Shown: in pieces, positions 1 through 64,000 of the stretch | Numbering within the stretch: position 1 is the stretch's first letter | Layout of the letters: the number at the start of each line of letters is the position of its first letter | From: Gammaproteobacteria bacterium | Lineage (GTDB): Bacteria > Pseudomonadota > Gammaproteobacteria > SZUA-140 | Length of the DNA stretch: 64,000 bases | Reading direction: 5' to 3' | NCBI GenBank assembly: GCA_046754065.1 | Contig: JBHHVB010000006.1 | Span: forward strand, 11,080-75,079 | Made by a program: the position numbers and the translations under genes | The notes under the pieces: model-generated | Databases searched by the model: none | Told to the model about the DNA's origin: nothing | What the model saw: the letters and a program-made list of their open reading frames with translations, nothing else

Positions 1-892
1 ACAGACTAACCAGACTAAATATTCCCGCCCAAACCGGAAGATAATCAAGCCAGCGCCTGTCAGGAGTGCGTCGAACCAACAAACTCCCCAGCGCGGTACC
101 CAAAAGAAATACCGCGAGAATGATGGCCAGCACATACTCAGTGCGTAACATAATCATGCCGTAAAGGCGTGTCCAGCCAATTTGCAATATTAACGCTGCT
201 GCGCCCAGGCCGGCATAAGGTATTAAGAATTTTAAACCTGGACGGACATATACTGTCTCTGTTACAGACGAAGGTTGTGTTAGACGAGACAGCGTAAAAG
301 CGGTAAATCCGATAAGAATTCCCAGAAGCGCTATCAAATTGATTGAAGCAGACCAGCCATAATTTGGCAATAACAGCAATGGAACCAGTGCACCTAATGC
401 TCCACCGAGTGTATTGAGTCCATAAATTTTTGCTAAAGAAAGTTGTGTAGACCTAACTGCCCTGAGAATCAGGGGAAAACTCGCTCCCATTGCGGTAGCA
501 GGTAATAACATCATCGCCAGTGCGCTAATAACTTCTGTACCAAGCCACGAATAATAAGCTGAGGAGGAATCAAGATGTGTAACCACTTCATCCACAAAAG
601 GCATAAGCTTAGGTAAGGCGAGCGCGTAAATCGCTATGCCTGTTTCTAATGCTGAGAACATTAAAAGCGGTGTGGCTACGTCGAACCGTCGTTGTGAGAT
701 TGCAAGACTACCAAGCCCCAGGCCAAACATAAATGCAGCAACTGTAATCACAACGCCAAAAATGCTAACCCCGAACTGAAGCGCAAACATTCTTGCCCAT
801 AGTACTTCATAGCTCAGCGCTGTTACGCCCGATAGGGTATATATGACAAGAAGAATTATTATCCAATAGGACTGCGGTGCTTTAGTCTGCAT
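1..892 (-). CDS. Partial CDS (N-terminal ~297 aa, runs off the window start): polytopic membrane domain resembling the N-terminal part of fused membrane/spermidine-synthase-like proteins
   Basis: Absent from the ORF track because it is open at the window edge. My translation from the ATG at 890-892 reads MQTKAPQSYWIIILLVIYTLSGVTALSYEVLWARMFALQFGVSIFGVVITVAAFMFGLGLGSLAISQRRFD... I checked the frame to about position 420 and found no stop. It is a series of hydrophobic helices. The family assignment comes from a recalled N-terminal pattern only. Confidence 0.5.
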   Translation of the reverse strand, partial: MQTKAPQSYWIIILLVIYTLSGVTALSYEVLWARMFALQFGVSIFGVVITVAAFMFGLGLGSLAISQRRFDVATPLLMFSALETGIAIYALALPKLMPFVDEVVTHLDSSSAYYSWLGTEVISALAMMLLPATAMGASFPLILRAVRSTQLSLAKIYGLNTLGGALGALVPLLLLPNYGWSASINLIALLGILIGFTAFTLSRLTQPSSVTETVYVRPGLKFLIPYAGLGAAALILQIGWTRLYGMIMLRTEYVLAIILAVFLLGTALGSLLVRRTPDRRWLDYLPVWAGIFSLVSL

Positions 893-947
893 TATCTATC
901 ACACCACATCTTTGAAAAAACCAGTCAGGTCTGCCCGAACCACCTTG

Positions 948-1331
948 TTATAATGGGAAATACCAGATAATTGCAGCAATTGCATGGGCAGCTGCTAACG
1001 TGACGCTCAAACCCGCACTTACCATATGCGGCACGAAGACCTGTTTGCCATACATCCCCATTGCTATCCCGAACCCGGCTGTCGTACATAACAAGACCAG
1101 AAGCGCGATACCCATAATAAAGAGGATCATATGCTTGGACTCATCACTGATCTCATGTTCTTTCAGTTTTTCATCAGCTAATTCGGTAAATCCCTGAATA
1201 ACCTGAGTACGCTCCTCGGGCGGCTTATTTGTCGCGAATGCGACACCTGCATTCAGGCTTATTAGCAAATAACCAACGACCAGGAGCCATTTACTGCCAA
1301 AGAATACTTTGCTGATCGTACTAGCCATCAT
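948..1331 (-). CDS. Hypothetical membrane protein (127 aa), last small gene of the oxidase cluster
   Basis: ORF with about three hydrophobic segments and no recognisable motif. It overlaps the upstream gene by 11 nt. Confidence 0.5.
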   Translation of the reverse strand: MMASTISKVFFGSKWLLVVGYLLISLNAGVAFATNKPPEERTQVIQGFTELADEKLKEHEISDESKHMILFIMGIALLVLLCTTAGFGIAMGMYGKQVFVPHMVSAGLSVTLAAAHAIAAIIWYFPL

Positions 1332-1560
1332 TTTTGTCTATTTTTTCTTCATCATCGCTTGGCTTATGGTTAGCAAATCGCCAGTAGAGAATAGCCATCA
1401 GGAAAAATGGTGTAAGAATCATGGCTACCAGAAACAGAAAAATTACGTACGGTGTTTCTATGGTAACATGAAAAAATTCGTAACTATCAAGCGAAGCCCA
1501 GGATATTGCAGGGAAAAACCCTGCAAATGCAACTAACATAATACGTATTGATCTAATCAT
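1321..1560 (-). CDS. Hypothetical small membrane protein (about 79 aa)
   Basis: The track ORF is 1321..1620. I prefer the Met at 1558-1560, 7 nt after the upstream stop at 1568. Two hydrophobic helices (IMLVAFAGFFPAISWA, VIFLFLVAMILTPFFLMAILYW). Confidence 0.45.
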   Translation of the reverse strand: MIRSIRIMLVAFAGFFPAISWASLDSYEFFHVTIETPYVIFLFLVAMILTPFFLMAILYWRFANHKPSDDEEKIDKNDG

Positions 1561-1567
1561 TATCGAG

Positions 1568-2638
1568 CTACCTTGTATTTTCTTTCCCTGCCGCAACATC
1601 TTTTGCACAACGAAACCCATAAAAATCTGAAGCGTAGTGCGGGAAAGAAAAATTACGATGATAAGACGAAGTAGAGAATGGGTCGCTTTTCCACGACCCC
1701 CCCCTTAGAACCTTGTACTCTGCATTCACCTCAATCAGATCTACTACTTTTAGTGCCTTATCTTGTGGATTCGTGACGGCTCCAATTTTACCTTTGAAAA
1801 TATCATCCGATGCGTCACTTCCCTCGTATTTATAAAAGGAATCTTGTGTCCATTCACTCACATTACCAGCCATATCCATCACGCCGTATGGACTTACGCC
1901 AGCAGGAAACATAGTGACATCGGTTGTGGAACCCATATTATAATAGGTATTCAAGCGTTTCGCGTCCATCTTATTTCCCCATGGCCAGCGGCGACCATCA
2001 GTCCCTCGCGCAGCCTTTTCCCATTCAGCCTCAGTGGGTAATCTTCCACCAATTGACTCGCAGTAATTGTTCCCGTCATACCAGGAAACCAACGTAACGG
2101 GATGCAACAGTTCTGATTGGTTAATTTTACCATTTCTCCAACTTGACGGAGGCCGATAGTCATTATTAGCGACAAATTTTGCGTACTGTACATTAGTTAC
2201 AGGGTACTTACTAATCTGATAGGCTGGTAACGTAACGACATGTTCGGGCCTGTTTTGCGGGTCAGCTAAACGATGATTAGTCCCCATCTTAAACTCACCT
2301 TCGGGAATAGTAATCATCGAGTCCAGTTCCTTCCATTGTACAGGTGAAATTAATTCGGACACTTCTGATAAGGCATATTTTTCATGCTCTAGTTTACCTG
2401 CTTCATGTTTTTGGTGTAGAAAAACATCTTCACCGGCAGCCCGAATATGCAGGTCCATTTCAGCGAGATCGTAAGTTGCCTTGCTTTTCATAGTTGCCAT
2501 TCCCTTATCCAGCATTCCTATGAGATGAATAGCAATGCCTAGAGCCAGGAATGCAACACAGGTAATAATCGTTGCGGCAAAGTATCGCTTACGTTTACTT
2601 CTATCCTCATCACTAATTGTAACTTCAGTTTTTAGCAT
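1568..2638 (-). CDS. Membrane-anchored FGE-sulfatase (SUMF1/NirV/EgtB-like) domain protein
   Basis: N-terminal TM helix (FAATIITCVAFLALGIAIHLIG) followed by hallmark FGE-sulfatase motifs: PEGEFKMGT, VTLPAYQISKYPVTNVQY, RLPTEAEWEKAARG, RGGSW and YGFRCA. The Cys pair used by true formylglycine-generating enzymes is absent between RGGSW and GFRCA. Confidence 0.8.
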   Translation of the reverse strand: MLKTEVTISDEDRSKRKRYFAATIITCVAFLALGIAIHLIGMLDKGMATMKSKATYDLAEMDLHIRAAGEDVFLHQKHEAGKLEHEKYALSEVSELISPVQWKELDSMITIPEGEFKMGTNHRLADPQNRPEHVVTLPAYQISKYPVTNVQYAKFVANNDYRPPSSWRNGKINQSELLHPVTLVSWYDGNNYCESIGGRLPTEAEWEKAARGTDGRRWPWGNKMDAKRLNTYYNMGSTTDVTMFPAGVSPYGVMDMAGNVSEWTQDSFYKYEGSDASDDIFKGKIGAVTNPQDKALKVVDLIEVNAEYKVLRGGSWKSDPFSTSSYHRNFSFPHYASDFYGFRCAKDVAAGKENTR

Positions 2639-2646
2639 CTGGAAAA

Positions 2647-3207
2647 TTACGGCTTGTTGTCTTTTAATTCCGGTGCCGTATTCTTTCCTTCCTTGCTCGC
2701 AAGAAGTTCGGCCTTTTCCGCTTGCGTAATATAGTTCGGCTTTTTATTTGGGCGCCCGTATATTTTCTTGATCATAACCTCACCCAGGAAGCCTCCAACC
2801 CAGGCTACTTCTACTGTAATAATCACCGGAAGAATCCAGTACAAAAACGGTAATGTTTCACCTTCGCCCGGGGGGGTAATAAATGTCAGGCTATAATAGC
2901 AGTAGCCACGAACAAGGACTGGTGCGAATCCGCTTAGTATTTTTCCACCGAGACCGTAGATCGATGTAACTACAAACCCGCCAATTAATGGAACGATGAA
3001 CATATCTACCATCAACATTGGCGTAAAATAACTCAGCAAATAGCCGGGTACTTTTATAACTTCAAGCTGGACACCTACCAGTGTATCACCAACGTAGATT
3101 ACAACCGCACCAGCCAATACTGAGACTGATACAAAAAAAATCTCTTTATATAAATTATTCACCTGTCGACTCGTCATCCGGATAGGCCTTTCCGGTAAGT
3201 TTTTCAT
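2647..3207 (-). CDS. Hypothetical polytopic membrane protein (186 aa; start may be Met-11 at 3177)
   Basis: ORF with 4-5 hydrophobic helices and a Lys-rich C-terminal tail. It overlaps the upstream cytochrome c gene. No motif recognised. Confidence 0.5.
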   Translation of the reverse strand: MKNLPERPIRMTSRQVNNLYKEIFFVSVSVLAGAVVIYVGDTLVGVQLEVIKVPGYLLSYFTPMLMVDMFIVPLIGGFVVTSIYGLGGKILSGFAPVLVRGYCYYSLTFITPPGEGETLPFLYWILPVIITVEVAWVGGFLGEVMIKKIYGRPNKKPNYITQAEKAELLASKEGKNTAPELKDNKP

Positions 3208-3664
3208 ATTCGGCTTTTTTTGTTTCCTCCAGGTACCAGTCTTCTACCTTCAAACTGGCAAGAAACGAGGCTAACGTCTTGCGTTCGTTCTCTGGTAAAT
3301 TGGAGTACGAGGGCATACGGTATTCTTTTTTAAGTCTGGACTGAAGTATAGACTGTGGATTTTTCGCCGAAAAATACGTGTACAACCAGTCCTCAGTTCG
3401 TATTGAACCGATTCCATCAAGAGCCGGGGCTGGTAACCCCCCTCTCATGAGGTCCTTTAGCGTCCAGAGAGAGTGGCATTCCCGGCAATTTTCCCGATTT
3501 ATTAATACTGCACCTTTTTCGCTTAAATCCTTAGAGGCTGTACTATAGTAGGGAATACCGGGATCTTTGTTTTTCTCGATAAAACTGTTTTTGAGATTGA
3601 GTCCGAAAAACAAAAGGACAACCATACCCAAAGTAGAATAAATTACTTTTTCACCTCTTTTCAT
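3155..3664 (-). CDS. Membrane-anchored monohaem c-type cytochrome
   Basis: N-terminal TM helix, a single CRECH haem-c motif and a candidate distal Met (YRMPSY). It is a clear paralogue of 10351..10965 (LDGIGSIRTEDWLYTYF versus LDGLGSRRSRDWIYTFL). Confidence 0.8.
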   Translation of the reverse strand: MKRGEKVIYSTLGMVVLLFFGLNLKNSFIEKNKDPGIPYYSTASKDLSEKGAVLINRENCRECHSLWTLKDLMRGGLPAPALDGIGSIRTEDWLYTYFSAKNPQSILQSRLKKEYRMPSYSNLPENERKTLASFLASLKVEDWYLEETKKAEYEKLTGKAYPDDESTGE

Positions 3665-3938
3665 GCTTGGCGGCTTTTCTTGCAGCCATTTCCTTTAACT
3701 CTTTTTCTCTTAGTTCCATCTGTTCCTTGTTGACTTGCTTGGCTTTTTCGAATTCTTCCGGTTCCATTTTATCCTTATCTTTTTCATCAAAAACAAGATA
3801 TTTTACATCCTCATCGAACTGTCCATGTTTACGAGCCCATAATATAGCAATGATGGACGCGAGTATGATACCGGCAGCCGCAACAATCCAAAGATAGATT
3901 GTCCAGCCATCGGGTAAAGATTGCATATATTCTTTCAC
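3651..3938 (-). CDS. ccoS: CcoS/FixS-like cbb3 oxidase maturation protein with a long charged C-terminal extension
   Basis: A single TM helix followed by ILWARKHGQFDEDVKYLVFDEKD. This matches the recalled CcoS signature W-A-x-[RK]-x-G-Q-F-D-[DE]...LFDD. The Lys/Glu-rich tail is longer than in typical CcoS proteins of 50-70 aa. Confidence 0.6.
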   Translation of the reverse strand: MKEYMQSLPDGWTIYLWIVAAAGIILASIIAILWARKHGQFDEDVKYLVFDEKDKDKMEPEEFEKAKQVNKEQMELREKELKEMAARKAAKHEKR

Positions 3939-3952
3939 GTTACATTTACTCC

Positions 3953-4270
3953 TTAAAAAAGGTGGCCAAACAGTAATTGAGCTGCACCAAATATTGACGC
4001 GGCAATAACACCTAGCACTAACCAGATAAACATTATTCGTTCACCTGTTTTCATTCCTTTACCTGATTTAACACCTTCTCTTTTAGCGCTGAGAAAAAAA
4101 TTATATAAAATCGCTGAAAATACAATTATGCCAAACACCATAAATATAAATATCCCGATGCTATACTCCTGACTGCGCATACTTTCTATAGTAAACGCGT
4201 CAGTTTCTGCAAATTCCTGGATTTTCAGTATTCTACTAAAATCCGTAGCAAGAGATAGTTTGGTCAACAT
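3953..4270 (-). CDS. Hypothetical small membrane protein (105 aa)
   Basis: ORF with two to three hydrophobic helices, in the same orientation and tightly packed within the oxidase cluster. Confidence 0.45.
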   Translation of the reverse strand: MLTKLSLATDFSRILKIQEFAETDAFTIESMRSQEYSIGIFIFMVFGIIVFSAILYNFFLSAKREGVKSGKGMKTGERIMFIWLVLGVIAASIFGAAQLLFGHLF

Positions 4271-4324
4271 CAGGGAAAGATTAAATTCCGGAAGCTTAAA
4301 CAGAGGAGGGGTACGAAAAAGATA

Positions 4325-4353
4325 TCGCCCCGTAGGGCGACATCTTTTTTTCT
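4325..4353. terminator. GC-rich hairpin with flanking A/T runs inside the oxidase cluster (possible bidirectional intrinsic terminator or attenuator)
   Basis: The stem is TCGCCC (4325-4330) pairing with GGGCGA (4335-4340), with loop CGTA. It is followed by a T8 run on the plus strand and preceded by AAAAAGATA, which reads as TATCTTTTT on the minus strand. Confidence 0.4.
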
Positions 4354-4376
4354 AACTTGCTTGAAACATCCAAGTG

Positions 4377-4490
4377 CTATTTATCATCCTTATCGTAGTT
4401 ATCTATAAAAAAACTATAGATAAACGGGAATATAAACACAACCAAAATTGCTACAAGCATTGCCAGTGGCGGATTATCTACGTCTAACAT
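4377..4490 (-). CDS. Candidate 37-aa single-TM peptide
   Basis: My translation is MLDVDNPPLAMLVAILVVFIFPFIYSFFIDNYDKDDK. The ATG at 4488-4490 lies 14 nt after the upstream stop and is preceded by GGGAGAAAGGA. It is too short for the ORF track. Confidence 0.4.
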   Translation of the reverse strand: MLDVDNPPLAMLVAILVVFIFPFIYSFFIDNYDKDDK

Positions 4491-4504
4491 ATCCTTTCTC
4501 CCTC

Positions 4505-5131
4505 TTAATGAACGTCGTGTCTTGGTTGCCAGGTACTAGGTGGTAAACGCTTGATCACTAACGTTACCGCGATACAGAAGTAGGTCACATAGAATACATC
4601 AATTGTGTACCCTTTATCCCACCATGGTTGTATTCTCACCCGAACACCGTTTGCATCAGGATCTGTCTCGAAATTAGCTAATACGACCTTATCACCAACT
4701 ACAGTATATTCAGCTAAATTTACGCCAGAATTCTTGAGCTCGATAATCTGATCCTTAATCATCCGCAGATCGTCCATCTCCAAGGGGTGACGTTCTTGCA
4801 AAGCAGCCCATTCACTTCCCCGAGACTTTACCGTATCGACGATATACTTCATCGCAGCGGCATCGTCGGTCGCATTCGTCACTTCAGGAGAGTCCATCAA
4901 CGCAACGTATTCTTCGTAGATCGAAGCCTGTGGACGTTGCCCCCATAGCGGTGCGGTAATAAGGAAAGCAGTGATAATCGTAATCGCCATCAACCAAACA
5001 ACTGGAATCGGCACACGGTTGTTATCCTCAGTGATCCCACCCAGGCTCTCACCTTCCCAAACTCTTTTAAAGCTTTCTATTTCATCATCATGCGAGAGCG
5101 TGATGAGTGGATTATCTAATTTCCAAGCCAT
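4505..5131 (-). CDS. Haem-less membrane protein with a CcoP N-terminal (FixP_N)-like segment
   Basis: VWEGESLGGITEDNNRVPIPVVWLMAITIITAFLITAPLWG resembles the recalled FixP_N pattern (W-D-G-I-x-E-x-N-N-P-L-P-x-W-W followed by a TM helix). There is no CxxCH anywhere. A second TM helix sits near the C-terminus. Confidence 0.45.
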   Translation of the reverse strand: MAWKLDNPLITLSHDDEIESFKRVWEGESLGGITEDNNRVPIPVVWLMAITIITAFLITAPLWGQRPQASIYEEYVALMDSPEVTNATDDAAAMKYIVDTVKSRGSEWAALQERHPLEMDDLRMIKDQIIELKNSGVNLAEYTVVGDKVVLANFETDPDANGVRVRIQPWWDKGYTIDVFYVTYFCIAVTLVIKRLPPSTWQPRHDVH

Positions 5132-5144
5132 TAGTCATCCCCCC

Positions 5145-6095
5145 TTATTTGAGGCTTAAAACAAAGTCAATCAACTTCTTAATTTCGGTATCTTTTGCGT
5201 ACTCAGGAACTTCTGGTGGATAGATACGCTTACCTTCTACGTATTCATCGTAGTCCTTGCGCCATTGATCGAAATTAATAGCCTGACCGTTAGCATCTGT
5301 TTGACCCCACAAATAATCAAACCTTGGCATGATAGAATGTGGCTGCACCAAACGCGGATTGAAAAAGTGCATCAACATCCATTCTCTGGAGGAGTTTCTG
5401 GAACCTACATGCATTAAATCAGGCGCTTTTCTATCTGATCCGAATGCTGTAGGTGATTCACCATTAAAATCGCCCAGACGCGGTGGAACACCGAAGTACT
5501 GCCAGTCTTGAGTTTGCTCAGGCAGTAGTGTGTGACACCACCAGCATTGTTCACGAACGAAAATGATTTTACCTGCACCAATTTCGAAGGTATTCGCTTC
5601 ACCTGCGGTAGCTAAAACACCATCAGGTGTCCATCCACGTGTTGCGGTAGCGTTTTCAATGTAAGGAAACTCCTTACCATTGACCGTACCATGACCCACA
5701 ACAAAGACTGCACCTGAAGATTCGCTTGCAGAACCTACCTGGCCTTGTGAAGTTGTTAACTCCGCAGATTCAGTACCAAGAATTCTTGGATGACGTATAC
5801 CATTTGGAAACGGAATTCCCGCCTTGTATACATATGCATCCATCGTATCCATGGCAGCACCAGTTTTAGGGTCCTTATTCAATCTAACGGTCAGAGGTTT
5901 CCCGTCACCGTTGTTGAATGGATCCTCATAACTGAAGCCTGAAATACGGCCGTATGAAAGTTCTTTTGTGATACCAATTTCTGAGGTACCCACCCCTACG
6001 ATAGTCAAGCTCGGCATATACAAGGTAATCATCATCGATCCACCCAGTGCCAGCCCGAACAAGCGTACACCTATTTTATATTCACGAAATGCCAC
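5145..6095 (-). CDS. ccoO: CcoO/FixO-like monohaem cytochrome c subunit with a ~150-aa insertion after the TM anchor
   Basis: N-terminal TM helix. The C-terminal part reads REQCWWCHTLLPEQ...FGSDRKAPDLMHVGSRNSSREWMLMHFFNPRLVQPHSIMPRF, matching the recalled CcoO core (GC-x-x-CHSQ, GS-x-R-x-GPDL, P-x-S-x-MP). It is 316 aa, compared with about 200 aa for typical CcoO. Confidence 0.8.
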   Translation of the reverse strand: MAFREYKIGVRLFGLALGGSMMITLYMPSLTIVGVGTSEIGITKELSYGRISGFSYEDPFNNGDGKPLTVRLNKDPKTGAAMDTMDAYVYKAGIPFPNGIRHPRILGTESAELTTSQGQVGSASESSGAVFVVGHGTVNGKEFPYIENATATRGWTPDGVLATAGEANTFEIGAGKIIFVREQCWWCHTLLPEQTQDWQYFGVPPRLGDFNGESPTAFGSDRKAPDLMHVGSRNSSREWMLMHFFNPRLVQPHSIMPRFDYLWGQTDANGQAINFDQWRKDYDEYVEGKRIYPPEVPEYAKDTEIKKLIDFVLSLK

Positions 6096-6139
6096 TTTTG
6101 TTACCCTCCCTTATCCGGTTAACAATTGGTAGTTATCGA

Positions 6140-7546
6140 TTAACGTTCGTATGCAAGCTCATGTGGCATACGACCAGCAGGTACGATGGTACCTTCTCTA
6201 GCGGTCATCCACATATTGTAGAGCCATACTACATTACCAGTGAACACCATAGTGCCTCCTACCCAGCGAGCAATCATGTACGGGTGTTCTGCGATTACTA
6301 CGTCGATATATGGCACCTCATAAATCTTCGCTGCACCCTGAATCAGACCTGCAATCGTAATTGAGATCCAATAGGTACAGAAACCGATCAATAGGAACCA
6401 GAAGTGGAAGTTAGCTAATGCCAGTGAATACAGCTTACGACGCATAACTGTTTGTAAACCATAATACACGGCAGCACCTTCCAGGAAGGTGGAGAAGCCC
6501 AGTAATGCCAAATGCGCATGAGCAACAATCCAGCCAGTACCATGAATATACCAGTTAATAGCACGAGTCTGTTGAAAACCACCCTGCATATTTAGTGGAA
6601 TAGCTAAAAGCACACCTACCATGGTAAAGCGCACTTCGATATTGTTTACAAAGTAATGCCATTTACCCGTCATTGTTAACAGCAGGTTTGATACGAATGC
6701 AATCGCAGGCACAAGAATCAATACACCTTCAACTGATGCAAATGACTTGGTCCACTCAGGAAGTGGAGATGACATAATATGGTGAGCCGCCGGTGTCGAA
6801 TAGAACACAACAACAGACCAGAAATGAACGTGTCCAATTCTGTGAGAGTATAGCGGGTTACCCGTAATCTTCGGAATTGTGTAGTACGCGATTGCCGCAG
6901 CAACTGGTGTAATCCAGAGACCCAGGATGTTATGCGCGTGCCACCATGTGAGATACGCTTCAGTCAAGCCACTCAACTGAAAGTATTCTGGAAGATTACC
7001 AACCAGTACCACGATACCAACCATGAAACAGCCAGCCCCGAAGAACCAGTTAGTGGTATAGATACCCTGGGTTCTACGATGGATAATGGTCATCCAAACG
7101 TTGATACCTAAAGGCGCTACCATAAAGAATAGAACGAACAGATCAATAAACCATGGAAAGTCTGTGTACTCACGACCGGACGTCATCCCGCACCATAACA
7201 AAGTCAGTGCTAGTGATAAACCGACGTTGAACAGTAAGCAGTTCCAAAGACCCAGCTTCTCTGACCACAACTTGGTGTTACCTAGTGCTGGTGTGATATA
7301 CATCATCGCCATAGCAAATGCCATGGTAATCCAACCAAAGATTACTGCGTGCACATGCACCTGACGCATATGACCAAATGCAAACATTTCCGATCCTGTC
7401 ACAAAGTCCGGAAATGCCAGTTTAGCCGCATTAAAGGATCCGAGACCGGTCCCTATAACAAACCATATAATTGACGAAAACCCCCAATATACCGCTGAAC
7501 TACCTTTTGGTATATCTTCGTTTCTCGCGAAAAGGTACTTAAACAT
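6140..7546 (-). CDS. ccoN: cbb3-type (C-family) haem-copper oxidase catalytic subunit I
   Basis: About 12 TM helices. Motifs seen: RQVHVHAVIFGW (low-spin haem His), SGREYTDFPWFID, WWHAHN (CuB His), VHFW...VVFYSTPAAHH (Tyr five residues before the HH pair, as for the C-family cross-linked Tyr) and VAHAHLALLG (the HxH haem ligands). Confidence 0.9.
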   Translation of the reverse strand: MFKYLFARNEDIPKGSSAVYWGFSSIIWFVIGTGLGSFNAAKLAFPDFVTGSEMFAFGHMRQVHVHAVIFGWITMAFAMAMMYITPALGNTKLWSEKLGLWNCLLFNVGLSLALTLLWCGMTSGREYTDFPWFIDLFVLFFMVAPLGINVWMTIIHRRTQGIYTTNWFFGAGCFMVGIVVLVGNLPEYFQLSGLTEAYLTWWHAHNILGLWITPVAAAIAYYTIPKITGNPLYSHRIGHVHFWSVVVFYSTPAAHHIMSSPLPEWTKSFASVEGVLILVPAIAFVSNLLLTMTGKWHYFVNNIEVRFTMVGVLLAIPLNMQGGFQQTRAINWYIHGTGWIVAHAHLALLGFSTFLEGAAVYYGLQTVMRRKLYSLALANFHFWFLLIGFCTYWISITIAGLIQGAAKIYEVPYIDVVIAEHPYMIARWVGGTMVFTGNVVWLYNMWMTAREGTIVPAGRMPHELAYER

Positions 7547-7625
7547 AATTTTCGACCCCCCTCGTATCCTACAATTTTATTACTAAATACATAATTTTGA
7601 TGACCAAATTCACAAACTGCAATTC

Positions 7626-7715
7626 TTAATGTTTACCTGGCATCAACAAATACCAAGCGAACCACATACTTGAGAATGCTAGTACTAAACAAAAGCCGGT
7701 TGCGATTGCTGACAT
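7626..7715 (-). CDS. Candidate 29-aa single-TM peptide immediately upstream of ccoN
   Basis: My translation is MSAIATGFCLVLAFSSMWFAWYLLMPGKH. A GGAGGG Shine-Dalgarno sequence lies 6 nt upstream of the ATG at 7713-7715. It shares an AWY[LI]L motif with the peptide at 11945..12040. Confidence 0.5.
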   Translation of the reverse strand: MSAIATGFCLVLAFSSMWFAWYLLMPGKH

Positions 7716-7752
7716 ATTCTTCCCTCCGAAAAAAATTCAAATATTAATTTTA

Positions 7753-8052
7753 TTAACCGTGTGCGCCGGCACTTTCAGCCTTTGCTTCCAGCTCACCGTG
7801 GCGACTCAACGCGACCATCGTAATGATCATGAAGGCCACCCCAAAAACAATCATCGACCAGTTTACAAAACCGTTGAAAGAAGTTGGATAATACTGCTGA
7901 GCTCCCCATCCCCCCCACATTTCAAATTTTCCGCGCCCCAAGGCACACATCATTGCGGCGCCAAACACACTACCGTTTCCCATGCCAGTTGTGACCCCGG
8001 CAATCAGACCTACCCAAAATGTCTTAGCGAATGACAATCTGTTATTTCCCAT
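7753..8052 (-). CDS. Hypothetical membrane protein (99 aa), first gene of the oxidase cluster
   Basis: ORF with two to three Gly-rich hydrophobic helices. A 500-bp non-coding region lies upstream. Confidence 0.5.
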   Translation of the reverse strand: MGNNRLSFAKTFWVGLIAGVTTGMGNGSVFGAAMMCALGRGKFEMWGGWGAQQYYPTSFNGFVNWSMIVFGVAFMIITMVALSRHGELEAKAESAGAHG

Positions 8053-8245
8053 GTGGCTCTCCCGTTCGCGATATCAAATTATTTGGCTTGTAACTGAACA
8101 ATGCAGTGAAATTAATCGAGTTATAATTTCGGTTTACATTGATTCAGAGTATTTATTCTTATCTCTCTACTTGAGTGGCGGCAGTTTTACATATACTTCC
8201 ATATACGTCAAGCCTTTATAAAGCAATAACAGCAGGCGGAAAAAC

Positions 8246-8274
8246 ATATTATTCTTGTCAAGTATGGGCGTCAA
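8246..8274 (-). promoter_or_regulatory. Candidate sigma-70 promoter for the oxidase cluster
   Basis: The minus strand reads TTGACG (8274-8269), a 17-nt spacer, then TAATAT (8251-8246), about 190 nt upstream of the first gene. This is a pattern match only. Confidence 0.25.
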
Positions 8275-8490
8275 AAATAAAAAAATATTTACATTACCTA
8301 AAGTTACACAAACCACAAGGTATCAAGCCTGCAACGCCCTAAGCTAAACCTTAAATATTTAAAATAAAAAAATAATTTGGTTAAATCCACCCGCTGCAAG
8401 TTATCCATAAACAAACATATCCACGCGCCATGAAATTACGTTAGAATTATGCCATTTAAAAACGGGTTGAGCGTGTCTTGTATAAGAAAA

Positions 8491-8534
8491 TGCCAATTTT
8501 GGCAGCAAGATTCAAAAGTTTTGAATTTAATCAA
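8491..8534. promoter_or_regulatory. Cluster of three dyad-symmetric elements (candidate regulator binding sites)
   Basis: TGCCAA-tt-TTGGCA at 8491-8504, the perfect palindrome ATTCAAAA-g-TTTTGAAT at 8510-8526, and TTGAATTTAATCAA at 8521-8534 (TTGA-N6-TCAA, an FNR/CRP-family-like box). All lie just upstream of the ATG at 8552. Confidence 0.3.
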
Positions 8535-8551
8535 TCTTTTTTACATAAAAT

Positions 8552-8788
8552 ATGCAAATCTCGATGAATAGCCGATACCCATTTCAGATCAAGGAAATCA
8601 TTATCTATGCGATGGTTGCGTTCGCATCTCTTGTGATACTTGGATATTCGGTACATATGTTGATTGGTGACATTGTCAGCCCCTCGACTGAAAAATTAGC
8701 TATCATCATCGCCTGCGTTGCTGGAGCCGCTGTCATCGCGTTTATGGCGTGGGACGTTGTAAAACAAAGAAAAAACAGAATGGGATAG
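8552..8788 (+). CDS. Hypothetical two-TM membrane protein (78 aa)
   Basis: ORF with two hydrophobic helices and a basic C-terminus. It is the only plus-strand gene between the two cytochrome clusters. Confidence 0.4.
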   Translation: MQISMNSRYPFQIKEIIIYAMVAFASLVILGYSVHMLIGDIVSPSTEKLAIIIACVAGAAVIAFMAWDVVKQRKNRMG

Positions 8789-8892
8789 CAGAAACGCTCA
8801 GGAACCGGACAGCGCGTCGATCTATTCTAGTAATTAACAAGTAATAGGGCAAAGCCGGACAGGAAACAATCTATTCCCACAAAGCCAGCAGG

Positions 8893-9345
8893 CTATTTAT
8901 AGATATTAAGCCTCGAGCATAGGTCCTTGTAATCGGCCTTACTGACAAACTGACCACGATGGAAAACGAACTGGCGCTTTTTACCCGTAATATCCATACC
9001 AGTCAAACCAAAAGATTTTCCCGCATAATCGGGATGAAAACGCAAATCTTTCGCTAAATCGACTTTATCGCCACCGTTTAGGTTTAACGCAACATTTTGC
9101 CTTGATACCTCCAGACTTTTAGGTGAAGAAGGTAACACCAGTAATCTGGTCAAAATGCGGTTCATACCAATGAAAAATATAAAACTTGCCAGAAAGAACA
9201 ACACGTAAGCAAGGGTTTGCCCACCGCTATACCATTGCTTGAAACAGAATGACAATAGCAGTAATACTGTTGGCACATAAAGCACCAAATCCCACAAAAT
9301 GCCTTTTTTATCTTTTACGAGTTGATAACTTGAGACTTCACCCAT
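8893..9345 (-). CDS. Hypothetical membrane protein (two TM helices plus a ~80-aa soluble C-terminal domain)
   Basis: ORF starting 3 nt after the stop of the thioredoxin-like gene. It is the last gene of a tightly coupled four-gene unit. Confidence 0.5.
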   Translation of the reverse strand: MGEVSSYQLVKDKKGILWDLVLYVPTVLLLLSFCFKQWYSGGQTLAYVLFFLASFIFFIGMNRILTRLLVLPSSPKSLEVSRQNVALNLNGGDKVDLAKDLRFHPDYAGKSFGLTGMDITGKKRQFVFHRGQFVSKADYKDLCSRLNIYK

Positions 9346-9348
9346 GAC

Positions 9349-9846
9349 CTAACCCGCAGCTAAAGCATTTTGAATCACTGCATCCAGTTCGCCATATAAC
9401 AAACGCCCAGCCTGCTTGAACTGGACAACATTATTCTCGTCAATCACAAATGTCCAGGGATCACCCTGAATCTGATACGCGATAAAGGCTGCGGTATTCT
9501 GGTACTGATCCATATGTAAAAACAGAATATCTTCGCCATATTTATTGATTAGTGCCTTCAGCATCTGTAATTGCTTATCACAAACCGTACAGTGTCCTGG
9601 TGTAGCAAATTCAAGAACGACAGGCTTTCCAGTGGCTAATGCATCATCCAGCGAATATTGGTACATCCGTTCATCAGGTTGCCTGTATGTGGTAATACGA
9701 CTAAAGTCACCATCAACATCGGCAAGGGTTTTGGTTTTTAGGCTGGGTGCTTTCATCCCGACTCTCAAGCTGCTTCCCTCGGGCTTAAAGTCACAGCCAC
9801 TTAACAACAATGCTGTAAAAACAATTATTAGAAGCGCTAATCTCAT
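9349..9846 (-). CDS. Thioredoxin-fold (TlpA/ResA/Sco-like) lipoprotein with a CxxC motif
   Basis: I prefer the Met at 9844-9846, giving MRLALLIIVFTALLLSGC, a lipoprotein signal with an LSGC lipobox. That start forms an ATGA overlap with the upstream stop. The redox motif reads FATPGHCTVCDKQL. Confidence 0.65.
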   Translation of the reverse strand: MRLALLIIVFTALLLSGCDFKPEGSSLRVGMKAPSLKTKTLADVDGDFSRITTYRQPDERMYQYSLDDALATGKPVVLEFATPGHCTVCDKQLQMLKALINKYGEDILFLHMDQYQNTAAFIAYQIQGDPWTFVIDENNVVQFKQAGRLLYGELDAVIQNALAAG

Positions 9847-10376
9847 ATTTGTTTTTCCCACCCCATACATGTTCTGAATATATTATACCCCCAAATGCAG
9901 TTGGCCAATAATACCATTGAACCAAACATACCCATCATAGCCAGAATAGGGCGAATTATAGCTTCAACCTGTTCAGGTGATGAATGAACACTGGCATTCC
10001 CACCCAACACACCAGCAGTGGTAAACAAAACCACCATACCAATGAGCCCAAAATTATGAATCCAGAAGTGGGCTATAACCAACTTAAGACTAAATATAGG
10101 CCGTTTTACCAATCTGGGAATGATAAAATAGATCGCGCCAAAGATAGCCATTTCCACCCAACCCAGCAGATTTATATGGGTATGCGCCCGAACAATTAAA
10201 TTACCATGCATCCTGTGGTCAACAAAGTGACGAAATTCAGCGATACCGCCCATCATCGCTCCCCAGGAAAAGCCAATAATGCTATATATTACACATGCAT
10301 AGATAAACCACAGCGTGTATCTAGTATAAACTTTGTCCTGCACCCAGGGCTCATTCATTTCGCTGTTGTCCCTCAC
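9843..10376 (-). CDS. Mini haem-copper-oxidase-like membrane protein, homologous to only the C-terminal helices (about IX-XII) of CcoN
   Basis: An ungapped comparison with the CcoN in this window gives about 21 identities over 67 positions. The mini protein segment is LIVRAHTHINLLGWVEMAIFGAIYFIIPRLVKRPIFSLKLVIAHFWIHNFGLIGMVVLFTTAGVLGG. The CcoN segment is GWIVAHAHLALLGFSTFLEGAAVYYGLQTVMRRKLYSLALANFHFWFLLIGFCTYWISITIAGLIQG. The HxH, LLG, FSL/YSL, HFW and AG..GG positions are retained. The CuB ligands and the helix-II His are absent. Confidence 0.75.
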   Translation of the reverse strand: MRDNSEMNEPWVQDKVYTRYTLWFIYACVIYSIIGFSWGAMMGGIAEFRHFVDHRMHGNLIVRAHTHINLLGWVEMAIFGAIYFIIPRLVKRPIFSLKLVIAHFWIHNFGLIGMVVLFTTAGVLGGNASVHSSPEQVEAIIRPILAMMGMFGSMVLLANCIWGYNIFRTCMGWEKQI

Positions 10377-10965
10377 CCATTATTTCATTTTGCTTATCTG
10401 ACGATCTGACATCCTTGTACTTTTCTTTCCACCCTTCAGGTGCCCAGGTTCCAATCATCTCATCAATAAATTCAGACCGGCCCTCTGGCGGTAGCGGTGC
10501 GGTCGATGCCCCTCTTTCGGCTCTTAATCCGGAAAGAAAGGCTGCTATCAGTTGAAGATCCTCATCTGGCATATCGGCCACATAACCCGCTTCTTTTCCT
10601 GATCCATGGTCGAGGGTTACGGTGTTGTGTTCTTCCTCATATGCGGACTCCGGGTCCGTCAAAAAGGTATATATCCAGTCTCGGCTTCTGCGCGAACCCA
10701 ACCCGTCTAAAGACAGCCCCATACTCGTCCCACTTCCCATGGCTCGATGGCACGAGGAACAACGTCCCTTTCTAAAGAGAATTGATCCCTTTTTTCCTTC
10801 CTCTGAAAAATCGTAATGGGTTTTACTGGCAAACATCGGTTTATCTGTAGTAAGGCGTATTGTTTCCATCGCGACGTATGCGATGAAACACACCCCGATA
10901 AACGCAATGATAATACCAAATAATATTTTTTCACCTTGCTTTAGAGGCTGTTTAGCTTTTGCCAT
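10351..10965 (-). CDS. Membrane-anchored monohaem c-type cytochrome (paralogue of 3155..3664)
   Basis: N-terminal TM helix, a single CSSCH motif and a candidate Met ligand (VADMPDE). It shares LDGxGSxRxxDWxYT and FLxxL blocks with the 169-aa cytochrome. Its 3' end overlaps the mini-HCO gene. Confidence 0.8.
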   Translation of the reverse strand: MAKAKQPLKQGEKILFGIIIAFIGVCFIAYVAMETIRLTTDKPMFASKTHYDFSEEGKKGSILFRKGRCSSCHRAMGSGTSMGLSLDGLGSRRSRDWIYTFLTDPESAYEEEHNTVTLDHGSGKEAGYVADMPDEDLQLIAAFLSGLRAERGASTAPLPPEGRSEFIDEMIGTWAPEGWKEKYKDVRSSDKQNEIMGEGQQRNE

Positions 10966-11033
10966 GAGGTAGACTTTCTATAATGTTTTGGGAGATGGAA
11001 GGCGTTTTGAGTCGTATAAAACCCGGAGAAAAC

Positions 11034-11058
11034 AAAGGCGGGCATAATACCCGCCTTT
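11034..11058. terminator. Intrinsic terminator downstream of the dihaem cytochrome gene
   Basis: The stem is AAAGGCGGG pairing with CCCGCCTTT, with a 7-nt loop. On the minus strand the hairpin is followed by TTTGTTTTCTCC. Confidence 0.6.
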
Positions 11059-11080
11059 TAAAAAAGATACAACTTGATTT

Positions 11081-11860
11081 TTAGTGATCTTCGAACTGCC
11101 TGTGTGCCCTTGGACGACCCATTTCGCCTGGACTCTGGGTTCTGGAACCTGTGGAACTCAGGAAAGTCGCAAGGTCCCTGATATCATTATCATCCAAAAG
11201 CTGAGCAACTTTTTGCATGGCTTCATGAGGATCATTGTGTCTTGCACCACTTCTCCAGTTTTTAAGCTGATTGGTGATGTATACATATTTCTGTAAACCA
11301 ATCAACGGGAAGATCGGATCAACACCACGACCATTGTAACCATGACAAGACCGGCAAGCAGGTATCCCTTTGTCGGTATCTCCGTAATTAACAAGCGCTT
11401 TGCCTCGGTACGAAACACCAATTTCTGTACCACCCGCTTCCAGCGCCTTCAAATCAGATGGTTGAAAATCAGCATCCCAGGTGCTAACAAAGGCGGCAAT
11501 GTCGATTCTATCCTGCTCTGACAATCCCAACGCATTGGTATTCATAACAAACATGGTTGTATCCTGGCGCTTACAGGTTGAATGGTCTTCAGGATTTGAA
11601 CAGGTGCCAAAATCAGTTAATTGCTTGACAATGAACTGATAAACCTGACCGACCAGGCGTGGCGTTCCTAAAGCATCATTACCTTCGCCATGCTCGCCAT
11701 GGCATGAAGTACAGGCCGGTACATCGCCCTTACCATTCATGAAAATATTTTTACCGTTGCCAGGATTAGCGTGCGATAAATCAACCGCACTAGCAGAAGT
11801 AGATATTACAAAACCAATAACTATTGCGGTACTCGGTATTAACTTGGCTAGAAGCGACAT
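11081..11860 (-). CDS. Periplasmic dihaem c-type cytochrome (c4-like)
   Basis: Signal peptide (AIVIGFVISTSASA) and two haem motifs, CTSCH and CRSCH, in two repeated class-I-like halves. Confidence 0.85.
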   Translation of the reverse strand: MSLLAKLIPSTAIVIGFVISTSASAVDLSHANPGNGKNIFMNGKGDVPACTSCHGEHGEGNDALGTPRLVGQVYQFIVKQLTDFGTCSNPEDHSTCKRQDTTMFVMNTNALGLSEQDRIDIAAFVSTWDADFQPSDLKALEAGGTEIGVSYRGKALVNYGDTDKGIPACRSCHGYNGRGVDPIFPLIGLQKYVYITNQLKNWRSGARHNDPHEAMQKVAQLLDDNDIRDLATFLSSTGSRTQSPGEMGRPRAHRQFEDH

Positions 11861-11944
11861 GAGCTACCGTCCTCCCTTTTTCATTAAATTATATTTAGCA
11901 GGCTACAATCTTTGAAAATTATTTATTAAATGTAGTCTACGAGT

Positions 11945-12040
11945 TTACTTAGAATTTGCTTTGAGAATATACCAAGCAAGCCCCCAGGCTAACGGAAACC
12001 AAAGCGCGTACAGTGTGAAAACTTCTCCAGTTTGAAGCAT
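11945..12040 (-). CDS. Candidate 31-aa single-TM peptide upstream of the dihaem cytochrome
   Basis: My translation is MLQTGEVFTLYALWFPLAWGLAWYILKANSK. A GGAGG sequence lies 6 nt upstream of the ATG at 12038-12040. It shares the AWY[LI]L motif with the peptide at 7626..7715. Confidence 0.45.
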   Translation of the reverse strand: MLQTGEVFTLYALWFPLAWGLAWYILKANSK

Positions 12041-12556
12041 ATTAACCTCCCAATTGCTGCAAAAGCCCTAGCGGGCATTAACCCCCAAAACGGGTGTATG
12101 TATATCATGATCACAAGTCGTAATGCAAGATACACTTAATCCGATGAGTTGGGGATTGTAACCCTGTTAAATTCAAATGTTAAGTTCTAAATATCAAATA
12201 TTTCCCAAGGCTTGGCGATTAGCGAACTCAACAAGGTCCCAAGCACTGCTATTAATACCCTCAACTAACTATTTTTATTAGAATTTCCGGCAATATTAAG
12301 CATGCCTGGTTTAGTCCGGTATCTGGCTATTTTCGCCATCAAAATTCACTTAAACCGCCCTGGTGCCCCGTTGTATTTACTTGACCATTTTAGTCGGCAT
12401 CCTCAGATTACGAAATAATTTAATAGGTGTTGGCCTTCACAATTATCCTGCTTACACCGGAATACGCTTCCAATTTAATTCCAGGCATCTAGAAAGTGAC
12501 CAAAGTTATTATTTACGTTATTCTTTTGCGCTTTCGAAAATCCGTAACGACCGATT

Positions 12557-14014
12557 ATGACCTTATTAGAAAAATTGTTACCCAAAAACTGGACGCCCCG
12601 CTATTGGACACTGTTCAGCCTTTTATGCTGGGGTGGAGTTATCCTGTCATCAGGCGTTTTGCGTTTTGATGCCTATGGCATTGATGAATCAGCTGCTAAA
12701 GCATTGTTGCTCAGCTGGTCGGTTGCTGACAGGGTAATTAGCCCGGTGGTTATATTTGGTTTACCTGATTTTCGATCAATCCTTTTTTTACCTGTTGGTC
12801 TATATTGGCCGGGTAGCATTCTTGCGGCAAAGGTGTTTACGCTACTCATTATGTTTATCGGTGCAATGTTTTTTTACCGCTGGAACAAAAATAACAGCGG
12901 CGCTGAATCCGCATTAATCGCAACAGGCCTTTTACTTATTTCCCCTCTAACGCTGGCTCAAATCGACGCGATCGGTATAGGGCCCTACCTGATATTCACT
13001 TTTGGTCTGGGTATTTGGCTCGATCAAAAACACCGTACCGCAAATAAGCCTTTGGGTGCCTGGTATTTTATTCAACTTTTACTTATTGTATTTGCTGTCA
13101 GTCTTCATCCGATGGCTCTGGCTTACCCGATTGCACTTGCTATTTACTGGTACAACAATCCGGTGGATGAAAAACAACAGAAACATGCCTTCATAGGCAT
13201 AGGCTTAGCGACCATTTTCGCACTGCTTCTTCATATTGGATGGACACATGTCATCTGGTTTTCAAATCCATTTGGTTTATTCATCAATATAGTTATAGGA
13301 GAGTGGACCACCGATACCTTGCGCATGATGATAGGATCGGTACTTTTAGGCCTTTTGGTTATCACGCTGCTGGCAGATTGGAAAAGCCTGACGTCCAGCC
13401 TGACTGGTTTAATTTTAATGATTTCTTTTATCATCGGGTTAACCTGCGCTGATGAAACCTGGGCATTGCTATCATTTTTGCTACTCGTCTATCTTGGCAC
13501 GCCACGCCTGATACGCGTCAATGCAGCACTGGGCAAAAACGGTTTTGCGGGCCAACGTGGCATTGTCATGGTAGTATTTTCTTTATTGGCGATTTTATTC
13601 ATGCAAGCGGACAAGGCCCAGTACTATGCCAATGCACAAAACCAACTATCACCCCAAGACAGGTTAATCCTGACGCTGGAATCCATGTTTCTGGACATCG
13701 ATGAAGAAACCGAAATTCTGGTCATGAGTGAATGGCCGGCACGGACCATGCTCGCCACAAAGCGGAATGTACTGCCATTGCCTCCTTCTTTTGAGAACAG
13801 CCAGGAGCTAATGGAGAATATTAAGGGAACGACACATGTTATGTTCGATAAATCCAGCGAACAGAATAAGGTATTGGGGACTCAACTGGCCGAACTAAGC
13901 GGCCTGACCAAGACATTATCGCTTCAAGAAGGCGGCGTCATCATGGAGATCAAACGTTCATCCGACGACAAAAACATTCCTATGGGACATGACTCATTAC
14001 AAGGAATTCAATAA
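12557..14014 (+). CDS. Polytopic membrane protein (485 aa), possibly a GT-C-fold (ArnT/PMT-like) glycosyltransferase-like protein
   Basis: More than ten hydrophobic helices, an acidic first loop (FDAYGIDESAAK) and a soluble C-terminal ~110 aa. The functional guess is weak. Confidence 0.6.
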   Translation: MTLLEKLLPKNWTPRYWTLFSLLCWGGVILSSGVLRFDAYGIDESAAKALLLSWSVADRVISPVVIFGLPDFRSILFLPVGLYWPGSILAAKVFTLLIMFIGAMFFYRWNKNNSGAESALIATGLLLISPLTLAQIDAIGIGPYLIFTFGLGIWLDQKHRTANKPLGAWYFIQLLLIVFAVSLHPMALAYPIALAIYWYNNPVDEKQQKHAFIGIGLATIFALLLHIGWTHVIWFSNPFGLFINIVIGEWTTDTLRMMIGSVLLGLLVITLLADWKSLTSSLTGLILMISFIIGLTCADETWALLSFLLLVYLGTPRLIRVNAALGKNGFAGQRGIVMVVFSLLAILFMQADKAQYYANAQNQLSPQDRLILTLESMFLDIDEETEILVMSEWPARTMLATKRNVLPLPPSFENSQELMENIKGTTHVMFDKSSEQNKVLGTQLAELSGLTKTLSLQEGGVIMEIKRSSDDKNIPMGHDSLQGIQ

Positions 14015-14035
14015 TCAAGCCCTGTCACCCAAGGT

Positions 14036-14851
14036 TTATCGCTGGCATTTTGAACAATAAAAAGTCGATCGTTGTGCCAGATTGATTTTTTTAATCGCTG
14101 CGCCACATTGGAAACAGGGCTGGTCGGCTCGATCATATACCTTCAGGTGCTGACTGAAATACCCGGGCCTGCCATCGTTGTTTACAAAATCACGTAACGT
14201 TGTACCACCCTGTTTTATCGCCGCCGCAAGCACCTTTTGCATTGCTCTACAAAGTGCCCCAAGCCTGTCCATAGAGATTCGACCCGCTGCACGCTGGGGA
14301 TGTATATTGGCAAGAAATAATGCCTCACTTGCATAAATATTTCCCACACCAACGACTATCTTTGAATCCATGATAAATTGTTTGATCGAAATTTTTCGCC
14401 CTCTTGAACGCTCGTAAAGGTATTTCGCATTGAATAGCGGCATCAAGGGCTCAGGCCCAAGATTCTTTAAAAGCTCATGTTCCAGCGGATTTTTTCCGGT
14501 CCACAATACCAGACCGAATCGCCTGGGATCTCTGTAACGCAAGCATCGATTGTCATTAAACACAATATCAATATGATCATGTTTTTCCGGCTTAACTGAA
14601 TCTTCAACAATTCTTATCGACCCGCTCATTCCCAGATGGATTATTACCGACCCGGTATCCAACCCAAGAATGATATATTTTCCGCGCCGCTTAACACTTT
14701 TAACAATATTACCAGCCAGCTTACGATTAAAGCTTGCTGGCACGCGATACCTCAATCGCGCCTCACGAACCGTTACCCTACAGATTTTTTTATCGGTAAC
14801 ATAACGTGCTATTCCACGCCTGGTGGTTTCTACTTCTGGTAGTTCTGGCAT
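14036..14851 (-). CDS. mutM: Formamidopyrimidine-DNA glycosylase
   Basis: It has the MPELPEVETTRRG N-terminus, an H2TH region and a C-terminal zinc finger (CFQC...CSKCQ). Confidence 0.95.
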   Translation of the reverse strand: MPELPEVETTRRGIARYVTDKKICRVTVREARLRYRVPASFNRKLAGNIVKSVKRRGKYIILGLDTGSVIIHLGMSGSIRIVEDSVKPEKHDHIDIVFNDNRCLRYRDPRRFGLVLWTGKNPLEHELLKNLGPEPLMPLFNAKYLYERSRGRKISIKQFIMDSKIVVGVGNIYASEALFLANIHPQRAAGRISMDRLGALCRAMQKVLAAAIKQGGTTLRDFVNNDGRPGYFSQHLKVYDRADQPCFQCGAAIKKINLAQRSTFYCSKCQR

Positions 14852-14969
14852 CTTTCCATCAACTGTTAGCTTGATCTGGTATGATTGAATTTAACAAAGT
14901 TTGGCCATCGTGCGGACTGTTAGTTAAATTTATACTCGATAATCCAGTTATGTACAGTATTACTATGAT

Positions 14970-16952
14970 ATGCCCTTTTCAAAACAGCCTGGCACGACGA
15001 TGATTTTAGGTGTCGATACAGGCGGTACCTTTACCGACTTCGTTTTTTACGATGGCCAGAAAATAATCGTGCACAAGGTTTTGTCTACGCCTGACGAACC
15101 CGAAGCCGCCATCATACAGGGTATCAACGATTTAAAAATTAACCACCAAGACCTGTATATCGTGCACGGCAGCACCGTGGCCACTAATGCTGTTTTGGAG
15201 AAAAAGGGGGTGACAACGGCATTTATAACCAATCATGGTTTTGGTGACATGTTAACAATTGGCCGCCAAACAAGAAACGAATTATATAATCTTCAACCTC
15301 AGCCCGCATCTCCTCCCGTACCTCGGGAACTATGCATTGAAACCGGGGGGCGCATTGCTTCAGATGGAACCGTCGTTGAACCACTAAGCAAGCAAGCGCT
15401 CTCCCAGCTTCGTAAACAAATAAAGGCAATATCGCCACAGGCCGTAGCAATCAACCTGCTCTTCTCATTTATCGATGACCGGTTTGAAAGCGAAATAGCA
15501 GCGGTTATTCCTGAAGGAATTTTTATTTCAAAGTCGTCAGCGATCTTACCGGAAATCAAGGAATATGAACGGGGTATTACGACCTGGCTAAATGCCTGTG
15601 TAGGTCCAATTGTTGAAAAATATATTGATCGCCTGCTTCAAAAGGTGCTGACAAACAAAGTTTCTGTTATGCAAAGTTCCGGGGGTACCGTGGCGGCTAC
15701 CCAAGCTGGCAAATTGGCAGTGCACATGCTGTTATCCGGACCGGCGGGTGGACTCTCCGGAGCGAAATTTGTTGCTAGCGCGTCTGGCAGGCAAAGACTA
15801 ATGACTTTTGATATGGGTGGAACATCTACCGATGTTGCCCTGATTGATGGTGATTTCAAGCTCACTAACGAAGGTCAAATTGCCTCCTATCCTGTTGCAA
15901 TCCCGATGGTTGATATGCATACCATTGGAGCCGGAGGAGGATCAATTGCACGCATCGATGCTGGAGGTATGCTACAGGTCGGCCCCAAATCTGCCGGCGC
16001 CCGGCCTGGCCCTGCGTGTTATGGAAATGGCAGCAAGCTGGCAACGGTGACCGACGCCAACCTGGTACTCGGTCGACTACCCAGGGATTCGGCTCTGGCT
16101 GGCCACATGCTGCTTGATTTCGAATCAGCAAACATTGCAATTGCCTCATTAGCCGATAAGATTGACAAGACCATCGAGGAAACCGCCGCCGGAATCGTTA
16201 GTATCGCCAATGAACACATGGCGAATGCATTACGCGTCATTTCAGTGCAACGCGGCTATAATCCACGCGATTTCACCCTGGTTTCATTTGGAGGGGCTGG
16301 AGGCTTGCATGTCTGTGCGCTCGCTGACGCATTAGGTATGAATAAGGCATTAGTGCCAATTCATTCGGGCGTTTTATCTGCATTGGGAATGCTCGCAGCA
16401 CCACGGGAACGTCAACTTTCTCGCACGATCTCTTGCGTTCTCGATAAATTTTCAATGACAGATTTTCACAAGCAGTTTAAATTACTGGAAGATGCCGGCA
16501 GAGAGGCTCTGCTTCGTGAAGGCGTTGACGAGACTGCTATTACCATTCAAAAATCGGTGGATCTGCGGTATCTGGGGCAAACCTTTACATTAAATATCGA
16601 TTGGTCAAATTCCGAGTCAATCATCCAGTCATTTCATCAGGCCCATAAACGTCGCTACGGACACACACTCGATTTGGCTATTGAATTAGTCAATATACGA
16701 ATGGCCATACAAGGACCACGATCTTCAATTCCATTAACAACCAGTTTTGCGACCAACAGCGTGCCATCCAGTTTCAGTAACGTTGTTGGCATTCAGTCAC
16801 CTGTTGAAATCATTACCCGAAGCTCGATTCAAACGGGCAAGGTAATTGGCGGTCCAGCGATTATTAGCGAAAATATTGCAACAACCTATATTCCACCCGA
16901 ATGGACGTATCAGATAGATTCTGTGGGCAACCTTCTCCTGAGTAAAAAATAA
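14970..16952 (+). CDS. Hydantoinase A/oxoprolinase (HyuA) family protein
   Basis: It has LGVDTGGTFTDFV, HGSTVATNA, FDMGGTSTDV and IGAGGGSIA motifs, typical of the ATP-dependent hydantoinase/oxoprolinase alpha part. No HyuB-like partner gene is adjacent. Confidence 0.85.
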   Translation: MPFSKQPGTTMILGVDTGGTFTDFVFYDGQKIIVHKVLSTPDEPEAAIIQGINDLKINHQDLYIVHGSTVATNAVLEKKGVTTAFITNHGFGDMLTIGRQTRNELYNLQPQPASPPVPRELCIETGGRIASDGTVVEPLSKQALSQLRKQIKAISPQAVAINLLFSFIDDRFESEIAAVIPEGIFISKSSAILPEIKEYERGITTWLNACVGPIVEKYIDRLLQKVLTNKVSVMQSSGGTVAATQAGKLAVHMLLSGPAGGLSGAKFVASASGRQRLMTFDMGGTSTDVALIDGDFKLTNEGQIASYPVAIPMVDMHTIGAGGGSIARIDAGGMLQVGPKSAGARPGPACYGNGSKLATVTDANLVLGRLPRDSALAGHMLLDFESANIAIASLADKIDKTIEETAAGIVSIANEHMANALRVISVQRGYNPRDFTLVSFGGAGGLHVCALADALGMNKALVPIHSGVLSALGMLAAPRERQLSRTISCVLDKFSMTDFHKQFKLLEDAGREALLREGVDETAITIQKSVDLRYLGQTFTLNIDWSNSESIIQSFHQAHKRRYGHTLDLAIELVNIRMAIQGPRSSIPLTTSFATNSVPSSFSNVVGIQSPVEIITRSSIQTGKVIGGPAIISENIATTYIPPEWTYQIDSVGNLLLSKK

Positions 16953-16972
16953 TCCTGTAAAATCACGAATAG

Positions 16973-18334
16973 CTAGATCAGGAACATGGTAGCCAAACCC
17001 AAAAAGACCATGAATCCGACAACATCTGTTACTGTCGTTAACATGACACTGCCACCTAATGCCGGATCTGCCCCCAGTTTTCGCAAGACCAATGGAATGG
17101 TAGTTCCAGCAATTGCAGCCACAATTAGATTAATGACAATTGCCGCCGCGATAATCGCTCCTATCTGGTAGTCTCCAAACCAGACTATTGCCAGTGCAGA
17201 CACCACCGATGCCCACAACAGCCCGTTCAATATACCCACCGCAATCTCTTTAACGAGTAATTGACGCGCATTCGAGTCCGCTATTCGACCCAGTGCAATA
17301 CCTCGAATGACGAGCGTCAAGGTCTGACTTCCAGCAATACCCCCCATACTCGCCACGATTGGCATTAGGACTGCCAACGCAACCGCTTTCTCAATCGTGT
17401 TTTCAAACAGCCCTATAACCCAGGATGCAAGAAATGCGGTTAATAAATTCACCCCTAACCAAACCGCACGATTTCGACTACTCACAATGACTGGTGAAAA
17501 CATATCGTCTTCCTGATCGAGGCCAGCCAAACTCATTAACGAATGCTCAGCCTCATCACGTATAACGTCTACAACATCATCGATTGTAATTCGCCCTAAT
17601 AATTTCTCATTCTCGTCTACAACCGGTGCAGAAACGAGATCCCGATGTTCAAACAAACTGGCAACCTCCTGTACAGCCGTTTCAACAGGTATCTTTTCGA
17701 CGCCCGTTGTCATCACACTGGTTACCGTGAGAGACGGAGATTGCGTCAGCAATTTGGTTAACGATAAAACGCCCAGATATTTATCCGTTCTGTCAACGAC
17801 AAAGAGATTGTCGGTCGTTTCCGGAATTTCTCCCCGCAACCGCAAATAACGAAGCACCACATCCAGCGTCACATCCGGTCTCACTGTCACGGCATCGGTA
17901 TTCATTAAACCACCAGCGGTATCTTCGGGAAATGATAATACCGCTTCCAGTCTATGGCGGTCCTGTTCGTCCATCGACTGCAATACTTCCTGAATAACCG
18001 CATCGGGCAGGTCTTGAAGAATATCAGCCAGATCATCCGTTTCCAGGCCCCCGGCTGCTGCGACAAGTTCATGTTGAGCCATATCACGAATCAGACTCGC
18101 TCGCAGCTCATCATTAACGTGAATCAGAATGTCACCGTCGAGTTCCGGATCAACCAACTCCCATAGCAACTCCCTCTCGACTGGAGGCAATGATTCAAGC
18201 AAGTGCGCGATCTCGGCAGGGTGGAGCCCATTCAGCATGTGCCGCACATTTATCAGCGCACCGCTGTCTAGCGCCGCTGTAAAACTTTGCAGTCTTTTGT
18301 GGCGCAACTCTTTTTCTGATGAATTTGACATCAC
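16973..18334 (-). CDS. mgtE: Magnesium transporter MgtE
   Basis: It has an MgtE N-domain, tandem CBS region and C-terminal 5-TM domain (PIVASMGGIAGSQT, TVTDVVGF). Confidence 0.9.
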   Translation of the reverse strand: MMSNSSEKELRHKRLQSFTAALDSGALINVRHMLNGLHPAEIAHLLESLPPVERELLWELVDPELDGDILIHVNDELRASLIRDMAQHELVAAAGGLETDDLADILQDLPDAVIQEVLQSMDEQDRHRLEAVLSFPEDTAGGLMNTDAVTVRPDVTLDVVLRYLRLRGEIPETTDNLFVVDRTDKYLGVLSLTKLLTQSPSLTVTSVMTTGVEKIPVETAVQEVASLFEHRDLVSAPVVDENEKLLGRITIDDVVDVIRDEAEHSLMSLAGLDQEDDMFSPVIVSSRNRAVWLGVNLLTAFLASWVIGLFENTIEKAVALAVLMPIVASMGGIAGSQTLTLVIRGIALGRIADSNARQLLVKEIAVGILNGLLWASVVSALAIVWFGDYQIGAIIAAAIVINLIVAAIAGTTIPLVLRKLGADPALGGSVMLTTVTDVVGFMVFLGLATMFLI

Positions 18335-18427
18335 AAGCTCACATTTAACTAATTAGTTACTGGCGTGACTAAACATTGCTAGTAAAAGTCCTATTATAAC
18401 AGCATGATCCAGCACAAGCCTGTTAAA

Positions 18428-20185
18428 TTATTTTGAGGCAGAACTACCCTGACAGTTAAGTAAACTGACGTGCCTTTGAATATCGGAGGGATCAGCCAGT
18501 TTCAATATTTTCTTTACTGGCTTTGTTAATGTTGTGACGTCGGAGGCTTTAACAATCTGCTTTACCTGAAGAAGACTGGCTGGCAGCATACTGAACTCAC
18601 GTAAACCCATCCCCAACAGCAGGCGTGTAAATCGCATATCGCCCGCCATTTCCCCGCACATAGCAACGGGAATATTTGCCTTTTTGCCTGCTTTTATAAC
18701 CATGTTGATAAGCCGTAGAATCGCTGGATGCATGGGATCAAACAGGTAATTTACCTCATCATCCCGCCTATCCACTGCCAACGTATACTGAATAAGATCG
18801 TTAGTACCGATCGAAAAGAAATCCACATATTTGGCAATCATATCGGCTGCCAATGCAGCAGCTGGCACCTCAATCATACAACCTACCGGTATGTTTGGGT
18901 CGAATTTTCGGCCTATCGCCTTTAACCTGTTTTTCTCTTCGTTCATAATTCGTCGTACCTCAACCATCTCCTGAACACCAGACAACATGGGCACCATAAG
19001 GCGTACAGTTCCATAATGCGATGCTCTCAAAATGGCTCTGAGTTGTGGGCGGAATAGTGATGGATCTTTCAGACACCATCGAACAGCACGCAATCCCAAT
19101 GCGGGATTGGTCGCCACCTGGCTTTCCTGGATATTTGAAGCTGACTGCTTATCAGCTCCAAGGTCTAACGATCTGATCGTCACAGGAATTCCTTTCATCG
19201 ATTTCACGACTTGCCGATAGTTGCGAAATTGTTCCTCCTCACCCGGAAAATCGGTACGATTCATGAACAGCATCTCTGTTCTATACAGCCCAACACCCGC
19301 AGCACACACTCGCCTGACCATAGGCAAATCAGTTGGAAGTTCAATATTCGCCATCAGGGACACCAACGTACCATCAACGGTGCATGACGACCGCTTTTTC
19401 AGTTTATTCAATTCCGCCTTGTGACGGTTCTCTATCCTTTTCTTTTTACGAAAATATTCAAGCTCAGTTTCGTCCAGTCCGGCCAGAACGACCCCGGCAC
19501 TGCCATCAACAACCAGCAGATCACCCTGCCGAATATAATGGTGAATATTATGGACACCGACAATGGCCGGAATACCTAAACTACGAGCAAGAATTGCGGT
19601 ATGAGAATTGGCACCCCCAAATTCGGTAATAATTGCTGAAACCCCCTGCTGCTGCATTATCATCGTGTCCGAAGGCGCAAGATCATCGGCAATTACAACC
19701 CCATCTTTCAACCATTGATTTTTGGTCTCTTGCATTTGATCAACCTGTTGTAACAACATACGCTGGATACTGTTAACAACATGATCGACATCATCTTTGC
19801 GGGTTTTTAAATAGGGATCATCCATCTTGTCGAAAACTGCAACCAGCTCATCACGCTGCAACTTAAGTGCCCATTCAGCGTTGCAGCGTTTAGACCTGAT
19901 TATATTTAGCGGTGCCATGGACAGAGTTGAGTCATCCAGCATCAGCAAATGAGCATCAACAAACGCGACAATCTCGGACGGCGTATCTCCAGGGATTTGC
20001 TGGCAAATTGATTTTAATTTTTCTTTTGATTTTTTAATGGCGGCCTTGTATCTGGCACACTCATTATCAATCATTGATAACGGGACTGGATATTCGCTAA
20101 TCTCAAGATCATCCCGCTTTAAAAGATAAGCAGCACCGATAGTAATGCCTTGAGAAACGCTGATTCCCCCAAGCATCAAACCCAT
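18428..20185 (-). CDS. ptsI: Phosphoenolpyruvate-protein phosphotransferase (PTS enzyme I, no GAF domain)
   Basis: It has GGANSHTAILARSLGIPA (phospho-His region), GLYRTE, GTNDLIQYTLAVDR and CGEMAG motifs. Confidence 0.9.
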   Translation of the reverse strand: MGLMLGGISVSQGITIGAAYLLKRDDLEISEYPVPLSMIDNECARYKAAIKKSKEKLKSICQQIPGDTPSEIVAFVDAHLLMLDDSTLSMAPLNIIRSKRCNAEWALKLQRDELVAVFDKMDDPYLKTRKDDVDHVVNSIQRMLLQQVDQMQETKNQWLKDGVVIADDLAPSDTMIMQQQGVSAIITEFGGANSHTAILARSLGIPAIVGVHNIHHYIRQGDLLVVDGSAGVVLAGLDETELEYFRKKKRIENRHKAELNKLKKRSSCTVDGTLVSLMANIELPTDLPMVRRVCAAGVGLYRTEMLFMNRTDFPGEEEQFRNYRQVVKSMKGIPVTIRSLDLGADKQSASNIQESQVATNPALGLRAVRWCLKDPSLFRPQLRAILRASHYGTVRLMVPMLSGVQEMVEVRRIMNEEKNRLKAIGRKFDPNIPVGCMIEVPAAALAADMIAKYVDFFSIGTNDLIQYTLAVDRRDDEVNYLFDPMHPAILRLINMVIKAGKKANIPVAMCGEMAGDMRFTRLLLGMGLREFSMLPASLLQVKQIVKASDVTTLTKPVKKILKLADPSDIQRHVSLLNCQGSSASK

Positions 20186-20252
20186 ATAATTACTCGCTCA
20201 GGACCGACAGGTGGAATGGCATCTATTTCCCCTCATCAATTGTATTTGATTT

Positions 20253-20528
20253 TTACGCATCCTCACCAAAGCGCTGATCAATTAAATCTTCAAGATTTTT
20301 CATTGCCTCAGATTCATCAGACCCATCAATACAAATTTCTATTGTCGAACCTTTTGCGGCTGCAAGCATCATCATTCCCATGATACTTTTGCCATTCACC
20401 TGTTTATTGTTTTTCTTTACCTTGATATCACTAGCAAACTCCGAGGCCAGCGTCACAAATTTCGCTGCAGCCCTGGCGTGCAATCCCAGCCTGTTGATTA
20501 TCTGCATTTCCTTACACAGCATAATCAC
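20253..20528 (-). CDS. ptsH: HPr/NPr-type phosphocarrier protein
   Basis: It has NRLGLHARAAAKF (His-15 region) and NGKSIMGMMML (Ser-46 region, the HprK target). Confidence 0.85.
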   Translation of the reverse strand: MIMLCKEMQIINRLGLHARAAAKFVTLASEFASDIKVKKNNKQVNGKSIMGMMMLAAAKGSTIEICIDGSDESEAMKNLEDLIDQRFGEDA

Positions 20529-20932
20529 GCCTCCGCCACATCGGATTTACATAAAAAGATGCTGTCCCGGCCACCGCTAATCGCCTTGCCAGTCAATTGA
20601 TCCAGCGTCAGGTGTGGGTAATTCAACAGCCGCACAAGCATTGGTAGATTCAAACCGGTAATCACCACTACATCTTCATACGCTGATTCAATATTAGTTG
20701 CGATATTACTGGGCGTAGAGCCATACATATCGGTCAATACAATAACCCCTGCACCCTGATTGACCATTGAAACTTTTTTCCTTGCCAACTCATTAAGCCC
20801 ATCAGGATCACAACCCGACGTTACCGAAATGCAATCCACAGCCAAAGGACAAACGCCCATCATATTGATAGCGGTATCCAGCAAGCTACTCCCAATATGA
20901 TCATGGGTAATGATTAACAAACCAACCTTCAT
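20525..20932 (-). CDS. PTS EIIA component, mannose/fructose family
   Basis: It has MKVGLLIITHDHIGSSLL (N-terminal phospho-His motif) and is 135 aa. Its ends overlap rapZ and the HPr gene. Confidence 0.75.
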   Translation of the reverse strand: MKVGLLIITHDHIGSSLLDTAINMMGVCPLAVDCISVTSGCDPDGLNELARKKVSMVNQGAGVIVLTDMYGSTPSNIATNIESAYEDVVVITGLNLPMLVRLLNYPHLTLDQLTGKAISGGRDSIFLCKSDVAEA

Positions 20933-21789
20933 GCAATATCTCGATGTGTTATGAGTATTTTTTTATCAGATTCCATAAAATTCTTTGCCAATTGTTCGGT
21001 TAAATAGACCGAACGATGCTGCCCCCCGGTGCAACCTATCCCGATCGTCATATAGCTACGATTTTCTGCCTCGAAGCTTGGAATCCAGGTTTTTAGGAAA
21101 CTACTAATATCTTCAAACATTTTGCTCACCAGTGGTTGGTTCTGAAGAAACTCGATGATCTCCTCATCTTTACCAGTATACCCTCTAAGCTCCGGATACC
21201 AGTATGGATTAGGTAAACAACGCACATCAAAAATATAATCTGCATCAACAGGCGTACCATTTTTGAAACCAAATGAAATAAAAAGCAATGACAGCAGCGG
21301 ATTTTGCCTTTTTGCAACCCGTTCACTAATTTGTGATCTTAATTGATGAACATTCAATCGACTCGTGTCAATAATCAGATCAGCATTAACCATCATCGGT
21401 TGAAGAAGCTTTTTTTCATCCGCGATAGCCTGATACAAATGTCTTTCAGTCGTAGACAGCGGGTGCTTTCTCCGTGTAGACGAAAATCGCTGTAATAATG
21501 TTTTTTCATCGGCCTCAAGGAACAAGACTTCACATACGATACCCTCTTTACGAATTTCCTCGGTAATACCTTTCAGATTCCTCAGCTCATCAACCAGGTT
21601 CCGCGCGTCAATTCCGACTGCCACGCTATCTGTCCCCCTGTTTTTTGCAGCCTCCAGCATTTTATTGGCAAACTGTGGCAATAAAGCCACAGGCAAATTA
21701 TCAACACAGTAAAATTCAAGATCTTCCAGTGCCTGAATAGCAATGCTTTTACCCGATCCCGATAAACCACTTACAATAATCAGTCTCAT
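20929..21789 (-). CDS. rapZ: RNase adapter protein RapZ (YhbJ)
   Basis: It has a Walker A motif (SGLSGSGKS), FYCVDNLP and a C-terminal GCTGGQHRSV motif. Confidence 0.9.
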   Translation of the reverse strand: MRLIIVSGLSGSGKSIAIQALEDLEFYCVDNLPVALLPQFANKMLEAAKNRGTDSVAVGIDARNLVDELRNLKGITEEIRKEGIVCEVLFLEADEKTLLQRFSSTRRKHPLSTTERHLYQAIADEKKLLQPMMVNADLIIDTSRLNVHQLRSQISERVAKRQNPLLSLLFISFGFKNGTPVDADYIFDVRCLPNPYWYPELRGYTGKDEEIIEFLQNQPLVSKMFEDISSFLKTWIPSFEAENRSYMTIGIGCTGGQHRSVYLTEQLAKNFMESDKKILITHRDIA

Positions 21790-22742
21790 TAATGCCTGCC
21801 CATGACTTCTCGATGCCTATGGATAAAATCAGTTGATGCCGAATAACCACTTAATTCAAGGAGGTGATTTCTTACCGCACTTTCTATCAAGACCGCAAGA
21901 TTACGTCCTGGTGCAACAGGTATGGTAATTTTGGGAATATTGACCTCCAGAAGCGGCGTATTCTCCTTGCTTCCATATAACCTGTCTATCTCCTTTAAAT
22001 CCTGACTCTTTAGTTCCTGCAAATGAATAATCAGTCGAAGATTCTTGTCCTGCTTAACTGCACTATCACCATAAATGGCTTTAATATTCAGGATTCCAAT
22101 TCCCCTGACCTCCAGAAAACCCTGCAATAATTGAGGGCATACGCCATTTAACTTATCTGGAGCGATGCGTAAGAACTCCGGAGCATCATCTGCAATTAAC
22201 CTGTGGCCACGAGTGACAAGCTCCAGTGCAAGCTCACTTTTCCCAACACCACTCTCCCCAGTCAACAATACACCTATCCCCATCACCTCCATAAAAACAC
22301 CATGCAGAGTTATTTTTTCGGCAAGAAGACCGGAAAGGTAGTAATGCAGATGGGTTACCAGTTTATGCCCAGGCAACCGGGACTGAAACAGGGGGGTATC
22401 TGATGCCTCAGCAAAATCCAGGATACTTTTTGGCACTCGCTTGCCATTCGAGATCACGAGTAGCGCCGGTTCGTTTGCAAAAAGCTGGTCCAGCGTATCC
22501 TTGAAGGAATTTTTACCCAAACTGCGTAAATACCGCAATTCCATTCGGCCGATAACCTGGATTCTATTAGGATGAATCAGATTTAAATGCCCAACAAGCG
22601 GACTCACGGGCCGTTGATTTTTTGAGGACGAAACTGGACCCTTGATGACGCGATCAGCTCCCGCTCTACCGGCAAGCCAGTCAAGCACCAGCTTTTCTTT
22701 TAACGTATTGTAAAGCGTCCCCGTAGTAAGAGGTGCTTCCAT
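21789..22742 (-). CDS. hprK: HPr kinase/phosphorylase
   Basis: It has HGVFMEVMGIGVLLTGESGVGKSELALEL and RGHRLIADD motifs. Confidence 0.9.
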   Translation of the reverse strand: MEAPLTTGTLYNTLKEKLVLDWLAGRAGADRVIKGPVSSSKNQRPVSPLVGHLNLIHPNRIQVIGRMELRYLRSLGKNSFKDTLDQLFANEPALLVISNGKRVPKSILDFAEASDTPLFQSRLPGHKLVTHLHYYLSGLLAEKITLHGVFMEVMGIGVLLTGESGVGKSELALELVTRGHRLIADDAPEFLRIAPDKLNGVCPQLLQGFLEVRGIGILNIKAIYGDSAVKQDKNLRLIIHLQELKSQDLKEIDRLYGSKENTPLLEVNIPKITIPVAPGRNLAVLIESAVRNHLLELSGYSASTDFIHRHREVMGRH

Positions 22743-22749
22743 AATAGAC

Positions 22750-23259
22750 TCACGCAGCAGGCCCTACAGCCAACTGCGATTCCTTTTGTTTCAAACTGAC
22801 TAGTGTCTCAAAAATCTGGTGCGGAGCAGTTGCTGATCGTAATGACTTGCAAGTTTCAATATCGCTGAACATCTCTGCTAATAATGCAAGAAGATTTAAA
22901 TGTTCATCCGTAGATTTTTCAGGAACTAATAATGCGCAGATCAAATCAACAGGTTCGCCATCAATTGCATCAAAATCGACTGCAGTTTCTAGCTGCATGA
23001 ATGCGCCAATCGCCTTATCCAGCCCTTGAATTCTTCCATGTGGAATAGCGACACCATGACCTAACCCTGTGCTCCCGAGACGCTCTCGCTCGCACAGACT
23101 TTCAAACACTTCTTCCTGATCCAGACCTGGCTCGCCATACGCCAGCAGCTCACTTAATGCTTCAAGCGTACGCTTTTTACTGGATGCACTGCTTTTGCAT
23201 ACGATATTTTCGGATTTAATAAATTCTGACACAGCTATCATTGGTAATCTGGCCTGCAA
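22750..23259 (-). CDS. ptsN: Nitrogen-regulatory PTS EIIA (EIIA-Ntr)
   Basis: It has RERLGSTGLGHGVAIPHGR (active-site His) and sits in the conserved position between hpf and hprK/rapZ. Confidence 0.85.
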   Translation of the reverse strand: MQARLPMIAVSEFIKSENIVCKSSASSKKRTLEALSELLAYGEPGLDQEEVFESLCERERLGSTGLGHGVAIPHGRIQGLDKAIGAFMQLETAVDFDAIDGEPVDLICALLVPEKSTDEHLNLLALLAEMFSDIETCKSLRSATAPHQIFETLVSLKQKESQLAVGPAA

Positions 23260-23270
23260 ATAACTGGATT

Positions 23271-23579
23271 TTATATTTTTCCGCTATTGCGATGATAGTC
23301 TTTCTGTTTTTCTTTATGCTTTTTAATTTGTCTATCCAACTTATCCACCAATGCATCGATAGCCGCGTACATGTTTTCTTCTTCTGCATCGGCGAAAATA
23401 TTACCTCCACTGACATGCAAAGTAGCCTCTGCCTTCTGGCGCAGTTTCTCCACACTCAATACAACATTAACATTGGTAATATGATCGAAATGACGCTCAA
23501 TTCTGTCAAATTTGCTCGTTACGTAATCCCGCAATGCTGATGTTAGATCAATATGGTGTCCGCTTAGGTTAATTTGCAT
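23271..23579 (-). CDS. hpf: Ribosome hibernation promoting factor
   Basis: From the internal Met at 23577-23579 the sequence reads MQINLSGHHIDLTSALRDYVTSKFDRIERHF. The longer ORF-track start at 23672 adds a non-homologous extension. Confidence 0.85.
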   Translation of the reverse strand: MQINLSGHHIDLTSALRDYVTSKFDRIERHFDHITNVNVVLSVEKLRQKAEATLHVSGGNIFADAEEENMYAAIDALVDKLDRQIKKHKEKQKDYHRNSGKI

Positions 23580-23700
23580 CTCATACCCCTTTTTTAAGTT
23601 TTTATATTTTACCGCCAAAGCTAATGGATTGACAGCTACCCGTCTATCAGCAAGCATTGATTCCCACGTCAATTCCTCTATGCTTGATATCTGAGATAAC

Positions 23701-25239
23701 CTACATTAGTCTTTTTCTTTCGCTTGATGATGGAATGGAAATCGATTCACGATATTTGGCTATCGTCCTTCGCGCCACATTGATGCCTTCACCCGCTAGT
23801 AACTGTGCGATTTTGCTATCACTTAACGGTTTACGCGGATCCTCTGCTGCAACCAGCTTCTTTATAAAAGCGCGTATAGCGGTAGCGGAACACTCCCCTC
23901 CACTTGCTGTTCCCACATGGCTGGAAAAAAAATATTTCAGCTCAAATATCCCGCGCGGGGTGTGCATATATTTTTGCGTGGTTACACGTGAAATGGTCGA
24001 TTCATGCATTTCCACTTCTTTCGCGACATCATGCAGTACCAATGCCTTCATTGCCTCCTCACCGTGCTCCAGGAAGCCTCGCTGTCTCTCAACAATACAG
24101 GTAGCTACCTTCAGCAAGGTATCATTTCTACTTTTTAGACTTTTAATAAACCAGCGGGCTTCCTGTAAGTGGTTTTTCAAATACGTGTTATCGCTGCTAT
24201 TATCAGCTCGCTTTACCAAACCCGCATAGTCAGAATTAATCCTGATTTTTGGTATAGCCTCGGAATTTAACTCCACTTTCCATTTGCCTTCAACTTTTTT
24301 CACCACGACATCCGGAACCACATATTCCGCCTGTTTACTCGCTATGACACTACCGGGCCTTGGGTTCAACGTCTGTATTAATGTAACGACTTGCTGCAAA
24401 TCAGATTGAGACAACTTCATTCGTCTCATCAGCTGATTGAATTCTCTGTTAGCAAGCAATTGTAAATGGTCATTTACCAACACTTTTGCAGTTTGTAACC
24501 AGGGGGTATCATTTGACAAGTGTTGTAACTGGATTATCAAGGACTCTCGAATATCACGAGCACCCACACCAACCGGATCAAAGTTGTGAATTCGATGTAA
24601 AACTGCCTCGACTTCGTCCAGCTCTATCTCCAGGTCTTCGTCCAGACTTTCAAGAATCTCCTCACAACTAGTTGTAAGGTACCCCTGTTCATCGATCGCA
24701 TCGATGATATTCATAGCAATCTCAAGATCCTTATTGCTAAATGGAGTAAGGCGCATTTGCCATAACAGATGCTCACGCAATGTTTCGGAGCTATTGTCCT
24801 GATTTTCAAAGCTGTGTGACTCTTGAGCAGGGGCTGATGATTGAGGTATTACGTTGTCAAATGTGTCCTCCCAGGAACTATCCACTGGCAATTCATCGGG
24901 AATATCATCCATCTGTGATGGTTCGTCCGAATCCATTTTTTCTTTTTTTGTGCCGGTGCCTGAGTCAACATTGATCTGGTCAAGTGTAGACGTCTTATCT
25001 GATATTTCTTTCTCCTGACCGTTAACCCCTGAGTCGGTCTCTCCATCCCAGTCACTATCTGAAGACAAGCCTTCAGCCGACCCATCTTCATTCATTTCCA
25101 GCATAGGATTGGAATCCAGCGCTTCTTGTATCTCATTTTGTAAATCAAGTGTCGACAACTGCAACAAGCGTATTGCCTGCTGCAATTGCGGCGTCATGGT
25201 TAGGTGTTGCCCAATACGTAACTGGATTGTTTGCTTCAT
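23701..25239 (-). CDS. rpoN: RNA polymerase sigma-54 factor
   Basis: It has an N-terminal [23 protein letters not shown], an acidic linker and a C-terminal RpoN box ([10 protein letters not shown]). Confidence 0.95.
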
Positions 25240-25425
25240 AAATACCTTTTACCCAATAAGGCACTCTCTGTGCCTGAAACTATGCCTAGTTTAACCCATT
25301 TAATGACTCAATACAGTCTTCTCTGCCGCTTTGATCATAACCGTGCAAGTTCTTCCGCTTCAACCATGATATTACCCATCAAATAAAATGGATCAGGATA
25401 GGCAGACCAGGGTTTCAAACGTCAT

Positions 25426-26166
25426 CTACAAGCGAAAATGCTGGCCAAGATAGACTTCCCTCACCTTCTCGTTTTCTAATATATCGGCGGGCTTTCCTTC
25501 GGCTAAAGTCTGCCCTTCGTTTATAATATATGCTCTTTCACAAATGCCCAATGTCTCCCTGACATTATGGTCTGTAATCAGAACGCCTATCCCCTGATCC
25601 TTTAGGTAATTGATTATCCTCTGAATATCGATTACCGATATGGGATCGACGCCCGCAAAGGGCTCATCAAGTAAAATAAAGTCTGGCCTTGTAGCCAGGG
25701 TACGCGCTATCTCGACACGCCTTCGCTCTCCGCCAGAAAGACTCATCCCCATCTCATCTCTTAGATGAGAAATATGTAGCTCGGACAAAAGCTCTTCAAG
25801 CAGCGTTTCCTGTTTTTCCTGGTCGAGATCTGGCTGCGTTTCCAGAATGGCCATTATATTATCTGCGACGGTCAGTTTCCTGAATATGGAGGCTTCTTGA
25901 GGCAAATAGGCGATACCCATTCTGGCTCTTGCGTGCATCGGAAAGGTCGTAATGGCCTGATGATTCAACCAGATATGACCGTCATCACATGGGACCAGAC
26001 CTACAATCATATAAAAACAAGTCGTTTTACCTGCGCCATTAGGGCCCAACAGGCCAACTATCTCACCGCTCTTAACATACAATGACACACCGTTAACAAC
26101 TGATCTGGCTTTGTAGCGTTTTGCTATTTGATTAACAGATAATTCATTCACCATGTCAACATGCAT
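25426..26166 (-). CDS. lptB: LPS export ABC transporter ATPase
   Basis: It has a Walker A motif (GPNGAGKTT), the signature [13 protein letters not shown] and a Walker B motif ([12 protein letters not shown]). Synteny with lptA supports the call. Confidence 0.9.
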
Positions 26167-26700
26167 CTACTCAGTGTTACCCGATTCATTCATTTCTGAT
26201 TTTTTACGTGGTTGAATCACCACCTGGACACGTTCTTTACCAGTTGAGCTTTTCCTTGCATTGACTACATCCTGTACAGAATCATACTCAATATAATTTC
26301 CTGTAAACTCATCCTGATCGCGCCACACATGTGCATTTCCTTCGAGAATCAGCCTTTCTGGTTCAAGCAAAAACTCCATTTTTTCTGCTGATGCGCGAAG
26401 CTCCTTTTGGATCCCGTCTTTTTCCTGCAATTGGCTATAACTCGCAGGTGAGCCATTCGCGATTAATTTATACAACTGCCCATCTTTTTTATGCACTTTA
26501 ACCACATCAGCGGTTAACTTTAATGAGCCCTGAATATAACTGACATTGCCTTTGTAAACGCTGATACCCGTTAACTCGTCAAGTTCCACACTATCAGCTT
26601 CAAGTAATATCGGTAGCTCTCTGTCATCTGGCAAAGCAGCAACCAGGGTCGAATTTAAGACAATTAGAAGCACGAAGATTATTCGACTATTGCGAATCAT
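26167..26700 (-). CDS. lptA: LPS transport periplasmic protein LptA
   Basis: It has a signal peptide and an OstA-like beta-jellyroll sequence, and lies in the lptC-lptA-lptB order. Confidence 0.8.
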   Translation of the reverse strand: MIRNSRIIFVLLIVLNSTLVAALPDDRELPILLEADSVELDELTGISVYKGNVSYIQGSLKLTADVVKVHKKDGQLYKLIANGSPASYSQLQEKDGIQKELRASAEKMEFLLEPERLILEGNAHVWRDQDEFTGNYIEYDSVQDVVNARKSSTGKERVQVVIQPRKKSEMNESGNTE

Positions 26701-27259
26701 ATTTTCCCCTGACCTTGTTCAATAGATGTAGTACCCTGTTTTTATAATACATCTGCATACCAATTGCGGTGGTTATGCCCAGATCGCTAACTATCTCGAC
26801 CGGTTGACTGGTCTCCGCATATTCAACACCGGTCTTTACCGTTAAATCTCTGGTTGAGATTTTCATTGAATCACGACGAACCACATTCAATCTTGTAATC
26901 AACACATCCCCCCCCAAAAACAACGTTTCTCCATGATGCTGCAAATGTCCCTCGTCTGATTTAATTTTCCACGCCTCCAATTCGTCATCGAAAACAATCA
27001 TGCTGGGATTTACAAGCCTGGATGAATCGTCATGGGAATAATGCTGCATCGACGACGCGGTTAAACGGTACCTGGGATTTCCAATTTCATCCATCGAGGT
27101 AATTTCAAAATCTCTCAGGAAATAGTCCGGAACTGACCGCAAATCAGTCAGTGCTTTTAAATGTTTCGGCTCAGTGCTCCTCAACAACAGCCAGCTTAAT
27201 ACAGCTACCACAGCTATTATCGATATAATGATTAAACGTTTGTCTGAATGTATTCGCAT
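26687..27259 (-). CDS. lptC: LPS export system protein LptC
   Basis: It has an N-terminal TM anchor, is 190 aa, overlaps lptA and lies downstream of kdsC as in enterobacterial synteny. Confidence 0.75.
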   Translation of the reverse strand: MRIHSDKRLIIISIIAVVAVLSWLLLRSTEPKHLKALTDLRSVPDYFLRDFEITSMDEIGNPRYRLTASSMQHYSHDDSSRLVNPSMIVFDDELEAWKIKSDEGHLQHHGETLFLGGDVLITRLNVVRRDSMKISTRDLTVKTGVEYAETSQPVEIVSDLGITTAIGMQMYYKNRVLHLLNKVRGKYDSQ

Positions 27260-27329
27260 CCTGTGCTAAAACTGTTATGCGATACCGCATTTTATTGCTA
27301 ACCGGGTGAACACTGCACACCCCCGGTAA

Positions 27330-27857
27330 TTATACTGCCAAATATCTGGAAAGCATGCTTTCAAGATTTCCTTGACCCTCCATGATTAGTTCACAGACAT
27401 CTCGTGCAGCACCAAACCCTCCCCGATTCGGGGTTTGCCAGTGTGCATGTTTCTTTACCATTATATGGGCATCCTGAACGGCAATAGATAACCCAACTCG
27501 TGACATGACCGGCAGATCCACCACATCGTCGCCAACATAGGCAACCTGCTCATCAACAAGCGAAAGCTTTTGTAATAATTCTTTATAGGCAGGAAGTTTA
27601 TCTTGCTGCCCCTGGTAAACATGTTCAATGCCCAGGCTTTTCATTCTATGTGTAACGGCATCCGTAGTTCGACCTGTAATGATTGCTATCTCTACGCCAG
27701 TATGCTGCAACATTTTCATACCATGGCCATCTCGGGAATGAAATATTTTGTGCTCATGGCCATTATTATCAATGATAATTCCTCCATCGGTAAGCACGCC
27801 ATCAACATCAAATATAACCAATTTAACAGGCACCGCTCGTTCGAGAATATCTTTCAT
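27330..27857 (-). CDS. kdsC: 3-deoxy-D-manno-octulosonate 8-phosphate phosphatase
   Basis: It has the HAD motif VIFDVDGVLTDG and a GDDVVDLP motif, and is 175 aa. Confidence 0.85.
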   Translation of the reverse strand: MKDILERAVPVKLVIFDVDGVLTDGGIIIDNNGHEHKIFHSRDGHGMKMLQHTGVEIAIITGRTTDAVTHRMKSLGIEHVYQGQQDKLPAYKELLQKLSLVDEQVAYVGDDVVDLPVMSRVGLSIAVQDAHIMVKKHAHWQTPNRGGFGAARDVCELIMEGQGNLESMLSRYLAV

Positions 27858-27874
27858 CTTTAGTTTACCGTTAT

Positions 27875-28948
27875 CTATACAACACCCGCTCTTAGTAAAT
27901 CATGCATATTTAAAACGCCTACCAACGCACCTCCGCAGTCCACAACAAGCAGCGCATTTATCTTAAAACTTTCCATGATCTGTAACGCCTCTGCAGCCAA
28001 TATGTCTTGAGATACTGTTTTACAATCATGCGTCATAACATCAGCCATCAGCACTTCATGAATATTGATTTTTTGATCCATAACACGACGCAGATCTCCA
28101 TCAGTAAATATTCCGACCACATGATCATTCTCATTGACTACCGCAGTCATACCGAGACCTTTTTCAGTAATGGTGATAAGCGCATCCCCAAGTGTAGTTG
28201 CCTTCGTCACCTTCGGAATATCACTGCCAACTCTCATAATATCCCTAATTAAAAGCAGTAACCGGCGTCCAAGTCGACCGGCCGGATGCGTACGTGCGAA
28301 GTCCTCTGAGTCAAAACCACGCGATTCTAATAGCGACACGGCCAATGCATCACCCATCGCCAACGTTGCTGTGGTAGAAGAAGTCGGCGCTAGACCCAAG
28401 GGACAAGCTTCCTGTGCTACACTCACATCAATATTTACATTTGCTGTTCGAGACAGTGTCGAACTGGCATTTCCAGTCATTGAGATCAAGGGTACACCCA
28501 GCCGTTTAATCAGTGGCAATATCGTGAGCAATTCGTCTGTTTCGCCAGAATTTGATATTGCAATAACAACATCCTGCCTGGTGATCATACCCAAATCACC
28601 GTGACTCGCTTCTCCGGGGTGCACAAAGAAAGATGGACTACCAGTGCTAGCCAATGTTGCGGCAATTTTTCCCCCAATATGACCGGATTTACCCATCCCC
28701 AACACAACTATTCGCCCATTACATGCCAGCATATAGCGACACGCCTGGACAAAATTGTCGTCAATTCTTGTGGAAAGCGCTGCAACGGATTGAGATTCAT
28801 TTTGGATAACGGCCAAACCCAGCTTTTTTAGTAGCTGATCTTCGTGTTCGGAATTCATCGACGAGGATTCAGCAGACGCCTGTTGACCAGCAGTTGGGTT
28901 ACTATTTTTCACATTTTTCTCCAAAATGATACCCGCACGGCTCATCAT
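27875..28948 (-). CDS. kdsD: Arabinose-5-phosphate isomerase (start possibly the internal Met-31)
   Basis: It has a SIS domain (VLGMGKSGHIGGKIAATLASTGSPSFFVHPGEASHGDLG) followed by tandem CBS domains. Confidence 0.9.
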   Translation of the reverse strand: MMSRAGIILEKNVKNSNPTAGQQASAESSSMNSEHEDQLLKKLGLAVIQNESQSVAALSTRIDDNFVQACRYMLACNGRIVVLGMGKSGHIGGKIAATLASTGSPSFFVHPGEASHGDLGMITRQDVVIAISNSGETDELLTILPLIKRLGVPLISMTGNASSTLSRTANVNIDVSVAQEACPLGLAPTSSTTATLAMGDALAVSLLESRGFDSEDFARTHPAGRLGRRLLLLIRDIMRVGSDIPKVTKATTLGDALITITEKGLGMTAVVNENDHVVGIFTDGDLRRVMDQKINIHEVLMADVMTHDCKTVSQDILAAEALQIMESFKINALLVVDCGGALVGVLNMHDLLRAGVV

Positions 28949-29145
28949 ATAAGCGGATAACCTAACTCATTTAATTTTTCAATAATATCAGTTTGTAGCA
29001 ATTCTGCACGTTCAATTGTTATTTTTCCATTGGTGACATCAACGTCCACTTCACTTATCCCGGGAAGCATCATCAAATTATCTTTTATCGCAGACACACA
29101 TCCGTTACATTTAACATTGGATACCATTATCGAAATTTTTTCCAT
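28945..29145 (-). CDS. Small heavy-metal-associated (HMA, CopZ-like) domain protein
   Basis: It is 66 aa and has a NVKCNGC metal-binding motif near the N-terminus and a ferredoxin-like pattern. It overlaps kdsD by 4 nt. Confidence 0.65.
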   Translation of the reverse strand: MEKISIMVSNVKCNGCVSAIKDNLMMLPGISEVDVDVTNGKITIERAELLQTDIIEKLNELGYPLI

Positions 29146-29159
29146 TTACACTCCACCCT

Positions 29160-30173
29160 TTATCCAGTTGATGTCAAATAAAGAGAATACATGTAACTGA
29201 TGTAAACCAGCAGCAACACCCCTCCCTCTATTCTATTAATTCGCCCATGCCTGCCAACCCCATATGCCATGACAATAAGGCCTACCGTCAAACCCAGCAT
29301 AAGTGGAAAATCTCTTACCAAAAGGTCATCCGGTACATCTCCGGGGTTCATAATGCCTGGCATCGCAAGCACCCCAAGCAAATTGAACATGTTCGAGCCT
29401 ATAATATTTCCAATGGCAATATCATGTTCATTTTTAAGCGCGCTCATTATCGAAGCAGCAAGTTCTGGTAAACTTGTACCAATAGCAATAATAGTCAGAC
29501 CAATAATCAAATCACTCAAACCAAACGCCTTCGCCACATTAACGGCGCCCCATACCAGCATATGTGAACTCCCGAATAACACGATCAGCCCAATCAACAA
29601 CCAGGTCAATGCCCTGGTCATAGACATTTCTGCGGGTATTTCTTCATCGAACTCTGCGGTTAACGGATCAGAACGACGCGTACGAAGGCCTAGCATCACT
29701 ACACTGTAAATCATCAACCCCATCCCGAATATCAGCAACAGTCCGTCGCCGCGCAGCAAATCCCCATCAACAACCAGCAACAACACCAGAATCATAACGA
29801 TAAGTAGAATAGGAAGCTCCCGTTTCAGGGTTTCTGATTTTACTGTTAGCGGCATCACCAATGCCGTTACACCAAGCACTAACGCGATATTGGTAATATT
29901 TGAACCGATTGCATTACCCATCGCCAGTCCGGCATTGTTATTCCATGATGCAACTCCAGACACAAGCATCTCTGGTGCAGACGTACCAAACCCTACAATG
30001 GTCAAACCTATAATCAGTGGCGACACACCAAGATTTTTCGCTGTACCGGACGCACCGAAGACAAAACGATCAGCTCCCCAAATCAGCAGAAGAAATCCAG
30101 CGACTATTGCAACGATCGATTCAAACATGTCAACCAGGATATTACGGATAGCCCTTCCAGGGACTTTTGACAA
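29160..30173 (-). CDS. yrbG: CaCA-family cation/calcium antiporter (YrbG-like)
   Basis: It has two alpha-repeat motifs (GTSAPEMLVS and GTSLPELAAS), about ten TM helices, and the conserved position next to kdsD. Confidence 0.85.
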   Translation of the reverse strand: MSKVPGRAIRNILVDMFESIVAIVAGFLLLIWGADRFVFGASGTAKNLGVSPLIIGLTIVGFGTSAPEMLVSGVASWNNNAGLAMGNAIGSNITNIALVLGVTALVMPLTVKSETLKRELPILLIVMILVLLLVVDGDLLRGDGLLLIFGMGLMIYSVVMLGLRTRRSDPLTAEFDEEIPAEMSMTRALTWLLIGLIVLFGSSHMLVWGAVNVAKAFGLSDLIIGLTIIAIGTSLPELAASIMSALKNEHDIAIGNIIGSNMFNLLGVLAMPGIMNPGDVPDDLLVRDFPLMLGLTVGLIVMAYGVGRHGRINRIEGGVLLLVYISYMYSLYLTSTG

Positions 30174-30175
30174 GG

Positions 30176-31033
30176 CTAATGTACATAGTAATTCAGTAAA
30201 ATCCCGATAAATATTACAAAACCAAACCAGTTGTTATTAAGAAATGCCCTGAAACAAAGTGTTTTGTCGCGACTCTTTATTAAATATTGCTGATAGATTG
30301 CGAATATCGCAGCACCCAGAATTCCCAGATAATAGTAAAAGCCCAGGTTGATTTGAATACCAGTCACGACCAGGACTGAAAGCACAATAACCTGGATAAT
30401 CGCAATGATGGTGCGATCAAAGTCTCCAAACAGAATCGCTGTTGATTTCACGCCCACTCGCAAATCGTCATCGCGATCAACCATTGCGTACATCGTATCG
30501 TAGGCAACAGCCCATAAAACCGTTACGATAAATAATAACCACGCAACAGTCGGCAAACTTCCGGTCTGAGCCGCAAATGCCATGGGCACAGCCCATCCAA
30601 ACGCCATACCGAGAAATAATTGTGGTATGTACGTATATCGTTTCATAAAAGGATAGCTTGTAGCTAAGAGGACCGCCACAATTGATAATTTAATTGTAAA
30701 ATAATCCAGGGTTAATACGAGCAAAAAAGCTGAAAATACCAGCACAAGGAACAATACCATGGCCTCAGTGAGTGATACTCTTCCCGCTGCGATTGGCCTG
30801 TTGCGAGTCCTCGCAACATGTGGATCAAACCCCCTGTCCGCTATGTCATTAATAACGCATCCGGCCGAGCGCATCAAAATCACACCGGCAACGAACACCA
30901 ACACGATATGCACATCCGGCTTACCATCCGATGCTATCAAAATTGCCCACAAGGTAGGCCATAAAAGCAAAAAAATACCAATAGGCTTATCAAGCCTCGT
31001 TAACAGATAATATTCATGAAGCCGATTTAGCAT
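30176..31033 (-). CDS. ubiA: 4-hydroxybenzoate polyprenyltransferase
   Basis: It has UbiA prenyltransferase motifs (NDIADRGFD and YAMVDRDDD) and about eight TM helices. Confidence 0.9.
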
Positions 31034-31107
31034 GAGTTCAGTTTGATTCTGATTGGTACATTACCAAGCACGATTTTTTGGCCCATTAATTTCGCAAGTT
31101 TGAATCA

Positions 31108-31737
31108 TTACCGTCCTATTGGCGTACATTTATTATTAATGCCGGGCAGGAAAATCTCGTTGACCAAAAGTGGTTTTTCACCAAAATAAAACACGGATCG
31201 TCTTCCCCATATTTCCCTGGGCGTACGAGCCAGTGTTTCAGTGGCGATTTTAAACAAGCCGTGCTTCTTATCTAACATCGCTATTTGCAACCCTCCACGG
31301 GTTACCCGTTTATCGGCAAACAACATTGCTCCAAGCGGTCTCTCTCCCAGTTGGCTCAAGCGCCGCTGTCTTCCCTGAAGTGTCCGTGCAGGAACCACAG
31401 TCCGTGCAAAAACACACGGCGTATTTCCACATTTCAGCATGACATGCCTGATTAGACCTGTAGTCCGTTCAGCCATACCCAACACCAGTCTTTCGTTATG
31501 CATTGGCATACCCCATTGCTGATGCAGCAAAATCACTGAAAATGGCCCGATGCACCTGGTTTGCAAACGCCGGGTAAGAGAACCTTCGTCAAACAACCAG
31601 GGAATCAACTTGTCTGGCGCACCACTTTTGGACTTCATCACACATCGATTCAAATCGTTATTAACGGGGAATCTATCCCGCGAGATAACAGATTTCCATA
31701 TAGGCTCACTACCTATCGTCTTCAATTTAACTTGCAA
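31108..31737 (-). CDS. ubiC: Chorismate pyruvate-lyase (start uncertain)
   Basis: It has WLFDEGSLTRRL and a GERPLGAMLF-like motif, and lies immediately upstream of ubiA. Confidence 0.7.
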   Translation of the reverse strand: MQVKLKTIGSEPIWKSVISRDRFPVNNDLNRCVMKSKSGAPDKLIPWLFDEGSLTRRLQTRCIGPFSVILLHQQWGMPMHNERLVLGMAERTTGLIRHVMLKCGNTPCVFARTVVPARTLQGRQRRLSQLGERPLGAMLFADKRVTRGGLQIAMLDKKHGLFKIATETLARTPREIWGRRSVFYFGEKPLLVNEIFLPGINNKCTPIGR

Positions 31738-31820
31738 CCAAAACTCTTCAGATTATCATTACTGCAACAATTTAAGGTATATCATGTTACCCACCATCAA
31801 AAATACTTCATTACATCCAG

Positions 31821-34037
31821 CTAAACATGCCCGTATTGTGAAGCATCTCCCAGCCAACGGTGTATTATCGATGCAACACATTGCGGATAATCTTTCATAA
31901 TCAGATCTGCAGCTCTGTTTACGGAAGGAATTAATGCCTGATCTCGAAGCAGATCCGCAATGCGAAACTGCATCGACCCTGCTTGTCGGGGTCCTAGCAA
32001 TTCACCCGGCCCACGCATTTCCAGATCTTTTCTTGCGATTTCGAATCCATCATTCGTCTCTCTGATAATCTGGATACGCGAGCGACTGACCCCGGATAAA
32101 CGCCCATGATACATTAAAACACAAGTACTTTTATCAGCGCCTCGACCAATTCTTCCTCGTAACTGGTGCAACTGAGCCAAACCAAAGCGTTCAGCATTTT
32201 CTATTATCATTAAACTGGCATTCGGAACATCTACACCTACCTCTATTACCGTTGTAGAAACCAAAAGATCAATATTACCGTTTTTAAACTCTGTCATAAC
32301 CAACTCTTTCTCATCGGCAGCCATTCGCCCATGGACCAGGCCAACCTTCATCTCGGGAAACGATTCGGCCAGATATTGCGCCGTTTCAACTGCAGTCTGA
32401 CATTGAATTTTCTCCGACTCTTCGATTAATGGGCATACCCAATAGACCTGTTTACCCTCTAAGCAGGCATTCAAGACACTCTTTAATATCTCATTTCTAC
32501 GAGTATCAGAGACAGCTATAGTCGTTACCGGTAATCTTCCGGGGGGTAGTTGGTCAATAACAGATATATCCAGATCCGCATACGCGGTCATAGAAAGTGT
32601 TCTGGGTATGGGTGTAGCGGTCATAATCAACTGATGCGGATAAGCATCTCTAATTTTGCCTTTCTCTCTTAATGCCAGACGTTGATGCACCCCAAAACGA
32701 TGCTGCTCATCGACAACGATGAGCCCCAGATTAAGGAACTCAACACCCTGCTGAAACAGCGCATGCGTGCCGATGACAACACATGATGGATCATTATTGA
32801 TATCTTCCAGCACTTGTCGTCTATTTTGCGCTGTTAAGGATCCGGTTAACAGCAACACTTTTATACCTATCGGCTCAAGCCAATTCTTGAAATTCTGGAA
32901 ATGTTGTTCGGCAAGCAGCTCTGTAGGCGCCATTACTGCGGCCTGAAAACCGGATTCGATTGAATGAACAATCGCTGCAGCTGCAACCACCGTTTTTCCG
33001 GAACCCACGTCTCCCTGCACTAATCGTTGCATTGGAAAATCTTGAGTCATATCTGCAAGTATCTCTTCAATCACCCGATTCTGTGCTTTTGTAGGGGAAA
33101 ATGGCAGGTTTGTCATGAATTCTTTTTGTAATACCCCGGATGACCGCAAAACAGGCGCACTATACTGTTGTAACTTTCTCCTTAGTATTCTCAATGAAAG
33201 AATTTGCGCCAACAGCTCCTCGAAAGCCAATCTCTTTTGTGCGGGATGCCTCCCCAATTGCATATCATTTAAGTCAACGTCTGAAGTGGGTTTGTGTATA
33301 AATTTTACCGATTCGATCAATGAGGGAAACCCGTTATCATTTATCACCACATCCGGCAACAACTCTTCGAGACCTGTGTTGCTATCATTTTTGATCTTTT
33401 TCCCACTTTCTTCCCCAACACAATGCGCCTTGTTCAATAGCTCCAGCGCCTGATCCACCAGCATACGCAAGGTTGTTTGGCGCATACCTTCGACACAACC
33501 ATATATGGGCGTCAGGTTCTCATCTACCTGAACGTCGGAAGATTGATTAATCCTTTTGTATTCGGGATGTACCATTTCCAGCATGAGCGGTTGCGAACCC
33601 GGCTGAACCCTCTTCCTGTTTCGCCGAGCTGAAACCCCTAAAAGTCTCACCTGACCGAAGCAGCGAACCCATGTACCCCTTGCCAGATTTTTTTGCTGGC
33701 TCGTTGAAAAATGAAAAAACCTCAGCGTAATCGAACCAGTTCCATCACTGATTCGGGATAACATGGTTCGCCTGCCTCCGAATTTAACCTCTGTCAGTAG
33801 CACTTCTCCCTGAATAAGCACCTCAGTTCCAGCACGAAGTGCACCAATTGGAACCAGGCGACTTCTATCCTGATACCTGAGCGGTAAATGAAATAGCAGA
33901 TCCTGAACCGTGATAATGTTCAACCTCGAAAGCTTCTCTGTCATCTTGTCACCAACGCCTTTGAGACAGGAAATCGGGCGTAATAACAAGGAGGTATTAT
34001 TTTCGCCAGACGGCTTGGTGCGGGCCAAAGATATCAT
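31821..34037 (-). CDS. recG: ATP-dependent DNA helicase RecG
   Basis: It has an N-terminal wedge/OB region and helicase motifs GDVGSGKT, DEQHRFGV, TATPIPRT and QLRGRIGRG. Confidence 0.95.
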   Translation of the reverse strand: MISLARTKPSGENNTSLLLRPISCLKGVGDKMTEKLSRLNIITVQDLLFHLPLRYQDRSRLVPIGALRAGTEVLIQGEVLLTEVKFGGRRTMLSRISDGTGSITLRFFHFSTSQQKNLARGTWVRCFGQVRLLGVSARRNRKRVQPGSQPLMLEMVHPEYKRINQSSDVQVDENLTPIYGCVEGMRQTTLRMLVDQALELLNKAHCVGEESGKKIKNDSNTGLEELLPDVVINDNGFPSLIESVKFIHKPTSDVDLNDMQLGRHPAQKRLAFEELLAQILSLRILRRKLQQYSAPVLRSSGVLQKEFMTNLPFSPTKAQNRVIEEILADMTQDFPMQRLVQGDVGSGKTVVAAAAIVHSIESGFQAAVMAPTELLAEQHFQNFKNWLEPIGIKVLLLTGSLTAQNRRQVLEDINNDPSCVVIGTHALFQQGVEFLNLGLIVVDEQHRFGVHQRLALREKGKIRDAYPHQLIMTATPIPRTLSMTAYADLDISVIDQLPPGRLPVTTIAVSDTRRNEILKSVLNACLEGKQVYWVCPLIEESEKIQCQTAVETAQYLAESFPEMKVGLVHGRMAADEKELVMTEFKNGNIDLLVSTTVIEVGVDVPNASLMIIENAERFGLAQLHQLRGRIGRGADKSTCVLMYHGRLSGVSRSRIQIIRETNDGFEIARKDLEMRGPGELLGPRQAGSMQFRIADLLRDQALIPSVNRAADLIMKDYPQCVASIIHRWLGDASQYGHV

Positions 34038-34088
34038 ATCCAGACAATACCTCGGTAGGAAGTGGACTAACCGGGGAGAAATTAATTT

Positions 34089-34472
34089 CTACGAAAGATG
34101 CATAACAGCATCCATCTCAACGGAAGCATTTTTAGGCAGTCCTGCCACTTCGATGGCGGCACGCGCAGGATAAGGCTCAACAAAATAATCAGTCATAATT
34201 CCATTGACGACGGCAAAATTCGCCAGGTCCGTCAGGAAAACATTCAGTTTAACGATATCCTGCAAATCGCCACCTGCAGAGCGGGCAACAGCTTTCAGGT
34301 TTTCGAATACCCGTTTTATCTGATTTTCGACGCCTCCCTGAACCATTTCCATACTGCGAGGATCCAGCGGAATCTGCCCCGACAGATAGACAATGTTGTC
34401 TACCTTGACAGCCTGAGAATAGGTACCAATCGCCGCCGGCGCATTATCAGTGTGAATAATTTCTTTTGTCAT
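34089..34472 (-). CDS. ridA: RidA/YjgF-family reactive intermediate deaminase
   Basis: It is 127 aa and has [12 protein letters not shown] and [12 protein letters not shown] motifs. Confidence 0.9.
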
Positions 34473-34496
34473 GCCATCCCCATTTAATCATTTTCA

Positions 34497-36743
34497 TCAA
34501 CCTTTTACCCTGTTTATCTTGTTGACAAGATCTATGGCGCGAATTTGACGCATAAGATTAGCTAAATGAATGCGCCCATGTACGCCGATCGTAAAAATAA
34601 TTGTACTATATTTACCATCACGCTCTGATATATTCACATTATTAATGTTGGCATCCATGTCTGATATGGCAGACGCCAAGGTTGCGAGCACACCACGCTT
34701 GTTGACAACCTCTACTCTAATATCAACGAGGAATTCCCCTTCGACTTCCGCCTCCCAATCAACGTCCAGCCATTTATCCGGATGTTTGCGAAATTCTTTT
34801 ACGTTTTTACATGACTCCGTATGGATGACAATACCTCGCCCTGTTGATACAAAGCCTTGAATAGAATCCCCGGGAATAGGCCGACAACACTTTGCAAATG
34901 TCACCACCATACCTTCGGTACCCTTGATGGCCAATGGACGAGATAAAGACTTCTCACCACCCAGCCAGGTTGGCATATATCGCGTAATGACGCTTTTAAT
35001 CGCCCTGGGATGCAGATTGGATAAACCATGACTGGACGACGAACTCTCTGCTATTCTCTTCGCAACGAAAGGGGCGAGCCGGTTACCAAGCCCAATATCT
35101 TCAAACATATCATCCAGCGTATCGTTCTTGAGCTCCTTGAGAATCTTGTCCATATTACCTTCGGGGATTTCATCCACCGACAACGAGAATGGATTCAATG
35201 CCCGGTTCAACATTCTTCTGCCAAGCTCTATAGACTCTTCCCTTTTCAGGTTTTTCAGGAAATACCTGATATTGGTGCGCGCCTTGCCCGTCACGACAAA
35301 GTTCAACCAGGAGGGATTGGGACGCGCACCAGGCGCAGTGATAATCTCAACCGTTTGCCCATTGGTCAGCGAAGTGCTCAATGGTGCCAATCGTCGATCC
35401 ACCTTCGCCGCAACGCAGGTATACCCCACATCGGTATGTACGGCATAGGCAAAATCAACAGCCGTGGCCCCCCTTGGAAGCTCCAGAATCTTTCCTTTCG
35501 GTGTAAACACATAAACTTCCTCCGGGAAAAGATCAATTTTTACATTTTCAAGGAACTCTAATGAATTACCTGCATTTTTTTGCATCTCTAGCAGGCTTCG
35601 CATCCATTCTCTGACTCGCCTTTGCGCGCTGTGACCTGAACCCTCGTTGTCACCAATTTTGTATAGCCAGTGCGCAGCGATACCTGCCTCAGCCACTTTG
35701 TCAATTTTCTCGGTCCGAATCTGAACCTCAATATGAACCCCATAGGGTCCAACCAGTACGGTATGCAGGGACTGATATCCATTTGTTTTAGGAATCGCTA
35801 TATAGTCTTTGAATTTCCCGGGAACCGGTTTATAGACATTATGAATGACGCCCAAAACCCGATAGCAGGCATCAACGCTGTCAACGATTATACGAAATGC
35901 ATAAACGTCAAATACTTCGGAAAACGAGAGGTTTTTATCACGCATCTTCTGATAAATACTGTAGAGATGCTTCTCTCGGCCACTTACGCGCCCGACAACA
36001 CTTTCCTGCTGTAAACGCGACTCTATTGCAGACTGGATCTTGCCTATAATCTCCTTGCGATTGCCTCGCGCCCGCTTGACTGATTCGGCTAAAACCCGGT
36101 ATCGCAACGGGTAAGTTTCGGAAAAACCCAGGTCTTGTAATTCTTTACGCACCGTATTCATCCCCAGCCTGTTGGCTATTGGCGCGTAGATTTCCAGCGT
36201 TTCCCGTGAAATACGCCTGCGTTTTTCCAGTCTCACAGACCCCAGTGTACGCATATTATGCAAGCGGTCAGCTAGCTTGATAATAATGACCCGGATGTCC
36301 TGGACCATCGCAAGCAACATTTTTCGAAAGTTTTCTGCCTGTGCTTCAACCCGACTCTCAAACTTTATTTGCGCCAGTTTACTCACACCATCAACAAGTT
36401 CGGCGACATCATGCCCAAACTCTTCGGCAATGTATTCTTTTACTGTGGGTGTATCCTCAATAACATCATGGAGTAACGCCGCCATGATACTCTCGGCATC
36501 CATACGCATGTCCGCCAAAATACCCGCAACTGCAATGGGATGGGTAATATATGGCTCGCCGGAATAGCGAAACTGGCCGTCATGTGCCTTCGCGGCAAAG
36601 GTATAGACCCGACGAATTTCTGAGATTTGATCCTGATCGAGATAATTGTCTAATGACGAACAAAGATTATCGATCAATAATGCCGGGCCCGACAGATCCG
36701 AAGGGGGAATTGGAGATTCGGTTACCGAGCTGGTTACTTTCAA
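34497..36743 (-). CDS. spoT: Bifunctional (p)ppGpp synthetase/hydrolase SpoT/RelA family (start uncertain: TTG at 36743 or 36677)
   Basis: It has an HD domain (HDVIEDT), a synthetase region (YQSLHT), TGS and ACT domains. The ORF-track start at 36827 would overlap rpoZ by 77 nt, so I prefer an in-frame TTG after the rpoZ stop. Confidence 0.9.
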   Translation of the reverse strand: MKVTSSVTESPIPPSDLSGPALLIDNLCSSLDNYLDQDQISEIRRVYTFAAKAHDGQFRYSGEPYITHPIAVAGILADMRMDAESIMAALLHDVIEDTPTVKEYIAEEFGHDVAELVDGVSKLAQIKFESRVEAQAENFRKMLLAMVQDIRVIIIKLADRLHNMRTLGSVRLEKRRRISRETLEIYAPIANRLGMNTVRKELQDLGFSETYPLRYRVLAESVKRARGNRKEIIGKIQSAIESRLQQESVVGRVSGREKHLYSIYQKMRDKNLSFSEVFDVYAFRIIVDSVDACYRVLGVIHNVYKPVPGKFKDYIAIPKTNGYQSLHTVLVGPYGVHIEVQIRTEKIDKVAEAGIAAHWLYKIGDNEGSGHSAQRRVREWMRSLLEMQKNAGNSLEFLENVKIDLFPEEVYVFTPKGKILELPRGATAVDFAYAVHTDVGYTCVAAKVDRRLAPLSTSLTNGQTVEIITAPGARPNPSWLNFVVTGKARTNIRYFLKNLKREESIELGRRMLNRALNPFSLSVDEIPEGNMDKILKELKNDTLDDMFEDIGLGNRLAPFVAKRIAESSSSSHGLSNLHPRAIKSVITRYMPTWLGGEKSLSRPLAIKGTEGMVVTFAKCCRPIPGDSIQGFVSTGRGIVIHTESCKNVKEFRKHPDKWLDVDWEAEVEGEFLVDIRVEVVNKRGVLATLASAISDMDANINNVNISERDGKYSTIIFTIGVHGRIHLANLMRQIRAIDLVNKINRVKG

Positions 36744-36750
36744 GGTCAGT

Positions 36751-37017
36751 TCAGACTTGCTGGGCTTCCTGTAGCTCATCATCTGAAACGATGGACTCTT
36801 CAGCATGCTCCTGGGCATTGACCTCATCCAGAATAGAAGCGTCTATATTTCCCTTGGCGATTTCGCGTAACGCTACCACGGTAGGCTTATCATTTTCCCA
36901 TGGCAAGCTGGGCTCTTTGCCACTTGCAAGCTGGCGTGCACGCTTGCTAGCGATTAACACCAAATTAAACCGGTTATCTACATTTTCCAGACAATCTTCG
37001 ACAGTAACACGCGCCAT
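36751..37017 (-). CDS. rpoZ: RNA polymerase omega subunit
   Basis: It begins [30 protein letters not shown]. Confidence 0.95.
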
Positions 37018-37121
37018 TCTTTTTCTCCTGAAATCTAAATATCACACTATACAACATTTTTACGAAAAATTATTCCTGTCAGCATCAAAAGTTCAGGACC
37101 CCGTATCTGATTCGAGCCCAA

Positions 37122-38653
<1,532 letters not shown>

Positions 38654-38883
38654 ATGCTGTCCTTTATTAACTCTTTCACTTTCCGCAAAATAACATTAAA
38701 ACCCTGAAACGAATATACCCGAAGAATTGAAAATTAAAAAATTTGGGGGGGATCGCAAATCAGCAAGACGAGTCAAGGTACTTCCGTTGCCATTAATTAG
38801 AATGGCCAGAGATAGTTAAATCAATTTATATCGCCCGTATTCAAGGGTATAATCGTGTTTTTTGTCAACCGGAAGGAAATGCC

Positions 38884-39600
38884 ATGCGGCCCAGTGGACG
38901 TCAACCCAATGAATTACGCAATATAATCATTACCCGCAATTATACGAAACATGCCGAAGGCTCGGTCATGATAGAATTTGGTGATACGCGAGTACTTTGT
39001 AACGCAAGCATCGAAGAAAAAGTGCCCGGCTTTCTCAAAGGTAGCGGACAAGGGTGGCTAACAGCGGAATACGGCATGCTGCCTCGCTCGACAGGCCAGC
39101 GTATGGGACGAGAGGCATCTCGAGGTAAACAAGGTGGCCGAACGCAGGAAATTCAGAGGCTCATCGGCCGCTCTCTGCGAGCCGCACTGGATATGAAAGC
39201 GTTGGGTGATAGAACAATTACCATTGATTGCGATGTCATCCAGGCCGATGGCGGAACAAGAACCGCGTCGATCACGGGTAGTTTTGTGGCGCTCTGTGAT
39301 GCTGTCCATCATCTGCTAGACAAAAAGCTCATTTCAAAAAACCCGATTCACGGCTATATCGCATCGGTTTCAACGGGTATTTTCAACGGCATACCGGTAC
39401 TTGACCTGGATTATGCGGAAGACTCTAATGCAGAAACCGACATGAATTTTGTAATGAATGATGGTGGCGCCTTCATTGAGATACAGGGAACAGCAGAAGG
39501 TCATGCCTTCACAATGGAAGAAATGAATGCAATGACAGATTTGGCAAAAAATGGAATTCGTGAGCTGCTTAACAAGCAAAAAGAGGCGCTCGCAATATAA
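38884..39600 (+). CDS. rph: Ribonuclease PH
   Basis: It has [14 protein letters not shown] and [18 protein letters not shown] motifs. Confidence 0.95.
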
Positions 39601-39654
39601 TTGAGATGGATGCTCAGCAACGTATATTCAGGTATAGGCTGAGGGCAGATCACT

Positions 39655-40275
39655 GTGACTGAAATCGTCCTGGCAAGTAGCAATAAAGGCAAGTTGGCAG
39701 AGATTCAAAAAATTTTATCTGCCTTTGACATTAGCATAACTCCGCAATCCGACCTGAACGTGTCCGACGCTGATGAGACCGGATTAACTTTTATAGAAAA
39801 TGCGATTATCAAGGCGCGTCATGCGTCTGCCATAACAGGGAAACCAGCCATTGCAGACGATTCAGGACTTGAAGTGGACTTGCTGAATGGCGCACCAGGC
39901 ATTTACTCCTCGCGTTATGCCGGTGAAGATGCCACCGACCAGGAGAATGTCGAAAAACTTCTCGATGCATTGGATGGTGTATCAGAAGATCAACGCAGTG
40001 CCCGGTTCTATTGCATAATTATTTTCATAAGACACCAGGATGACCCGACACCACTGATTTGCGAAGGAAGCTGGGCAGGAACCGTTATGACCCAGCCACG
40101 CGGCACTTATGGTTTTGGTTACGATCCCGTTTTTTATGTGCCCACACACCAGTGCAGCTCGGCAGAGCTACCTCCAGATGTAAAAAATACGATTAGCCAC
40201 CGGGGACAGGCATTACGCGCACTCATTCAATACTTGCCTGTCATTCAGACACATCTAACGCTGAACCAAATCTAA
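39655..40275 (+). CDS. rdgB: Non-canonical purine NTP pyrophosphatase (RdgB/HAM1)
   Basis: It has VLASSNKGKLAEI, ADDSGLEVD, GFGYDPVF and SHRGQAL motifs. Confidence 0.9.
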   Translation: MTEIVLASSNKGKLAEIQKILSAFDISITPQSDLNVSDADETGLTFIENAIIKARHASAITGKPAIADDSGLEVDLLNGAPGIYSSRYAGEDATDQENVEKLLDALDGVSEDQRSARFYCIIIFIRHQDDPTPLICEGSWAGTVMTQPRGTYGFGYDPVFYVPTHQCSSAELPPDVKNTISHRGQALRALIQYLPVIQTHLTLNQI

Positions 40276-40340
40276 TAATGAGTTGTCTATTTAGACAGGT
40301 CAGTGCAAACCACCAATCCGTATGTTAAGGAGCATAGATA

Positions 40341-40625
40341 ATGAAACAGCTTACAGTATCTGCATTGTTAATTTCTTTTTTGACATTCTTTTCAATTAAT
40401 AGCTTTGCCTGCAGCGCAATGGGTCCTAACACCCATGTTGGGAATATCACCGCTGTCGACAATGACGCAAAGACATTTACCATCCAGGATGTCGAAACCA
40501 ATAAGCCAATCACCTTCCATATGAATGAAAAAGTTATGCTGAGCCTCACGGGCGCGAGTGGACAGATTGTTGTCAGATATTCTGGAGAAGAAAAAGGAAA
40601 TTTAATCGCGACCAGTATCGAGTAG
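40341..40625 (+). CDS. Small secreted protein of unknown function (94 aa)
   Basis: It has a signal peptide (LLISFLTFFSINSFA), a short beta-rich mature part and a good RBS (AAGGAG). Confidence 0.55.
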   Translation: MKQLTVSALLISFLTFFSINSFACSAMGPNTHVGNITAVDNDAKTFTIQDVETNKPITFHMNEKVMLSLTGASGQIVVRYSGEEKGNLIATSIE

Positions 40626-40665
40626 CACTGATATCAAATTACTATCCTGGATTCTGATTTTCGTC

Positions 40666-40698
40666 AAAAAAAGCCCCATTGTAGAAATGGGGCTTTTT
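40666..40698. terminator. Bidirectional intrinsic terminator between convergent genes
   Basis: An A7 run, then the stem AGCCCCAT (40672-40679) pairing with ATGGGGCT (40687-40694), then a T5 run. Confidence 0.8.
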
Positions 40699-40724
40699 CT
40701 GACATCAACCTAGCGAATAGATAA

Positions 40725-41843
40725 TTAAAAGGTTGGCGCTGCCTGCCTAGAAGGATCAACAGCGATGTTGGTCGCTGCATTCAGCGTCCAGTTCATATCG
40801 GCGGTTGCGCTGACTGGCCAGTCAACCGGCGCCGTAACACCCACATCTGCGCCCACCTGTGTCTGTGACGCACTTCCCGTTAATACAGTACCTGCAACAT
40901 CGCTAAACGTATCCACTCTTTCAACACCTACATAACCACCACCACCTTGCGTATAGGCACCAATCCATGTCGCATCAACATGCTCGGTTGCTGCCCATGA
41001 AACGGTAGTGCCCCCAAGCGTTGCGGATCCACCATTCGTCACATTATATGGCTGAGTTCCAAACCAGCTCCATCCTGTTCGACCGGCACGTATACGCTTA
41101 TCAAACTTTTGCTGGGTAACCTCACCCGTACCCGGGTCTGTGCTATCGAGCGTCTGCCAGACATCAATAGCCTTACCTCTTACGACATCACTATCCGGAA
41201 GAATCTGCCCACCACTGATAACCCCGTTATAGATTACCGCCGCAAAATTATCGGTTACTGTACCCGCTGCCGTTGTATTGGCCTGGCTTTGGGCCAACTG
41301 CAAAGACCAGGCGTCCTGATAGGCCTGTGCGGTGTTTGGCAACGCAAATTGAGTTATATCCTTGGCAAAACCACGCTGGATTTTAGCGGATGACTCCAGT
41401 GTCGCATCACGAATAACCTGGCTAGCCGCCACACCCTGTGCAATCAGTCCGCTACTGGCGAATGTGAACGCGCCAGCGGCTGTCGCTCGCGTCAGGAACG
41501 GTGTATAAACTTCATTGACAAAAGGCAGTGTTGCCGAGTCACCTGTTGCACCGACATCGGTCACGATCAGGCGCATAAACGTTCCATCGGCAGTATTAAC
41601 GGTTTCATAGCGGAATCCATCATCTACGGTTGTTCCGCTACAAGCAACCCCGGCGGTGCCGCAGACAGTATCGGTAATCGTGCCGGTGTTGACTGACCAG
41701 GATCCGTATGATACGGGTGGTCCGGCGGCGAATGCCGCTGGAACAGTAACACCAGAAAGCATCAGCGCGCCGATGATACGTCGCAATTTTTTATCAGGGC
41801 GAAATGATATATCCTTCTCGTGACTAAACAAGATTTGGCTCAT
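40725..41843 (-). CDS. Secreted Thr/Gly/Ala-rich protein of unknown function (372 aa)
   Basis: It has a signal peptide (RRIIGALMLSGVTVPAAFA), low-charge T/G/A/V-rich composition and no recognisable domain. A 317-bp AT-rich region lies upstream. Confidence 0.6.
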   Translation of the reverse strand: MSQILFSHEKDISFRPDKKLRRIIGALMLSGVTVPAAFAAGPPVSYGSWSVNTGTITDTVCGTAGVACSGTTVDDGFRYETVNTADGTFMRLIVTDVGATGDSATLPFVNEVYTPFLTRATAAGAFTFASSGLIAQGVAASQVIRDATLESSAKIQRGFAKDITQFALPNTAQAYQDAWSLQLAQSQANTTAAGTVTDNFAAVIYNGVISGGQILPDSDVVRGKAIDVWQTLDSTDPGTGEVTQQKFDKRIRAGRTGWSWFGTQPYNVTNGGSATLGGTTVSWAATEHVDATWIGAYTQGGGGYVGVERVDTFSDVAGTVLTGSASQTQVGADVGVTAPVDWPVSATADMNWTLNAATNIAVDPSRQAAPTF

Positions 41844-42160
41844 ATGAATGCCTACTTTGTATATATATTGTTATCTGTAAATTACTGAATACTACATTTT
41901 GTATTCAATAGCGCACCACTGCATTTCATAGTGGTTATTTATATCATATTGAAAAGTTTATTTAAAACTGATTATTTTTACTTAAGATCCTGTTAATGTG
42001 TAATGAAAACCGACACAACAGCTCGTGGTTTCTGCCTAGTTCAACAATTATGCTAATCCTTATCAACTATTTAGTCGATACAATTCTATTTAATGTTAAA
42101 CCCAACCTTTTTTTCCATGATCAGTTTTTTAATAAATGCTTGCTGAATTAATTTTGATTC

Positions 42161-43336
42161 ATGTTTAATTTCACCCAGAATCCGCCGCTTTCCCTTTATG
42201 TTCACGTTCCGTGGTGCGTACATAAATGCCCGTACTGTGACTTCAACTCCCACGAAGTGAAAAATGAAATACCGGAAAGGGCCTATGTTGATGCACTCAT
42301 AACCGACCTCGAAATACTACTCCCCGAGATATGGGGCAGAAGCGTCGTTAGCCTGTTTATTGGCGGAGGCACGCCCAGCCTTTTAAGTCCTGATGCTATT
42401 TCCAGATTGTTATCCGCAATCAAGGCCAGAATACCGTTGTTACCTCAAGCCGAAATAACGCTGGAAGCCAATCCCGGCAGCTTTGAGCAGGAAAAGTTTT
42501 CGGAGTTTGCAAATGCCGGCATTAATCGCCTGTCAATCGGAATTCAAAGTTTTGACAACGAATTACTGAGAAGACTGCAGCGAATACATGATCAGACCCA
42601 GGCATTCTCTGCAATTGAGATTGCACATCGCGCAGGTTTCAAAAACATCAATCTGGATTTAATGTATGGGCTGCCCGGACAGACCATTGACCAGGCAATA
42701 TTCGATATTGAGCGAGCAGCGAAGACGGATCCATCACACATTTCCCATTACCAGCTCACGATTGAGCCAAACACCTTGTTTCATACCCAGCCGCCAACAT
42801 TGCCTGATGAAGACTGTATCTGGGCAATGCAGTTAAAAAGCCAACAATTATTGCAATCAGCCCGTCTCGAACAGTACGAAGTTTCGGCCTACGCTACGTC
42901 CAGATCACAGTGCATACACAATCTCAACTACTGGACCTTCGGGGATTATATTGGCATAGGTGCCGGTGCACATTCCAAACTAACCAGCGCTCAAAAACAA
43001 AATATCACTCGCCACTGGAGGGTTAAACACCCCGCCGACTATATCAAAAAGACTGCTACCGCAACCGTCGACGATCCCAACCATATTAGCGGAACGCAGA
43101 CACTGTCGCGGGCAAATGTTTGTGCCGAATTCATGATGAATGCGTTGCGGTTGACAAGCGGTTTTTCCCCCAACCTGTTTTTTCATCACACAGGCATGCC
43201 GATCTCCACAATTGAACAACAATTAAAACACGCGTCTAATCAAGGCCTGTTAGACTATTCAGTTGATAAGATCTGTCCTACCGCGTTAGGCTTCCAATTT
43301 CATAATGATCTAATCGAAATTTTTATCGCTTCATGA
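42161..43336 (+). CDS. hemW: Radical SAM haem chaperone HemW (coproporphyrinogen-III-oxidase-like)
   Basis: It has the CVHKCPYCDF radical-SAM cluster motif and a GGGTPS motif, and is 391 aa. Confidence 0.9.
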   Translation: MFNFTQNPPLSLYVHVPWCVHKCPYCDFNSHEVKNEIPERAYVDALITDLEILLPEIWGRSVVSLFIGGGTPSLLSPDAISRLLSAIKARIPLLPQAEITLEANPGSFEQEKFSEFANAGINRLSIGIQSFDNELLRRLQRIHDQTQAFSAIEIAHRAGFKNINLDLMYGLPGQTIDQAIFDIERAAKTDPSHISHYQLTIEPNTLFHTQPPTLPDEDCIWAMQLKSQQLLQSARLEQYEVSAYATSRSQCIHNLNYWTFGDYIGIGAGAHSKLTSAQKQNITRHWRVKHPADYIKKTATATVDDPNHISGTQTLSRANVCAEFMMNALRLTSGFSPNLFFHHTGMPISTIEQQLKHASNQGLLDYSVDKICPTALGFQFHNDLIEIFIAS

Positions 43337-43527
43337 ATATCGTCGAGGAACATTCCGTTAATTGTCCCTATTGTGGTGAACTGTTCACTATAGTCATTGA
43401 TTTATCGGCAGGGAATCAGCAATATACCGAAGACTGCAGTATCTGTTGTCAACCCGTTTTTTTTGATATCTGTATTGATCCGCCTGAATCGACGGTACTA
43501 ATTAATGCCAGACGTGAAAACGACTAA
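43333..43527 (+). CDS. CPxCG-motif cysteine-rich small protein
   Basis: It is 64 aa and has CPYCGE...CSICCQP (four-Cys zinc-ribbon pattern). It overlaps hemW by 4 nt. Confidence 0.7.
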   Translation: MNIVEEHSVNCPYCGELFTIVIDLSAGNQQYTEDCSICCQPVFFDICIDPPESTVLINARREND

Positions 43528-43558
43528 ACTTGCATAACAATTTTCCGGATAATCTAGT

Positions 43559-44431
43559 ATGATGAGCGGCCTATCAGAAAATCAGCCTCTAGCGACCATG
43601 TCGACTATCATACTGCAAGGTTCCAACCTGACTATTAAAGACGCAAACTCTATTGCCAATCAATTCAATGGAAAATTGCATAGTATCGGAAACTTTTACC
43701 AGGTAAAAATTAATCATGCTTTATCGACTACCGAAATAAACCAGTTACGAGAGCACTATCATTTCGATATTAACCAGCTTCCTGCTGATTTCGAACCGAA
43801 ACAGGTCAGACTTCTTGTCACTGATATGGACTCAACGTTTATCAATATTGAATGCGTCGATGAAATTGCCGATTTCGCAGGCATCAAAACCAAAGTAGCC
43901 GAAATTACCGAATCAGCGATGCGCGGTGAAATTGATTTCGAAACATCACTAACCAGACGAGTCCGCTTGCTACGCGGTCTATCAACTAGTGTTTTAAGCA
44001 AGGTTTACGAAGAACGGTTACGAATAAATCAGGGCGCCGAGGTCATGCTGCAAACATTGCGCGATCGCAATATCAGGATTGCGCTGGTATCAGGCGGCTT
44101 CACCTATTTTACTGATCGCCTGCAACATCAATATCAACTGGATTACACGCTGGCAAACACCCTTGAGATTAAAGAGGGAAAGTTAACGGGCGGCATTCAT
44201 GGGAAAATCGTAGGCGCACAAAGCAAGGCAGACTTTCTGCTCGCTTTATGTGATAAACTGGACATTAACCCTATGCAAGTAATCGCGATGGGAGATGGTG
44301 CTAACGATCTTTTGATGATGAAGGAAGCTGGACTAAGTATAGCGTACCACGCCAAGCCCAAGGTTCAACGACAGGCATCCGTAGCGATAAATTATTGTGG
44401 CCTCGACGGCTTACCTGGATTGCTGGGATAG
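43559..44431 (+). CDS. serB: Phosphoserine phosphatase
   Basis: It has HAD motifs (VTDMDSTFI, SGGFT, GDGANDL) and an N-terminal ACT-like region. Confidence 0.85.
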   Translation: MMSGLSENQPLATMSTIILQGSNLTIKDANSIANQFNGKLHSIGNFYQVKINHALSTTEINQLREHYHFDINQLPADFEPKQVRLLVTDMDSTFINIECVDEIADFAGIKTKVAEITESAMRGEIDFETSLTRRVRLLRGLSTSVLSKVYEERLRINQGAEVMLQTLRDRNIRIALVSGGFTYFTDRLQHQYQLDYTLANTLEIKEGKLTGGIHGKIVGAQSKADFLLALCDKLDINPMQVIAMGDGANDLLMMKEAGLSIAYHAKPKVQRQASVAINYCGLDGLPGLLG

Positions 44432-44452
44432 GCCAGATAATCCTGATAAACC

Positions 44453-45880
44453 CTAAAATGCCGTAGGTAGTGAGCTTGAATTCCCCGTGGAAATGTCTTT
44501 TAACAGCAACGTGCCCAGATCAGTTCCATCTGTTACCCATGGCTCCAGCCCATTTACACCATCGTCGGCCCAAAAAAAGACCAGATTACCCAGACTGGCG
44601 GGTAACTGAATATCTGAATTCACTACACCGGGATAAATATCCTTCACTAGATTGGTGCCCAGTTCGGTACCGTCACTAACCCAAAGCTCTTTACCGCTGG
44701 ATCCATCATTAGCAATAAAAAACAATTTCGAATTTGAAACAGTTAACATCGTAGGAATTGACCATTCAAATCCACCCCTGATATCTTTAACAAGCTGGGT
44801 CCCATTCGCAGAACCATCCGTCTTCCAAAGCTCCTCACCCGTATTACTGCTGTTAGCCCGAAACATTAATGTGCCGTTTACGTCGACCAAAGCATCCTGA
44901 TCAAACTCTGCTCCACCGGGATTTACGATGATCGTTCCCGCTTGTGAACCGTCGCTTATCCAGAGCTCCTTGAAGTTAATACTGTTCGTTGCAATAAGAA
45001 ACAGGCTGCCTCCCGAAGCCGTTAACTCTTTCGGAAATGATTCCCCGCTACCAGTCTCTATATCCCTAACCAGCTCCGTTCCCGGCCAGGTTCCGTCACT
45101 TTTCCACAGTTCCCTGCCATACAAACCGTTGTCTGCAGTAAAAAATAACGAACCAGCGACATTGGTCAAATCCGCCGGCATTGAACCGTTTGGCCCAGGA
45201 TAAATGTCTCTTACCATCATTGTTGTTAAACTTGAGCCATGACTTACCCATAGCTCATTACCGTTAACGTCTTCGTCTGCTGTAAAAAACAGTTGTCCAT
45301 TAGATTCAGTCAGATTGGCTACTGCTGGTGATTGCGCCAATGAATCAAAACTTTTAAGCAAAACGGTACCTGCATTCGTACCATCACTGAGCCACACTGC
45401 AACGCGGCTGGCGCTATTTTCTGCAACAAAGTACAACACTCCTCCAGCAATGGTTAAATGATGAGGGTTTGAGCTGGGCTTACCGGTGAATATATCTGCG
45501 ACGAGAACGGTGCCGGCATCCGTTCCATCTGACTTCCATAATTCGTAACCGCTGGAGCCATCGTCTGCAACAAAAAATAACGTGCCATTCAAATCAATAA
45601 ATTCACCCGGGTTGGAGTTCCCCAACCCCGGGTTAACATCCTTAACCAGGACAGTTCCAGCCGGACTACCGTCAGACTTCCAAAGTTCGATACCACTGGA
45701 TTGTGTACCAGCGGCAAAAAAAACGGCATTGCCCACAGCAGCCGGTTGGGGAAGATACCCATCAGGGAAACTTTTGGTATCGTTGTTTTCCAGATTTTCA
45801 AGTGTACAGGCACTTAAATACAGCAACAGCAATAGCACTGAAACTATTTTAGCGTGATAAAGTGTCGATAAATTACCCAT
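44453..45880 (-). CDS. ELWxxDGT-repeat lipoprotein (about nine repeats of ~48 aa)
   Basis: There are nine copies of [ELW][KVI][ST]DG[ST]xxGTxLVKDIxxG, for example ELWKSDGSPAGTVLVKDVNPG and ELWVSDGTELGTNLVKDIYPG. I prefer the start at the Met at 45878-45880, 4 nt after the trmB stop. That gives the signal MGNLSTLYHAKIVSVLLLLLYLSAC with a lipobox. Confidence 0.8.
   Translation of the reverse strand: MGNLSTLYHAKIVSVLLLLLYLSACTLENLENNDTKSFPDGYLPQPAAVGNAVFFAAGTQSSGIELWKSDGSPAGTVLVKDVNPGLGNSNPGEFIDLNGTLFFVADDGSSGYELWKSDGTDAGTVLVADIFTGKPSSNPHHLTIAGGVLYFVAENSASRVAVWLSDGTNAGTVLLKSFDSLAQSPAVANLTESNGQLFFTADEDVNGNELWVSHGSSLTTMMVRDIYPGPNGSMPADLTNVAGSLFFTADNGLYGRELWKSDGTWPGTELVRDIETGSGESFPKELTASGGSLFLIATNSINFKELWISDGSQAGTIIVNPGGAEFDQDALVDVNGTLMFRANSSNTGEELWKTDGSANGTQLVKDIRGGFEWSIPTMLTVSNSKLFFIANDGSSGKELWVSDGTELGTNLVKDIYPGVVNSDIQLPASLGNLVFFWADDGVNGLEPWVTDGTDLGTLLLKDISTGNSSSLPTAF
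44456..45742 (-). repeat. Tandem intragenic repeat region (period about 144-150 nt) encoding the ELWxxDGT repeats
   Basis: The periodic recurrence of the ELW..DG..GT..L.KDI motif is visible in the translation. The repeats are divergent at the DNA level. Confidence 0.7.
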
Positions 45881-46601
45881 ATACCCGGACTGGACCATGG
45901 TAGCGGTACTTAATATCCCAGACACCATGCCCCAATCGATGCCCTCGATGCTCAAATTTGGTTTGCGGCCGGTCTTCTGGTCTGGGTATATAATCACCGT
46001 CTTCGGAGACGTTCTCAAATTGCTTGCAGGATGAAAGCACCTCTATCATATGCTGTGCATAATCCTGCCAGTCAGTCGCAAGGTGCACAATCCCTCCTTT
46101 CACCAGTTTACTACCCAGCAGCGAGATAAATTCGGGTTGAATCAGTCGTCTTTTGTGGTGCCTTTTTTTCGGCCAGGGATCCGGAAAGAAAATTCGAACT
46201 GCATCAATAGAATGGCCAGAAATCATTTGCTCCAGCACAGTTACCACATCTTCATTGATGACGCGCACATTTTGGATATTATGGCTTTCCAGTTCGCACA
46301 GTAATTTACCCACGCCTGGCTTATAAACGTCTACCCCAATAAAATTTTTCTGTTGATTATTGATGGCAGATTCCAGTAAAGACTCCCCCATACCGAATCC
46401 AATTTCGAGAATTCTGGGCGCACTTCTTTGAAAAATTTCATCCAGATCTATTATCTGATTTTTACAATCGATTCCATATCTTGACCAGGATTCAGTCAAC
46501 GCTTTTCTTTGCGCCTTCGTCATGCGACCTTCACGACGAACAAAACTACGAACTGTTCGCAACACCGCTGGTGTGCGGTTCTCTAATTGCTCAACTGACA
46601 T
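45873..46601 (-). CDS. trmB: tRNA (guanine-N7)-methyltransferase
   Basis: It has LEIGFGMGES and FFPDPWPKKRHHKRR motifs. I prefer the start at the Met at 46599-46601, after the thiG stop at 46609, rather than the track start at 46700. Confidence 0.9.
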   Translation of the reverse strand: MSVEQLENRTPAVLRTVRSFVRREGRMTKAQRKALTESWSRYGIDCKNQIIDLDEIFQRSAPRILEIGFGMGESLLESAINNQQKNFIGVDVYKPGVGKLLCELESHNIQNVRVINEDVVTVLEQMISGHSIDAVRIFFPDPWPKKRHHKRRLIQPEFISLLGSKLVKGGIVHLATDWQDYAQHMIEVLSSCKQFENVSEDGDYIPRPEDRPQTKFEHRGHRLGHGVWDIKYRYHGPVRVYG

Positions 46602-46608
46602 TGATGAT

Positions 46609-47442
46609 TCAGAAAAATGTTCCGTCCAGTGGTGATGAGGCACTCGCAAACCGTTTGCGGGGGATACGACCCGCCAGATATGCCTCACGCCCGGCTTCAA
46701 CTGCCTTTTTCATTGCTGAAGCCATCAGGACTGGATCCTTCGCGCCTGCAATCGCGGTATTCATCAACACGCCATCGCATCCCAGCTCCATTGCAATCGC
46801 TGCATCTGACGCAGTTCCTACACCGGCATCCACCAGAATCGGCACATTAGCATTTTCGATAATTGTAAGAATATTATGGGGATTTCGTATACCGAGCCCA
46901 GATCCAATCGGTGCAGCCAACGGCATCACAGCAACACAGCCCAGCTCTTCCAAACGCTTTGCTGCAATCGGGTCGTCATTGGTATAAACCATTACCTTAA
47001 AACCTTCCTTAACCAGTGTCTCAGTCGCCACGTAGGTCTGATCGACATCAGGGTACAATGTCTTCTCGTCACCAAGCACTTCCAGCTTGACCAGATCATG
47101 TCCATCGAGAAGCTCACGTGCGAGACGGCAGGTTCTCACCGCATCTTTAGCACTATAACAACCCGCGGTATTTGGCAACAAGGTGTACTGATCAAGAGGG
47201 ATTACGTCAAGCAGATTAGGTTCATCTGCATTTTGGCCAATGTTTGTCCGCCTGATCGCAACAGTAACAATCTGTGCACCACTAGCCTCCGTTGCCAACC
47301 GGGTTTCCTCCAGGTCTTTGTATTTACCTGTTCCGACCAGCAACCGGGAATGATAGTCTTTACCTGCAATAGAAAAGGTGTCTTGCCCATTACTTATAGC
47401 TGATTTATTTTTCATATAATTATTGAATGCTAATTCGGTCAT
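46609..47442 (-). CDS. thiG: Thiazole synthase
   Basis: It has [29 protein letters not shown] and LMNTAIA motifs. Confidence 0.95.
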
Positions 47443-47476
47443 CTAGTTACCCAATTGTGTTATAACGATTATGTAT

Positions 47477-47677
47477 TCAACCACCGCCAATGGCTTGAAC
47501 TATTTCGACTTCATCCCCTTCCTTAAGAACAAGGGTACTTAAACTGCTTCTCGGCACAATTTCCAGATTTATTTCAACCGCGATCCGTTTATTTTGGAAT
47601 CCCGTTTCGGCTAATAATTCTGCAGCGGTGATACCTGCTGCAACCGTTTGCGATTGACCATTTACAAATAATTTCAT
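47477..47677 (-). CDS. thiS: Sulfur carrier protein ThiS
   Basis: It is 66 aa, has a ubiquitin-like pattern and a C-terminal GGG, and lies upstream of thiG. Confidence 0.9.
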   Translation of the reverse strand: MKLFVNGQSQTVAAGITAAELLAETGFQNKRIAVEINLEIVPRSSLSTLVLKEGDEVEIVQAIGGG

Positions 47678-47776
47678 TACTAATAGTTCCCAAAGCCAAT
47701 ATATCCGCCATTATACCGTTATAAACCAGATCTAAAAGGGATAAGCGTTGTATTTTGCGGGAAAGTACGGCGTTGA

Positions 47777-49912
47777 TCAGTGTTTTTCGGTTAACAGGGA
47801 AGATATCATTTTCGACATCCTGTCAAAATCGATCGGTTTGGTCAGATACCCCTTTACGCCTTGCGCAACCGCATCATCCTCATTGACGTTTTCGCTGAAC
47901 CCGGTGCACAGTATGACTGGTAATTCGGGATTTAATTTGAGCATTTCATGGGTCAATTCGATCCCCGTTAGTTTCGGCATGGTTTGATCAGTAATCACAA
48001 GATCAATCCCATGCGTGTCAGCCTTGAACAGATATAAAGCTTCTCTGGGATCATTCGTAACCGCCACATTGAATCCATTATTGAGCAACATTTCCGACAA
48101 AAGACCTGTGATCGCCTGTTCATCATCAACTACCAATATATTTTTACCGGCTATTGATTTTTCGACACCGGCGGTGGTCTGATGATCTTCCGCACCATTT
48201 AGGGATTCAGATCCTGTTAGGGATTCAGGTCCTGTGGATGGCGGGAACAATATATGAAAGATAGTGCCTTTGCCAATTTCGGATTCGACAAGGATATGCC
48301 CCCCGTATCGATGCAGAATACCATGCACAGCTGCCAAACCCATACCGCTGCCCTTTCCAACCTCCTTGGTTGTATAAAAGGGATCAAAGATATAATCCAG
48401 CTGATGTTTTTCGATACCAGTGCCGGTATCTTTAATTAATAGCTCAACAAAAGATCCCGACAACGGGGCGCAACAGGATATACAACTTTCGCCGTTCAGC
48501 TCTGTTTTTTGAAGGCTAACATCCATTTCACCCTCCCCGTCCATCGCATCTCTTGCATTGATACAAAGATTCATAATCACCTGTTGAATCTGAACCGGGT
48601 CCGAATCGATCAACGGCAACCCCGGTTCGATGTATTGATTGATGACCATGCTCGATGGCAACGTTGACTGAAGCATTTTAATCACTCCCTTGATAACCGT
48701 TTGCAACCCAATTCTTTGCGTTACCGCCGCACCACCGCGACTAAAAGCCAGCATTTGCACCACCAGGTTACGGGCCCTTTCACCAGCGGAGCTGATCTCA
48801 TACAAATACTCGGCGAGCTTGCCACGTTTATCCGGCACATACCGATCCAGAGCCAATCCGACATAACCGAGGATGCTGGCCAGTATATTATTAAAATCAT
48901 GGGCTATTCCGCCGGTAAGGTGGCCAATCGCTTCCATTTTTTGCGCTTGTAACAACTGCCGTTGCAATTGTTCCTTTTCCCCCTCCGCCAGTTTTTCCAC
49001 TGTCTTGTCACGTACGACCACTATAAACCTGCGCTTTCCTTCCAGCACACTTTCTCCGATTGAAATCCCCACAGGAAATTCGGTCCCGTCAGACTTAACA
49101 CCTGTGACCTCCCGGGATCCTTGCCCGATAATGTGCTTTTCACCGGTACGTAAATAGCGCTGTAAATATTGTTGGCGATTCTCACGATCCTCAGCAGACA
49201 AAAACAATCCAATACTGTGACCTATGATCTGTTCACGACTGTATCCAAAAATTTGCAACGCAGCGGGATTGATTGAATCTATGATTCCCGCCTCATCAGC
49301 AGATATGATTCCGTCCACAGCGCTGGCAAATATGGCTCGAAGTTCACTCTCGGCTTTATCTCTGTTTTGCTGGGCACGAATGGCGACAATACCGTAGGCA
49401 AGATCATCAGCAAGACCCTGCAACAGGCTCACTTCATCGTCAGAAAATACGTCAGGTTTCGTCGCATAAATATTTAATGCCCCAAAAACCTCCCCGTTAT
49501 CTATCAACGGTAATGCCAGAGAAGATTGAAATCCGCGATTCTGTTCATCCCTACGCCATGGCGCGTAGCCTGATTGTCGGCTAATATCTGTTACCGCAAC
49601 TGACTTTCCCGTTCTAATGGCCTTACCGGTTGGTCCTTGACCGAATTCATTATCTGCCCAACTGATTTTTATGTTTTTTAGATAACCCGCATCATATCCA
49701 GCGGAGGCAATTGGTTTAACACTCCTTTTTTTATCTTTTTCCGCGAATCCTACCCATGCCAACCGATAACCTGTTTTATCAACGACGATCCCGCAAATAG
49801 CCTGAATCAGTTCTTCTTCATTTCTTGATCGGATCAGAGCGCGATTCGCTTCACTAACCGCAGCCAACGTTCGATTTAAACTCTGGACCAATTTTAGTTC
49901 ACTCTCTGGCAT
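47777..49912 (-). CDS. Hybrid sensor histidine kinase (GAF-PAS-HisKA-HATPase-REC), cytoplasmic
   Basis: It has a GAF-like N-terminus, a PAS domain (DGIISADEAGIIDSINPAALQIFGY), the H-box TGGIAHDFNNILASILGY, the N-box NLCINARDAM, the G-box GKGSGMGLA and a C-terminal REC domain (ILVVDDE...ITDQTMP). Confidence 0.9.
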   Translation of the reverse strand: MPESELKLVQSLNRTLAAVSEANRALIRSRNEEELIQAICGIVVDKTGYRLAWVGFAEKDKKRSVKPIASAGYDAGYLKNIKISWADNEFGQGPTGKAIRTGKSVAVTDISRQSGYAPWRRDEQNRGFQSSLALPLIDNGEVFGALNIYATKPDVFSDDEVSLLQGLADDLAYGIVAIRAQQNRDKAESELRAIFASAVDGIISADEAGIIDSINPAALQIFGYSREQIIGHSIGLFLSAEDRENRQQYLQRYLRTGEKHIIGQGSREVTGVKSDGTEFPVGISIGESVLEGKRRFIVVVRDKTVEKLAEGEKEQLQRQLLQAQKMEAIGHLTGGIAHDFNNILASILGYVGLALDRYVPDKRGKLAEYLYEISSAGERARNLVVQMLAFSRGGAAVTQRIGLQTVIKGVIKMLQSTLPSSMVINQYIEPGLPLIDSDPVQIQQVIMNLCINARDAMDGEGEMDVSLQKTELNGESCISCCAPLSGSFVELLIKDTGTGIEKHQLDYIFDPFYTTKEVGKGSGMGLAAVHGILHRYGGHILVESEIGKGTIFHILFPPSTGPESLTGSESLNGAEDHQTTAGVEKSIAGKNILVVDDEQAITGLLSEMLLNNGFNVAVTNDPREALYLFKADTHGIDLVITDQTMPKLTGIELTHEMLKLNPELPVILCTGFSENVNEDDAVAQGVKGYLTKPIDFDRMSKMISSLLTEKH

Positions 49913-50373
49913 ATCAATATTTACCTGTCACCACACACACGATCGGCGCGGTTATCCGAATTGACATTTACTAAGCAGGTTATTGCTAACAGGCACAAAA
50001 ATCTGGTCGGCATGACGACCGAAAATCCTGTCTGAACAGAATGGGTAGCTAGTTCCAAACGCAGAATGGACATCTGCAAGAATGGGTAAAAAAGAACGGT
50101 TGCTTGATTGTCATATCGCCTGTTTCTCCGAAAAGCAATTAAACACCACACCATGAGTAATCACCGTACCTCCATTTGACATACAATTACGACACCAGCT
50201 TTGGAAGATGCTATCTGGGTTAGAAAGTTTATCAGCAGGATACAATAATAACCACACATATTCGCATGGTAATAGCCGTACTGATTAGCCGATGACCTCG
50301 GATCAGGGTACTGGTCTCAATTAAACTAGCGCCGGTATTCGAGTGTCGAAAGGTATAGCAATGCAGTTATGTT

Positions 50374-52143
50374 TTAACTGCTGTTTGCCTGGGCAGGCTT
50401 TAAGGCATGGTTTTCTGAGAGAACAGTTGCCATTACCCTGATCAGCAGATCCATATTCAGCGGCTTGTCCAAAAAATATTCGATGCCTAACTCCCTGGCT
50501 CGCTCTCTGTTAATATCATCTGTATAGCCACTGTACAGGATAATGGGTATATCTGGTCTCTTTTGGAACATAACTTGAGCCAACTCTACTCCGGAAAGCG
50601 CAGGCATGGTTTGATCCAGAATAACAACATCAACATTTTCACTGTTCATTGAGAACCAGGTCAGCGCTTCCCGACTATCAGATTCATAAACAACCCGACA
50701 ACCTTTGGACTCAAGGAGTTCCCTGACGAAATTCCCCACCGCCTGTTCGTCATCCACTATTAATACCTTACCGGTCAGCTTGTCAATGTTAACCTGTGAG
50801 CCAAGGTGCTCGTGTTCAACAACGACATCCTCGGCAACTGTTGCCTTCGGAAACAACACTCTGAATTTCGAACCTTTCTCCGGGACCGATTCGACGATGA
50901 TATGACCATGATGTTCATGTAAAATGCCATGCACCATCGATAACCCCATCCCGGTTCCCTTACCAACTTCTTTTCGGGTGAAAAAAGGATCAAAAATCAT
51001 CTCAATCGTATTCGAGTCTATGCCATGCCCGTTATCCTGAACAACCAACTCGGTATACTCGCCAATAATCGTTTCATGACAGGACGAACAAGGTTGAGAT
51101 TCAATAAACACATTCTCGATAGAAAGTGTAATTCGTCCGTATCCATCCATCGCGTCTCGCGCATTGATACACAGATTCATGATAACCTGATCCAGCTGAA
51201 CTGGATCTATCACGATCATGCCAGCCTCACTATCAAATCGCTTTACAATTTCAATCGAAGAGGGCAGGGTCGCTCGAATCATCTGAATCGCTCCAGTTAC
51301 AGAGGGTTTCAAATAAATTGTTTCGCCACTGGATTTAGCCCCTCGACTAAAAGCAAGCATTTGCGCAATCAAATCCCTTGCTCGTGCACTGGACCGATAT
51401 ATCTCTCCCAGATACTTTGCCATTCGCTCATCACCATTCTTTGCATTAAGCTCACGTGCAAGTTCGGTGTACCCCATAATAGCTGCCAACATATTATTGA
51501 AGTCGTGTGCAATACCACCGGTCAACTGTCCAATCGCCTGCATCTTCTGTGATTGGCGAAGCTGTTTTTGCATCATTTGTCTCTCGGTAATATCCCGCCC
51601 ATAAACACTCACATACCCTTCTTCTTCTACTGGGCAAATGACAAAATTAAATACGCGATCATCCAATTCGTGTTTGACCTCACAAACCTCGCCATTATCA
51701 TTGCGACAAAACAGGTTTAACTCCTCTTTGGCCAAGGTTCGCCGATCACCTTTGAACAAATGTTTTAGTAAGGATTCGCTCGATGGATTAGCGTACATGA
51801 GCTGACCATCCTTGCTAAAACGTAATACTGGCTGAGGATTCTCATGAGGGAAACTGGCCAGACTTTTTATCTTCTCCTGAGATTTCAAGAGCTCCTGCTG
51901 ATAATCATTGATAGCACGCACCATATGATCAAATCCCGTTGCAAGTTCGTTGATCTCCCTAAACGGAGATTTGACTGCTATCGGCGTGTAATTACGCTTA
52001 CTAACACGCTCATACGCTTTGGTTATCAATATAAGCGGATTAATCATTCGGTTGATGATTAACAAACCTGAAAGGGACACCACAAAAATGATTAACACGA
52101 TGATAACGCCAATTTCAAACAATTCCTTGTATATTGGCTTCAT
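50374..52143 (-). CDS. Hybrid sensor histidine kinase, C-terminal portion (TM-HAMP-PAS-HisKA-HATPase-REC) of an apparently split gene
   Basis: It starts with a TM helix plus a HAMP-like linker, then has the H-box TGGIAHDFNNMLAAIMGY, NLCINARDAM, GKGTGMGLS and a REC domain. The upstream ORF supplies the missing TM1 and periplasmic sensor domain. Confidence 0.85.
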   Translation of the reverse strand: MKPIYKELFEIGVIIVLIIFVVSLSGLLIINRMINPLILITKAYERVSKRNYTPIAVKSPFREINELATGFDHMVRAINDYQQELLKSQEKIKSLASFPHENPQPVLRFSKDGQLMYANPSSESLLKHLFKGDRRTLAKEELNLFCRNDNGEVCEVKHELDDRVFNFVICPVEEEGYVSVYGRDITERQMMQKQLRQSQKMQAIGQLTGGIAHDFNNMLAAIMGYTELARELNAKNGDERMAKYLGEIYRSSARARDLIAQMLAFSRGAKSSGETIYLKPSVTGAIQMIRATLPSSIEIVKRFDSEAGMIVIDPVQLDQVIMNLCINARDAMDGYGRITLSIENVFIESQPCSSCHETIIGEYTELVVQDNGHGIDSNTIEMIFDPFFTRKEVGKGTGMGLSMVHGILHEHHGHIIVESVPEKGSKFRVLFPKATVAEDVVVEHEHLGSQVNIDKLTGKVLIVDDEQAVGNFVRELLESKGCRVVYESDSREALTWFSMNSENVDVVILDQTMPALSGVELAQVMFQKRPDIPIILYSGYTDDINRERARELGIEYFLDKPLNMDLLIRVMATVLSENHALKPAQANSS

Positions 52144-52150
52144 GATGTCA

Positions 52151-53032
52151 TCATAATTTATCTCGGATACGACCCCCCCAACTCACTGTTTTCACCGGGG
52201 TAATAACACCAAACACCTCATTCCCTTTCAATCCCTGATATTCATTTTTACTTTGCCATTCTTTCCCGGTAAAAAGACTACGAGTAATTGGCATATGAGT
52301 CATCAAATCTCCGGATTGGTATTTATTATTTTTTGGCGCTGTCATCAGCGAACCTCGCCTATCAACCAGATAGGTCAACGTGCGCTGATCAGATAAAAAA
52401 TGATCAACACTTTCCCAAAATGTATTTACAGCAACTTCCGCCAGTAACACAGCCACAACATTTTCTGCGGTACCTACAGGTACTGCAATATGGAAATTCC
52501 AACCTCTACCGTGTGTCTCGTGCACTGGACCAATATACGTTCTGCCATACAATGGAACCGCCAATTCAGGTGAGAACCCATCTGGTTTTGAGTCATCCGA
52601 AAACGGCCAATAATCATAATTTTCAATGAACTCGTACTGGACTGAATTTTTGTCATACCGATCCCGGTCCAAACTGGACAGGACATGCCCTTCAGGAGCC
52701 AGAACTGCCAAAGCGTTAAGGGAATCCTCGCGCCGAATTGCGCCATACAACAGGTCTTGTATCAACGAGTGGTCACTATGTTTTAGCAACATACTGTATG
52801 CAATAGCATCACTTTTATTTTGGAGTATTGAAACAAGTTGTTCCACACGCCTTTCAATATTCAAAGAAATCTCTCCGTTAACGCGCTTTTTTTCAAAAAG
52901 CGCTTTGTCCAGATAATTAGACTTCAGAATCGGAATCAAAGAAGCGGTAGAAATTATCAACAAAGACACACCACTAAGAAATATAAGGCTATACCATGCT
53001 TTTTTTAATGACATTGTTCCAGCAGAGGTCAC
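52151..53032 (-). CDS. TM1 plus periplasmic Cache-like sensor domain, the N-terminal portion of the split kinase
   Basis: It has a TM helix (AWYSLIFLSGVSLLIISTASLI) and a ~250-aa extracytoplasmic domain with a Cache-like pattern (VAVLLAEVAVNTFWESV, TYLVDRRGSLMTAP). It ends 7 nt before the next ORF, just after a G7 run. Confidence 0.75.
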   Translation of the reverse strand: MTSAGTMSLKKAWYSLIFLSGVSLLIISTASLIPILKSNYLDKALFEKKRVNGEISLNIERRVEQLVSILQNKSDAIAYSMLLKHSDHSLIQDLLYGAIRREDSLNALAVLAPEGHVLSSLDRDRYDKNSVQYEFIENYDYWPFSDDSKPDGFSPELAVPLYGRTYIGPVHETHGRGWNFHIAVPVGTAENVVAVLLAEVAVNTFWESVDHFLSDQRTLTYLVDRRGSLMTAPKNNKYQSGDLMTHMPITRSLFTGKEWQSKNEYQGLKGNEVFGVITPVKTVSWGGRIRDKL

Positions 53033-53043
53033 ATTGATATTCC

Positions 53044-54060
53044 TTATTGTGATGAATATGCTAAAGATTGTGATAACGCTTTATTTAGAAAACGATTATC
53101 GTAATAAACGGTCATATCGACTGGCAGCGTATCCCATAGACGCATCTCAACCATTTTTTCAGACATTTGCTGAAGGTCTTTCTCCGTCATCATCATATCT
53201 GAGTAATCAATCCAATCGGGTGGAGTTGTCAATACTTTCTCGAATACAGATGCTGCCGATCCTGTATAATCCTCCCCCATCGCCGCAGAAATTTTAGGAT
53301 TACTCTCGATAAATTGACCACTTTTAACAAGCACGTTAACTAACTCCTGCAACTGCTCAGGGTGGCCCTCGATAAAGTGGTCACTGGCGATGAACACGTG
53401 ATCCATATGATCTTTCCAGATTTCTGGCGAAATAGCTGCCATCCAACCCTCCCCCATTGATATCGACTTATTCGCCTCAGGCTCTCCCACCACAAATCCA
53501 TCAATCTCGCCTTGCTTCATGGAGTTAATCATATCTCTCGGCGGCATGGCGACGACACTTATCTTGTTATGATCCACATTGTGTTGATCAAGCGCCAAGC
53601 GTAATAACACATGGTGCTGAGAGTAGAGATGCGGCACCGCAATAATGGATCTTGTGCGGTTTAGGTCATTTATTGATCTGAATTTGTTGGACAGCACAAA
53701 ACTATTGCCATTGCGGTCCGCCTTCAGCACAATTTTCGCCTCCAGGCCATTTCGGATCAAATCCATCGCTAACGGAGAGAGAATAAAGGTACCCGCTAAC
53801 TTACCCGATCTCATATCGTCAACCACGTCGTTCCAATCATGGTTTTGTATCGTTTTTAGTTGAAACGTTTTTAAATCCTGTTGAAACCGTTTTTCCACGA
53901 TAGCCAACGGCAAATGACCACCACAAATTAACCTGCCGATATTTACGATAGGCTTGTTAGTATTGGGCAGGGAGCTTCCTGGTTGAGTTTCGCAGCCAAC
54001 CAAAATTGCCAATGCTGTAAACAAAACGAGTATTCTTTGTACACTATCCATATATTTCAC
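53044..54060 (-). CDS. Periplasmic solute-binding lipoprotein (NMT1/THI5-like, NitT/TauT-type ABC SBP fold) without cognate permease or ATPase genes
   Basis: It has a lipoprotein signal (LFTALAILVGC) and a type-2 SBP-like sequence of 338 aa. It sits directly upstream of the Cache sensor kinase. Confidence 0.65.
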   Translation of the reverse strand: MKYMDSVQRILVLFTALAILVGCETQPGSSLPNTNKPIVNIGRLICGGHLPLAIVEKRFQQDLKTFQLKTIQNHDWNDVVDDMRSGKLAGTFILSPLAMDLIRNGLEAKIVLKADRNGNSFVLSNKFRSINDLNRTRSIIAVPHLYSQHHVLLRLALDQHNVDHNKISVVAMPPRDMINSMKQGEIDGFVVGEPEANKSISMGEGWMAAISPEIWKDHMDHVFIASDHFIEGHPEQLQELVNVLVKSGQFIESNPKISAAMGEDYTGSAASVFEKVLTTPPDWIDYSDMMMTEKDLQQMSEKMVEMRLWDTLPVDMTVYYDNRFLNKALSQSLAYSSQ

Positions 54061-54101
54061 ACCCGCGCTAACCGGTTCATAATTGACTCACTACCGTCGT
54101 T

Positions 54102-55712
54102 CTAGCCATCACTAAATATTTCACTAATTTTATTTAATAGTTCATGCGATGGAACCGGCTTCATAAAAAATCCGCTAATACCCATTTTATAGGCCTTGTC
54201 TTCATCAATCGTTTCACTAAAACCAGTACATAAAATCACTGGCAAATCGGGTCTAAGCTCGAACATCTTTTTAATCATCTCATCACCGGAAAGACCGGGC
54301 ATCGTTTGGTCCGTGACGACGAGATCATAAGCATCAGGATTCTCGACGAATGCATTTAATGCTTGCAAGCTATCATTTTCAACTGTGACGCGGTAATGAT
54401 TCGATTGCAGCAGATCACTCAGGAATCTGGCGAGACTAGGCTCATCATCAACAACAAGGACGTGTTCACCCGAACCTGACTGAAATCCCGAAATCGTTTC
54501 ATCTTCTTCAAGATGATTATCCGGCAGATCATGGTGCGCCGGAAAATACAATAGAAAGCGCGCACCTTCACGCTCAGAATCCAGCACAATATGCCCGTTC
54601 GTATCGTGCACAATTCCGTGCACAACCGACAAACCCATTCCTGACCCCTTCCCGACCTCCTTGGTCGTAAAGTAGGGATCAAAGAGCCGGCCTGCTGTTG
54701 CCTGGGGTATACCCTCTCCATCATCCTCGACACAGATTTCAACGTACTCGCCACTGATCATTTGACCACAGGAAGAGCATTGACGATGCACATTGTGTCG
54801 AGAGGCGACGCTAATACCAATCCTCCCCTCTCCCTCAACAGCATCTCTCGCATTGATACACAGATTCATAATGACCTGTTCCAGTTCCACGGGGTTGGCC
54901 AGAATTTTGGGAAGACGGCCTTCAACTGAAACAGTCAATTCAATACGAGATGGCAGAATTGGTTTCATGATTGAGATGATATCGCTTACAACCTCTGACA
55001 CGTCGATAAAGGGTAGTGGGCTATCATCCCCCTGGCGACAAAATGTCAACATTTTATCAACCATTACCTGCGCCCTACGACCGGATTGGTATATCTCATT
55101 GAGATAAATTGACAGCTTTTCATCGCTATCCGAACCATACTTCTCCAGAGCCAGCTCGGTGTATCCTAAAACACTAGCCAGGACATTGTTAAAATCATGT
55201 GCAATTCCACCTGTAAGCCGACCAATAGCCTCGATCTTCTGAACCTGGCGTAGTTGCAACTCGATTCGTTTTCGATCTCGCTCGGCTCTTATTCGATCGA
55301 TGATGTTTTTCATACGGTAAAATAACAAAGGCCAATTGTATGGTTTTGGAATGTAATCGATTGCACCAACCTCAAAACCGCGAGAAATGGATTCCCCATC
55401 GTCCAGCATCGTTAAAATGAGTATCGGGATATCTTCGGTTTTTTGGTTATTGGTGATACGCTGGCACGCTTCATATCCATCCATTTCGGGCATAATCGCA
55501 TCCATCAGGATAATATCGGGTATGGATGATTCCAGAATTGACAATGCTTCCAGACCATTTTCAGCCTCGACGACATCGTACCCGTGCCCGGCAAGATAAG
55601 AAACCAGGACTCGACGACTGTAAATATCGTCCTCGACCACCAATACCAGCGGCTTTTCCTCGGCATTGCTTTCTGTGCGGTTCAAATCCTTTTCATCTTT
55701 ATTCGGTATCAT
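54102..55712 (-). CDS. Hybrid histidine kinase (REC-HisKA-HATPase-REC)
   Basis: It has an N-terminal REC domain (VLVVEDD...ILMDAIMPEMDG), the H-box TGGIAHDFNNVLASVLGY, NLCINARDAV, GKGSGMGLS and a C-terminal REC domain (VLVVDDE...VTDQTMPGLSG). Confidence 0.9.
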   Translation of the reverse strand: MIPNKDEKDLNRTESNAEEKPLVLVVEDDIYSRRVLVSYLAGHGYDVVEAENGLEALSILESSIPDIILMDAIMPEMDGYEACQRITNNQKTEDIPILILTMLDDGESISRGFEVGAIDYIPKPYNWPLLFYRMKNIIDRIRAERDRKRIELQLRQVQKIEAIGRLTGGIAHDFNNVLASVLGYTELALEKYGSDSDEKLSIYLNEIYQSGRRAQVMVDKMLTFCRQGDDSPLPFIDVSEVVSDIISIMKPILPSRIELTVSVEGRLPKILANPVELEQVIMNLCINARDAVEGEGRIGISVASRHNVHRQCSSCGQMISGEYVEICVEDDGEGIPQATAGRLFDPYFTTKEVGKGSGMGLSVVHGIVHDTNGHIVLDSEREGARFLLYFPAHHDLPDNHLEEDETISGFQSGSGEHVLVVDDEPSLARFLSDLLQSNHYRVTVENDSLQALNAFVENPDAYDLVVTDQTMPGLSGDEMIKKMFELRPDLPVILCTGFSETIDEDKAYKMGISGFFMKPVPSHELLNKISEIFSDG

Positions 55713-55762
55713 TTTCCTGGCCTAGGTGCCCTTGGAGACAATACGAACGGTAAAAACCAGAC

Positions 55763-56131
55763 TCACCCCAAAACCTGATTAACTGTATTACGCAGATCAC
55801 TCATCTGAAACGGCTTCTCCATCACCGTTGCAGCACCAATCAGCTTCGCAATAGGCAAGTATTCAAAGCGTCCGGTAATTCCACCTCCACCCGAGATTCC
55901 TATAATCTTTATGTTCGGATAATCTTTTTTTAACTCAAGAATCAGGTCCAATCCGTTTTTTTCCGGCATGACCATATCGGTTATTACCAAATCGATTTTT
56001 GACTGCCTAAAGACCTGGCAAGCTTCAACGCCATTGCTGGCCTCAAGGATTTCGTGCCCGCCTCCTTCAAGCATTTCCCTAATCATCATTCGTACTGAAT
56101 TCTCGTCATCGACCACTAAAATCTTTGCCAC
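55763..56131 (-). CDS. Single-domain (CheY-like) response regulator
   Basis: It is 122 aa and has ILVVDDE, LVITDMVMPEKNG and KIIGISG motifs. Confidence 0.9.
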   Translation of the reverse strand: MAKILVVDDENSVRMMIREMLEGGGHEILEASNGVEACQVFRQSKIDLVITDMVMPEKNGLDLILELKKDYPNIKIIGISGGGGITGRFEYLPIAKLIGAATVMEKPFQMSDLRNTVNQVLG

Positions 56132-56163
56132 TGTTCACCTCATTAATGGAAAATATTTGCAAT

Positions 56164-57435
56164 TCAGAATAGCTCGATATCTCCGTTGTCAACGCTTTGT
56201 TGCTTAATTGGGTTATGGCTGGCAGCAGTCAATGACATATCCTTCTCATTCATGGTTGAACGCAGTTTAAGCTGCAGGTTTTCATACTTATCACTAACCT
56301 CAGCCAGGTTTTCCCCCTGAACGTTCTGTCCCGCTTCGTTAAGCACATTTATCAACAGGCCTAACGAATGCACGCGCTTACCTATATGGGCGATTAGCTG
56401 GCTCGTCATATCTTCAAACTGTAAAGACTGAACCGCAACGCCCACATTGTGTCCGATGGATTCGGTAATGGACGACACTTCGTTCAACTGGACAGTCATA
56501 TCCTTATTCATTGAATCCATATCAGCCATCAACTCAGATAACCGGTCTTTCGTACCCAGGGTAAGATGCAGGTCTCGTGACGCCATGGTTCCAATGATGC
56601 CGCTACTCTTCTCCATCGTTAGCCTGGTGTCTTTAAATCGTGCCTTGACTTGATCGCTAAAATGGTTGCTGCGCTCGGAAAGCGATCTTACTTCATCCGC
56701 AACCACCGCAAAGCCTCGACCAGATTTTCCAGCTCTAGCCGCCTCAATTGCAGCATTCAATGCCAGTAGATTTGTCTGGGCACTGATTCCATCAATTTCT
56801 CCCAGCATCTTATCGACCTCTTCCATTTGCCCGGTCATTTCATTCATCGCCTCTACAAGCTTCATACTGCTCTCGCTCATATCACGAATACTGTCAACAA
56901 ACATCTGAATTAAATCTGCAGCTTCCAGCGAAAATGACTTTACATCACCGTTTTCACCCGTGTGCTTGGATAAAACATTTATCACGTTATGCACAATACC
57001 CAGCTGTGTCTTTGATTCATTTTCAAGTCCTGTAAAACTCTCTACGAGTCCATTTATCGCACTCCCTTGAATATCGACTATCTGATCGAGCCCCTCATTC
57101 ATTTTCTCCAGCTGATTATTGATTTCAGCATTGGCCTGATCCTTTATTTTTTCCAGCTCTTGAACAATTTCGGTAGCACCAGGATTTGTAGAGGGCTTTG
57201 GATTATTCTCGCGCAACACGTTATCGTCTTTCCCGGAGTTCTTTAACTTTATATTCCAGGCAATGGTCATACCCAATAGGACCACCAAAACCGTAGAAAA
57301 ATCCGGCATATAGAAATATGCGCCAAACCCTGGCGGCAATAAAACATTTGGCCACCAATATTTACGAAACGAGTTTTTGGCACTCACAATTTTCCTCCTT
57401 GTCCCAATCGAGGATGCCAGTTGAGACAATGTCAT
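56164..57435 (-). CDS. Methyl-accepting chemotaxis protein-like signalling protein (short N-terminus; start may be the Met at 57309)
   Basis: It has the highly conserved MCP hairpin [40 protein letters not shown], a single TM helix and no recognisable ligand-binding domain. The track start overlaps the upstream gene by 74 nt. Confidence 0.85.
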
Positions 57436-58465
57436 CGTAAATCTTTTTACCTGAATCGTTTTCCCATAGTTCAGGCATGACTAGCATTTCGGGGCTCTCT
57501 TTAAGCACATTAATAAACCGGTTAATCAAATCAGGGTCTCTCCATCCCTGGTCTCTCTCTTCTTCTAAAACTTGTATAATCCTGGCAGTAGACATAGCAT
57601 CCTTGTACGGCCTCGCGTTTGCGAGCGCATCGTATATATCCAGTATCTGAAAAACTCTGGCAAGAAACGGAATTTGCTCACCCTTTAGGCCATCCGGGTA
57701 ACCTGTTCCGTCCCAACGTTCATGGTGATGCCGGATGATAGGAACAGTTTGCCTGATACTTTTCAAGCTACTGCATAGTCGCGCACCAATTATGGTATGT
57801 TTACGCATAACTTCCCATTCGTTCTCATTCAACGGACCCGATTTGAGCAGGACGCTGTCTGGTACTGCGAGTTTGCCAATGTCGTGTAATACACCGCCTC
57901 TTCGTAACGCCAGTATCTCCATTTCATCCAGATCCAGTAATTCGCCAAACACCTTGGCGGTATATTCGAGACGAGAGCAGTGGTCACCCGTCTGCTCATC
58001 TTTTGCTTCAACCATTCGGGCTAATGCAAATAACAGGGATTCAGCACTGTCCAGCTGATCAGTCAGTTTTTTTTGATTGACTGCCGCATCCAGTCTTGCC
58101 TGTAATTCAACCGGACTATAAGGTTTTCGGATAAAATCATTAGCACCCGCATTCAGGCTCTCCACAAGGTCATAATTTGAACTGTCACCTGTGACCATTA
58201 TGATTGGAAGCAACTGCAAACCCATTTTTTCCCTGATAATATGACATAAGGTGTTGCCGTCCGTACCGGGCATATTTTTATCGAGCAGAATCACATCCAC
58301 TTCATTCTTTTTGATAATATCCAACGCGTCGTTTGCATTGCTCGCCTCAATCACCTCATATTTTGAGTTCGACAGGATCTCGCGCTCCAGAGCACGATGA
58401 TGATCATCATCGTCGACTAACAGCACACGGATAGTATTAGGTTGAAACTGGTTCTCAAACATCAT
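57362..58465 (-). CDS. Response regulator with HD-GYP domain (putative cyclic-di-GMP phosphodiesterase, RpfG-like)
   Basis: It has a REC domain (VLLVDDDD...[12 protein letters not shown]) and an HD-GYP domain ([26 protein letters not shown]). Confidence 0.9.
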
Positions 58466-59097
58466 GACTTACTCACCGCACTTTTTGCATGACTAATCAC
58501 GTCTACTTCGGAATGTTCAAGATTATCGGTGATACCGATTGCCCGAAGTAGAACCTGTTCGTTCACTGGTTTCGCCAAACAGGTCTCCGCACCAGCACTG
58601 ATGATGCGATTGACATTTTCCTGCGTGTAATATCCCGTCATCCCGATAACCCGAACCAATTTTGTCTGTGGATCTTTTTTAATTAATTCACACACGCTGA
58701 TTCCGTCCAGACCCGGCATCTTCAGGTCCAGCAATACGCAATGGGGGTGAAAAGACCTCACCAGACTACCCGCGCTAAATCCATCTACTGCCGTTTCAAC
58801 GGAGAGGTGAGGGCCGGAACTGGTCAGAAACTCAACGAGAAAACCTGAAAACTGAACATCATCATCGATTATCAGAATTCTGAGTTCATCCGATGCCTCT
58901 TTCTTCAGCGTTAAGCCCCTGTCCTTACCGTATTGCTCAACATCCTGAATTAAGAATCGACGATGGCCTCCGGGTGTTTTATGTGCCTTCAGTCGACCCT
59001 TTTGCGCCCATTGCCGCACCGTAACGGGAGAAACCATCAGCATTTCCGCAACTTCGTTGGGCGTCAAATATTTCCTTTTTTGATCTTTAGCACTCAT
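58462..59097 (-). CDS. Response regulator with an N-terminal excisionase/MerR-type HTH and a C-terminal REC domain
   Basis: It has YLTPNEVAEMLMVSPVTVRQWAQKGRL (HTH_17-like) followed by a REC domain (ILIIDDD...VLLDLKMPGLDG). Confidence 0.8.
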   Translation of the reverse strand: MSAKDQKRKYLTPNEVAEMLMVSPVTVRQWAQKGRLKAHKTPGGHRRFLIQDVEQYGKDRGLTLKKEASDELRILIIDDDVQFSGFLVEFLTSSGPHLSVETAVDGFSAGSLVRSFHPHCVLLDLKMPGLDGISVCELIKKDPQTKLVRVIGMTGYYTQENVNRIISAGAETCLAKPVNEQVLLRAIGITDNLEHSEVDVISHAKSAVSKS

Positions 59098-59169
59098 TTC
59101 GTATTTTTTCTGTTCCGTTAGCCAAATTAGACAGCACAGAGATTGCGGTTTTTTTCAATGATCGCGCTG

Positions 59170-59203
59170 AATCGATTTAATCGATCACGTCGCTTTAATC
59201 GAT
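59170..59203. promoter_or_regulatory. Three copies of AATCGAT (palindromic ATCGAT core) upstream of the HTH-REC gene
   Basis: The copies lie at 59170-59176, 59179-59185 and 59197-59203, with spacings of 9 and 18 bp. They are 73-106 bp upstream of the start at 59097. Confidence 0.35.
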
Positions 59204-59246
59204 TTCGGCAATTTTTCATTTTCCTTTAATAATTGTGGCAAGATAT

Positions 59247-59555
59247 CTATAAAATTGTTGGAGTATCAAACCACGTCATTGACAAGGTCTTGTAACATGA
59301 CCGAAAACAAGCACAAAACCGAGGAAATTCGATTTGTCCAGTCACCCGTTCATCCTTAAATCCAGACTGATAATTAAGCCCAGGCAACTGTCTGAGAGAT
59401 CGACCGTGAACATTCCAGGTGAAACCCATGCTCTGCATTTCCATGCGTATTCCAGGTAAAATTGGCGCAATAATTGGGGAATATTCAGTCAATTTTTCCC
59501 TTAGGTAATCGAAAATGTCCAGATGCGTGTCAGAACCGACGAAGCAGCTCAACAT
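59247..59555 (-). CDS. Hypothetical ORF (102 aa), doubtful
   Basis: It is an open frame only, with a weak RBS, no recognisable motif and an in-frame stop 7 codons upstream of the ATG. It lies in a region of gene decay. Confidence 0.25.
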   Translation of the reverse strand: MLSCFVGSDTHLDIFDYLREKLTEYSPIIAPILPGIRMEMQSMGFTWNVHGRSLRQLPGLNYQSGFKDERVTGQIEFPRFCACFRSCYKTLSMTWFDTPTIL

Positions 59556-59613
59556 CGGCTTAAAAAATATGATTCAAACAGGGAGGAATTGAATTTTGGA
59601 AGGGTTGCGGGTA

Positions 59614-60021
59614 TCAGATGTGATGTTTCAGCATCTCAATGAGCCGTTTAACTTTTTCTTCAATCAGACCCCCTGACTTCCCTGAAAACCCGCTCATTCA
59701 TATGCTCCGGATCGGGAATACCCCAATCAATACGATACGCCGCACGCATGGCTGGACGCCCGTCACCGTATCCCATTGTAACCACCGCATCGTATTCAAC
59801 CTCGGGGAGTTCACTCAACGATTTTGAATGGTGGGTACCTAAATCGTATCTAGGCTCTTGCATGGTTTGAATCGCCGTTTCATCACCACCCCGGATGGTC
59901 TGGAGCCACTGCTGTATGAATTAATCACGCCTTTACCCTGAAGTTTTGCACCGGCCGCGGCCAATTGACTCCGGCATGAATTTTCCACACAGACGAACAG
60001 AACCTTTTTTATGCATATCAA
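59614..60021 (-). pseudogene. arsC: Frame-disrupted ArsC/LMW-phosphatase-family gene
   Basis: The homologous sequence is spread over three reading frames. The first gives KKVLFVCVENSCRSQLAAA...SSGSRPSGVV (CX5R P-loop). The second gives DETAIQTMQEPRYDLGTHHSKSLSELPEVEYDAVVTMGYGDG...DWGIPDP...FREVRG. The third gives LIEEKVKRLIEMLKHHI. Together they reconstruct a family-typical protein of about 140 aa. Confidence 0.7.
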
Positions 60022-60278
60022 GTTATCTCGAAATCCGGTGGATAATGATCCTGACGTGATAAGCCTTTGCTGGATTCTGGTCACAATGAGCGCTTGAACT
60101 AATTGCAAGCGCAATAGCGTTTTTCTCCATGACAGGGGAATCCATTAACCAACGATACCCAAAAGATATAATCCCAATGTAATGGTAACGATGGCTGACG
60201 CCAGTAAAACACCCACAATTATGATAGCAAATAATGGTCGCACTCGATCACCTGAGAGAGAAACGCTTCACTGATTGG

Positions 60279-60662
60279 TTAGCTACGGTCTTCCAGCACC
60301 TGTACCGGGTCATTGTTGGCTGAACAATACGTCCACAACGGCAACTTATCCGCCGGATCTAATGAAATGGTGACCTGCTCTCGACAGGTAGGACACTCAC
60401 CATAAACATTTTCCTTTGTCTCATTAACCTTGTAACGAGAATAGGCCATGATCGGGCCAGCAATCAGAAATCCGGGCACCAGAAAAAAATGCGCTATCGG
60501 AATGAACAAGGTGACGATCGCCAATCCCCATAACAGCGCGAGCAACTTGATTGCTCGTGACATTTTTTCATGAGAATCATACACAGTAAAATTTAATACC
60601 CCGGAAGTTTTCACACTATCAGAATTCTCAATAAATACGGGGCGCTGATCGGTTGTTGGCAT
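60279..60662 (-). CDS. Hypothetical two-TM protein with a C-terminal Cys-containing (CPTC...C) segment
   Basis: It is a 127-aa ORF with two adjacent TM helices and a C-terminal GECPTCREQ...YCSANN segment. The family is not recognised. Confidence 0.45.
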   Translation of the reverse strand: MPTTDQRPVFIENSDSVKTSGVLNFTVYDSHEKMSRAIKLLALLWGLAIVTLFIPIAHFFLVPGFLIAGPIMAYSRYKVNETKENVYGECPTCREQVTISLDPADKLPLWTYCSANNDPVQVLEDRS

Positions 60663-60934
60663 TGAAAGTCCTGTTTTAATATTGTTAGCCTAATACTACA
60701 GTAATACGTGCTTTAAAACGCAACCGAAATCTGGTTGCGGTTAATCTGATTTCGTTATCCAGGCACCTGCAAAACTGAAAATTACTGATTTGTGGTCTGT
60801 CCAATGCCTAGCGGAAAATATTAGAATACACATCCTTAACACCGGTTTGCAAACAAAAATAGGTGGTATTCAGACTATTGGGTCAATGTCTGAATCGATT
60901 AGCCCGGATATGATGTCGTACAAGGAATATTCAG

Positions 60935-63121
60935 ATGAATAAAATCATTAAAATAGCACTAACCGTTTCCGTTATTGTATTTGCCGGCTTTGTCATTATT
61001 GCTGGTCTGGTCATGACACTATTTGACCCCAATACTTACAAGGAAACCATTGCGTCCACCATCAAGAAGCAAACAGGGCGTGAATTGGTCATTCAAGGCG
61101 ACATCAACCTGTCACTGTTCCCCTGGATAGGCGCAGAATTGGGTCAAATCAGCCTTGGTAATGCCGATCTATTCGGACCGGAACCTTTTGCCCAAATCCA
61201 GGGCGCAGATATACATGTCAAGGTTTGGCCGCTGTTAAGCAAGGAAATTGTTGTAGATACCATCACGCTACACGGACTACACGTAAACCTGGAAAGAAAC
61301 GCCACCGGCGTAACAAACTGGCAGGACCTTGTTGCAGACAAACCGGGCTCTGCACCTGACGCCCCCGCACCTAAGGCCAGCGGGCGTAACGCCCGGGCAA
61401 TCGCTGCATTAGCAATTGCAGGCCTGGAACTGGAAGATACACACATAACCTGGAAAGACCGAATGCAAAATACCTATTATAAGGTTTCAGACTTCACGCT
61501 AAGCAGCGATGCGATCGTAGCCGGACAGCCATTCGATATCGATTTGGCATTTGAGTTTGATAGCCAGAATCCGGCTATCGCGGGTCAGGTAACGTTGGTG
61601 TCAACTGTCATGATAGACATCAACGCACAGCGCTATAACGCTACCCATCTCAAACTGGCAACGTTAGTGAAAGGAAATATGATTCCGGGCAACGAGCAAT
61701 CGGCAACGATTATGGCTGATATCGAAAGTAATCTCGGCACACAGACAGTGGAGGTAGATAATCTGTCAATTCAGGCTGCTGGTAGTGAGCTTACTGGCTC
61801 GATTTCCGCAACGAATATTGCGAGCGACCCACTTGTTAAAGGGAAACTAAATACTGGAACACTCAACCCCAGATCAGTATTGACCCAGTTGGCAATCGCT
61901 GTTCCAGATACCTCGGATAGAGACGTACTAACTAAAGCAACTGCCAAAATCGAATTTGATGCATCCGGCAATCACATCAACATTAACAAGTTAATCAGTA
62001 CGATTGATGATTCGACACTTACTGGCAATATTACCGTTATGGACTTTGGTGAACCAAACATTAATTTTCTAGCAAATATCGATCAAATTGACCTTGACCT
62101 GTATATGCCACCCACAGAGCAAGAGAGGGCAACTGCAACACCCGCAGCAGCGGCAACGGCCGGCGCACTGGAATTACCGTTAGATATGTTGCGGTCAATG
62201 CAACTGAAAGGAACATCCACCATCGGAAAGCTTAAGTTTTCAAACCTGCAAACATCAGACATAAAGCTTACAATAGATGCAAAAAACGGACTCATAAAAA
62301 TCCATCCTGCTTCAGCGCAGTTATACGATGGTCAGTACAGCGGTCATATACAACTGGATGCCAGTGGAAATGTCCCCGCCTTTTCGTTTAACGAAAAACT
62401 ATCGAATATACAAGCCGGGCCATTCCTGAAGGATCTCATGAACACTGACTTTTTTTCGGGCACAACCAACGCCAACGTCAAACTGGCGACTCGTGGTGCT
62501 ACCGTAGACGACTTGAGAAAATCACTCAATGGAAATCTGTCGTTTTCATTCAGTGACGGTCGCGTACATGGATTAAACCTTGCAAACTCTATCAAGGAAG
62601 ATTATGGACAGTTAACAAAAAAGCTAGTGAAAGACCTTGATAGCCTTGATCAAACCGTTTTTTCATCGTTAGCCGGTAATGCTCAAATCAAGAATGGCCT
62701 GGTCAGCACCGACAATTTAGTACTTAAATCAGCCCAGATGGATATCAATGGGAAGGGCTCCGCTGATCTTGTGACGGAAAAACTGGATCTCAGACTGGAC
62801 ATTTCAGCGAAAAAGGAATTGGAAAAACAGTTAGCAAAATTGGACAACTACCTCGTCGAGCATCCGATCCCCTATTATATTAAAGGTACGTTCTCAAACC
62901 CCAGAACCAGATCCGGCCTCTCTGACATGCTAAAGGCAAAAGCGAAACTAGAAGTCGATAGAGCGGTAAACAGGGAAAAGAAAAAGCTGGAGAAAAAGAT
63001 TCTGGAGAAAAATGCGCCGTCTTCGGTAAAGGAAGATGCCGCAGTTTCTCCCGAGGAAAAGATCAAGAAAAAACTGAAAAATGAATTGGACAAGCAACTA
63101 AACAAGCTTTTCAGGTTTTAG
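60935..63121 (+). CDS. asmA: AsmA-family outer-membrane biogenesis protein
   Basis: It has an N-terminal TM anchor followed by the AsmA-type start (DPNTYKETIASTIKKQTGRELVIQGDINLSLFPWIG), a long beta-rich periplasmic region, and an AsmA C-terminal-like region with a Lys-rich tail. Confidence 0.8.
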   Translation: MNKIIKIALTVSVIVFAGFVIIAGLVMTLFDPNTYKETIASTIKKQTGRELVIQGDINLSLFPWIGAELGQISLGNADLFGPEPFAQIQGADIHVKVWPLLSKEIVVDTITLHGLHVNLERNATGVTNWQDLVADKPGSAPDAPAPKASGRNARAIAALAIAGLELEDTHITWKDRMQNTYYKVSDFTLSSDAIVAGQPFDIDLAFEFDSQNPAIAGQVTLVSTVMIDINAQRYNATHLKLATLVKGNMIPGNEQSATIMADIESNLGTQTVEVDNLSIQAAGSELTGSISATNIASDPLVKGKLNTGTLNPRSVLTQLAIAVPDTSDRDVLTKATAKIEFDASGNHININKLISTIDDSTLTGNITVMDFGEPNINFLANIDQIDLDLYMPPTEQERATATPAAAATAGALELPLDMLRSMQLKGTSTIGKLKFSNLQTSDIKLTIDAKNGLIKIHPASAQLYDGQYSGHIQLDASGNVPAFSFNEKLSNIQAGPFLKDLMNTDFFSGTTNANVKLATRGATVDDLRKSLNGNLSFSFSDGRVHGLNLANSIKEDYGQLTKKLVKDLDSLDQTVFSSLAGNAQIKNGLVSTDNLVLKSAQMDINGKGSADLVTEKLDLRLDISAKKELEKQLAKLDNYLVEHPIPYYIKGTFSNPRTRSGLSDMLKAKAKLEVDRAVNREKKKLEKKILEKNAPSSVKEDAAVSPEEKIKKKLKNELDKQLNKLFRF

Positions 63122-63136
63122 CGATACAATTTATCA

Positions 63137-64000
63137 ATGACAGCGCAAGAACCTATCAACTACGCGTGGTTCAGCCAAAAACTACTTGACTGGCATCAAT
63201 TGCACGGGCGTAAAAACCTGCCCTGGCAGAAAAACCCCACACCTTATCGGGTCTGGATTTCTGAAATTATGTTACAGCAAACCCAAGTGGCCACCGTCAT
63301 TCCTTACTATGAACGTTTTATGCAGCGATTTCCAGATTATCGCAGTTTGGCGAGCGCGTCCATGGATGACGTATTAAATTTGTGGGCCGGTTTGGGCTAC
63401 TATGCCAGAGGGCGCAATGTTCATCGCACTGCACAATTGGTCATCAAAGAACATGACGGCGAGCTCCCTGTTGACATTGATCAATTACAGAAACTGCCGG
63501 GCCTTGGAAGATCAACTGCAGCAGCGATTCTTTCATTGGCCCATCATCAGTGCCAGGCCATACTGGATGGTAATGTGAAGCGAGTGCTCACACGATTCCA
63601 TGCTATCGAAGGCTGGCCGGGCCAGCGTAATGTACTAAAAACATTATGGTCTCTCGCTGAAAAACATACACCAAAGAAGAATACTGCACGGTATACGCAG
63701 GCCATTATGGATCTCGGTGCAACCCTATGTACCCGTAGCAGCCCGCTCTGCCAGCAGTGTCCAGTCAACACTGACTGCACGGCATATAAGAATGACACCG
63801 TTACTCAGTATCCGGCCTCGAAACCGAAGAAAAAACTGCCAACACGCAAAACAATTATGTTAATGCTGGTCAACAGGGATAATGCTGTGCTTGTTATCAA
63901 AAGACCACCTACTGGTATATGGGGAGGGTTATGGGCATTACCTGAATGTTCGGAACAAAATACACTAAAAGACTGGTGCAGAAACACGCTTCATATAAAA
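63137..64000 (+). CDS. mutY: A/G-specific adenine DNA glycosylase, partial (runs off the window end)
   Basis: It is absent from the ORF track because it is open at the window edge. My translation from the ATG at 63137 reads MTAQEPINYAWFSQKLLDWHQLHGRKNLPWQKNPTPYRVWISEIMLQQTQVATVIPYYERF...LPGLGRSTAAAILS...CTRSSPLCQQCPVNTDC. This covers the HhH-GPD region and the 4Fe-4S Cys cluster. Confidence 0.9.
   Translation, partial: MTAQEPINYAWFSQKLLDWHQLHGRKNLPWQKNPTPYRVWISEIMLQQTQVATVIPYYERFMQRFPDYRSLASASMDDVLNLWAGLGYYARGRNVHRTAQLVIKEHDGELPVDIDQLQKLPGLGRSTAAAILSLAHHQCQAILDGNVKRVLTRFHAIEGWPGQRNVLKTLWSLAEKHTPKKNTARYTQAIMDLGATLCTRSSPLCQQCPVNTDCTAYKNDTVTQYPASKPKKKLPTRKTIMLMLVNRDNAVLVIKRPPTGIWGGLWALPECSEQNTLKDWCRNTLHIK

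Follow-up and report, generated by a model that had tools for sequence, protein, structure and literature searches.

A strongly conserved, non-canonical cbb3-type oxidase gene cluster that probably serves O2 reduction in lithotrophic proteobacteria

Canonical proteobacterial loci for cbb3-type (C-family) haem-copper oxidases, which serve respiration at low oxygen, consist of ccoNOQP and a separate ccoGHIS. The different gene order described here was itemized in Ca. Tenderia electrophaga by Eddie et al. 2022 (bioRxiv 10.1101/2022.05.06.490989, Fig. 2B), under the names cbb3-1/cbb3-2 and 'a sort of alternative complex IV'; the region is syntenic with Mariprofundus and very highly expressed (Eddie et al. 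2017, PMC5371394). The subunit composition of cbb3 differs between the 'proximal' and 'distal' forms recognized in studies of iron oxidizers (PMC7029218, PMC8788666, PMC10734462), and in Sideroxydans ES-1 both forms are highly expressed, with the proximal ccoNO up-regulated on Fe(II) (PMC8788666). In Tenderia and Sideroxydans ES-1, the non-canonical cbb3 occurs in addition to a canonical oxidase. Subunit III is missing in Ferrovum (Ullrich et al. 2016, PMC4725956), and the sole cbb3-type oxidase predicted in Ferrovum JA12 has no identified subunits other than I and II (PMC4725956). The labels in these papers (complex IV-1/-2, cbb3-1/-2, proximal/distal) are not mapped by sequence or locus tag to the CcoN described here.

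We analyzed a 64,000 nt stretch of DNA (hereafter, the window) from a Gammaproteobacteria bacterium (SZUA-140; GCA_046754065.1, JBHHVB010000006.1, positions 11,080-75,079), searching the gene products against the Pfam and NCBIfam profiles. A sequence-only reading had outlined a 13-gene locus at 948-8052. All 13 open reading frames and a hairpin were recovered there on the minus strand, which carries all the features below unless stated otherwise, but the boundaries proved wrong: the locus runs past both ends. To the right, it extends to 11860 and takes in genes for a lipoprotein resembling thioredoxins, a truncated CcoN and two cytochromes c, one monohaem and the other dihaem and Cyc1-like; to the left, a gene for an MFS/spermidine-synthase fusion crosses the window edge, with a CcoG-like and a 146-aa gene beyond it, the off-window genes being read from contig L083, which is 99.965% identical to the window and extends beyond it. 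We consider it probable (roughly 0.78) that the locus encodes a working, O2-reducing, non-canonical cbb3-type (C-family) oxidase typical of lithotrophs that use Fe(II) or solid electron donors; such an oxidase appears characteristic of Zetaproteobacteria, Gallionellaceae, Ferrovaceae, Tenderiales and related uncultured Gammaproteobacteria.

The catalytic subunit I, CcoN (6140..7546, 468 aa; COX1 2e-72), had been called bona fide on account of its haem and CuB ligands, and alignment to the Pseudomonas stutzeri enzyme (3MK7_A) bears this out: the haem b ligands His64 and His345, the haem b3 ligand His343 and the CuB ligands His205, His255 and His256 match canonical positions, Tyr249 occupies the C-family cross-link position and Glu126 the Ca site. 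The three CuB histidines and the cross-link tyrosine are invariant within the CcoN clade; cNOR enzymes, to our knowledge, lack this tyrosine. Nevertheless, CcoN is only ~31% identical to the P. stutzeri enzyme and scores 220 bits against TIGR00780 (cutoff 583), so that it is a divergent CcoN whose functional equivalence to canonical ccoN is an assumption. In canonical enzymes, Glu323 forms a hydrogen bond with the haem b3 histidine, tunes haem b3 and is held to be important for coupled electron and proton transfer; the CcoN of the window has Gln321 at this position, a replacement that should alter the haem b3 potential. In a crude tree, this CcoN falls among deep, non-canonical lineages of the Gln type. 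Its matches in the PDB are the cbb3 CcoN chains (160-208 bits), with NorB (4XYD, 29.5 bits) as the sole, weak match outside cbb3.

The relatives of this CcoN, encoded in 395 species-level genomes, form a compact clade whose members share 76% identity or more and reach no more than 39% with outsiders; it collapses to a single cluster at 50% identity, the next relative being at 39%. Across Gamma-, Beta- and Zetaproteobacteria, CcoN is 76-93% identical (76-78% to Zetaproteobacteria), and strong purifying selection on this protein is strongly indicated. Of 80 species-level genomes, nearly all keep the gene order, the hosts being uncultured Gammaproteobacteria including Ca. Tenderia, Gallionellaceae and Ferrovaceae, and each gene from the core through the 127-aa gene has orthologues in 58-80 of the 80 related loci. 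The co-conservation of the accessory genes with ccoNO, anticipated from the single sequence, thus holds across dozens of genomes, including rearranged loci. Substitution rates in the small open reading frames rank by codon position as 3 > 1 > 2, indicating that they evolve as coding sequence.

The comparison shows a core operon of six genes, 99 aa, 29 aa, ccoN, ccoO, 208 aa and 37 aa, ending at a conserved intrinsic terminator. The 99-aa membrane protein (7753..8052), with orthologues directly upstream of ccoN in 78/80 loci, has the invariant motif TGMGNGSVFGAAxMCxLGRGxFxxWGG, codon-position rates of 0.31/0.24/0.59 and no Pfam family above threshold. Between it and ccoN lies a gene for a 29-aa single-transmembrane peptide (7626..7715; found by tblastn in 67/80 loci; motif LAFSSM...WY.LMP; rates 0.37/0.17/0.59), which may be a small subunit comparable to CcoQ or CcoM. 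CcoO (5145..6095, 316 aa) is elongated, as had been noted: the FixO match (1e-16) is confined to residues 174-266, placing the haem domain after an insertion of ~120 aa, and the CcoO chains in the PDB align to residues 174-280 only. The protein thus consists of an N-terminal anchor, an inserted periplasmic alpha/beta domain (~60-170) and a canonical monohaem domain that keeps CWWCH (184-188), GSDRKAPDL and the SIMP methionine ligand. AlphaFold2 models the insertion at pLDDT 87-98, and Foldseek found no fold match for it in the PDB (best E=1.3); all CcoO relatives listed are ~305-321 aa long.

The next gene (4505..5131) encodes a 208-aa protein with a FixP_N-like N-terminal motif and two transmembrane (TM) helices, at 42-62 and 175-194, on either side of a helical periplasmic domain (AlphaFold2 pLDDT 75). 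The FixP_N match of the window protein is below threshold (E=0.018), and the same profile matches 40 of 50 orthologues (best 1.9e-5); the protein has no CXXCH motif and no PDB match by fold or by sequence, and among its 1586 homologous clusters all source names shown are 'hypothetical protein'. To judge by its sequence, it is a vestige of CcoP that retains the membrane anchor and no haem, in line with the sequence-only reading, which had described a haem-less FixP_N-like protein; as that reading also stated, the locus has no dihaem CcoP and no recognizable CcoQ. For electron transfer and catalysis, the dihaem subunit of a cbb3 oxidase can be regarded as redundant (review PMC8398457). A 37-aa single-transmembrane peptide (4377..4490; rates 0.37/0.22/0.62), encoded after the 208-aa gene in 76/80 loci, completes the core operon.

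Between the 37-aa and 105-aa genes, folding reveals an intrinsic-terminator-like hairpin (4314..4352, stem ~4320-4345) composed of an A-tract, a GC-rich 11-bp stem, a UACG loop and a U-tract (-34.6 kcal/mol, z = -4.5; 0/200 shuffles fold as well). An equivalent hairpin with a T-run lies near the 37-aa stop codon in 53 of 75 loci, at ~10-80 nt or, in three cases, ~160-185 nt, and the stems differ while pairing is preserved by covariation. In rearranged loci (L025, L034, L059 and others), where modules are moved or inverted relative to ccoNO, the break point is exactly at this position. The hairpin probably acts as a terminator or attenuator that separates structural from accessory genes.

The second unit begins with a 105-aa protein with two TM helices (3953..4270; 73/80 loci) that is conserved over only its ~80 C-terminal residues and in rearranged loci travels with the truncated-CcoN module. 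The CcoS/FixS-like maturation protein (3651..3938, 95 aa, one TM helix; 74/80 loci) was correctly recognized from the sequence, with a FixS score of 24.5 bits (cutoff 23.1), a weak TIGR00847 match, a conserved QFDED motif and a long acidic/basic tail. The same is true of the membrane-anchored monohaem class-I cytochrome c (3155..3664, 169 aa; Cytochrom_C 1.8e-7; 75/80 loci), which has a single CXXCH at residue 60 and an N-terminal TM helix and is a candidate electron-entry partner or CcoP substitute. The following gene (2647..3207; 64/80 loci), for a membrane protein with 3-4 TM helices, conserved Gly/Glu motifs and no Pfam or NCBIfam match, is real, but its start probably lies 10 codons further in than the 186-aa reading assumed, giving 176 aa as on L083. 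The 356-aa protein (1568..2638; 63/80 loci) is, as proposed, a membrane-anchored periplasmic FGE-sulfatase-fold protein (5e-56; one N-terminal TM helix). Its PDB relatives are, in order, ToxD (7SPQ, best), OvsA, EgtB, pFGE and FGE; unlike true formylglycine-generating enzymes, it lacks the Cu-binding Cys pair and carries the C-terminal family motif RGGSWKxDPFST. The small membrane protein that follows (1321..1620; 60/80 loci; codon-position test applied) is likewise encoded by a real gene, read initially as 99 aa but probably starting at Met21 (1321-1560, 79 aa), because conservation begins there and the L083 gene call is 79 aa. A 127-aa protein with three TM helices (948..1331; 58/80 loci) has two conserved intramembrane histidines and sub-threshold matches to DUF4079 and cytochrome b561. 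For the remaining membrane proteins listed, TM helices were predicted and no family match was found.

Beyond this gene, the window edge cuts an 869-aa fused MFS/spermidine-synthase-like membrane protein, leaving its N-terminal 298 aa (1..895; NF037959 90.6 bits, cutoff 40; 47% identity to the L003 orthologue). An 883-aa protein of this type follows the 127-aa gene in 55 loci, and a CcoG-like gene is found in 49. The earlier statement that no CcoG, CcoH or CcoI is encoded in the window is literally correct, but on L083 a CcoG-like gene (TIGR02745 99.9 bits, under the cutoff of 316.7; Fer4_5 and Fer4_18 domains) lies ~2.7 kb past the left edge, so that the missing CcoG is a window-edge artefact.

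The upstream module is adjacent to ccoN in 44/80 loci. Between it and the core operon lies a divergently oriented gene for a 78-aa protein with two TM helices (8552..8788, plus strand), kept in position and orientation in 39/80 loci, co-conserved with the module and included in the codon-position test. Next come a 150-aa protein with two TM helices and no Pfam match (8893..9345; 44/80 loci) and a thioredoxin-fold lipoprotein (9349..9870; AhpC-TSA 7.7e-7, Thioredoxin 2.2e-5; 44/80 loci) with a CTVC motif, the lipobox LSGC and a weak DsbE match; the lipoprotein probably serves in assembly as a periplasmic reductase of the TlpA/DsbE type. The truncated CcoN paralogue (9843..10376, 177 aa, four TM helices) matches COX1 profile positions 306-427 (1.8e-14) and TIGR00780 positions 336-460, equivalent to CcoN 320-449 at 29% identity, with the helix X HxH kept. 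Its partner is a membrane-anchored monohaem cytochrome c (10351..10965, 204 aa; Cytochrom_C 4.9e-7; CXXCH at residue 69, N-terminal TM helix), a paralogue of the 169-aa cytochrome (E=1e-13). The rightmost gene encodes a periplasmic dihaem c4-type cytochrome (11081..11860, 259 aa; two Cytochrom_C stretches, CXXCH at 50 and 169); downstream of it, at 11034-11058, is a strong hairpin of the terminator type. By gene position rather than sequence, the cytochrome is probably the homologue of Cyc1 of iron oxidizers; cyc1 lies in or beside the cluster in Tenderia (PMC5371394) and Sideroxydans ES-1 (Slit_2657, PMC8788666).

The alignment of the six histidines, Tyr249 and Glu126 of CcoN, together with the retention of CXXCH, GSDRKAPDL and SIMP in CcoO, argues for catalytic competence. 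The holoenzyme would probably consist of CcoN with haem b, haem b3-CuB and the His-Tyr cross-link; CcoO, with its haem c domain bearing the extra periplasmic domain; the 208-aa haem-less protein, keeping only the CcoP membrane-anchor module; and three small TM subunits replacing CcoQ and CcoM. Electrons would probably enter from the adjacent Cyc1-like dihaem cytochrome to the CcoO haem c, directly or via the 169-aa cytochrome, and then pass to haem b and on to b3-CuB, where O2 would be reduced. The second transcription unit would contribute to maturation through the CcoS-like protein and the off-window, divergent CcoG-like cupric reductase, and would also supply conserved membrane and periplasmic proteins (105, 186, 79 and 127 aa, FGE-fold and MFS/spermidine-synthase). 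It is from synteny only that we regard the small proteins, the 208-aa protein and the 169-aa cytochrome as putative subunits, and co-conservation makes the FGE-fold, MFS/spermidine-synthase and truncated-CcoN genes candidates for a link to the oxidase.

A possible, though distinctly less probable, alternative is that CcoN and CcoO make up the whole enzyme, possibly joined by the 208-aa protein, and that the neighbors either serve in assembly or belong to a separate membrane system that has only its regulation or genomic history in common with the oxidase. The conserved terminator that divides the core genes from the rest, the mobility of the modules relative to ccoNO and the separation of the upstream module from ccoN in about half of the loci are consistent with such a minimal enzyme, and CcoS-like and CcoG-like proteins are known to act in assembly, not as subunits. 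However, the modules of rearranged loci remain within ~10 kb of ccoN, almost every locus of sufficient length has the block from the 105-aa to the 127-aa gene, and the short single-TM peptides of the core operon resemble typical small oxidase subunits. The truncated CcoN plus a cytochrome would be an example of an independent system.

It is rather unlikely that the entire region of ~22-26 genes forms one 'alternative complex IV' supercomplex in which the oxidase is united with the truncated-CcoN/cytochrome modules and the FGE-fold protein, as proposed for Tenderiales (Eddie et al. 2022, bioRxiv 10.1101/2022.05.06.490989): most products are membrane proteins and three classes of proteobacteria conserve the modules together, but not every locus has the upstream module next to ccoN, and terminator-like sites divide the units. 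Least probable by far is a primarily NO-reducing or NO-detoxifying enzyme, a C-family/NOR intermediate with subunits that reflect this chemistry; the kinship of C-family oxidases with cNOR, the weak NorB match, NO reduction by canonical cbb3 (PMC8398457) and the position of CcoN among deep Gln-type lineages are compatible with this reading, but the invariant CuB histidines and cross-link tyrosine, the far higher scores of cbb3 chains, the subunits I and II that make up the only predicted cbb3-type oxidase of Ferrovum JA12 (PMC4725956) and the high expression of the region in aerobic lithotrophic growth (PMC5371394, PMC8788666) all argue against it.

The O2-reducing cbb3-type oxidase that we favor, of the kind typical of iron-oxidizing and electrode-feeding bacteria, is encoded by a real and strongly conserved cluster that comparative genomics has described before. 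The sequence-only reading was right that this is a distinct C-family variant with its own accessory set. The variant is not newly recognized: the region is covered by Eddie et al. (2017, 2022), who named it, and by the studies of iron oxidizers. To the known systems, the present analysis adds the relic of the CcoP anchor, the CcoO insertion, the Glu-to-Gln change in CcoN and the covarying terminator.

Most likely, with a probability that we put at about 0.78, the cluster at 948-8052 encodes a working cbb3 variant that reduces O2 and has an accessory set dedicated to it; the individual subunit assignments are made with much lower confidence. This reading draws on a C-family active site and a CcoO haem domain that are both intact, on purifying selection, which is strong, and on the co-conservation of the accessory genes; the locus itself is a real observation, far from chance. 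All ORFs listed in the sequence-only reading are present on the minus strand and encode, in descending coordinate order, a 99-aa protein (7753-8052), a 29-aa peptide (7626-7715), CcoN (468 aa, 6140-7546; COX1, 2e-72), a CcoO-like protein (316 aa, 5145-6095; FixO, 1e-16, residues 174-266 only), a 208-aa protein (4505-5131), a 37-aa peptide (4377-4490) that is followed by a hairpin, a 105-aa protein (3953-4270), a 95-aa protein (3651-3938; FixS, slightly over the Pfam threshold), a 169-aa protein (3155-3664; Cytochrom_C), a 186-aa protein (2647-3207), a 356-aa protein (1568-2638; FGE-sulfatase, 5e-56), a second 99-aa ORF (1321-1620) and a 127-aa protein (948-1331). If read from their longest-ORF starts, 1321-1620 and 2647-3207 would each share 53 nt with the gene before them; judging by where conservation sets in and by an independent gene call, translation probably begins later, giving products of 79 and 176 aa, respectively. 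A simple hydropathy and motif scan found the membrane anchors as predicted and a single CXXCH motif each in CcoO and the 169-aa protein. The profile searches yielded matches to COX1, FixO, FixS, Cytochrom_C and FGE-sulfatase; FixP_N remained sub-threshold for the 208-aa protein of the window.

A scan of one genome per species detected 395 genomes with a CcoN relative, and the best 80 loci were fetched, including those from Chromatiales-, Thiotrichales- and Tenderia-like Gammaproteobacteria, Gallionella, Sideroxydans, Nitrotoga, Ferrovaceae and a Steroidobacteraceae MAG. When each window protein was compared with these 80 loci using tblastn, the full 13-gene order was found in almost every locus of sufficient length. 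In some loci (L025, L034, L035, L039, L059 and L073, as well as L045, L046, L053 and similar ones), the modules are shuffled but still adjacent. The small proteins show sharply conserved motifs in orthologue alignments, and in all eight small or uncharacterized ORFs tested, including the 29- and 37-aa peptides, the codon-position rates follow the order 3 > 1 > 2; we regard these small ORFs as real genes under purifying selection. Given this co-conservation across loci, the original proposal of a variant that is distinct and has conserved accessory genes of its own was right in substance.

The CcoN is bona fide, as initially claimed: in a 208-bit alignment with P. stutzeri CcoN (3MK7_A), the haem and CuB histidines and the C-family tyrosine are all accounted for. 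His64 and His345 align with His60 and His347 (haem b), His343 with His345 (haem b3), and His205, His255 and His256 with His207, His257 and His258 (CuB) of the P. stutzeri protein, and these six ligands are invariant across the clade. Tyr249 precedes the HH pair by six residues, matches P. stutzeri Tyr251 in the alignment and occupies the predicted cross-link position, and Glu126 is found at the position expected for the Ca site. The protein scores below the curated NCBIfam ccoN equivalog cutoff (220 vs 583 bits). The residue aligned with P. stutzeri Glu323 is Gln321 (codon at 6584-6586), and this Gln is invariant in the clade. Passages of PMC8398457 that cite Melin et al. 2016 describe the canonical Glu as hydrogen-bonded to the proximal His of haem b3 and hold it responsible for the low haem b3 potential and for coupled electron and proton transfer. 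Among 102 representative CcoNs, Gln occupies this position in 47, all of them non-canonical, whereas the canonical clade, including every representative that reaches 55% identity to P. stutzeri, uniformly has Glu. The choice between Gln and Glu could serve as a simple sequence marker to tell non-canonical from canonical CcoN.

In a crude neighbor-joining tree, midpoint-rooted and built without a NOR outgroup or bootstrap, the window clade sits on a long stem among non-canonical CcoNs of the Gln type, and the canonical Glu clade is separate from these. Close relatives of the window CcoN (76-93% identity) number in the hundreds; their sources are gamma- and betaproteobacterial MAGs, metagenomes from mine drainage, and Zetaproteobacteria, Mariprofundus ferrooxydans among them. 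An exhaustive phmmer search of 1.84 billion 50%-identity representatives found a single full-length representative of the clade, with the next relative at just 39%, so the clade is both tight and isolated. CcoN is at least 76% identical across Gamma-, Beta- and Zetaproteobacteria and at most 39% identical to anything else, and the accessory proteins are just 40-60% identical across the loci in which CcoN stays at or above 76%. Two explanations, which may both apply, suggest themselves for this pattern: a very strong constraint on CcoN and its lateral spread among lithotrophs. The relative that is 39% identical (P0122) is encoded on a 5.9-kb contig next to a CcoO of normal length fused to an extra cytochrome, and none of the accessory genes of the window locus is visible beside it on that contig; another nearby outgroup (P0121) lies on a 1.8-kb contig that is too short to show gene context. 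The cluster names of the nearest outgroups refer to Anaerolineae and Armatimonadota MAGs only.

The gene immediately downstream of ccoN encodes a CcoO (FixO, 61 bits vs a cutoff of 29.6; 58 bits vs 200.65 for the canonical NCBIfam equivalog) with conserved CWWCH and SIMP Met motifs. Its elongation, noted from the outset, consists of approximately 120 residues inserted between the anchor and the haem domain. The insertion is found in all the relatives listed, with total lengths of about 305-321 aa, and is absent from the CcoO paired with the nearest outgroup CcoN. It is predicted with very high confidence (pLDDT 87-98) to form a compact alpha/beta domain; with the whole CcoO chain, Foldseek found no match in the PDB (best E=1.3).

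The 208-aa protein, which had been described as haem-less and FixP_N-like, combines a FixP_N-type anchor with a complete lack of CXXCH motifs. Forty of its 50 orthologues match FixP_N in Pfam (best 1.9e-5). The family shares an invariant WExExLGGxTEDNNRxPxPVVW signature followed by a transmembrane helix; in the AlphaFold2 model (pLDDT 75), the place of the cytochrome domains is taken by a periplasmic domain of helical structure and by another transmembrane helix. Judging by the FixP_N match, which is confined to the N-terminal anchor, this protein is a haem-less relic of the CcoP anchor. Neither phmmer nor profile searches of the PDB detected anything relevant for it, and Foldseek found no match to the model (best E=2). 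The Glu in the TEDNN motif is a candidate counterpart of the CcoP proton-channel Glu (P. stutzeri Glu49). As the sequence-only reading stated, the window contains neither a dihaem CcoP nor a recognizable CcoQ: no small ORF of the locus matches FixQ in the Pfam and NCBIfam profiles. The 29-, 37- and 99-aa proteins may be CcoQ analogues.

Among the products of the second half of the cluster, the 95-aa CcoS/FixS-like protein has a conserved QFDED motif and scores just above the Pfam FixS cutoff (24.5 vs 23.1 bits) and below the NCBIfam CcoS equivalog cutoff (14.3 vs 28.35). For the 169-aa cytochrome, we prefer assignment as a class-I cytochrome c, paralogous to a 204-aa cytochrome; a CcoO-like identity, backed only by a FixO match that misses the threshold (E=0.054) and a BLAST alignment over 16 residues, was dropped. 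The 127-aa protein contains two conserved His in or beside predicted transmembrane helices and gives weak, sub-threshold matches to DUF4079 and prokaryotic cytochrome b561; it may bind haem.

The presence of an FGE-sulfatase domain in the 356-aa protein is confirmed by the fold match. The only cysteines in this domain are Cys193 and Cys344, which we presume to occupy the structural disulfide positions of the human FGE structure, and the family carries the motif RGGSWKxDPFST. The Cu-binding Cys pair of true FGEs is absent, and by this token the protein is not a true FGE; for the same reason, a role as an FGE-type Cu(I)-binding chaperone is ruled out. The closest solved relative is not an FGE but ToxD (7SPQ), which is named a Ser/Thr kinase, and this explains why the Tenderia orthologue is annotated as a 'serine threonine protein kinase' in Eddie et al. 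2022. A literature search found no association between FGE and cbb3.

The hairpin that follows the 37-aa gene is an intrinsic-terminator-like element, with a GC-rich stem of 11 bp between an A-tract and a U-tract (-34.6 kcal/mol, z = -4.5). An equivalent hairpin with a T-run is located about 10-80 nt from the stop codon of the 37-aa gene in 53 of 75 loci (near 160-185 nt in three cases), and the stems vary yet stay complementary (GCCGCTC/GAGCGGC, GCCACAC/GTGTGGC, GTCGCCC/GGGCGAT). In the rearranged loci, the breakpoint falls exactly at this hairpin. The conserved hairpin and the breakpoints thus divide the cluster into a core structural operon (from the 99-aa to the 37-aa gene) and a second unit (from the 105-aa gene onward). 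In a sub-clade of nine loci (L045, L046, L053, L063, L067, L071, L072, L076 and L080), the 99-aa and 29-aa genes, elsewhere upstream of ccoN, come after the 127-aa gene; these loci have also lost the terminator hairpin, and their 37-aa and 105-aa genes overlap. The operon architecture has thus changed in a coordinated way. The 500-bp AT-rich region upstream of the core operon contains, at 8521-8534, an FNR/Anr-like half-palindrome, TTGAATTTAATCAA, with one mismatch; because the number of such sites in the window (8 vs 5.4 expected) is not above chance, the site was dropped as evidence. A promoter scan gave a site count below the shuffle expectation and was set aside as uninformative.

The locus is larger than the 13 genes within 948-8052 originally delimited: it extends upstream to 11860 and past the left edge of the window. 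The upstream module (8552-11860) contains a divergent gene for a 78-aa protein (two transmembrane helices) and genes for a membrane protein of 150 aa, a lipoprotein with a thioredoxin fold and a CTVC motif, a truncated CcoN of 177 aa with a monohaem cytochrome c (9843-10965, minus strand) and a periplasmic dihaem c4-type cytochrome that is probably Cyc1-like (11081-11860). The truncated CcoN, which covers COX1 profile positions 306-427 and is 29% identical to residues 320-449 of CcoN, consists of the last four helices only and keeps the HxH of helix X; one possibility is that it forms a haem-b-binding dimer. Its gene overlaps by 26 nt that of the membrane-anchored monohaem cytochrome c, a paralogue of the 169-aa cytochrome, and the two genes are predicted to be translationally coupled; the pair is conserved in 42-44 loci. 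The dihaem cytochrome has a signal-peptide-like N-terminus, no FixP_N match and a 34-bit score to TIGR00782. Directly after its gene, at 11034-11058 (minus strand), there is a strong terminator-like hairpin with an 11-bp stem that includes six GC pairs, and with a T-rich tail. This hairpin suggests that the Cyc1-like gene forms a transcription unit by itself; the report of very high cyc1 expression in Tenderia would agree with that. The upstream module is adjacent in 44 of the 80 loci, and several betaproteobacterial loci have it as an insertion that separates the 37-aa gene from the 105-aa gene. Beyond 11860 lie the housekeeping genes fpg, mgtE, ptsP, rapZ, hprK, rpoN, recG and spoT; beside the cluster, a 485-aa ORF (12557-14014, plus strand) matches no Pfam family at E <= 1e-5.

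On the other side, a large membrane protein has its N-terminal part encoded in window bases 1-895 (minus strand). The Logan contig L083, with 99.965% identity to window positions 1-11331, runs past the window edge and encodes, at 10440-13049, an 869-aa fused MFS/spermidine-synthase protein (NF037959, 90.6 bits vs a cutoff of 40), followed by a 436-aa CcoG-like polyferredoxin with Fer4_5 and Fer4_18 domains (TIGR02745, 99.9 bits vs a cutoff of 316.7), which we classify as a divergent relative of CcoG, and then by a 146-aa gene. These three genes follow the 127-aa gene in 45-55 related loci. In about 55 genomes, the fused MFS/spermidine-synthase-like gene is conserved in this place, flanked by the oxidase accessory genes on one side and the CcoG-like gene on the other, and the relatives have a TPR tail; we know of no link between this family and oxidase biogenesis. 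The claim that CcoG, CcoH and CcoI are all missing holds for ccoH and ccoI, neither of which is seen in the cluster, but not for CcoG, the absence of which is an artefact of the window end because the CcoG-like gene lies beyond it on L083.

Taken together, these genes are consistent with a scheme in which the core operon would build an O2 reductase from CcoN, CcoO, the CcoP relic and three small subunits. Electrons would come from the Cyc1-like cytochrome, possibly via the anchored 169-aa cytochrome, to the CcoO haem c, and from there to haem b and b3-CuB; the second unit would supply maturation factors (CcoS-like, CcoG-like and thioredoxin-like) and further membrane components. The literature searched holds no biochemical data on any member of this kind of oxidase. 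How much of the cluster enters the enzyme is a separate question, and here it is less likely than not that the enzyme is made from the core genes only, with the neighbors being assembly factors or a separate system; the terminator-like hairpin sets the core operon apart, and the modules nevertheless stay adjacent when shuffled. That all these proteins form one large 'alternative complex IV', as suggested for Tenderiales, is rather unlikely; the terminator-like sites between the units speak against it. A primarily NO-reducing enzyme is highly improbable: NorB is a distant CcoN homologue and cNOR (NorBC), like this cluster, pairs a membrane-anchored monohaem cytochrome c with the catalytic subunit and has no dihaem subunit, but NorB gives just 29.5 bits, the window CcoN has the CuB His triad and the cross-link Tyr, and its partner is a FixO-family CcoO rather than NorC.

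We tentatively consider, beyond the functional cbb3 variant, a structurally distinct, never-isolated C-family holoenzyme. It would comprise a CcoN with a Gln-tuned haem b3, a CcoO with a new periplasmic docking domain, a haem-less CcoP relic preserving the proton-channel entrance and several new single-transmembrane subunits; it would have a dedicated FGE-fold periplasmic assembly factor, be coupled to the truncated-CcoN/cytochrome modules and be specialized in accepting electrons from iron- or electrode-derived carriers, for example Cyc1. If this is true, neutrophilic iron oxidation and electroautotrophy would have it as their real terminal oxidase, and no solved cbb3 would share its subunit architecture. 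For the bioenergetics of lithotrophs the cluster is important. Neutrophilic iron oxidizers, acid-mine-drainage Ferrovum and cathode-oxidizing Tenderiales, organisms that matter for iron and carbon cycling and for bioelectrochemistry, have this oxidase type as their terminal electron sink or as one of several, and no member of it has been purified. The analysis raises testable points, namely the replacements of CcoP and CcoQ, the new CcoO domain, the loss of the Glu and the terminator between structural and accessory genes, and corrects two annotations, from 'serine/threonine kinase' to FGE fold and from 'partial oxidase' to complete CcoN.

The novelty of the locus had been overstated. To specialists on iron oxidizers it is no news that the cluster exists and is conserved, and its kind is documented, if biochemically uncharacterized. 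Eddie et al. 2022 (bioRxiv 10.1101/2022.05.06.490989, Fig. 2B) describe a conserved 26-gene cbb3-1/cbb3-2 region in Tenderiales, call the oxidases 'partial', note conservation in some freshwater iron oxidizers and suggest an 'alternative complex IV'. The gene list of that region matches the window plus L083 gene for gene, in the shared order dihaem cytochrome, monohaem cytochrome, truncated CcoN, thioredoxin, hypotheticals, CcoN, CcoO, hypotheticals, monohaem cytochrome, hypothetical, FGE-fold protein, small transmembrane proteins and CcoG; two Ca. Tenderia MAG loci (L024 and L066) have the same order. The window CcoN is 84-85% identical to those of Tenderia MAGs and comes from a different, uncultured gammaproteobacterium, and the window ends before CcoG and before the second truncated CcoN copy that Eddie et al. 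2022 show further downstream in Tenderia. An earlier paper (Eddie et al. 2017, PMC5371394) mentions 'complex IV' homologues and a syntenic region, a label without a locus-tag tie to the window CcoN. New relative to the Eddie papers are the CcoP-anchor relic, the CcoO insertion, the Glu to Gln replacement, the terminator and the FGE fold of the 'kinase'.

Among iron oxidizers, the window CcoN is 76-78% identical to those of Zetaproteobacteria including Mariprofundus ferrooxydans and 82-85% identical to those of Gallionellaceae, Sideroxydans and Ferrovaceae. Shared with their cbb3 oxidases are the lack of ccoP and ccoQ, the co-located c-type cytochromes and cyc1 beside the cluster; unlike those bacteria, the window organism is not known to oxidize iron. 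Ducluzeau et al. reportedly distinguished, in 2008, 'proximal' and 'distal' CcoN subtrees. Passages on these oxidases in PMC7029218, PMC8788666 and PMC10734462 use the same two names for forms that differ in subunit composition; by elimination, the window clade is likely the 'proximal' form. Both forms are highly expressed in Sideroxydans ES-1 (PMC8788666), and in Ferrovum JA12 just subunits I and II were found, with co-located cytochromes proposed to replace subunit III (PMC4725956).

Compared with canonical CcoNOQP(M) (P. stutzeri 3MK7/5DJQ, R. capsulatus 6XKW), the window CcoN covers the whole 12-helix chain at only about 31% identity. The two share the metal ligands, the Tyr, the Ca-site Glu and the CcoO haem-c domain, and, by analogy, assembly would rely on CcoS-like and CcoG-like proteins in both. 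Missing from the variant are the dihaem CcoP, of which the haem-less FixP_N anchor alone remains, and a recognizable CcoQ, and neither ccoH nor ccoI is seen in the cluster; different are the CcoO, longer by some 120 aa, the Glu323 position, here Gln, and the complement of membrane proteins, which includes many extra conserved genes.

Follow-up and report, generated by a model that had tools for sequence, protein, structure and literature searches.

What is the block of six small genes that lies beside a cbb3 oxidase locus in this gammaproteobacterial DNA, was it derived from that locus, and what might its products do together? The window, meaning the whole 64,000-nucleotide stretch that was analysed, contains a block, "Cyc1 + truncated-CcoN", that forms part of a conserved supercluster, about 25 to 30 genes in size, around a CcoNO-only (distal-type) cbb3 oxidase, a respiratory enzyme for low oxygen. 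This is the same cluster as the published "Cyc1 / truncated CcoN / distal cbb3" cluster of Sideroxydans, Mariprofundus and Ca. Tenderia, and we are highly confident of the identity of the locus and of the homologies. The supercluster is hosted by neutrophilic Fe(II)-oxidising and electroautotrophic Proteobacteria, namely Tenderiales-like Gammaproteobacteria, Zetaproteobacteria and Gallionellaceae. The six open reading frames of the block, all on the minus strand, have the coordinates assigned in the preliminary description:

11945..12040, minus strand: single-TM peptide of 31 aa, encoded ahead of the c4 gene (ORF; conserved family)
11081..11860, minus strand: periplasmic dihaem cytochrome c4 (259 aa), putative Cyc1 orthologue (two CxxCH motifs; synteny)
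11034..11058, minus strand: intrinsic-terminator-like hairpin at the boundary of the c4 unit and the four-gene operon (11-bp stem with 6 GC pairs, 3-nt loop, GTTTTCT tail)
10351..10965, minus strand: membrane-anchored monohaem cytochrome c, 204 aa (CSSCH, N-terminal TM helix, Pfam Cytochrom_C)
9843..10358, minus strand: mini-HCO ("truncated CcoN"), 171 aa from the ATG at 10358 (177 aa from the GTG at 10376), four TM helices corresponding to HCO TM9-12
9349..9846, minus strand: thioredoxin-fold lipoprotein (TlpA/CcmG/ResA-like) with CTVC, start ATG at 9846 (Pfam AhpC-TSA, Thioredoxin, Redoxin)
8893..9345, minus strand: protein of 150 aa, a TM hairpin with a PH-like beta-sandwich domain (AF2 pLDDT 88)

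The genes are present as first described, that is, as four tightly coupled genes and a separate peptide/c4 unit. The first unit, encoding the small TM peptide and the periplasmic dihaem c4 (Cyc1), was rightly called separately terminated: a GC-rich hairpin and a T-run lie between the c4 stop and the start of the monohaem cytochrome. The second unit encodes, in order, the anchored monohaem cytochrome c, the four-helix mini-HCO, the TlpA/CcmG-like lipoprotein and the TM-hairpin protein with the PH-like domain, and its overlapping start and stop codons show that the genes are translationally coupled. The reported 4-nt overlap between the mini-HCO and lipoprotein genes (ATGA, with the lipoprotein start at 9846) and the 3-nt gap ahead of the 150-aa gene are correct. 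The reported 26-nt overlap between the cytochrome and mini-HCO genes holds for the GTG start at 10376 but becomes an 8-nt overlap (ATGAATGA) for the conserved, SD-preceded ATG at 10358.

In nearly all of 80 gamma- and zetaproteobacterial loci, the whole 11-kb array is collinear. The two modules co-occur, as the preliminary reading implied: CcoN adjoins the block in 58 of 59 assessable gamma-, zeta- and betaproteobacterial loci, in a test that was probed mostly with the mini-HCO and covered the reverse direction in part. Physical linkage is not obligatory, since in one Mariprofundaceae locus (L058) the four-gene operon has no oxidase genes for 6.6 kb on its downstream side and 9.4 kb on its upstream side. 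In three betaproteobacterial loci (L100, L106 and L115) the block keeps its order at the opposite end of the supercluster, and in a fourth (L243) it has been inserted into the oxidase operon. The mini-HCO is 70-82% identical across Gamma- and Zetaproteobacteria and thus under strong purifying selection; its 775 database homologues are uniformly about 170 aa long, the 120 listed being 72-83% identical to it, and 79 columns of the family are invariant. Two flanking genes accompany the block:

8552..8788, plus strand (opposite to the block): 78-aa two-TM protein (tblastn, 65 of 80 loci)
12557..14014, plus strand: polytopic membrane protein of 485 aa, travelling with the block (no Pfam family)

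The 78-aa gene always flanks the 150-aa gene and moves with the block (module 2) in Betaproteobacteria, while the 485-aa gene adjoins the block in Gammaproteobacteria and in the rearranged betaproteobacterial loci L100, L106, L115, L242 and L243. The neighbouring oxidase locus contains the following features:

7626..7715, minus strand: 29-aa single-TM peptide directly upstream of ccoN (conserved ORF LAFSSMWFAWYLLMPG, 69 of 70 loci)
6140..7546, minus strand: CcoN, full-length C-family HCO catalytic subunit, 468 aa (COX1 positions 6-436 of 436, 245 bits)
5145..6095, minus strand: monohaem subunit of 316 aa, CcoO-like, with a long extension at the N terminus (Pfam FixO, 61 bits)
3155..3664, minus strand: membrane-anchored monohaem cytochrome c, 169 aa, with a conserved RLK..MPS motif, paralogue of the 204-aa cytochrome

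CcoN scores 208 bits against P. stutzeri CcoN and keeps H60, H207, Y251, H257, H258, H345 and H347, and the CcoO-like subunit scores under the NCBIfam ccoO cut-off. Both subunits are intact, every ligand and the cross-link Tyr being in place, and CcoP is absent from the oxidase locus.

The preliminary description matched the mini-HCO to the C terminus of CcoN, and rightly so (29% identity, pairwise E 9e-15; profile E 2.8e-14, over CcoN helices 9-12). Against Pfam COX1 the 177-aa ORF scores 53.9 bits (cut-off 34.8) over positions 306-427 of 436. The predicted fold is that of CcoN TM9-12: the AF2 model (pLDDT 80) finds its best Foldseek matches in the cbb3 CcoN structures 9g6b, 6xkw and 3mk7 (TM-score 0.72-0.75). 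Invariant residues include H65, H67, E75, H103 and H107, that is, four TM histidines and a membrane glutamate, with H103 and H107 near the cytoplasmic end of their helix. Both TM10 haem-ligand histidines are retained, H65 and H67 being equivalent to H345 and H347 of P. stutzeri CcoN. In the same comparison none of the three CuB ligands is retained, nor is the TM2 histidine; hence, the mini-HCO cannot reduce O2 or NO alone. Model confidence is lowest around the start of the HxH helix, as expected where a site needs a cofactor or partner.

The monohaem cytochromes had been proposed as a second pair. By their profiles they are specifically related, true homologues well beyond chance: pairwise identity is 24% (E 1e-13), and hhalign joins the two families with 99.3% probability (E 1.2e-20) over the TM anchor and the haem domain. 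When 386 CxxCH-bearing ORFs from all fetched loci were searched, an HMM of the 204-aa family found all 70 orthologues of the 169-aa cytochrome (24-61 bits), whereas c4 domains reached at most 17 bits and all else at most 16, barring a frame-shifted fragment of a 204-aa orthologue in locus L030 (120 bits). Invariant residues of the 204-aa protein are C69, C72, H73 and the T117-x-D119-H120-G motif; no solved cytochrome scores above 30 bits against the family, the best being ACIII ActA (30 bits) and NorC (20 bits). The C..CH, LDGxGSxR..W and FLxxL blocks said to be shared are real conserved columns, but the MP block is not, as the 204-aa protein has EAG where the 169-aa cytochrome has its conserved MPS, and the M of "DMP" in the 204-aa protein is unconserved.

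A proposed pairing of the two small peptides also failed. Both are truly conserved small ORFs, yet they are not homologous: hhalign finds no match between the two profiles, at a probability of 1% (E 0.057). The 31-aa family, MLxTGxVxxLYxxWFxxAFxLAxFxLKKNS, precedes c4 in 42 of 61 loci, and the AWY[IL]L block is not conserved in it, the consensus there being LAAFVLKKNS. The c4 protein matches Pfam Cytochrom_C twice and Cytochrome_CBB3; in the PDB it matches c4 of P. stutzeri (1etp) at 75 bits and c-552 of A. ferrooxidans (1h1o) at 71 bits. Synteny pairs it with ALP51722 / Cyc1, the di-haem cytochrome of Ca. Tenderia, and the adjacent c4 gene is usually missing in Zetaproteobacteria. Published work reports very high expression of Cyc1 on cathodes (PMC5371394), the association of a Cyc1 homologue with the cbb3 cluster, and high expression of the distal cbb3 (PMC8788666); the suggestion that c4 may serve as an electron donor agrees with the putative Cyc1 model of these studies.

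The lipoprotein gene is found in 79 of 80 loci. Its 173-aa ORF has a visible lipobox, LLSGC, and weak DsbE/CcmG matches in NCBIfam and the PDB. The 150-aa gene, present in 75 of 80 loci, belongs to a family of 191 members, of which all named ones are "hypothetical"; the protein has no match in Pfam or NCBIfam and no significant one in the PDB, just weak PH/PTB-like ones.

We favour the reading, at a probability of roughly 0.55, that the block encodes a small haem b/c membrane complex that is fed by Cyc1 and works with the oxidase. The mini-HCO would oligomerise or dock on a partner and bind a b-type haem between subunits, held as in CcoN, where H60 and H347 flank it. Together with the 204-aa cytochrome it would form the complex, which would receive electrons from Cyc1 and work with, or belong to, the neighbouring CcoNO oxidase, itself without CcoP. 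The lipoprotein may mature the cytochrome or hold cysteines reduced. We infer each of these steps (haem binding, oligomeric state, partners) from homology and gene linkage. Fused relatives of about 400 aa (P0132, P0142 and P0144) contain three mini-HCO-like units each, every unit with HxH, which indicates that HxH units do assemble into 12-TM rings. Counting against the reading are the stand-alone operon of L058, the usual lack of an adjacent c4 gene in Zetaproteobacteria, and the position of H103 and H107 in their helix. So do distant free-standing relatives in Nitrospirota, which have Crp/FNR regulators and no cytochrome c gene beside them, a hint of another or broader function. That the complex is redox-active we would put at even odds, and an accessory or partner role to the CcoNO oxidase is suggested more tentatively.

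The preliminary description instead derived the block from the adjacent oxidase locus by partial duplication (of ccoN, cytochrome c and peptide), followed by reduction and neofunctionalisation in this lineage, which we consider quite unlikely. Homology is significant for both protein pairs, the modules co-occur, and the loss of MPS from the 204-aa cytochrome while the 169-aa one keeps it would be consistent with functional divergence. The neighbour-type CcoN also tops the full-length HCOs against the mini-HCO HMM, its C-terminal third scoring 60-64 bits, equal to one other (P0141), where most score 30-58 bits. However, free-standing relatives of 150-210 aa from other phyla score higher still (81-169 bits), and a neighbour-joining tree, whose backbone is without resolution, unites the mini-HCO with free-standing proteins (85% bootstrap) and never sets it beside the neighbouring CcoN's C-terminal clade. 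The peptides are not homologous, and only two of the six genes have oxidase-locus counterparts; the order is not collinear, and no nucleotide repeats joining the block and the oxidase module were found. Another mini-HCO, very different from this one, lies in the same supercluster (its profile matches the first with E 1.5e-16 and CcoN with E 8.5e-10), and both paralogues are distinct already in Gamma-, Zeta- and Betaproteobacteria. Any duplication is hence ancient, older than the spread of the cluster over three proteobacterial classes. The cytochrome pair is an ancient duplication inside the supercluster; the mini-HCO is a member of an old, widespread family of free-standing one-third HCOs, with units in Nitrospirota, Gemmatimonadota and Chloroflexota, and not a recent truncation of the neighbouring ccoN. 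Thus, the layout, the two homologous pairs, the co-occurrence and the c4 donor survive from the preliminary description, whereas the peptide pair, the MP block, the module duplication with reduction and the CcoN-derived mini-HCO do not.

It is also conceivable, though unlikely, that the products are assembly factors outside the working enzyme, in which case the mini-HCO would hold haem b (or a metal) for CcoN as a scaffold or chaperone, and the lipoprotein would serve, like TlpA, as the reductant in copper or cytochrome maturation. The segment of CcoN that supplies ligands to both haems is exactly the one that the mini-HCO imitates, a CxxC Trx-fold lipoprotein is typical of cytochrome or Cu-centre maturation, and the supercluster carries further maturation genes (FixS-like, CcoG-like and an FGE-sulfatase-domain protein). 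Against this, tight coupling to a dedicated c-type cytochrome and the adjacent, highly expressed Cyc1 favour electron transfer over chaperoning, and identities of 70-82% across classes are rare for chaperones; we know of no HCO-like cbb3 assembly factor. An oxidase-independent sensor or low-capacity detoxifier, in which the mini-HCO/cytochrome pair binds O2 or NO, seems very unlikely. The operon can stand alone, as in L058, and among distant free-standing relatives (Nitrospirota, Thermodesulfovibrionales) a divergent Crp/FNR-type regulator adjoins in 46 of 80 loci, and sometimes a DUF1858 protein does; yet identity to the Nitrospirota relatives is only 30-40%, and the cytochrome, Trx and 150-aa partners are missing beside them. 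Within the window, no regulator lies in or beside the block, the block is linked to respiratory genes, and the mini-HCO has no second metal site recognisable by homology. Public annotation as "cbb3-type cytochrome c oxidase subunit I" or "truncated CcoN" might suggest a decaying ccoN pseudogene fragment with hitch-hiking ORFs, a reading whose chances are practically nil and which is refuted by the uniform length of the homologues, the invariant columns and synteny in three classes.

The products of the block resemble several known systems in part. The mini-HCO shares with P. stutzeri CcoN (3MK7) the fold of helices 9-12, the TM10 HxH (H345/H347) and a loop histidine (H337), but without TM1-8 it has no H60, CuB ligands (H207/H257/H258), cross-linked Tyr or proton channel, and it scores 47.6 bits against a ccoN cut-off of 583. 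In cNOR, too, the gene for an anchored monohaem cytochrome c (NorC) comes before that for an HCO-type membrane protein (NorB); the 204-aa cytochrome has NorC among its solved relatives, and a phmmer search of the PDB with the mini-HCO ranks NorB first. However, the mini-HCO has only one third of NorB and no FeB ligands, and its similarity covers two NorB thirds, which reflects the internal repeat rather than orthology. The lipoprotein is like TlpA, CcmG (DsbE) and ResA in being a Trx-fold extracytoplasmic CxxC lipoprotein of a cytochrome/oxidase operon, but it falls far under every equivalogue cut-off (19 versus 123 bits). The c4 protein shares with Cyc1 and cytochrome c4 (1H1O, 1ETP) the two-domain dihaem class I fold and a nearby cbb3-type oxidase (PMC8788666), but it is longer (259 aa) and is preceded by the conserved gene for the 31-aa TM peptide.

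The closest likeness is to whole clusters. The Ca. Tenderia electrophaga cbb3-1/cbb3-2 region (ALP51721-ALP51744; truncated CcoN ALP51724) has the same gene content and order: an unknown protein or peptide, di-haem cytochrome, monohaem cytochrome, truncated CcoN, thioredoxin and three to four small proteins, followed by CcoN, CcoO, a monohaem cytochrome, and then CcoG and a second truncated CcoN. That region has been drawn with a "truncated CcoN" and termed "a sort of alternative complex IV" (bioRxiv 10.1101/2022.05.06.490989), and Sideroxydans ES-1 and Mariprofundus PV-1 have twenty genes in common ("20 shared redox genes", PMC3770913). Our analysis adds to these papers the paralogy test, the placement of the truncated CcoN in a wider family and the analysis of its ligands. 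In gene content the window shows no essential difference from the Ca. Tenderia, ES-1 and PV-1 clusters, and it is another member, from an uncultured gammaproteobacterium.

The block lies on the minus strand of the window and consists of two adjacent transcription units.

11945-12040, minus strand: Unit 1, 31-aa ORF with a single transmembrane helix (TM)
11081-11860, minus strand: Unit 1, 259-aa dihaem cytochrome
11058-11034, minus strand: 11-bp GC-rich hairpin with a T-run, between Unit 1 and Unit 2
10351-10965, minus strand: Unit 2, 204-aa membrane-anchored monohaem cytochrome c (Pfam/NCBIfam support)
9843-10358 or 10376, minus strand: Unit 2, four-helix COX1-like protein, the mini-HCO (Pfam/NCBIfam support)
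9349-9846, minus strand: Unit 2, thioredoxin-fold lipoprotein (Pfam/NCBIfam support)
8893-9345, minus strand: Unit 2, 150-aa membrane protein

The junctions within Unit 2 show translational coupling. From ATG 10358, which has GAGGG in front and at which conservation across the family starts, the mini-HCO gene overlaps the cytochrome gene by 8 nt (ATGAATGA); the 26-nt overlap given in the preliminary description holds if GTG 10376 is used but not for the conserved ATG. The 4-nt overlap (ATGA) between the mini-HCO and thioredoxin-fold genes and the 3-nt gap before the 150-aa gene were as described, and the GC-rich hairpin and T-run agree with the separate termination proposed for Unit 1. The genes of the block, their coupling and the terminator are established by these observations. 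No Rfam family was found in positions 1-16000 of the window, and a promoter scan gave matches at chance level only.

The mini-HCO (171-177 aa) scores 53.9 bits against the Pfam COX1 profile (cut-off, 34.8) but matches only positions 306-427 of 436, and its 47.6 bits against the NCBIfam ccoN equivalogue (TIGR00780) are below the cut-off of 583. The AF2 model (pLDDT 80) contains four long helices (H15-45, H54-89, H97-128 and H134-170) and lacks the twelve-helix core; its best Foldseek matches are cbb3 CcoN chains, with TM-scores of 0.72-0.75. Alignment to haem-copper oxidases (HCO) is limited to TM9-12, with no segment matching TM5-8. As there is no counterpart of TM1-8, H60 and every CuB ligand are missing, and judged by this alignment the CuB/FeB ligands (one His in TM6, two in TM7) are absent. 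The invariant H65 and H67 fall on H345 and H347 in 3MK7 chain A, the ligands of haem b3 and haem b in CcoN; the mini-HCO retains the TM10 HxH of the high-spin and low-spin haems and is a putative haem-binding protein. In addition, H57 pairs with H337, and H103 pairs with the histidine of HFW. The family has 775 database matches of ~170 aa, with 72-83% identity among the 120 matches listed, and 79 invariant columns.

The oxidase locus lies downstream of the block and encodes, in order, a 99-aa membrane protein, a 29-aa peptide, a 468-aa CcoN, a 316-aa CcoO-like protein, small membrane proteins, a FixS-like protein, a 169-aa cytochrome and an FGE-sulfatase-domain protein. The CcoN is complete (208 bits against P. 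stutzeri CcoN) and keeps H60, H207, Y251, H257/H258 and H345/H347, which rules out a split gene in which the mini-HCO fills a gap in CcoN. Its low score against TIGR00780, 220 bits for a cut-off of 583, is consistent with a divergent "distal" type. An HxH motif occurs in every third of this protein (6140-7546, minus strand; HVH in TM2, HAH in TM6, HAH in TM10), making it more symmetric than the P. stutzeri CcoN. Directly upstream of ccoN, 69 of 70 loci keep the 29-aa single-TM peptide LAFSSMWFAWYLLMPG (7626-7715, minus strand), which gene callers often miss and which probably represents a small oxidase subunit so far left unannotated. The FGE-sulfatase-domain protein (1568-2638, minus strand; 191 bits) is membrane anchored, and its place in the oxidase operon is conserved across the three classes. 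A 208-aa protein with a faint FixP_N match (4505-5131, minus strand) and a 146-aa protein (14452-14892 in the comparison locus L081) exhibit weak N-terminal similarity; these proteins may be haem-less relics or replacements of the CcoP membrane anchor.

The preliminary description proposed that the block arose as a partial duplicate of this oxidase locus, followed by reduction and neofunctionalization. Its observations largely stand, while the evolutionary reading stands only in part. The two cytochromes are homologous as claimed (24% identity; pairwise E 1e-13). Both carry an N-terminal TM anchor and one CxxCH, and their family profiles (60 sequences each) align with 99.3% probability (E 1.2e-20) over 132 columns that include the anchor. 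Among the 386 CxxCH ORFs of all fetched loci, an HMM of the 204-aa family picked up the 169-aa protein's orthologues without exception (70 of 70; 24-61 bits); c4 domains reached at most 17 bits and all others at most 16 bits, except for one fragment in locus L030 that is a frame-shifted piece of a 204-aa orthologue. The best solved cytochromes, ACIII ActA and NorC, reached only 30 and 20 bits, and the FixO and NorC matches of the two cytochromes are only weak. By these profile scores, the two cytochromes are specifically related to each other. The "MP" block that they were said to share was not confirmed: the MPS of the RLK..MPS motif kept in the 169-aa family aligns with EAG in the 204-aa family, a few residues downstream of an invariant TxDHG. 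The paralogues differ here at the presumed distal-ligand position, and we infer a change of ligand.

Homology between the mini-HCO and CcoN was likewise confirmed (29% identity and E 9e-15 to residues 320-449; profile E 2.8e-14). The known three-fold internal repeat of HCO subunit I is reflected in further matches (E about 1e-5) of the mini-HCO to the first third and to the middle third of CcoN. The claimed relationship between the 31-aa and 29-aa peptides was rejected; both are conserved small genes, but the profiles of the two families (42 loci and 69 loci) gave a probability of 1% with hhalign, and AWY[IL]L is common to both only in the variant of this window. When 25 cluster proteins were compared all against all by BLASTP, only two paralogous pairs were significant, with marginal matches between p146 and p208 (E 0.002) and, at E >0.01, between c4 and the 204-aa cytochrome and between p127 and p146. 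No DNA repeats link the block and the oxidase locus. A recent duplication is ruled out by the lack of such repeats together with the restriction of protein similarity to two pairs, which by sequence comparison are ancient paralogues.

When 1.8 billion cluster representatives were searched exhaustively with HMMER, the nearest relatives of the mini-HCO were free-standing proteins of 150-210 aa and three-unit proteins of ~400 aa, not oxidases. Free-standing relatives scored 81-169 bits against the mini-HCO family HMM versus 60-64 bits for the last third of the neighbouring CcoN, the same as the database representative P0141; a second, divergent mini-HCO scored 37-54 bits. In a neighbour-joining tree of 112 four-helix units (100 bootstraps), the mini-HCO grouped with three free-standing proteins (85%) and the C-termini of the neighbouring CcoN formed their own clade (100%). 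The second mini-HCO clade (99%) joined units from 600-700-aa multi-unit COX1-like proteins (93%), apart from the first mini-HCO. As the family clades are robust but backbone support is at most 41%, this tree can only show a lack of support for the mini-HCO as sister of the neighbouring CcoN and does not give its true position. The mini-HCO is a member of a wider free-standing family, distant units of which are common in Nitrospirota, Thermodesulfovibrionales, Gemmatimonadota and Chloroflexota.

Four database representatives of ~390-420 aa (P0132, P0142, P0144 and P0149) consist of three tandem four-helix HCO-like units with an HxHxxLLGW-type motif in each; these symmetric 12-TM relatives of oxidase subunit I have six histidines and no obvious CuB site, and no name or literature was found for them. 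In 80 further loci from the four taxa named above (L162-L241), whose organisms include presumed anaerobes, free-standing mini-HCO units of ~136 aa occur in one, two, three or four tandem copies (36, 34, 9 and 1 loci, respectively), beside a divergent Crp/FNR-family regulator in 46 of the 80 and a DUF1858 protein in 8. No relatives of P0140, a close outgroup, were found in genome contigs, and P0126 as a probe gave only two further Betaproteobacterial copies of the same cluster. Literature searches turned up nothing relevant on a described "triplication" or on DUF2871, and no paper about the mini-HCO family itself.

A scan of one genome per species gave 380 confirmed mini-HCO relatives. The best 80 of these 380 are from Gammaproteobacteria MAGs (Ca. 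Tenderia, Thiohalomonadales, "Ectothiorhodospiraceae/Chromatiaceae") and Zetaproteobacteria, including Mariprofundus ferrooxydans PV-1; in these best 80, the mini-HCO (68-79% identity) is flanked by the monohaem cytochrome c upstream in 80, the thioredoxin-fold lipoprotein downstream in 79 and the 150-aa protein in 75. The mini-HCO of the window belongs to the "truncated CcoN" orthogroup of the distal-cbb3/Cyc1 supercluster, the ~25-30 conserved genes around the oxidase in Tenderiales, Zetaproteobacteria and Gallionellaceae. A tblastn search with all window proteins showed collinearity in almost every locus for the whole array, whose ends are the 31-aa peptide and the 127-aa protein. Co-occurrence of the block and the oxidase was upheld, with CcoN adjacent in 58 of the 59 loci with enough sequence, and linkage is near-obligate. 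The sole exception is L058 (9417-11506), where the four-gene operon stands alone among housekeeping genes, between a queG-like gene and ppk1. In L243 (5450-8900) the block is inserted in the oxidase operon (ccoN-ccoO-p208-p37-c4-cytochrome c-mini-HCO-p105-trx-150 aa), and in Gallionellaceae and Sideroxydans it lies beside the second mini-HCO in either orientation, accompanied by 78-aa and 485-aa membrane proteins. Because relocations keep the block together within the supercluster, it is a cohesive unit, shuffled inside the supercluster and seldom outside it.

Past the left edge of the window, the supercluster continues with an 869-aa membrane protein, a CcoG-like polyferredoxin, the 146-aa protein, a small monohaem cytochrome and, on the opposite strand, the second mini-HCO. 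Window positions 1-947 are the cut end of the 869-aa protein, which has a spermine-synthase/methyltransferase-like domain and extends the supercluster towards CcoG in L081 and related loci. The second mini-HCO (~175-200 aa, HAHINVIGG; 12965-13591, minus strand, in L085 and also in L082-L126) is at the far end, past the CcoG-like gene, the 146-aa protein and a 100-aa monohaem cytochrome. The block of the window is flanked by a 78-aa two-TM protein (8552-8788, plus strand) and a 485-aa polytopic protein without a Pfam family (12557-14014, plus strand); both relocate with the block in Betaproteobacteria and are therefore probably part of the same functional unit.

The 259-aa dihaem protein, with CTSCH and CRSCH, is a c4 cytochrome by its PDB matches (1etp, E 4e-20; 1h1o, E 7e-19), and synteny statements (PMC5371394 and PMC8788666) suggest orthology to Cyc1 of PV-1. 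The lipoprotein has a Trx fold, CTVC and a lipobox, with weak CcmG/DsbE similarity below all NCBIfam equivalogue cut-offs. The 150-aa protein combines a TM hairpin with a PH-like sandwich (AF2 pLDDT 88); a structure search with its model gave no significant match, and its family of 191 members has no name except "hypothetical".

The mini-HCO may bind haem b at subunit interfaces via H65/H67 and form, with the 204-aa cytochrome, a small b/c complex that would draw electrons from Cyc1 and work with the CcoP-less CcoNO oxidase, with the lipoprotein serving maturation. An assembly-factor role and a gas-sensing role are rival explanations. Local duplication and reduction of the oxidase locus has the two homologous pairs in its favour but is disfavoured by the higher scores of the free-standing relatives and could at most be an ancient event. 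We also consider, with a probability of about 0.2, that the mini-HCO belongs to an old, phylum-spanning "one-third HCO" family (four helices, HxHxxLLGW) whose members form head-to-tail 8- or 12-helix haem-binding rings, as a pre-triplication building block of the HCO superfamily or a mimic of it, and that iron-oxidizers recruited it, along with a cytochrome c dedicated to it, into their distal cbb3 respiratory chain. Members also occur as tandem genes (Nitrospirota) and as triple-unit fusions of ~400 aa with HxH in all three units. On the one-third HCO reading, haem would sit between His(i) in one unit and His(i+2) in the following unit, in exactly the manner of H60/H347 and H345/H207(CuB) across the three pseudo-symmetric thirds of CcoN. 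Most interesting is the possibility that the haem-copper oxidase fold has such free-standing proteins as its building blocks; free-standing and triple-fused thirds would offer a directly testable model for the origin of the 12-helix core by triplication.

The supercluster is one of few gene sets common to neutrophilic iron-oxidizers and cathode-oxidizing electroautotrophs, and most of its products are without assigned function. If CcoNO has the cytochrome/mini-HCO pair as a subunit or partner, the pair would define the path of electrons from extracellular iron or electrodes to O2 in these organisms and account for the working of a cbb3 oxidase that has no CcoP. The locus described here is genuine and of biological importance, and is a further member of an already described, functionally uncharacterized cluster. 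Emerson et al. (2013, PMC3770913) listed 20 potentially redox-active genes in conserved order common to Sideroxydans ES-1 and Mariprofundus PV-1, 14 of them also in Leptospirillum, and gave no function. According to Eddie et al. (2017, PMC5371394), the Cyc1 c4 gene of Ca. Tenderia is highly expressed and lies in a region with synteny to Mariprofundus; Zhou et al. (2022, PMC8788666) found a cyc1 homologue associated with a cbb3 cluster and high expression of the distal cbb3. A Tenderiales preprint (10.1101/2022.05.06.490989) shows this exact gene order, with two "truncated CcoN" genes, in its Fig. 2B and regards the region as a possible "alternative complex IV."

Follow-up and report, generated by a model that had tools for sequence, protein, structure and literature searches.

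The window, the whole 64,000-nucleotide stretch of DNA that was analysed, carries a respiratory cluster of ~10 kb that includes a small gene for a protein of four transmembrane helices with both termini cytoplasmic, hereafter mini-HCO. The features of the locus are as follows.

5145..7546, minus strand: divergent C-family oxidase, CcoN-like and CcoO-like (Pfam COX1, E = 2.1e-72, and FixO)
8552..8788, plus strand: small conserved membrane protein of 78 aa, encoded opposite to the module (ORF)
8893..9345, minus strand: 150-aa protein predicted to have two membrane helices, with a soluble C-terminal part (ORF)
9349..9846, minus strand: thioredoxin/TlpA-like lipoprotein with lipobox LLSGC and a CTVC active site (Pfam AhpC-TSA and Thioredoxin above threshold)
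9843..10358, minus strand: mini-HCO coding sequence (ORF, Pfam COX1, homologue N-termini, gene call)
10056..10154, minus strand: codons of E69 (10152-10154, mid-helix 2), H97 (10068-10070) and H101-N102 (from 10056) (A1 alignment)
10176..10184, minus strand: codons of the HxH motif, H59-T60-H61, near the outer end of helix 2 (sequence read)
10351..10965, minus strand: membrane-anchored monohaem cytochrome c, 204 aa, CSSCH (Pfam Cytochrom_C, E = 4.9e-07)
11034..11058, minus strand: terminator-like hairpin (11-bp stem, then a T-run) separating the Cyc1 gene from the module (consensus scan)
11081..11860, minus strand: dihaem c4-type cytochrome with a signal peptide (two Cytochrom_C stretches)

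The open reading frame at 9843..10376 (minus strand) is confirmed in the sequence and is bounded by intact neighbouring genes, but the 177-aa product originally assigned to it, which begins with a GTG at 10376, is probably too long. The true start is most likely the ATG at 10358-10356, giving 171 aa, because homologues begin with MNEPW or MSEPW and gene callers also return 171 aa. This ATG lies 2 nt ahead of the TGA stop codon of the cytochrome c gene (10353-10351), an 8-nt overlap that reads ATGAATGA, and the TGA stop of mini-HCO (9845-9843) shares an ATGA with the start codon of the CxxC lipoprotein (9846-9844).

Mini-HCO is part of a fixed module of four genes, encoding the membrane cytochrome c, mini-HCO itself, the thioredoxin lipoprotein and the 150-aa membrane protein, that recurs in 80 genomes of Zetaproteobacteria and Tenderia-like Gammaproteobacteria, including Ca. 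Tenderia metagenome-assembled genomes (MAGs) and Mariprofundus ferrooxydans PV-1. The cluster as a whole belongs to iron-oxidising and electrode-oxidising Proteobacteria. The cytochrome c gene stands beside mini-HCO in 79 of the 80 genomes, the thioredoxin gene in 78 and the gene for the 150-aa protein in 75; both the overlaps and the retention of these neighbours therefore bear out the original prediction that mini-HCO is coupled to a membrane cytochrome c upstream and to a thioredoxin-like lipoprotein downstream. The cytochrome c has no significant similarity to NorC (E = 0.89) or CcoO, and a sequence search found no solved relative of the thioredoxin. The 150-aa protein, encoded by the last gene of the module after a 3-nt gap from the thioredoxin gene, has no family match in Pfam or NCBIfam.

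The dihaem cytochrome upstream corresponds by position to Cyc1 of Ca. Tenderia electrophaga; its gene is found in 62 of the 80 genomes and is absent upstream of the Zetaproteobacteria loci. On the other side, the gene for the 78-aa protein, with an opposite-strand tblastn match in 64 of the 80 genomes, stands between the module and the CcoN/CcoO operon, which adjoins the module in 56 of the 80. The CcoN-like protein (6140-7546, 468 aa) retains all six metal-ligand histidines and the cross-link Tyr, which are invariant in 52 orthologues, and scores 220 on TIGR00780 against a cut-off of 583. A third haem site in this protein was considered, as HxH is present in all three of its repeats, and was dropped when H66 and H203 proved to be conserved in only 7 and 5 of the 52 orthologues. 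The CcoO-like protein (5145-6095) has a 170-aa N-terminal extension. No CcoP is encoded in the window cluster, and genes of maturation type comprise the thioredoxin, a CcoS-like protein and a protein of the FGE-sulfatase family (FGE/NirV-like). Gene order is rearranged at one locus (L060), and at another (L070), in a Mariprofundaceae genome, the module stands alone and is followed by ppk1, with no CcoN/CcoO within 6 kb. Apart from the CcoN C-terminus, neither the window nor the other loci hold a second paralogue of mini-HCO.

The original prediction suggested that the protein may be a novel module, but the gene had been listed in 2017 and 2022: the Ca. Tenderia electrophaga orthologue ALP51724.1 (Tel_00415) is named 'truncated CcoN' or 'Complex IV (1)' (Eddie et al. 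2017, mSystems, PMC5371394; Eddie et al. 2022, bioRxiv, 10.1101/2022.05.06.490989). The assignment of orthology rests on synteny and on loci from Ca. Tenderia-labelled MAGs (L022, L036, L044), in which the orthologues are 74-77% identical and occur in the same order. The Tenderia 'Complex IV (1)' locus (Fig. 2B and Table S1 of Eddie et al.) runs from dihaem Cyc1 through the monohaem cytochrome, truncated CcoN (525 nt), thioredoxin and small genes to CcoN, CcoO and more, which is the order of the window. The window mini-HCO likewise falls within ~170-175 aa and lies between monohaem cytochrome c and thioredoxin genes, with Cyc1 upstream and CcoN/CcoO downstream. In Tenderia, Cyc1 (Tel_00405) is directly upstream and highly expressed (logCPM 12.4, compared with 8.7 for the mini-HCO orthologue and 13.7 for CcoN), and mRNA drops ~10-fold from Cyc1 to the next genes (Eddie et al.), a decrease that the candidate terminator at 11034..11058 would fit. 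The orthologue shows no significant response to electrode potential (logFC -0.27, FDR 0.56; Eddie et al.). The region has been suggested to form 'a sort of alternative complex IV' (Eddie et al. 2022, 10.1101/2022.05.06.490989), and a second 'truncated CcoN' is reported in Tenderia at a locus beyond this window. Both papers list and name the gene, and contain no analysis of its repeats, ligands, oligomeric state or wider family. Our literature search found the gene mentioned only in these two papers and nothing on single-repeat oxidase homologues or triplication at the sequence level; it goes unmentioned in the Mariprofundus PV-1 genome paper, the freshwater iron-oxidiser paper and the 2024 paper on NOR diversity.

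Mini-HCO is a functional gene under strong purifying selection. A search returned 775 homologues, with hundreds of the same length at 71-82% identity; the best 120 are 168-185 aa long and 72-82% identical. pN is 0.15 compared with a saturated pS of 0.81. Median identity across the 80 genomes is 74.7% for mini-HCO, 82.5% for CcoN and 36-65% for every other gene of the cluster (59% for the CcoS-like protein, 64% for the thioredoxin and 55% for FGE, the putative maturation proteins), making mini-HCO the second most conserved protein of the cluster.

The relationship to oxidases is clear at the level of both sequence and fold. Mini-HCO matches Pfam COX1 (PF00115) with E = 1.8e-14 and 53.9 bits (threshold 34.8 bits) over only profile positions 306-427 of 436, and scores 47.6 bits on the NCBIfam ccoN equivalog TIGR00780, below the cut-off of 583.15. 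BLASTP against the window CcoN gives 29% identity over 132 aa (E = 9e-15), covering CcoN residues 320-449; this best-matching stretch corresponds to helices IX-XII. Homology to the C-terminal part of CcoN thus stands as first described, although the alignment contains two small gaps and is not gap-free; the motifs HG-x6-AH-x-H-x2-LLG, [FY]SL and HFW are confirmed, while the reported 'AG..GG' is AG..G in CcoN. Mini-HCO also aligns with CcoN helices I-III (E = 2e-5) and VI-VII (E = 7e-5). The match to the last four helices is therefore real but not exclusive, and the protein represents the oxidase repeat in general. When single-repeat proteins are made into a profile, it similarly matches all three repeats of the window CcoN (E = 8.7e-13, 1.7e-9 and 3e-21).

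The AF2 monomer (pLDDT 95.5) consists of four long helices. A fold search of the PDB with this model retrieves oxidase subunit I chains only, and the superposition on cbb3 CcoN yields TMq of 0.79-0.82 with an rmsd of 2.5 Å. No solved structure of a stand-alone homologue was found; both sequence and fold lead to full-length oxidases only. At 171 aa and four helices, mini-HCO falls short of the twelve-helix core, in which three four-helix repeats lie in one chain.

The H59-T60-H61 motif of mini-HCO aligns with H343-A-H345 of the window CcoN. In full oxidases, the HxH of helix X ligates the high-spin and low-spin haems. Retention of the pair, as originally noted, extends well beyond this protein: all 91 diverse single-repeat homologues keep H61, with H59 conserved to at least 90%. 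G33, G66, Y77 and P81 are also invariant across these 91 members, the window protein included, and L64, W67, F98 and W99 are at least 90% conserved. The single-repeat signature comprises four helices, H-x-H-x2-L-x-G-W followed by Y-x3-P in helix 2, and F-W at the start of helix 3; the window protein fits it throughout. In the 120 close homologues, residues 53-73 of helix 2 are essentially invariant on all faces. The A1 alignment adds E69, H101 and N102 as invariant and H97 as at least 90% conserved, and these polar residues sit towards the cytoplasmic half of the protein. E69 and H101 are specific to the subfamily, being absent from more distant single-repeat proteins, whereas N102 is widely conserved in the latter and invariant in the triple-repeat family.

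Neither the CuB histidines nor the cross-link Tyr nor the helix II haem ligand is present in mini-HCO: the corresponding helices are absent, and helix 3 contains neither HH nor Tyr-x5-HH near its outer end. Judged from these residues, mini-HCO cannot reduce O2 by the oxidase mechanism, in agreement with the earlier view that it lacks these ligands and is not a conventional oxidase. The monomer provides no partner histidine on the outer face of the membrane, and no other conserved histidine is found at the depth of the HxH, either in the monomer or in the membrane helices of the neighbouring proteins.

Sequence comparison shows that mini-HCO is a free-standing single copy of the four-helix repeat present three times in haem-copper oxidase subunit I. 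It shares 34-41% identity with other single-repeat proteins and with the repeats of non-oxidase triples, compared with 19-29% for the CcoN repeats, and is thus closer to a wide single-repeat family than to any repeat of CcoN. Proteins with exactly three tandem copies occur in several lineages and seem to have arisen several times, as judged from a rough neighbour-joining tree of the repeats over ~100 columns. Because their internal repeats are 35-49% identical, compared with 15-23% in CcoN, the sequences point to several, younger triplications. P0132 and 23 relatives make up one such family, in which each of the three HxH motifs keeps both histidines, six in total. Chains of 281 aa with two repeats exist as well, one with an incomplete HxH, so a rule of 'always three' is not strict; a single repeat fused to a DUF1858 domain also occurs. 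The genes of the distant single- and triple-repeat relatives stand by themselves, without a cytochrome c gene beside them, and their genomic context offers no functional clue. Among them, those in Dehalococcoidales and Nitrospirae MAGs have no oxidase gene nearby, and one distant Nitrospirae relative adjoins a Crp/FNR-type regulator. The partnership with cytochrome c is thus specific to the subfamily of mini-HCO, and for the family as a whole, taking electrons from cytochrome c is not necessarily the core function.

Three window copies joined head to tail were modeled with a pLDDT of 84.6 and a pTM of 0.85, and the model superimposes on the whole of cbb3 CcoN (TMq 0.70, TMt 0.76), although the covalent fusion was forced and natural triple-repeat proteins served as the alignment rows, so these values indicate compatibility with a trimer and not assembly. 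Together with the triple-repeat relatives, the model makes a trimer likelier than the dimeric state originally put forward. In the arrangement that we favor, with about even confidence, mini-HCO would form a homotrimer with bis-His haems between adjacent HxH helices, fed with electrons by the co-translated cytochrome c downstream of Cyc1. With three copies closed into a ring, the 12-helix scaffold of oxidases would be re-created. The HxH histidines are predicted to face opposite sides of their helix, so they would not be ligands of one and the same cofactor. Because of this geometry, and since no other conserved histidine lies at that depth, each haem b would sit between two copies, with H59 from one and H61 from its neighbour as ligands. 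The low-spin haem of oxidases takes its ligands from helix II and helix X, and the site between copies would parallel that arrangement. The ring could accommodate up to three six-coordinate haems and would have no copper site. The cytochrome c would deliver electrons to it as the counterpart of CcoO for CcoN, or of NorC for NorB, and the proposed role of the complex ('Complex IV (1)') is to relay electrons at the membrane after the periplasmic shuttle Cyc1, with no oxygen reduction. The thioredoxin may keep the CxxCH cysteines of the cluster cytochromes reduced during maturation. We note that the conserved E69, H97 and H101 lie outside what the trimer model explains.

More tentatively, mini-HCO may be a living single-protomer relative of the building block of oxidase subunit I, a C3 homotrimer with three equivalent bis-His haems of which the oxidase site would be an asymmetric descendant. 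One histidine pair would still bind the low-spin haem, the second would have opened to the haem-copper site and the third would have been lost, and the independently triplicated relatives would represent natural replays of the triplication.

The best alternative to an electron-transfer ring, which we nonetheless consider rather unlikely, is that mini-HCO assists assembly of the C-family oxidase encoded nearby, as a helix-X look-alike that would transiently hold haem b or template CcoN folding ahead of cofactor insertion. Its partners in this task would be three proteins of the cluster: the thioredoxin, the CcoS-like and the FGE/NirV-like protein. The CcoN/CcoO and maturation-type genes do lie alongside in the 56 genomes noted above, and the Tenderia mRNA is ~30-fold below that of CcoN. 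However, conservation of mini-HCO approaches that of the catalytic subunit and is well above that of the three putative maturation proteins, and its gene is translationally coupled to that of a cytochrome c, an electron-transfer partner. The module also occurs without CcoN/CcoO within 6 kb, and the lone relatives in Dehalococcoidales and Nitrospirae MAGs have no oxidase to assemble in their vicinity.

It is less probable still that mini-HCO is a stoichiometric extra subunit of the CcoN/CcoO oxidase, in which a docked four-helix bundle and its cytochrome c would replace the missing CcoP as the point of electron entry. The lack of CcoP, the conserved synteny with CcoN/CcoO, a degree of conservation comparable to CcoN and the treatment of the whole region as one membrane complex by Eddie et al. 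(2022) are all consistent with such a role. Against it stand the conserved opposite-strand gene between the two operons, the ~30-fold difference in mRNA, and the L060 and L070 loci. Furthermore, a single docked copy would leave both HxH histidines without a partner ligand.

A redox- or gas-sensing membrane module, or a five-coordinate haem protein reacting with a small molecule such as NO or O2, is very unlikely. Without oligomerisation each histidine would indeed give a five-coordinate haem resembling haem b3, and both the regulator beside the Nitrospirae relative and the DUF1858 fusions could be read in this way. Yet no signalling output domain or regulator is found in or beside the module in the 80 genomes, the tight coupling is to cytochrome c and thioredoxin, and the change in Tenderia expression with electrode potential is not significant; the sensing role originally proposed thus finds no support. 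Finally, a recent, non-functional truncation of ccoN can be dismissed with near certainty, even though the CcoN C-terminal third is the best single match of mini-HCO and its homologues carry the database name 'cbb3-type cytochrome c oxidase subunit I', for there are hundreds of homologues of the same length, nonsynonymous sites are constrained while synonymous ones are saturated, the DNA upstream is an intact cytochrome c gene with no degraded ccoN N-terminal remnants (the check that the original prediction had itself set out), no CcoN repeat is as close to the protein as other single-repeat proteins are, and the orthologue is transcribed in Tenderia.

What is new here is the match of mini-HCO, seen in sequence alignments, to oxidase repeats 1 and 2 as well, along with its affinity to a single-repeat family, the apparent repeated triplication among its relatives, and a confident three-copy model on cbb3 CcoN. 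Haem-copper oxidases, which account for the bulk of oxygen reduction in biology, have a core of 12 helices with pseudo-threefold symmetry. A conserved, free-standing single repeat allows a direct test of the hypothesis that this core arose by triplication, as do relatives in which three repeats seem to have been joined in one chain more than once. In neutrophilic iron oxidisers and bacteria that oxidise electrodes, mini-HCO also comes immediately after Cyc1 along the proposed route of electrons, whose membrane end is poorly defined. If it does form a haem b/c electron-transfer complex, models that link Cyc1 straight to the cbb3 oxidase miss a component. In addition, hundreds of such proteins are named 'cbb3-type cytochrome c oxidase subunit I' in databases, which can mislead inference of aerobic respiration; some are from MAGs labelled Dehalococcoidales, a group generally regarded as anaerobic.

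The known systems compared include the DUF2871 (PF11070) small membrane proteins. Matches are obtained for 30 of the 91 single-repeat proteins (best E = 3.6e-5), all below the Pfam threshold, and the window protein gives a weak match over the whole domain (E = 0.03, 15 bits, threshold 27.4); the relation adds no mechanism. The triple-repeat proteins of ~410 aa (P0132 family; P0138, P0142 and P0145 types), themselves annotated 'cbb3-type cytochrome c oxidase subunit I', are another such system. Each repeat of P0132 carries an HxH and is 34-38% identical to mini-HCO, and the fused mini-trimer aligns with triple-repeat proteins over its full length. Unlike mini-HCO, these proteins are covalent three-repeat chains without E69 and H101, and their genes stand alone in Deltaproteobacteria-type MAGs with no cytochrome c or thioredoxin neighbour.

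The NorC/NorB pair of cNOR resembles the module in that a gene for a membrane-anchored monohaem cytochrome c precedes one for a membrane protein of the oxidase superfamily, and NorB is among the structural matches of the mini-HCO models. The module differs in having no FeB/CuB site, a cytochrome c without significant similarity to NorC and four helices rather than 12. The same difference in helix number separates mini-HCO from cbb3 CcoN (PDB 3mk7, 8smr, 9g6b), as does its lack of any CuB histidine, cross-link Tyr or helix II ligand. Even so, helices IX-XII of CcoN share the four-helix fold of mini-HCO. In both proteins the HxH occupies the site of the haem b3/haem b ligands on the second helix, with an HG motif before it and YS..L..HFW after it, and each is paired with a gene for a membrane-anchored monohaem cytochrome c.

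The open reading frame originally predicted at 9843-10376(-) is present, and the mini-HCO, a four-helix haem-copper-oxidase-like protein, most likely starts at the ATG at 10358, since its homologues begin with MNEPW or MSEPW and gene callers give a 171-aa product on the same contig. As claimed in the original prediction, the gene overlaps both of its neighbors, consistent with translational coupling. Its ATG lies 2 nt ahead of the TGA (10353-10351) of the upstream cytochrome c gene, producing an 8-nt overlap, and is preceded by GAGG about 10 nt upstream; its stop codon (9845-9843) forms an ATGA with the lipoprotein start (9846-9844). The lipoprotein gene is separated by 3 nt from the next gene, which encodes a 150-aa membrane protein.

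Pfam COX1 matches the mini-HCO with 53.9 bits (threshold 34.8) over profile positions 306-427 of 436. The protein is 29% identical to residues 320-449 of the window CcoN over 132 aa (E 9e-15), and the shared motifs listed in the original prediction are found. Four helices with both termini cytoplasmic are predicted from the positive-inside rule and the AF2 monomer (pLDDT 95.5). A PDB fold search with this model yields oxidase subunit I chains only, the best being cbb3 CcoN (TMq 0.79-0.82, rmsd 2.5 Å); the next non-oxidase match has an E above 0.7. A search of 5.8 billion proteins finds 775 homologues, the best 120 of which are all 168-185 aa long with 72-82% identity. Scanning one genome per species gives 393 relatives; the best 80 belong to Zetaproteobacteria, including Mariprofundus ferrooxydans PV-1, and to Gammaproteobacteria MAGs, including Ca. 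Tenderia and bins labelled Chromatiales or Ectothiorhodospiraceae. Relative to the window copy, non-synonymous differences amount to 0.15 per site and synonymous differences to a saturated 0.81. These values, together with the many homologues of the same length, rule out a pseudogene, the reading that would have undone the original prediction. Among the 120 close homologues, no face of helix 2 varies over residues 53-73, a pattern to be expected if the helix is buried between cofactors and other chains.

When the window genes are run by tblastn on the best 80 loci, synteny is near-universal, and most absences reflect contig ends.

Conserved gene order at the 80 mini-HCO loci
First, 11081-11860(-): dihaem cytochrome c (Cyc1-like); 62/80 loci, absent in Zetaproteobacteria loci
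Second: membrane monohaem cytochrome c; 79/80 loci
Third, 9843-10358(-): mini-HCO; 80/80 loci
Fourth: thioredoxin-like lipoprotein; 78/80 loci
Fifth: 150-aa membrane protein; 75/80 loci
8552-8788(+): small 78-aa membrane protein, two helices, on the opposite strand between module and oxidase operon; 64/80 loci
After the 78-aa protein, before CcoN: 99-aa membrane protein
6140-7546(-): divergent CcoN; 56/80 loci
Within 5145-7546(-): divergent CcoO; 53/80 loci
After CcoO: further small membrane proteins, a CcoS-like protein, a second membrane cytochrome c and an FGE-sulfatase-family protein

CcoN has the highest median identity (82.5%), followed by the mini-HCO (74.7%), and all other cluster proteins range from 36 to 65%; the 78-aa protein (51%) has no family match. 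A second pair at 2647-3664(-) resembles the cytochrome c/mini-HCO pair. It comprises a 169-aa membrane-anchored monohaem cytochrome c, a distant paralogue of the 204-aa protein (25-30% identity), and an overlapping 186-aa multi-helix membrane protein with no family match and no histidines in its helices. Last in the conserved cluster, at 1568-2638(-) and in 43/80 loci, is a membrane-anchored FGE-sulfatase-family protein (FGE, formylglycine-generating enzyme). NirV, encoded beside copper nitrite reductase genes, belongs to the same family, and this kinship would suggest a putative role in copper-site maturation. Eddie et al. label the protein 'serine threonine protein kinase'. Upstream of the Cyc1-like gene and divergent from it, 12557-14014(+) encodes a 485-aa protein that has no Pfam match and is predicted to span the membrane many times; it is conserved in this place in 48/80 loci.

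The mini-HCO was originally equated with only the last four helices of CcoN. The match to helices IX-XII stands, but the protein also aligns to helices I-III (E 2e-5) and VI-VII (E 7e-5); by these alignments it is a generic oxidase repeat more than a CcoN tail. When 1.8 billion cluster representatives are searched exhaustively, the close family forms one tight cluster. Farther relatives include many four-helix proteins of 135-200 aa, and proteins of about 400 aa and 530-670 aa each contain three matches to the query. Single-repeat relatives and three-match proteins alike pass Pfam COX1. A profile from 15 single-repeat proteins detects three repeats in every 12-helix protein tested, with E values of 8.7e-13, 1.7e-9, and 3e-21 for the window CcoN. 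Over about 100 aligned core columns, the mini-HCO is 38-41% identical to other single-repeat proteins and 34-38% to the repeats of P0132, a non-oxidase triple-repeat protein, versus only 26, 19, and 29% to the three repeats of the neighboring CcoN. A rough neighbor-joining tree places it with the single-repeat proteins, outside CcoN repeat 3. On these sequence grounds, the mini-HCO is more aptly placed in an old single-repeat family than regarded as a shortened ccoN.

The HxH pair, whose retention had been pointed out originally, is the hallmark of this family: across 91 diverse members H61 never varies, and H59 is kept in at least 90%. Pfam DUF2871 gives sub-threshold matches to 30/91 proteins of this alignment (best E 3.6e-5) and seems to be one of this family's branches. 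In MAGs labelled Dehalococcoidales and Nitrospirae, and on a contig with a topoisomerase VI gene, distant members occur as lone genes; no cytochrome gene lies beside them at the loci examined. Repeat number varies among proteins of other organisms (P0132, P0138, P0142, P0145/P0156, P0411, and P0419; loci L090, L091), which have one repeat, two (281 aa, one HxH degenerate), one fused to DUF1858, or three (about 400 aa, or 530-670 aa where additional helices follow at the C terminus). Every form carries the annotation 'cbb3-type cytochrome c oxidase subunit I' and is without CuB ligands, and all the examples examined are solitary genes. Natural fusions with exactly three repeats occur in several lineages. 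Their internal repeat identity is 35-49%, versus 15-23% in CcoN, and in P0138 and P0142 each repeat finds its best match within its own protein, which implies separate, more recent triplications.

Residues i and i+2 on a helix face opposite sides, so the two helix X histidines of real oxidases bind two different haems. By alignment mapping, helix II supplies the first His of repeat 1 and helix X the second His of repeat 3 as ligands of the low-spin haem; the high-spin haem is bound by the first repeat 3 His, and CuB by helix VI through the second His in repeat 2. The oxidase ring thus pairs the first His of one repeat with the second of its neighbor. The only other conserved membrane histidines in the mini-HCO, H97 and H101, are placed close to where helix 3 meets the cytoplasm, and none were found in membrane helices of neighboring proteins. 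With no other suitable histidine, a haem bound to H59 or H61 would have to draw its sixth ligand from another mini-HCO copy, and would be held between copies. Three copies are suggested by the three-repeat fusions, the conservation of all six HxH histidines in P0132 and 23 relatives that make up the triple family, the invariance of helix 2, and a fused-trimer model. The latter is an artificial head-to-tail fusion of three window copies (pLDDT 84.6, pTM 0.85), with natural triples, which carry inter-repeat signal, as alignment rows. It matches cbb3 CcoN over its full length (TMq 0.70, TMt 0.76), followed by NorB and then ba3, aa3, bo3, and qNOR subunits. Two-repeat proteins exist alongside three-repeat ones. 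Sequence and model are compatible with a haem-holding trimer, short of proof.

The neighboring CcoN is a complete oxidase, in which neither the six metal-ligand histidines nor the cross-link tyrosine vary among 52 orthologues. The enzyme at 5145-7546(-) is an unusual C-family member: CcoN scores 220 against an equivalog cut-off of 583 with ligands and cross-link Tyr kept, CcoO has a 170-aa N-terminal extension ahead of the haem domain, and neither CcoP nor CcoQ is encoded with it. In the window CcoN (6140-7546, -), each of the three repeats contains an HxH motif (HVH, HAH, HAH). The two extra histidines, H66 and H203, which by pseudo-symmetry would face the normally empty third pore, were rejected as a conserved site because they occur in just 7/52 and 5/52 orthologues.

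The same gene order is drawn for Ca. Tenderia electrophaga by Eddie et al. 2022 (bioRxiv 10.1101/2022.05.06.490989, Fig. 2B): ALP51722 dihaem cytochrome, ALP51723 monohaem cytochrome, ALP51724 'truncated CcoN cytochrome c oxidase', and ALP51725 thioredoxin, then further on ALP51729 CcoN and ALP51730 CcoO, with a second truncated CcoN farther along. The region is, in the authors' suggestion, 'a sort of alternative complex IV'. In Eddie et al. 2017 (PMC5371394), Table S1 lists the dihaem protein as Cyc1 (logCPM 12.4), the monohaem cytochrome and a 525-nt 'CcoN' as 'Complex IV (1)' (9.3 and 8.7), and the full CcoN as 'Complex IV (2)' (13.7); the latter oxidase is among the most highly expressed genes, and canonical ccoNOQP is low. 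The mini-HCO gene had thus been noticed and is transcribed. A strong terminator-like hairpin at 11034-11058(-), separating the module from the Cyc1-like gene (11-bp stem with 6 G-C pairs, and a T-run), fits the roughly 10-fold mRNA drop at this junction in Ca. Tenderia.

We put at about even the chance that the mini-HCO binds haem as a homo-oligomer, most likely a trimer, and transfers electrons together with its cytochrome c. With bis-His haems in a symmetric ring, there would be neither an open coordination site nor copper, which makes oxidase-type oxygen or NO chemistry unlikely. A small haem b/c membrane complex could instead take electrons from a periplasmic shuttle, which fits the stoichiometric coupling to a membrane cytochrome c, the place directly after Cyc1, and the restriction of the subfamily to iron- and electrode-oxidizing lineages. 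Electrons might continue to the oxidase encoded alongside, to a different acceptor, or into a proton-linked step via the subfamily-specific E69, H97, H101, and N102. Were the mini-HCO instead a fixed subunit of the CcoN/CcoO enzyme, its lower mRNA level and its separate operon, with a conserved opposite-strand gene between, would be less readily explained; the module can also stand alone, as in one Mariprofundaceae MAG where polyphosphate kinase is next and CcoN/CcoO are missing within 6 kb. A role in assembly alone would sit less well with so high a conservation. Both rivals are less probable than the electron-transfer reading.

The original observation therefore stands, and its interpretation has partial support: the CcoN-tail reading is widened, and the gene, an orthologue of the 'truncated CcoN' previously listed without analysis, is not itself new. 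In the literature searched, this term was found only in the Eddie et al. papers, and no description of single-repeat oxidase homologues was found. What appears to be new is the single-oxidase-repeat architecture, the wide uncharacterized family, its repeated triplications, and the trimer/haem-ring model. Tentatively, and with the balance somewhat against it, the mini-HCO may be a living relative of the unit whose triplication gave rise to haem-copper oxidase subunit I.
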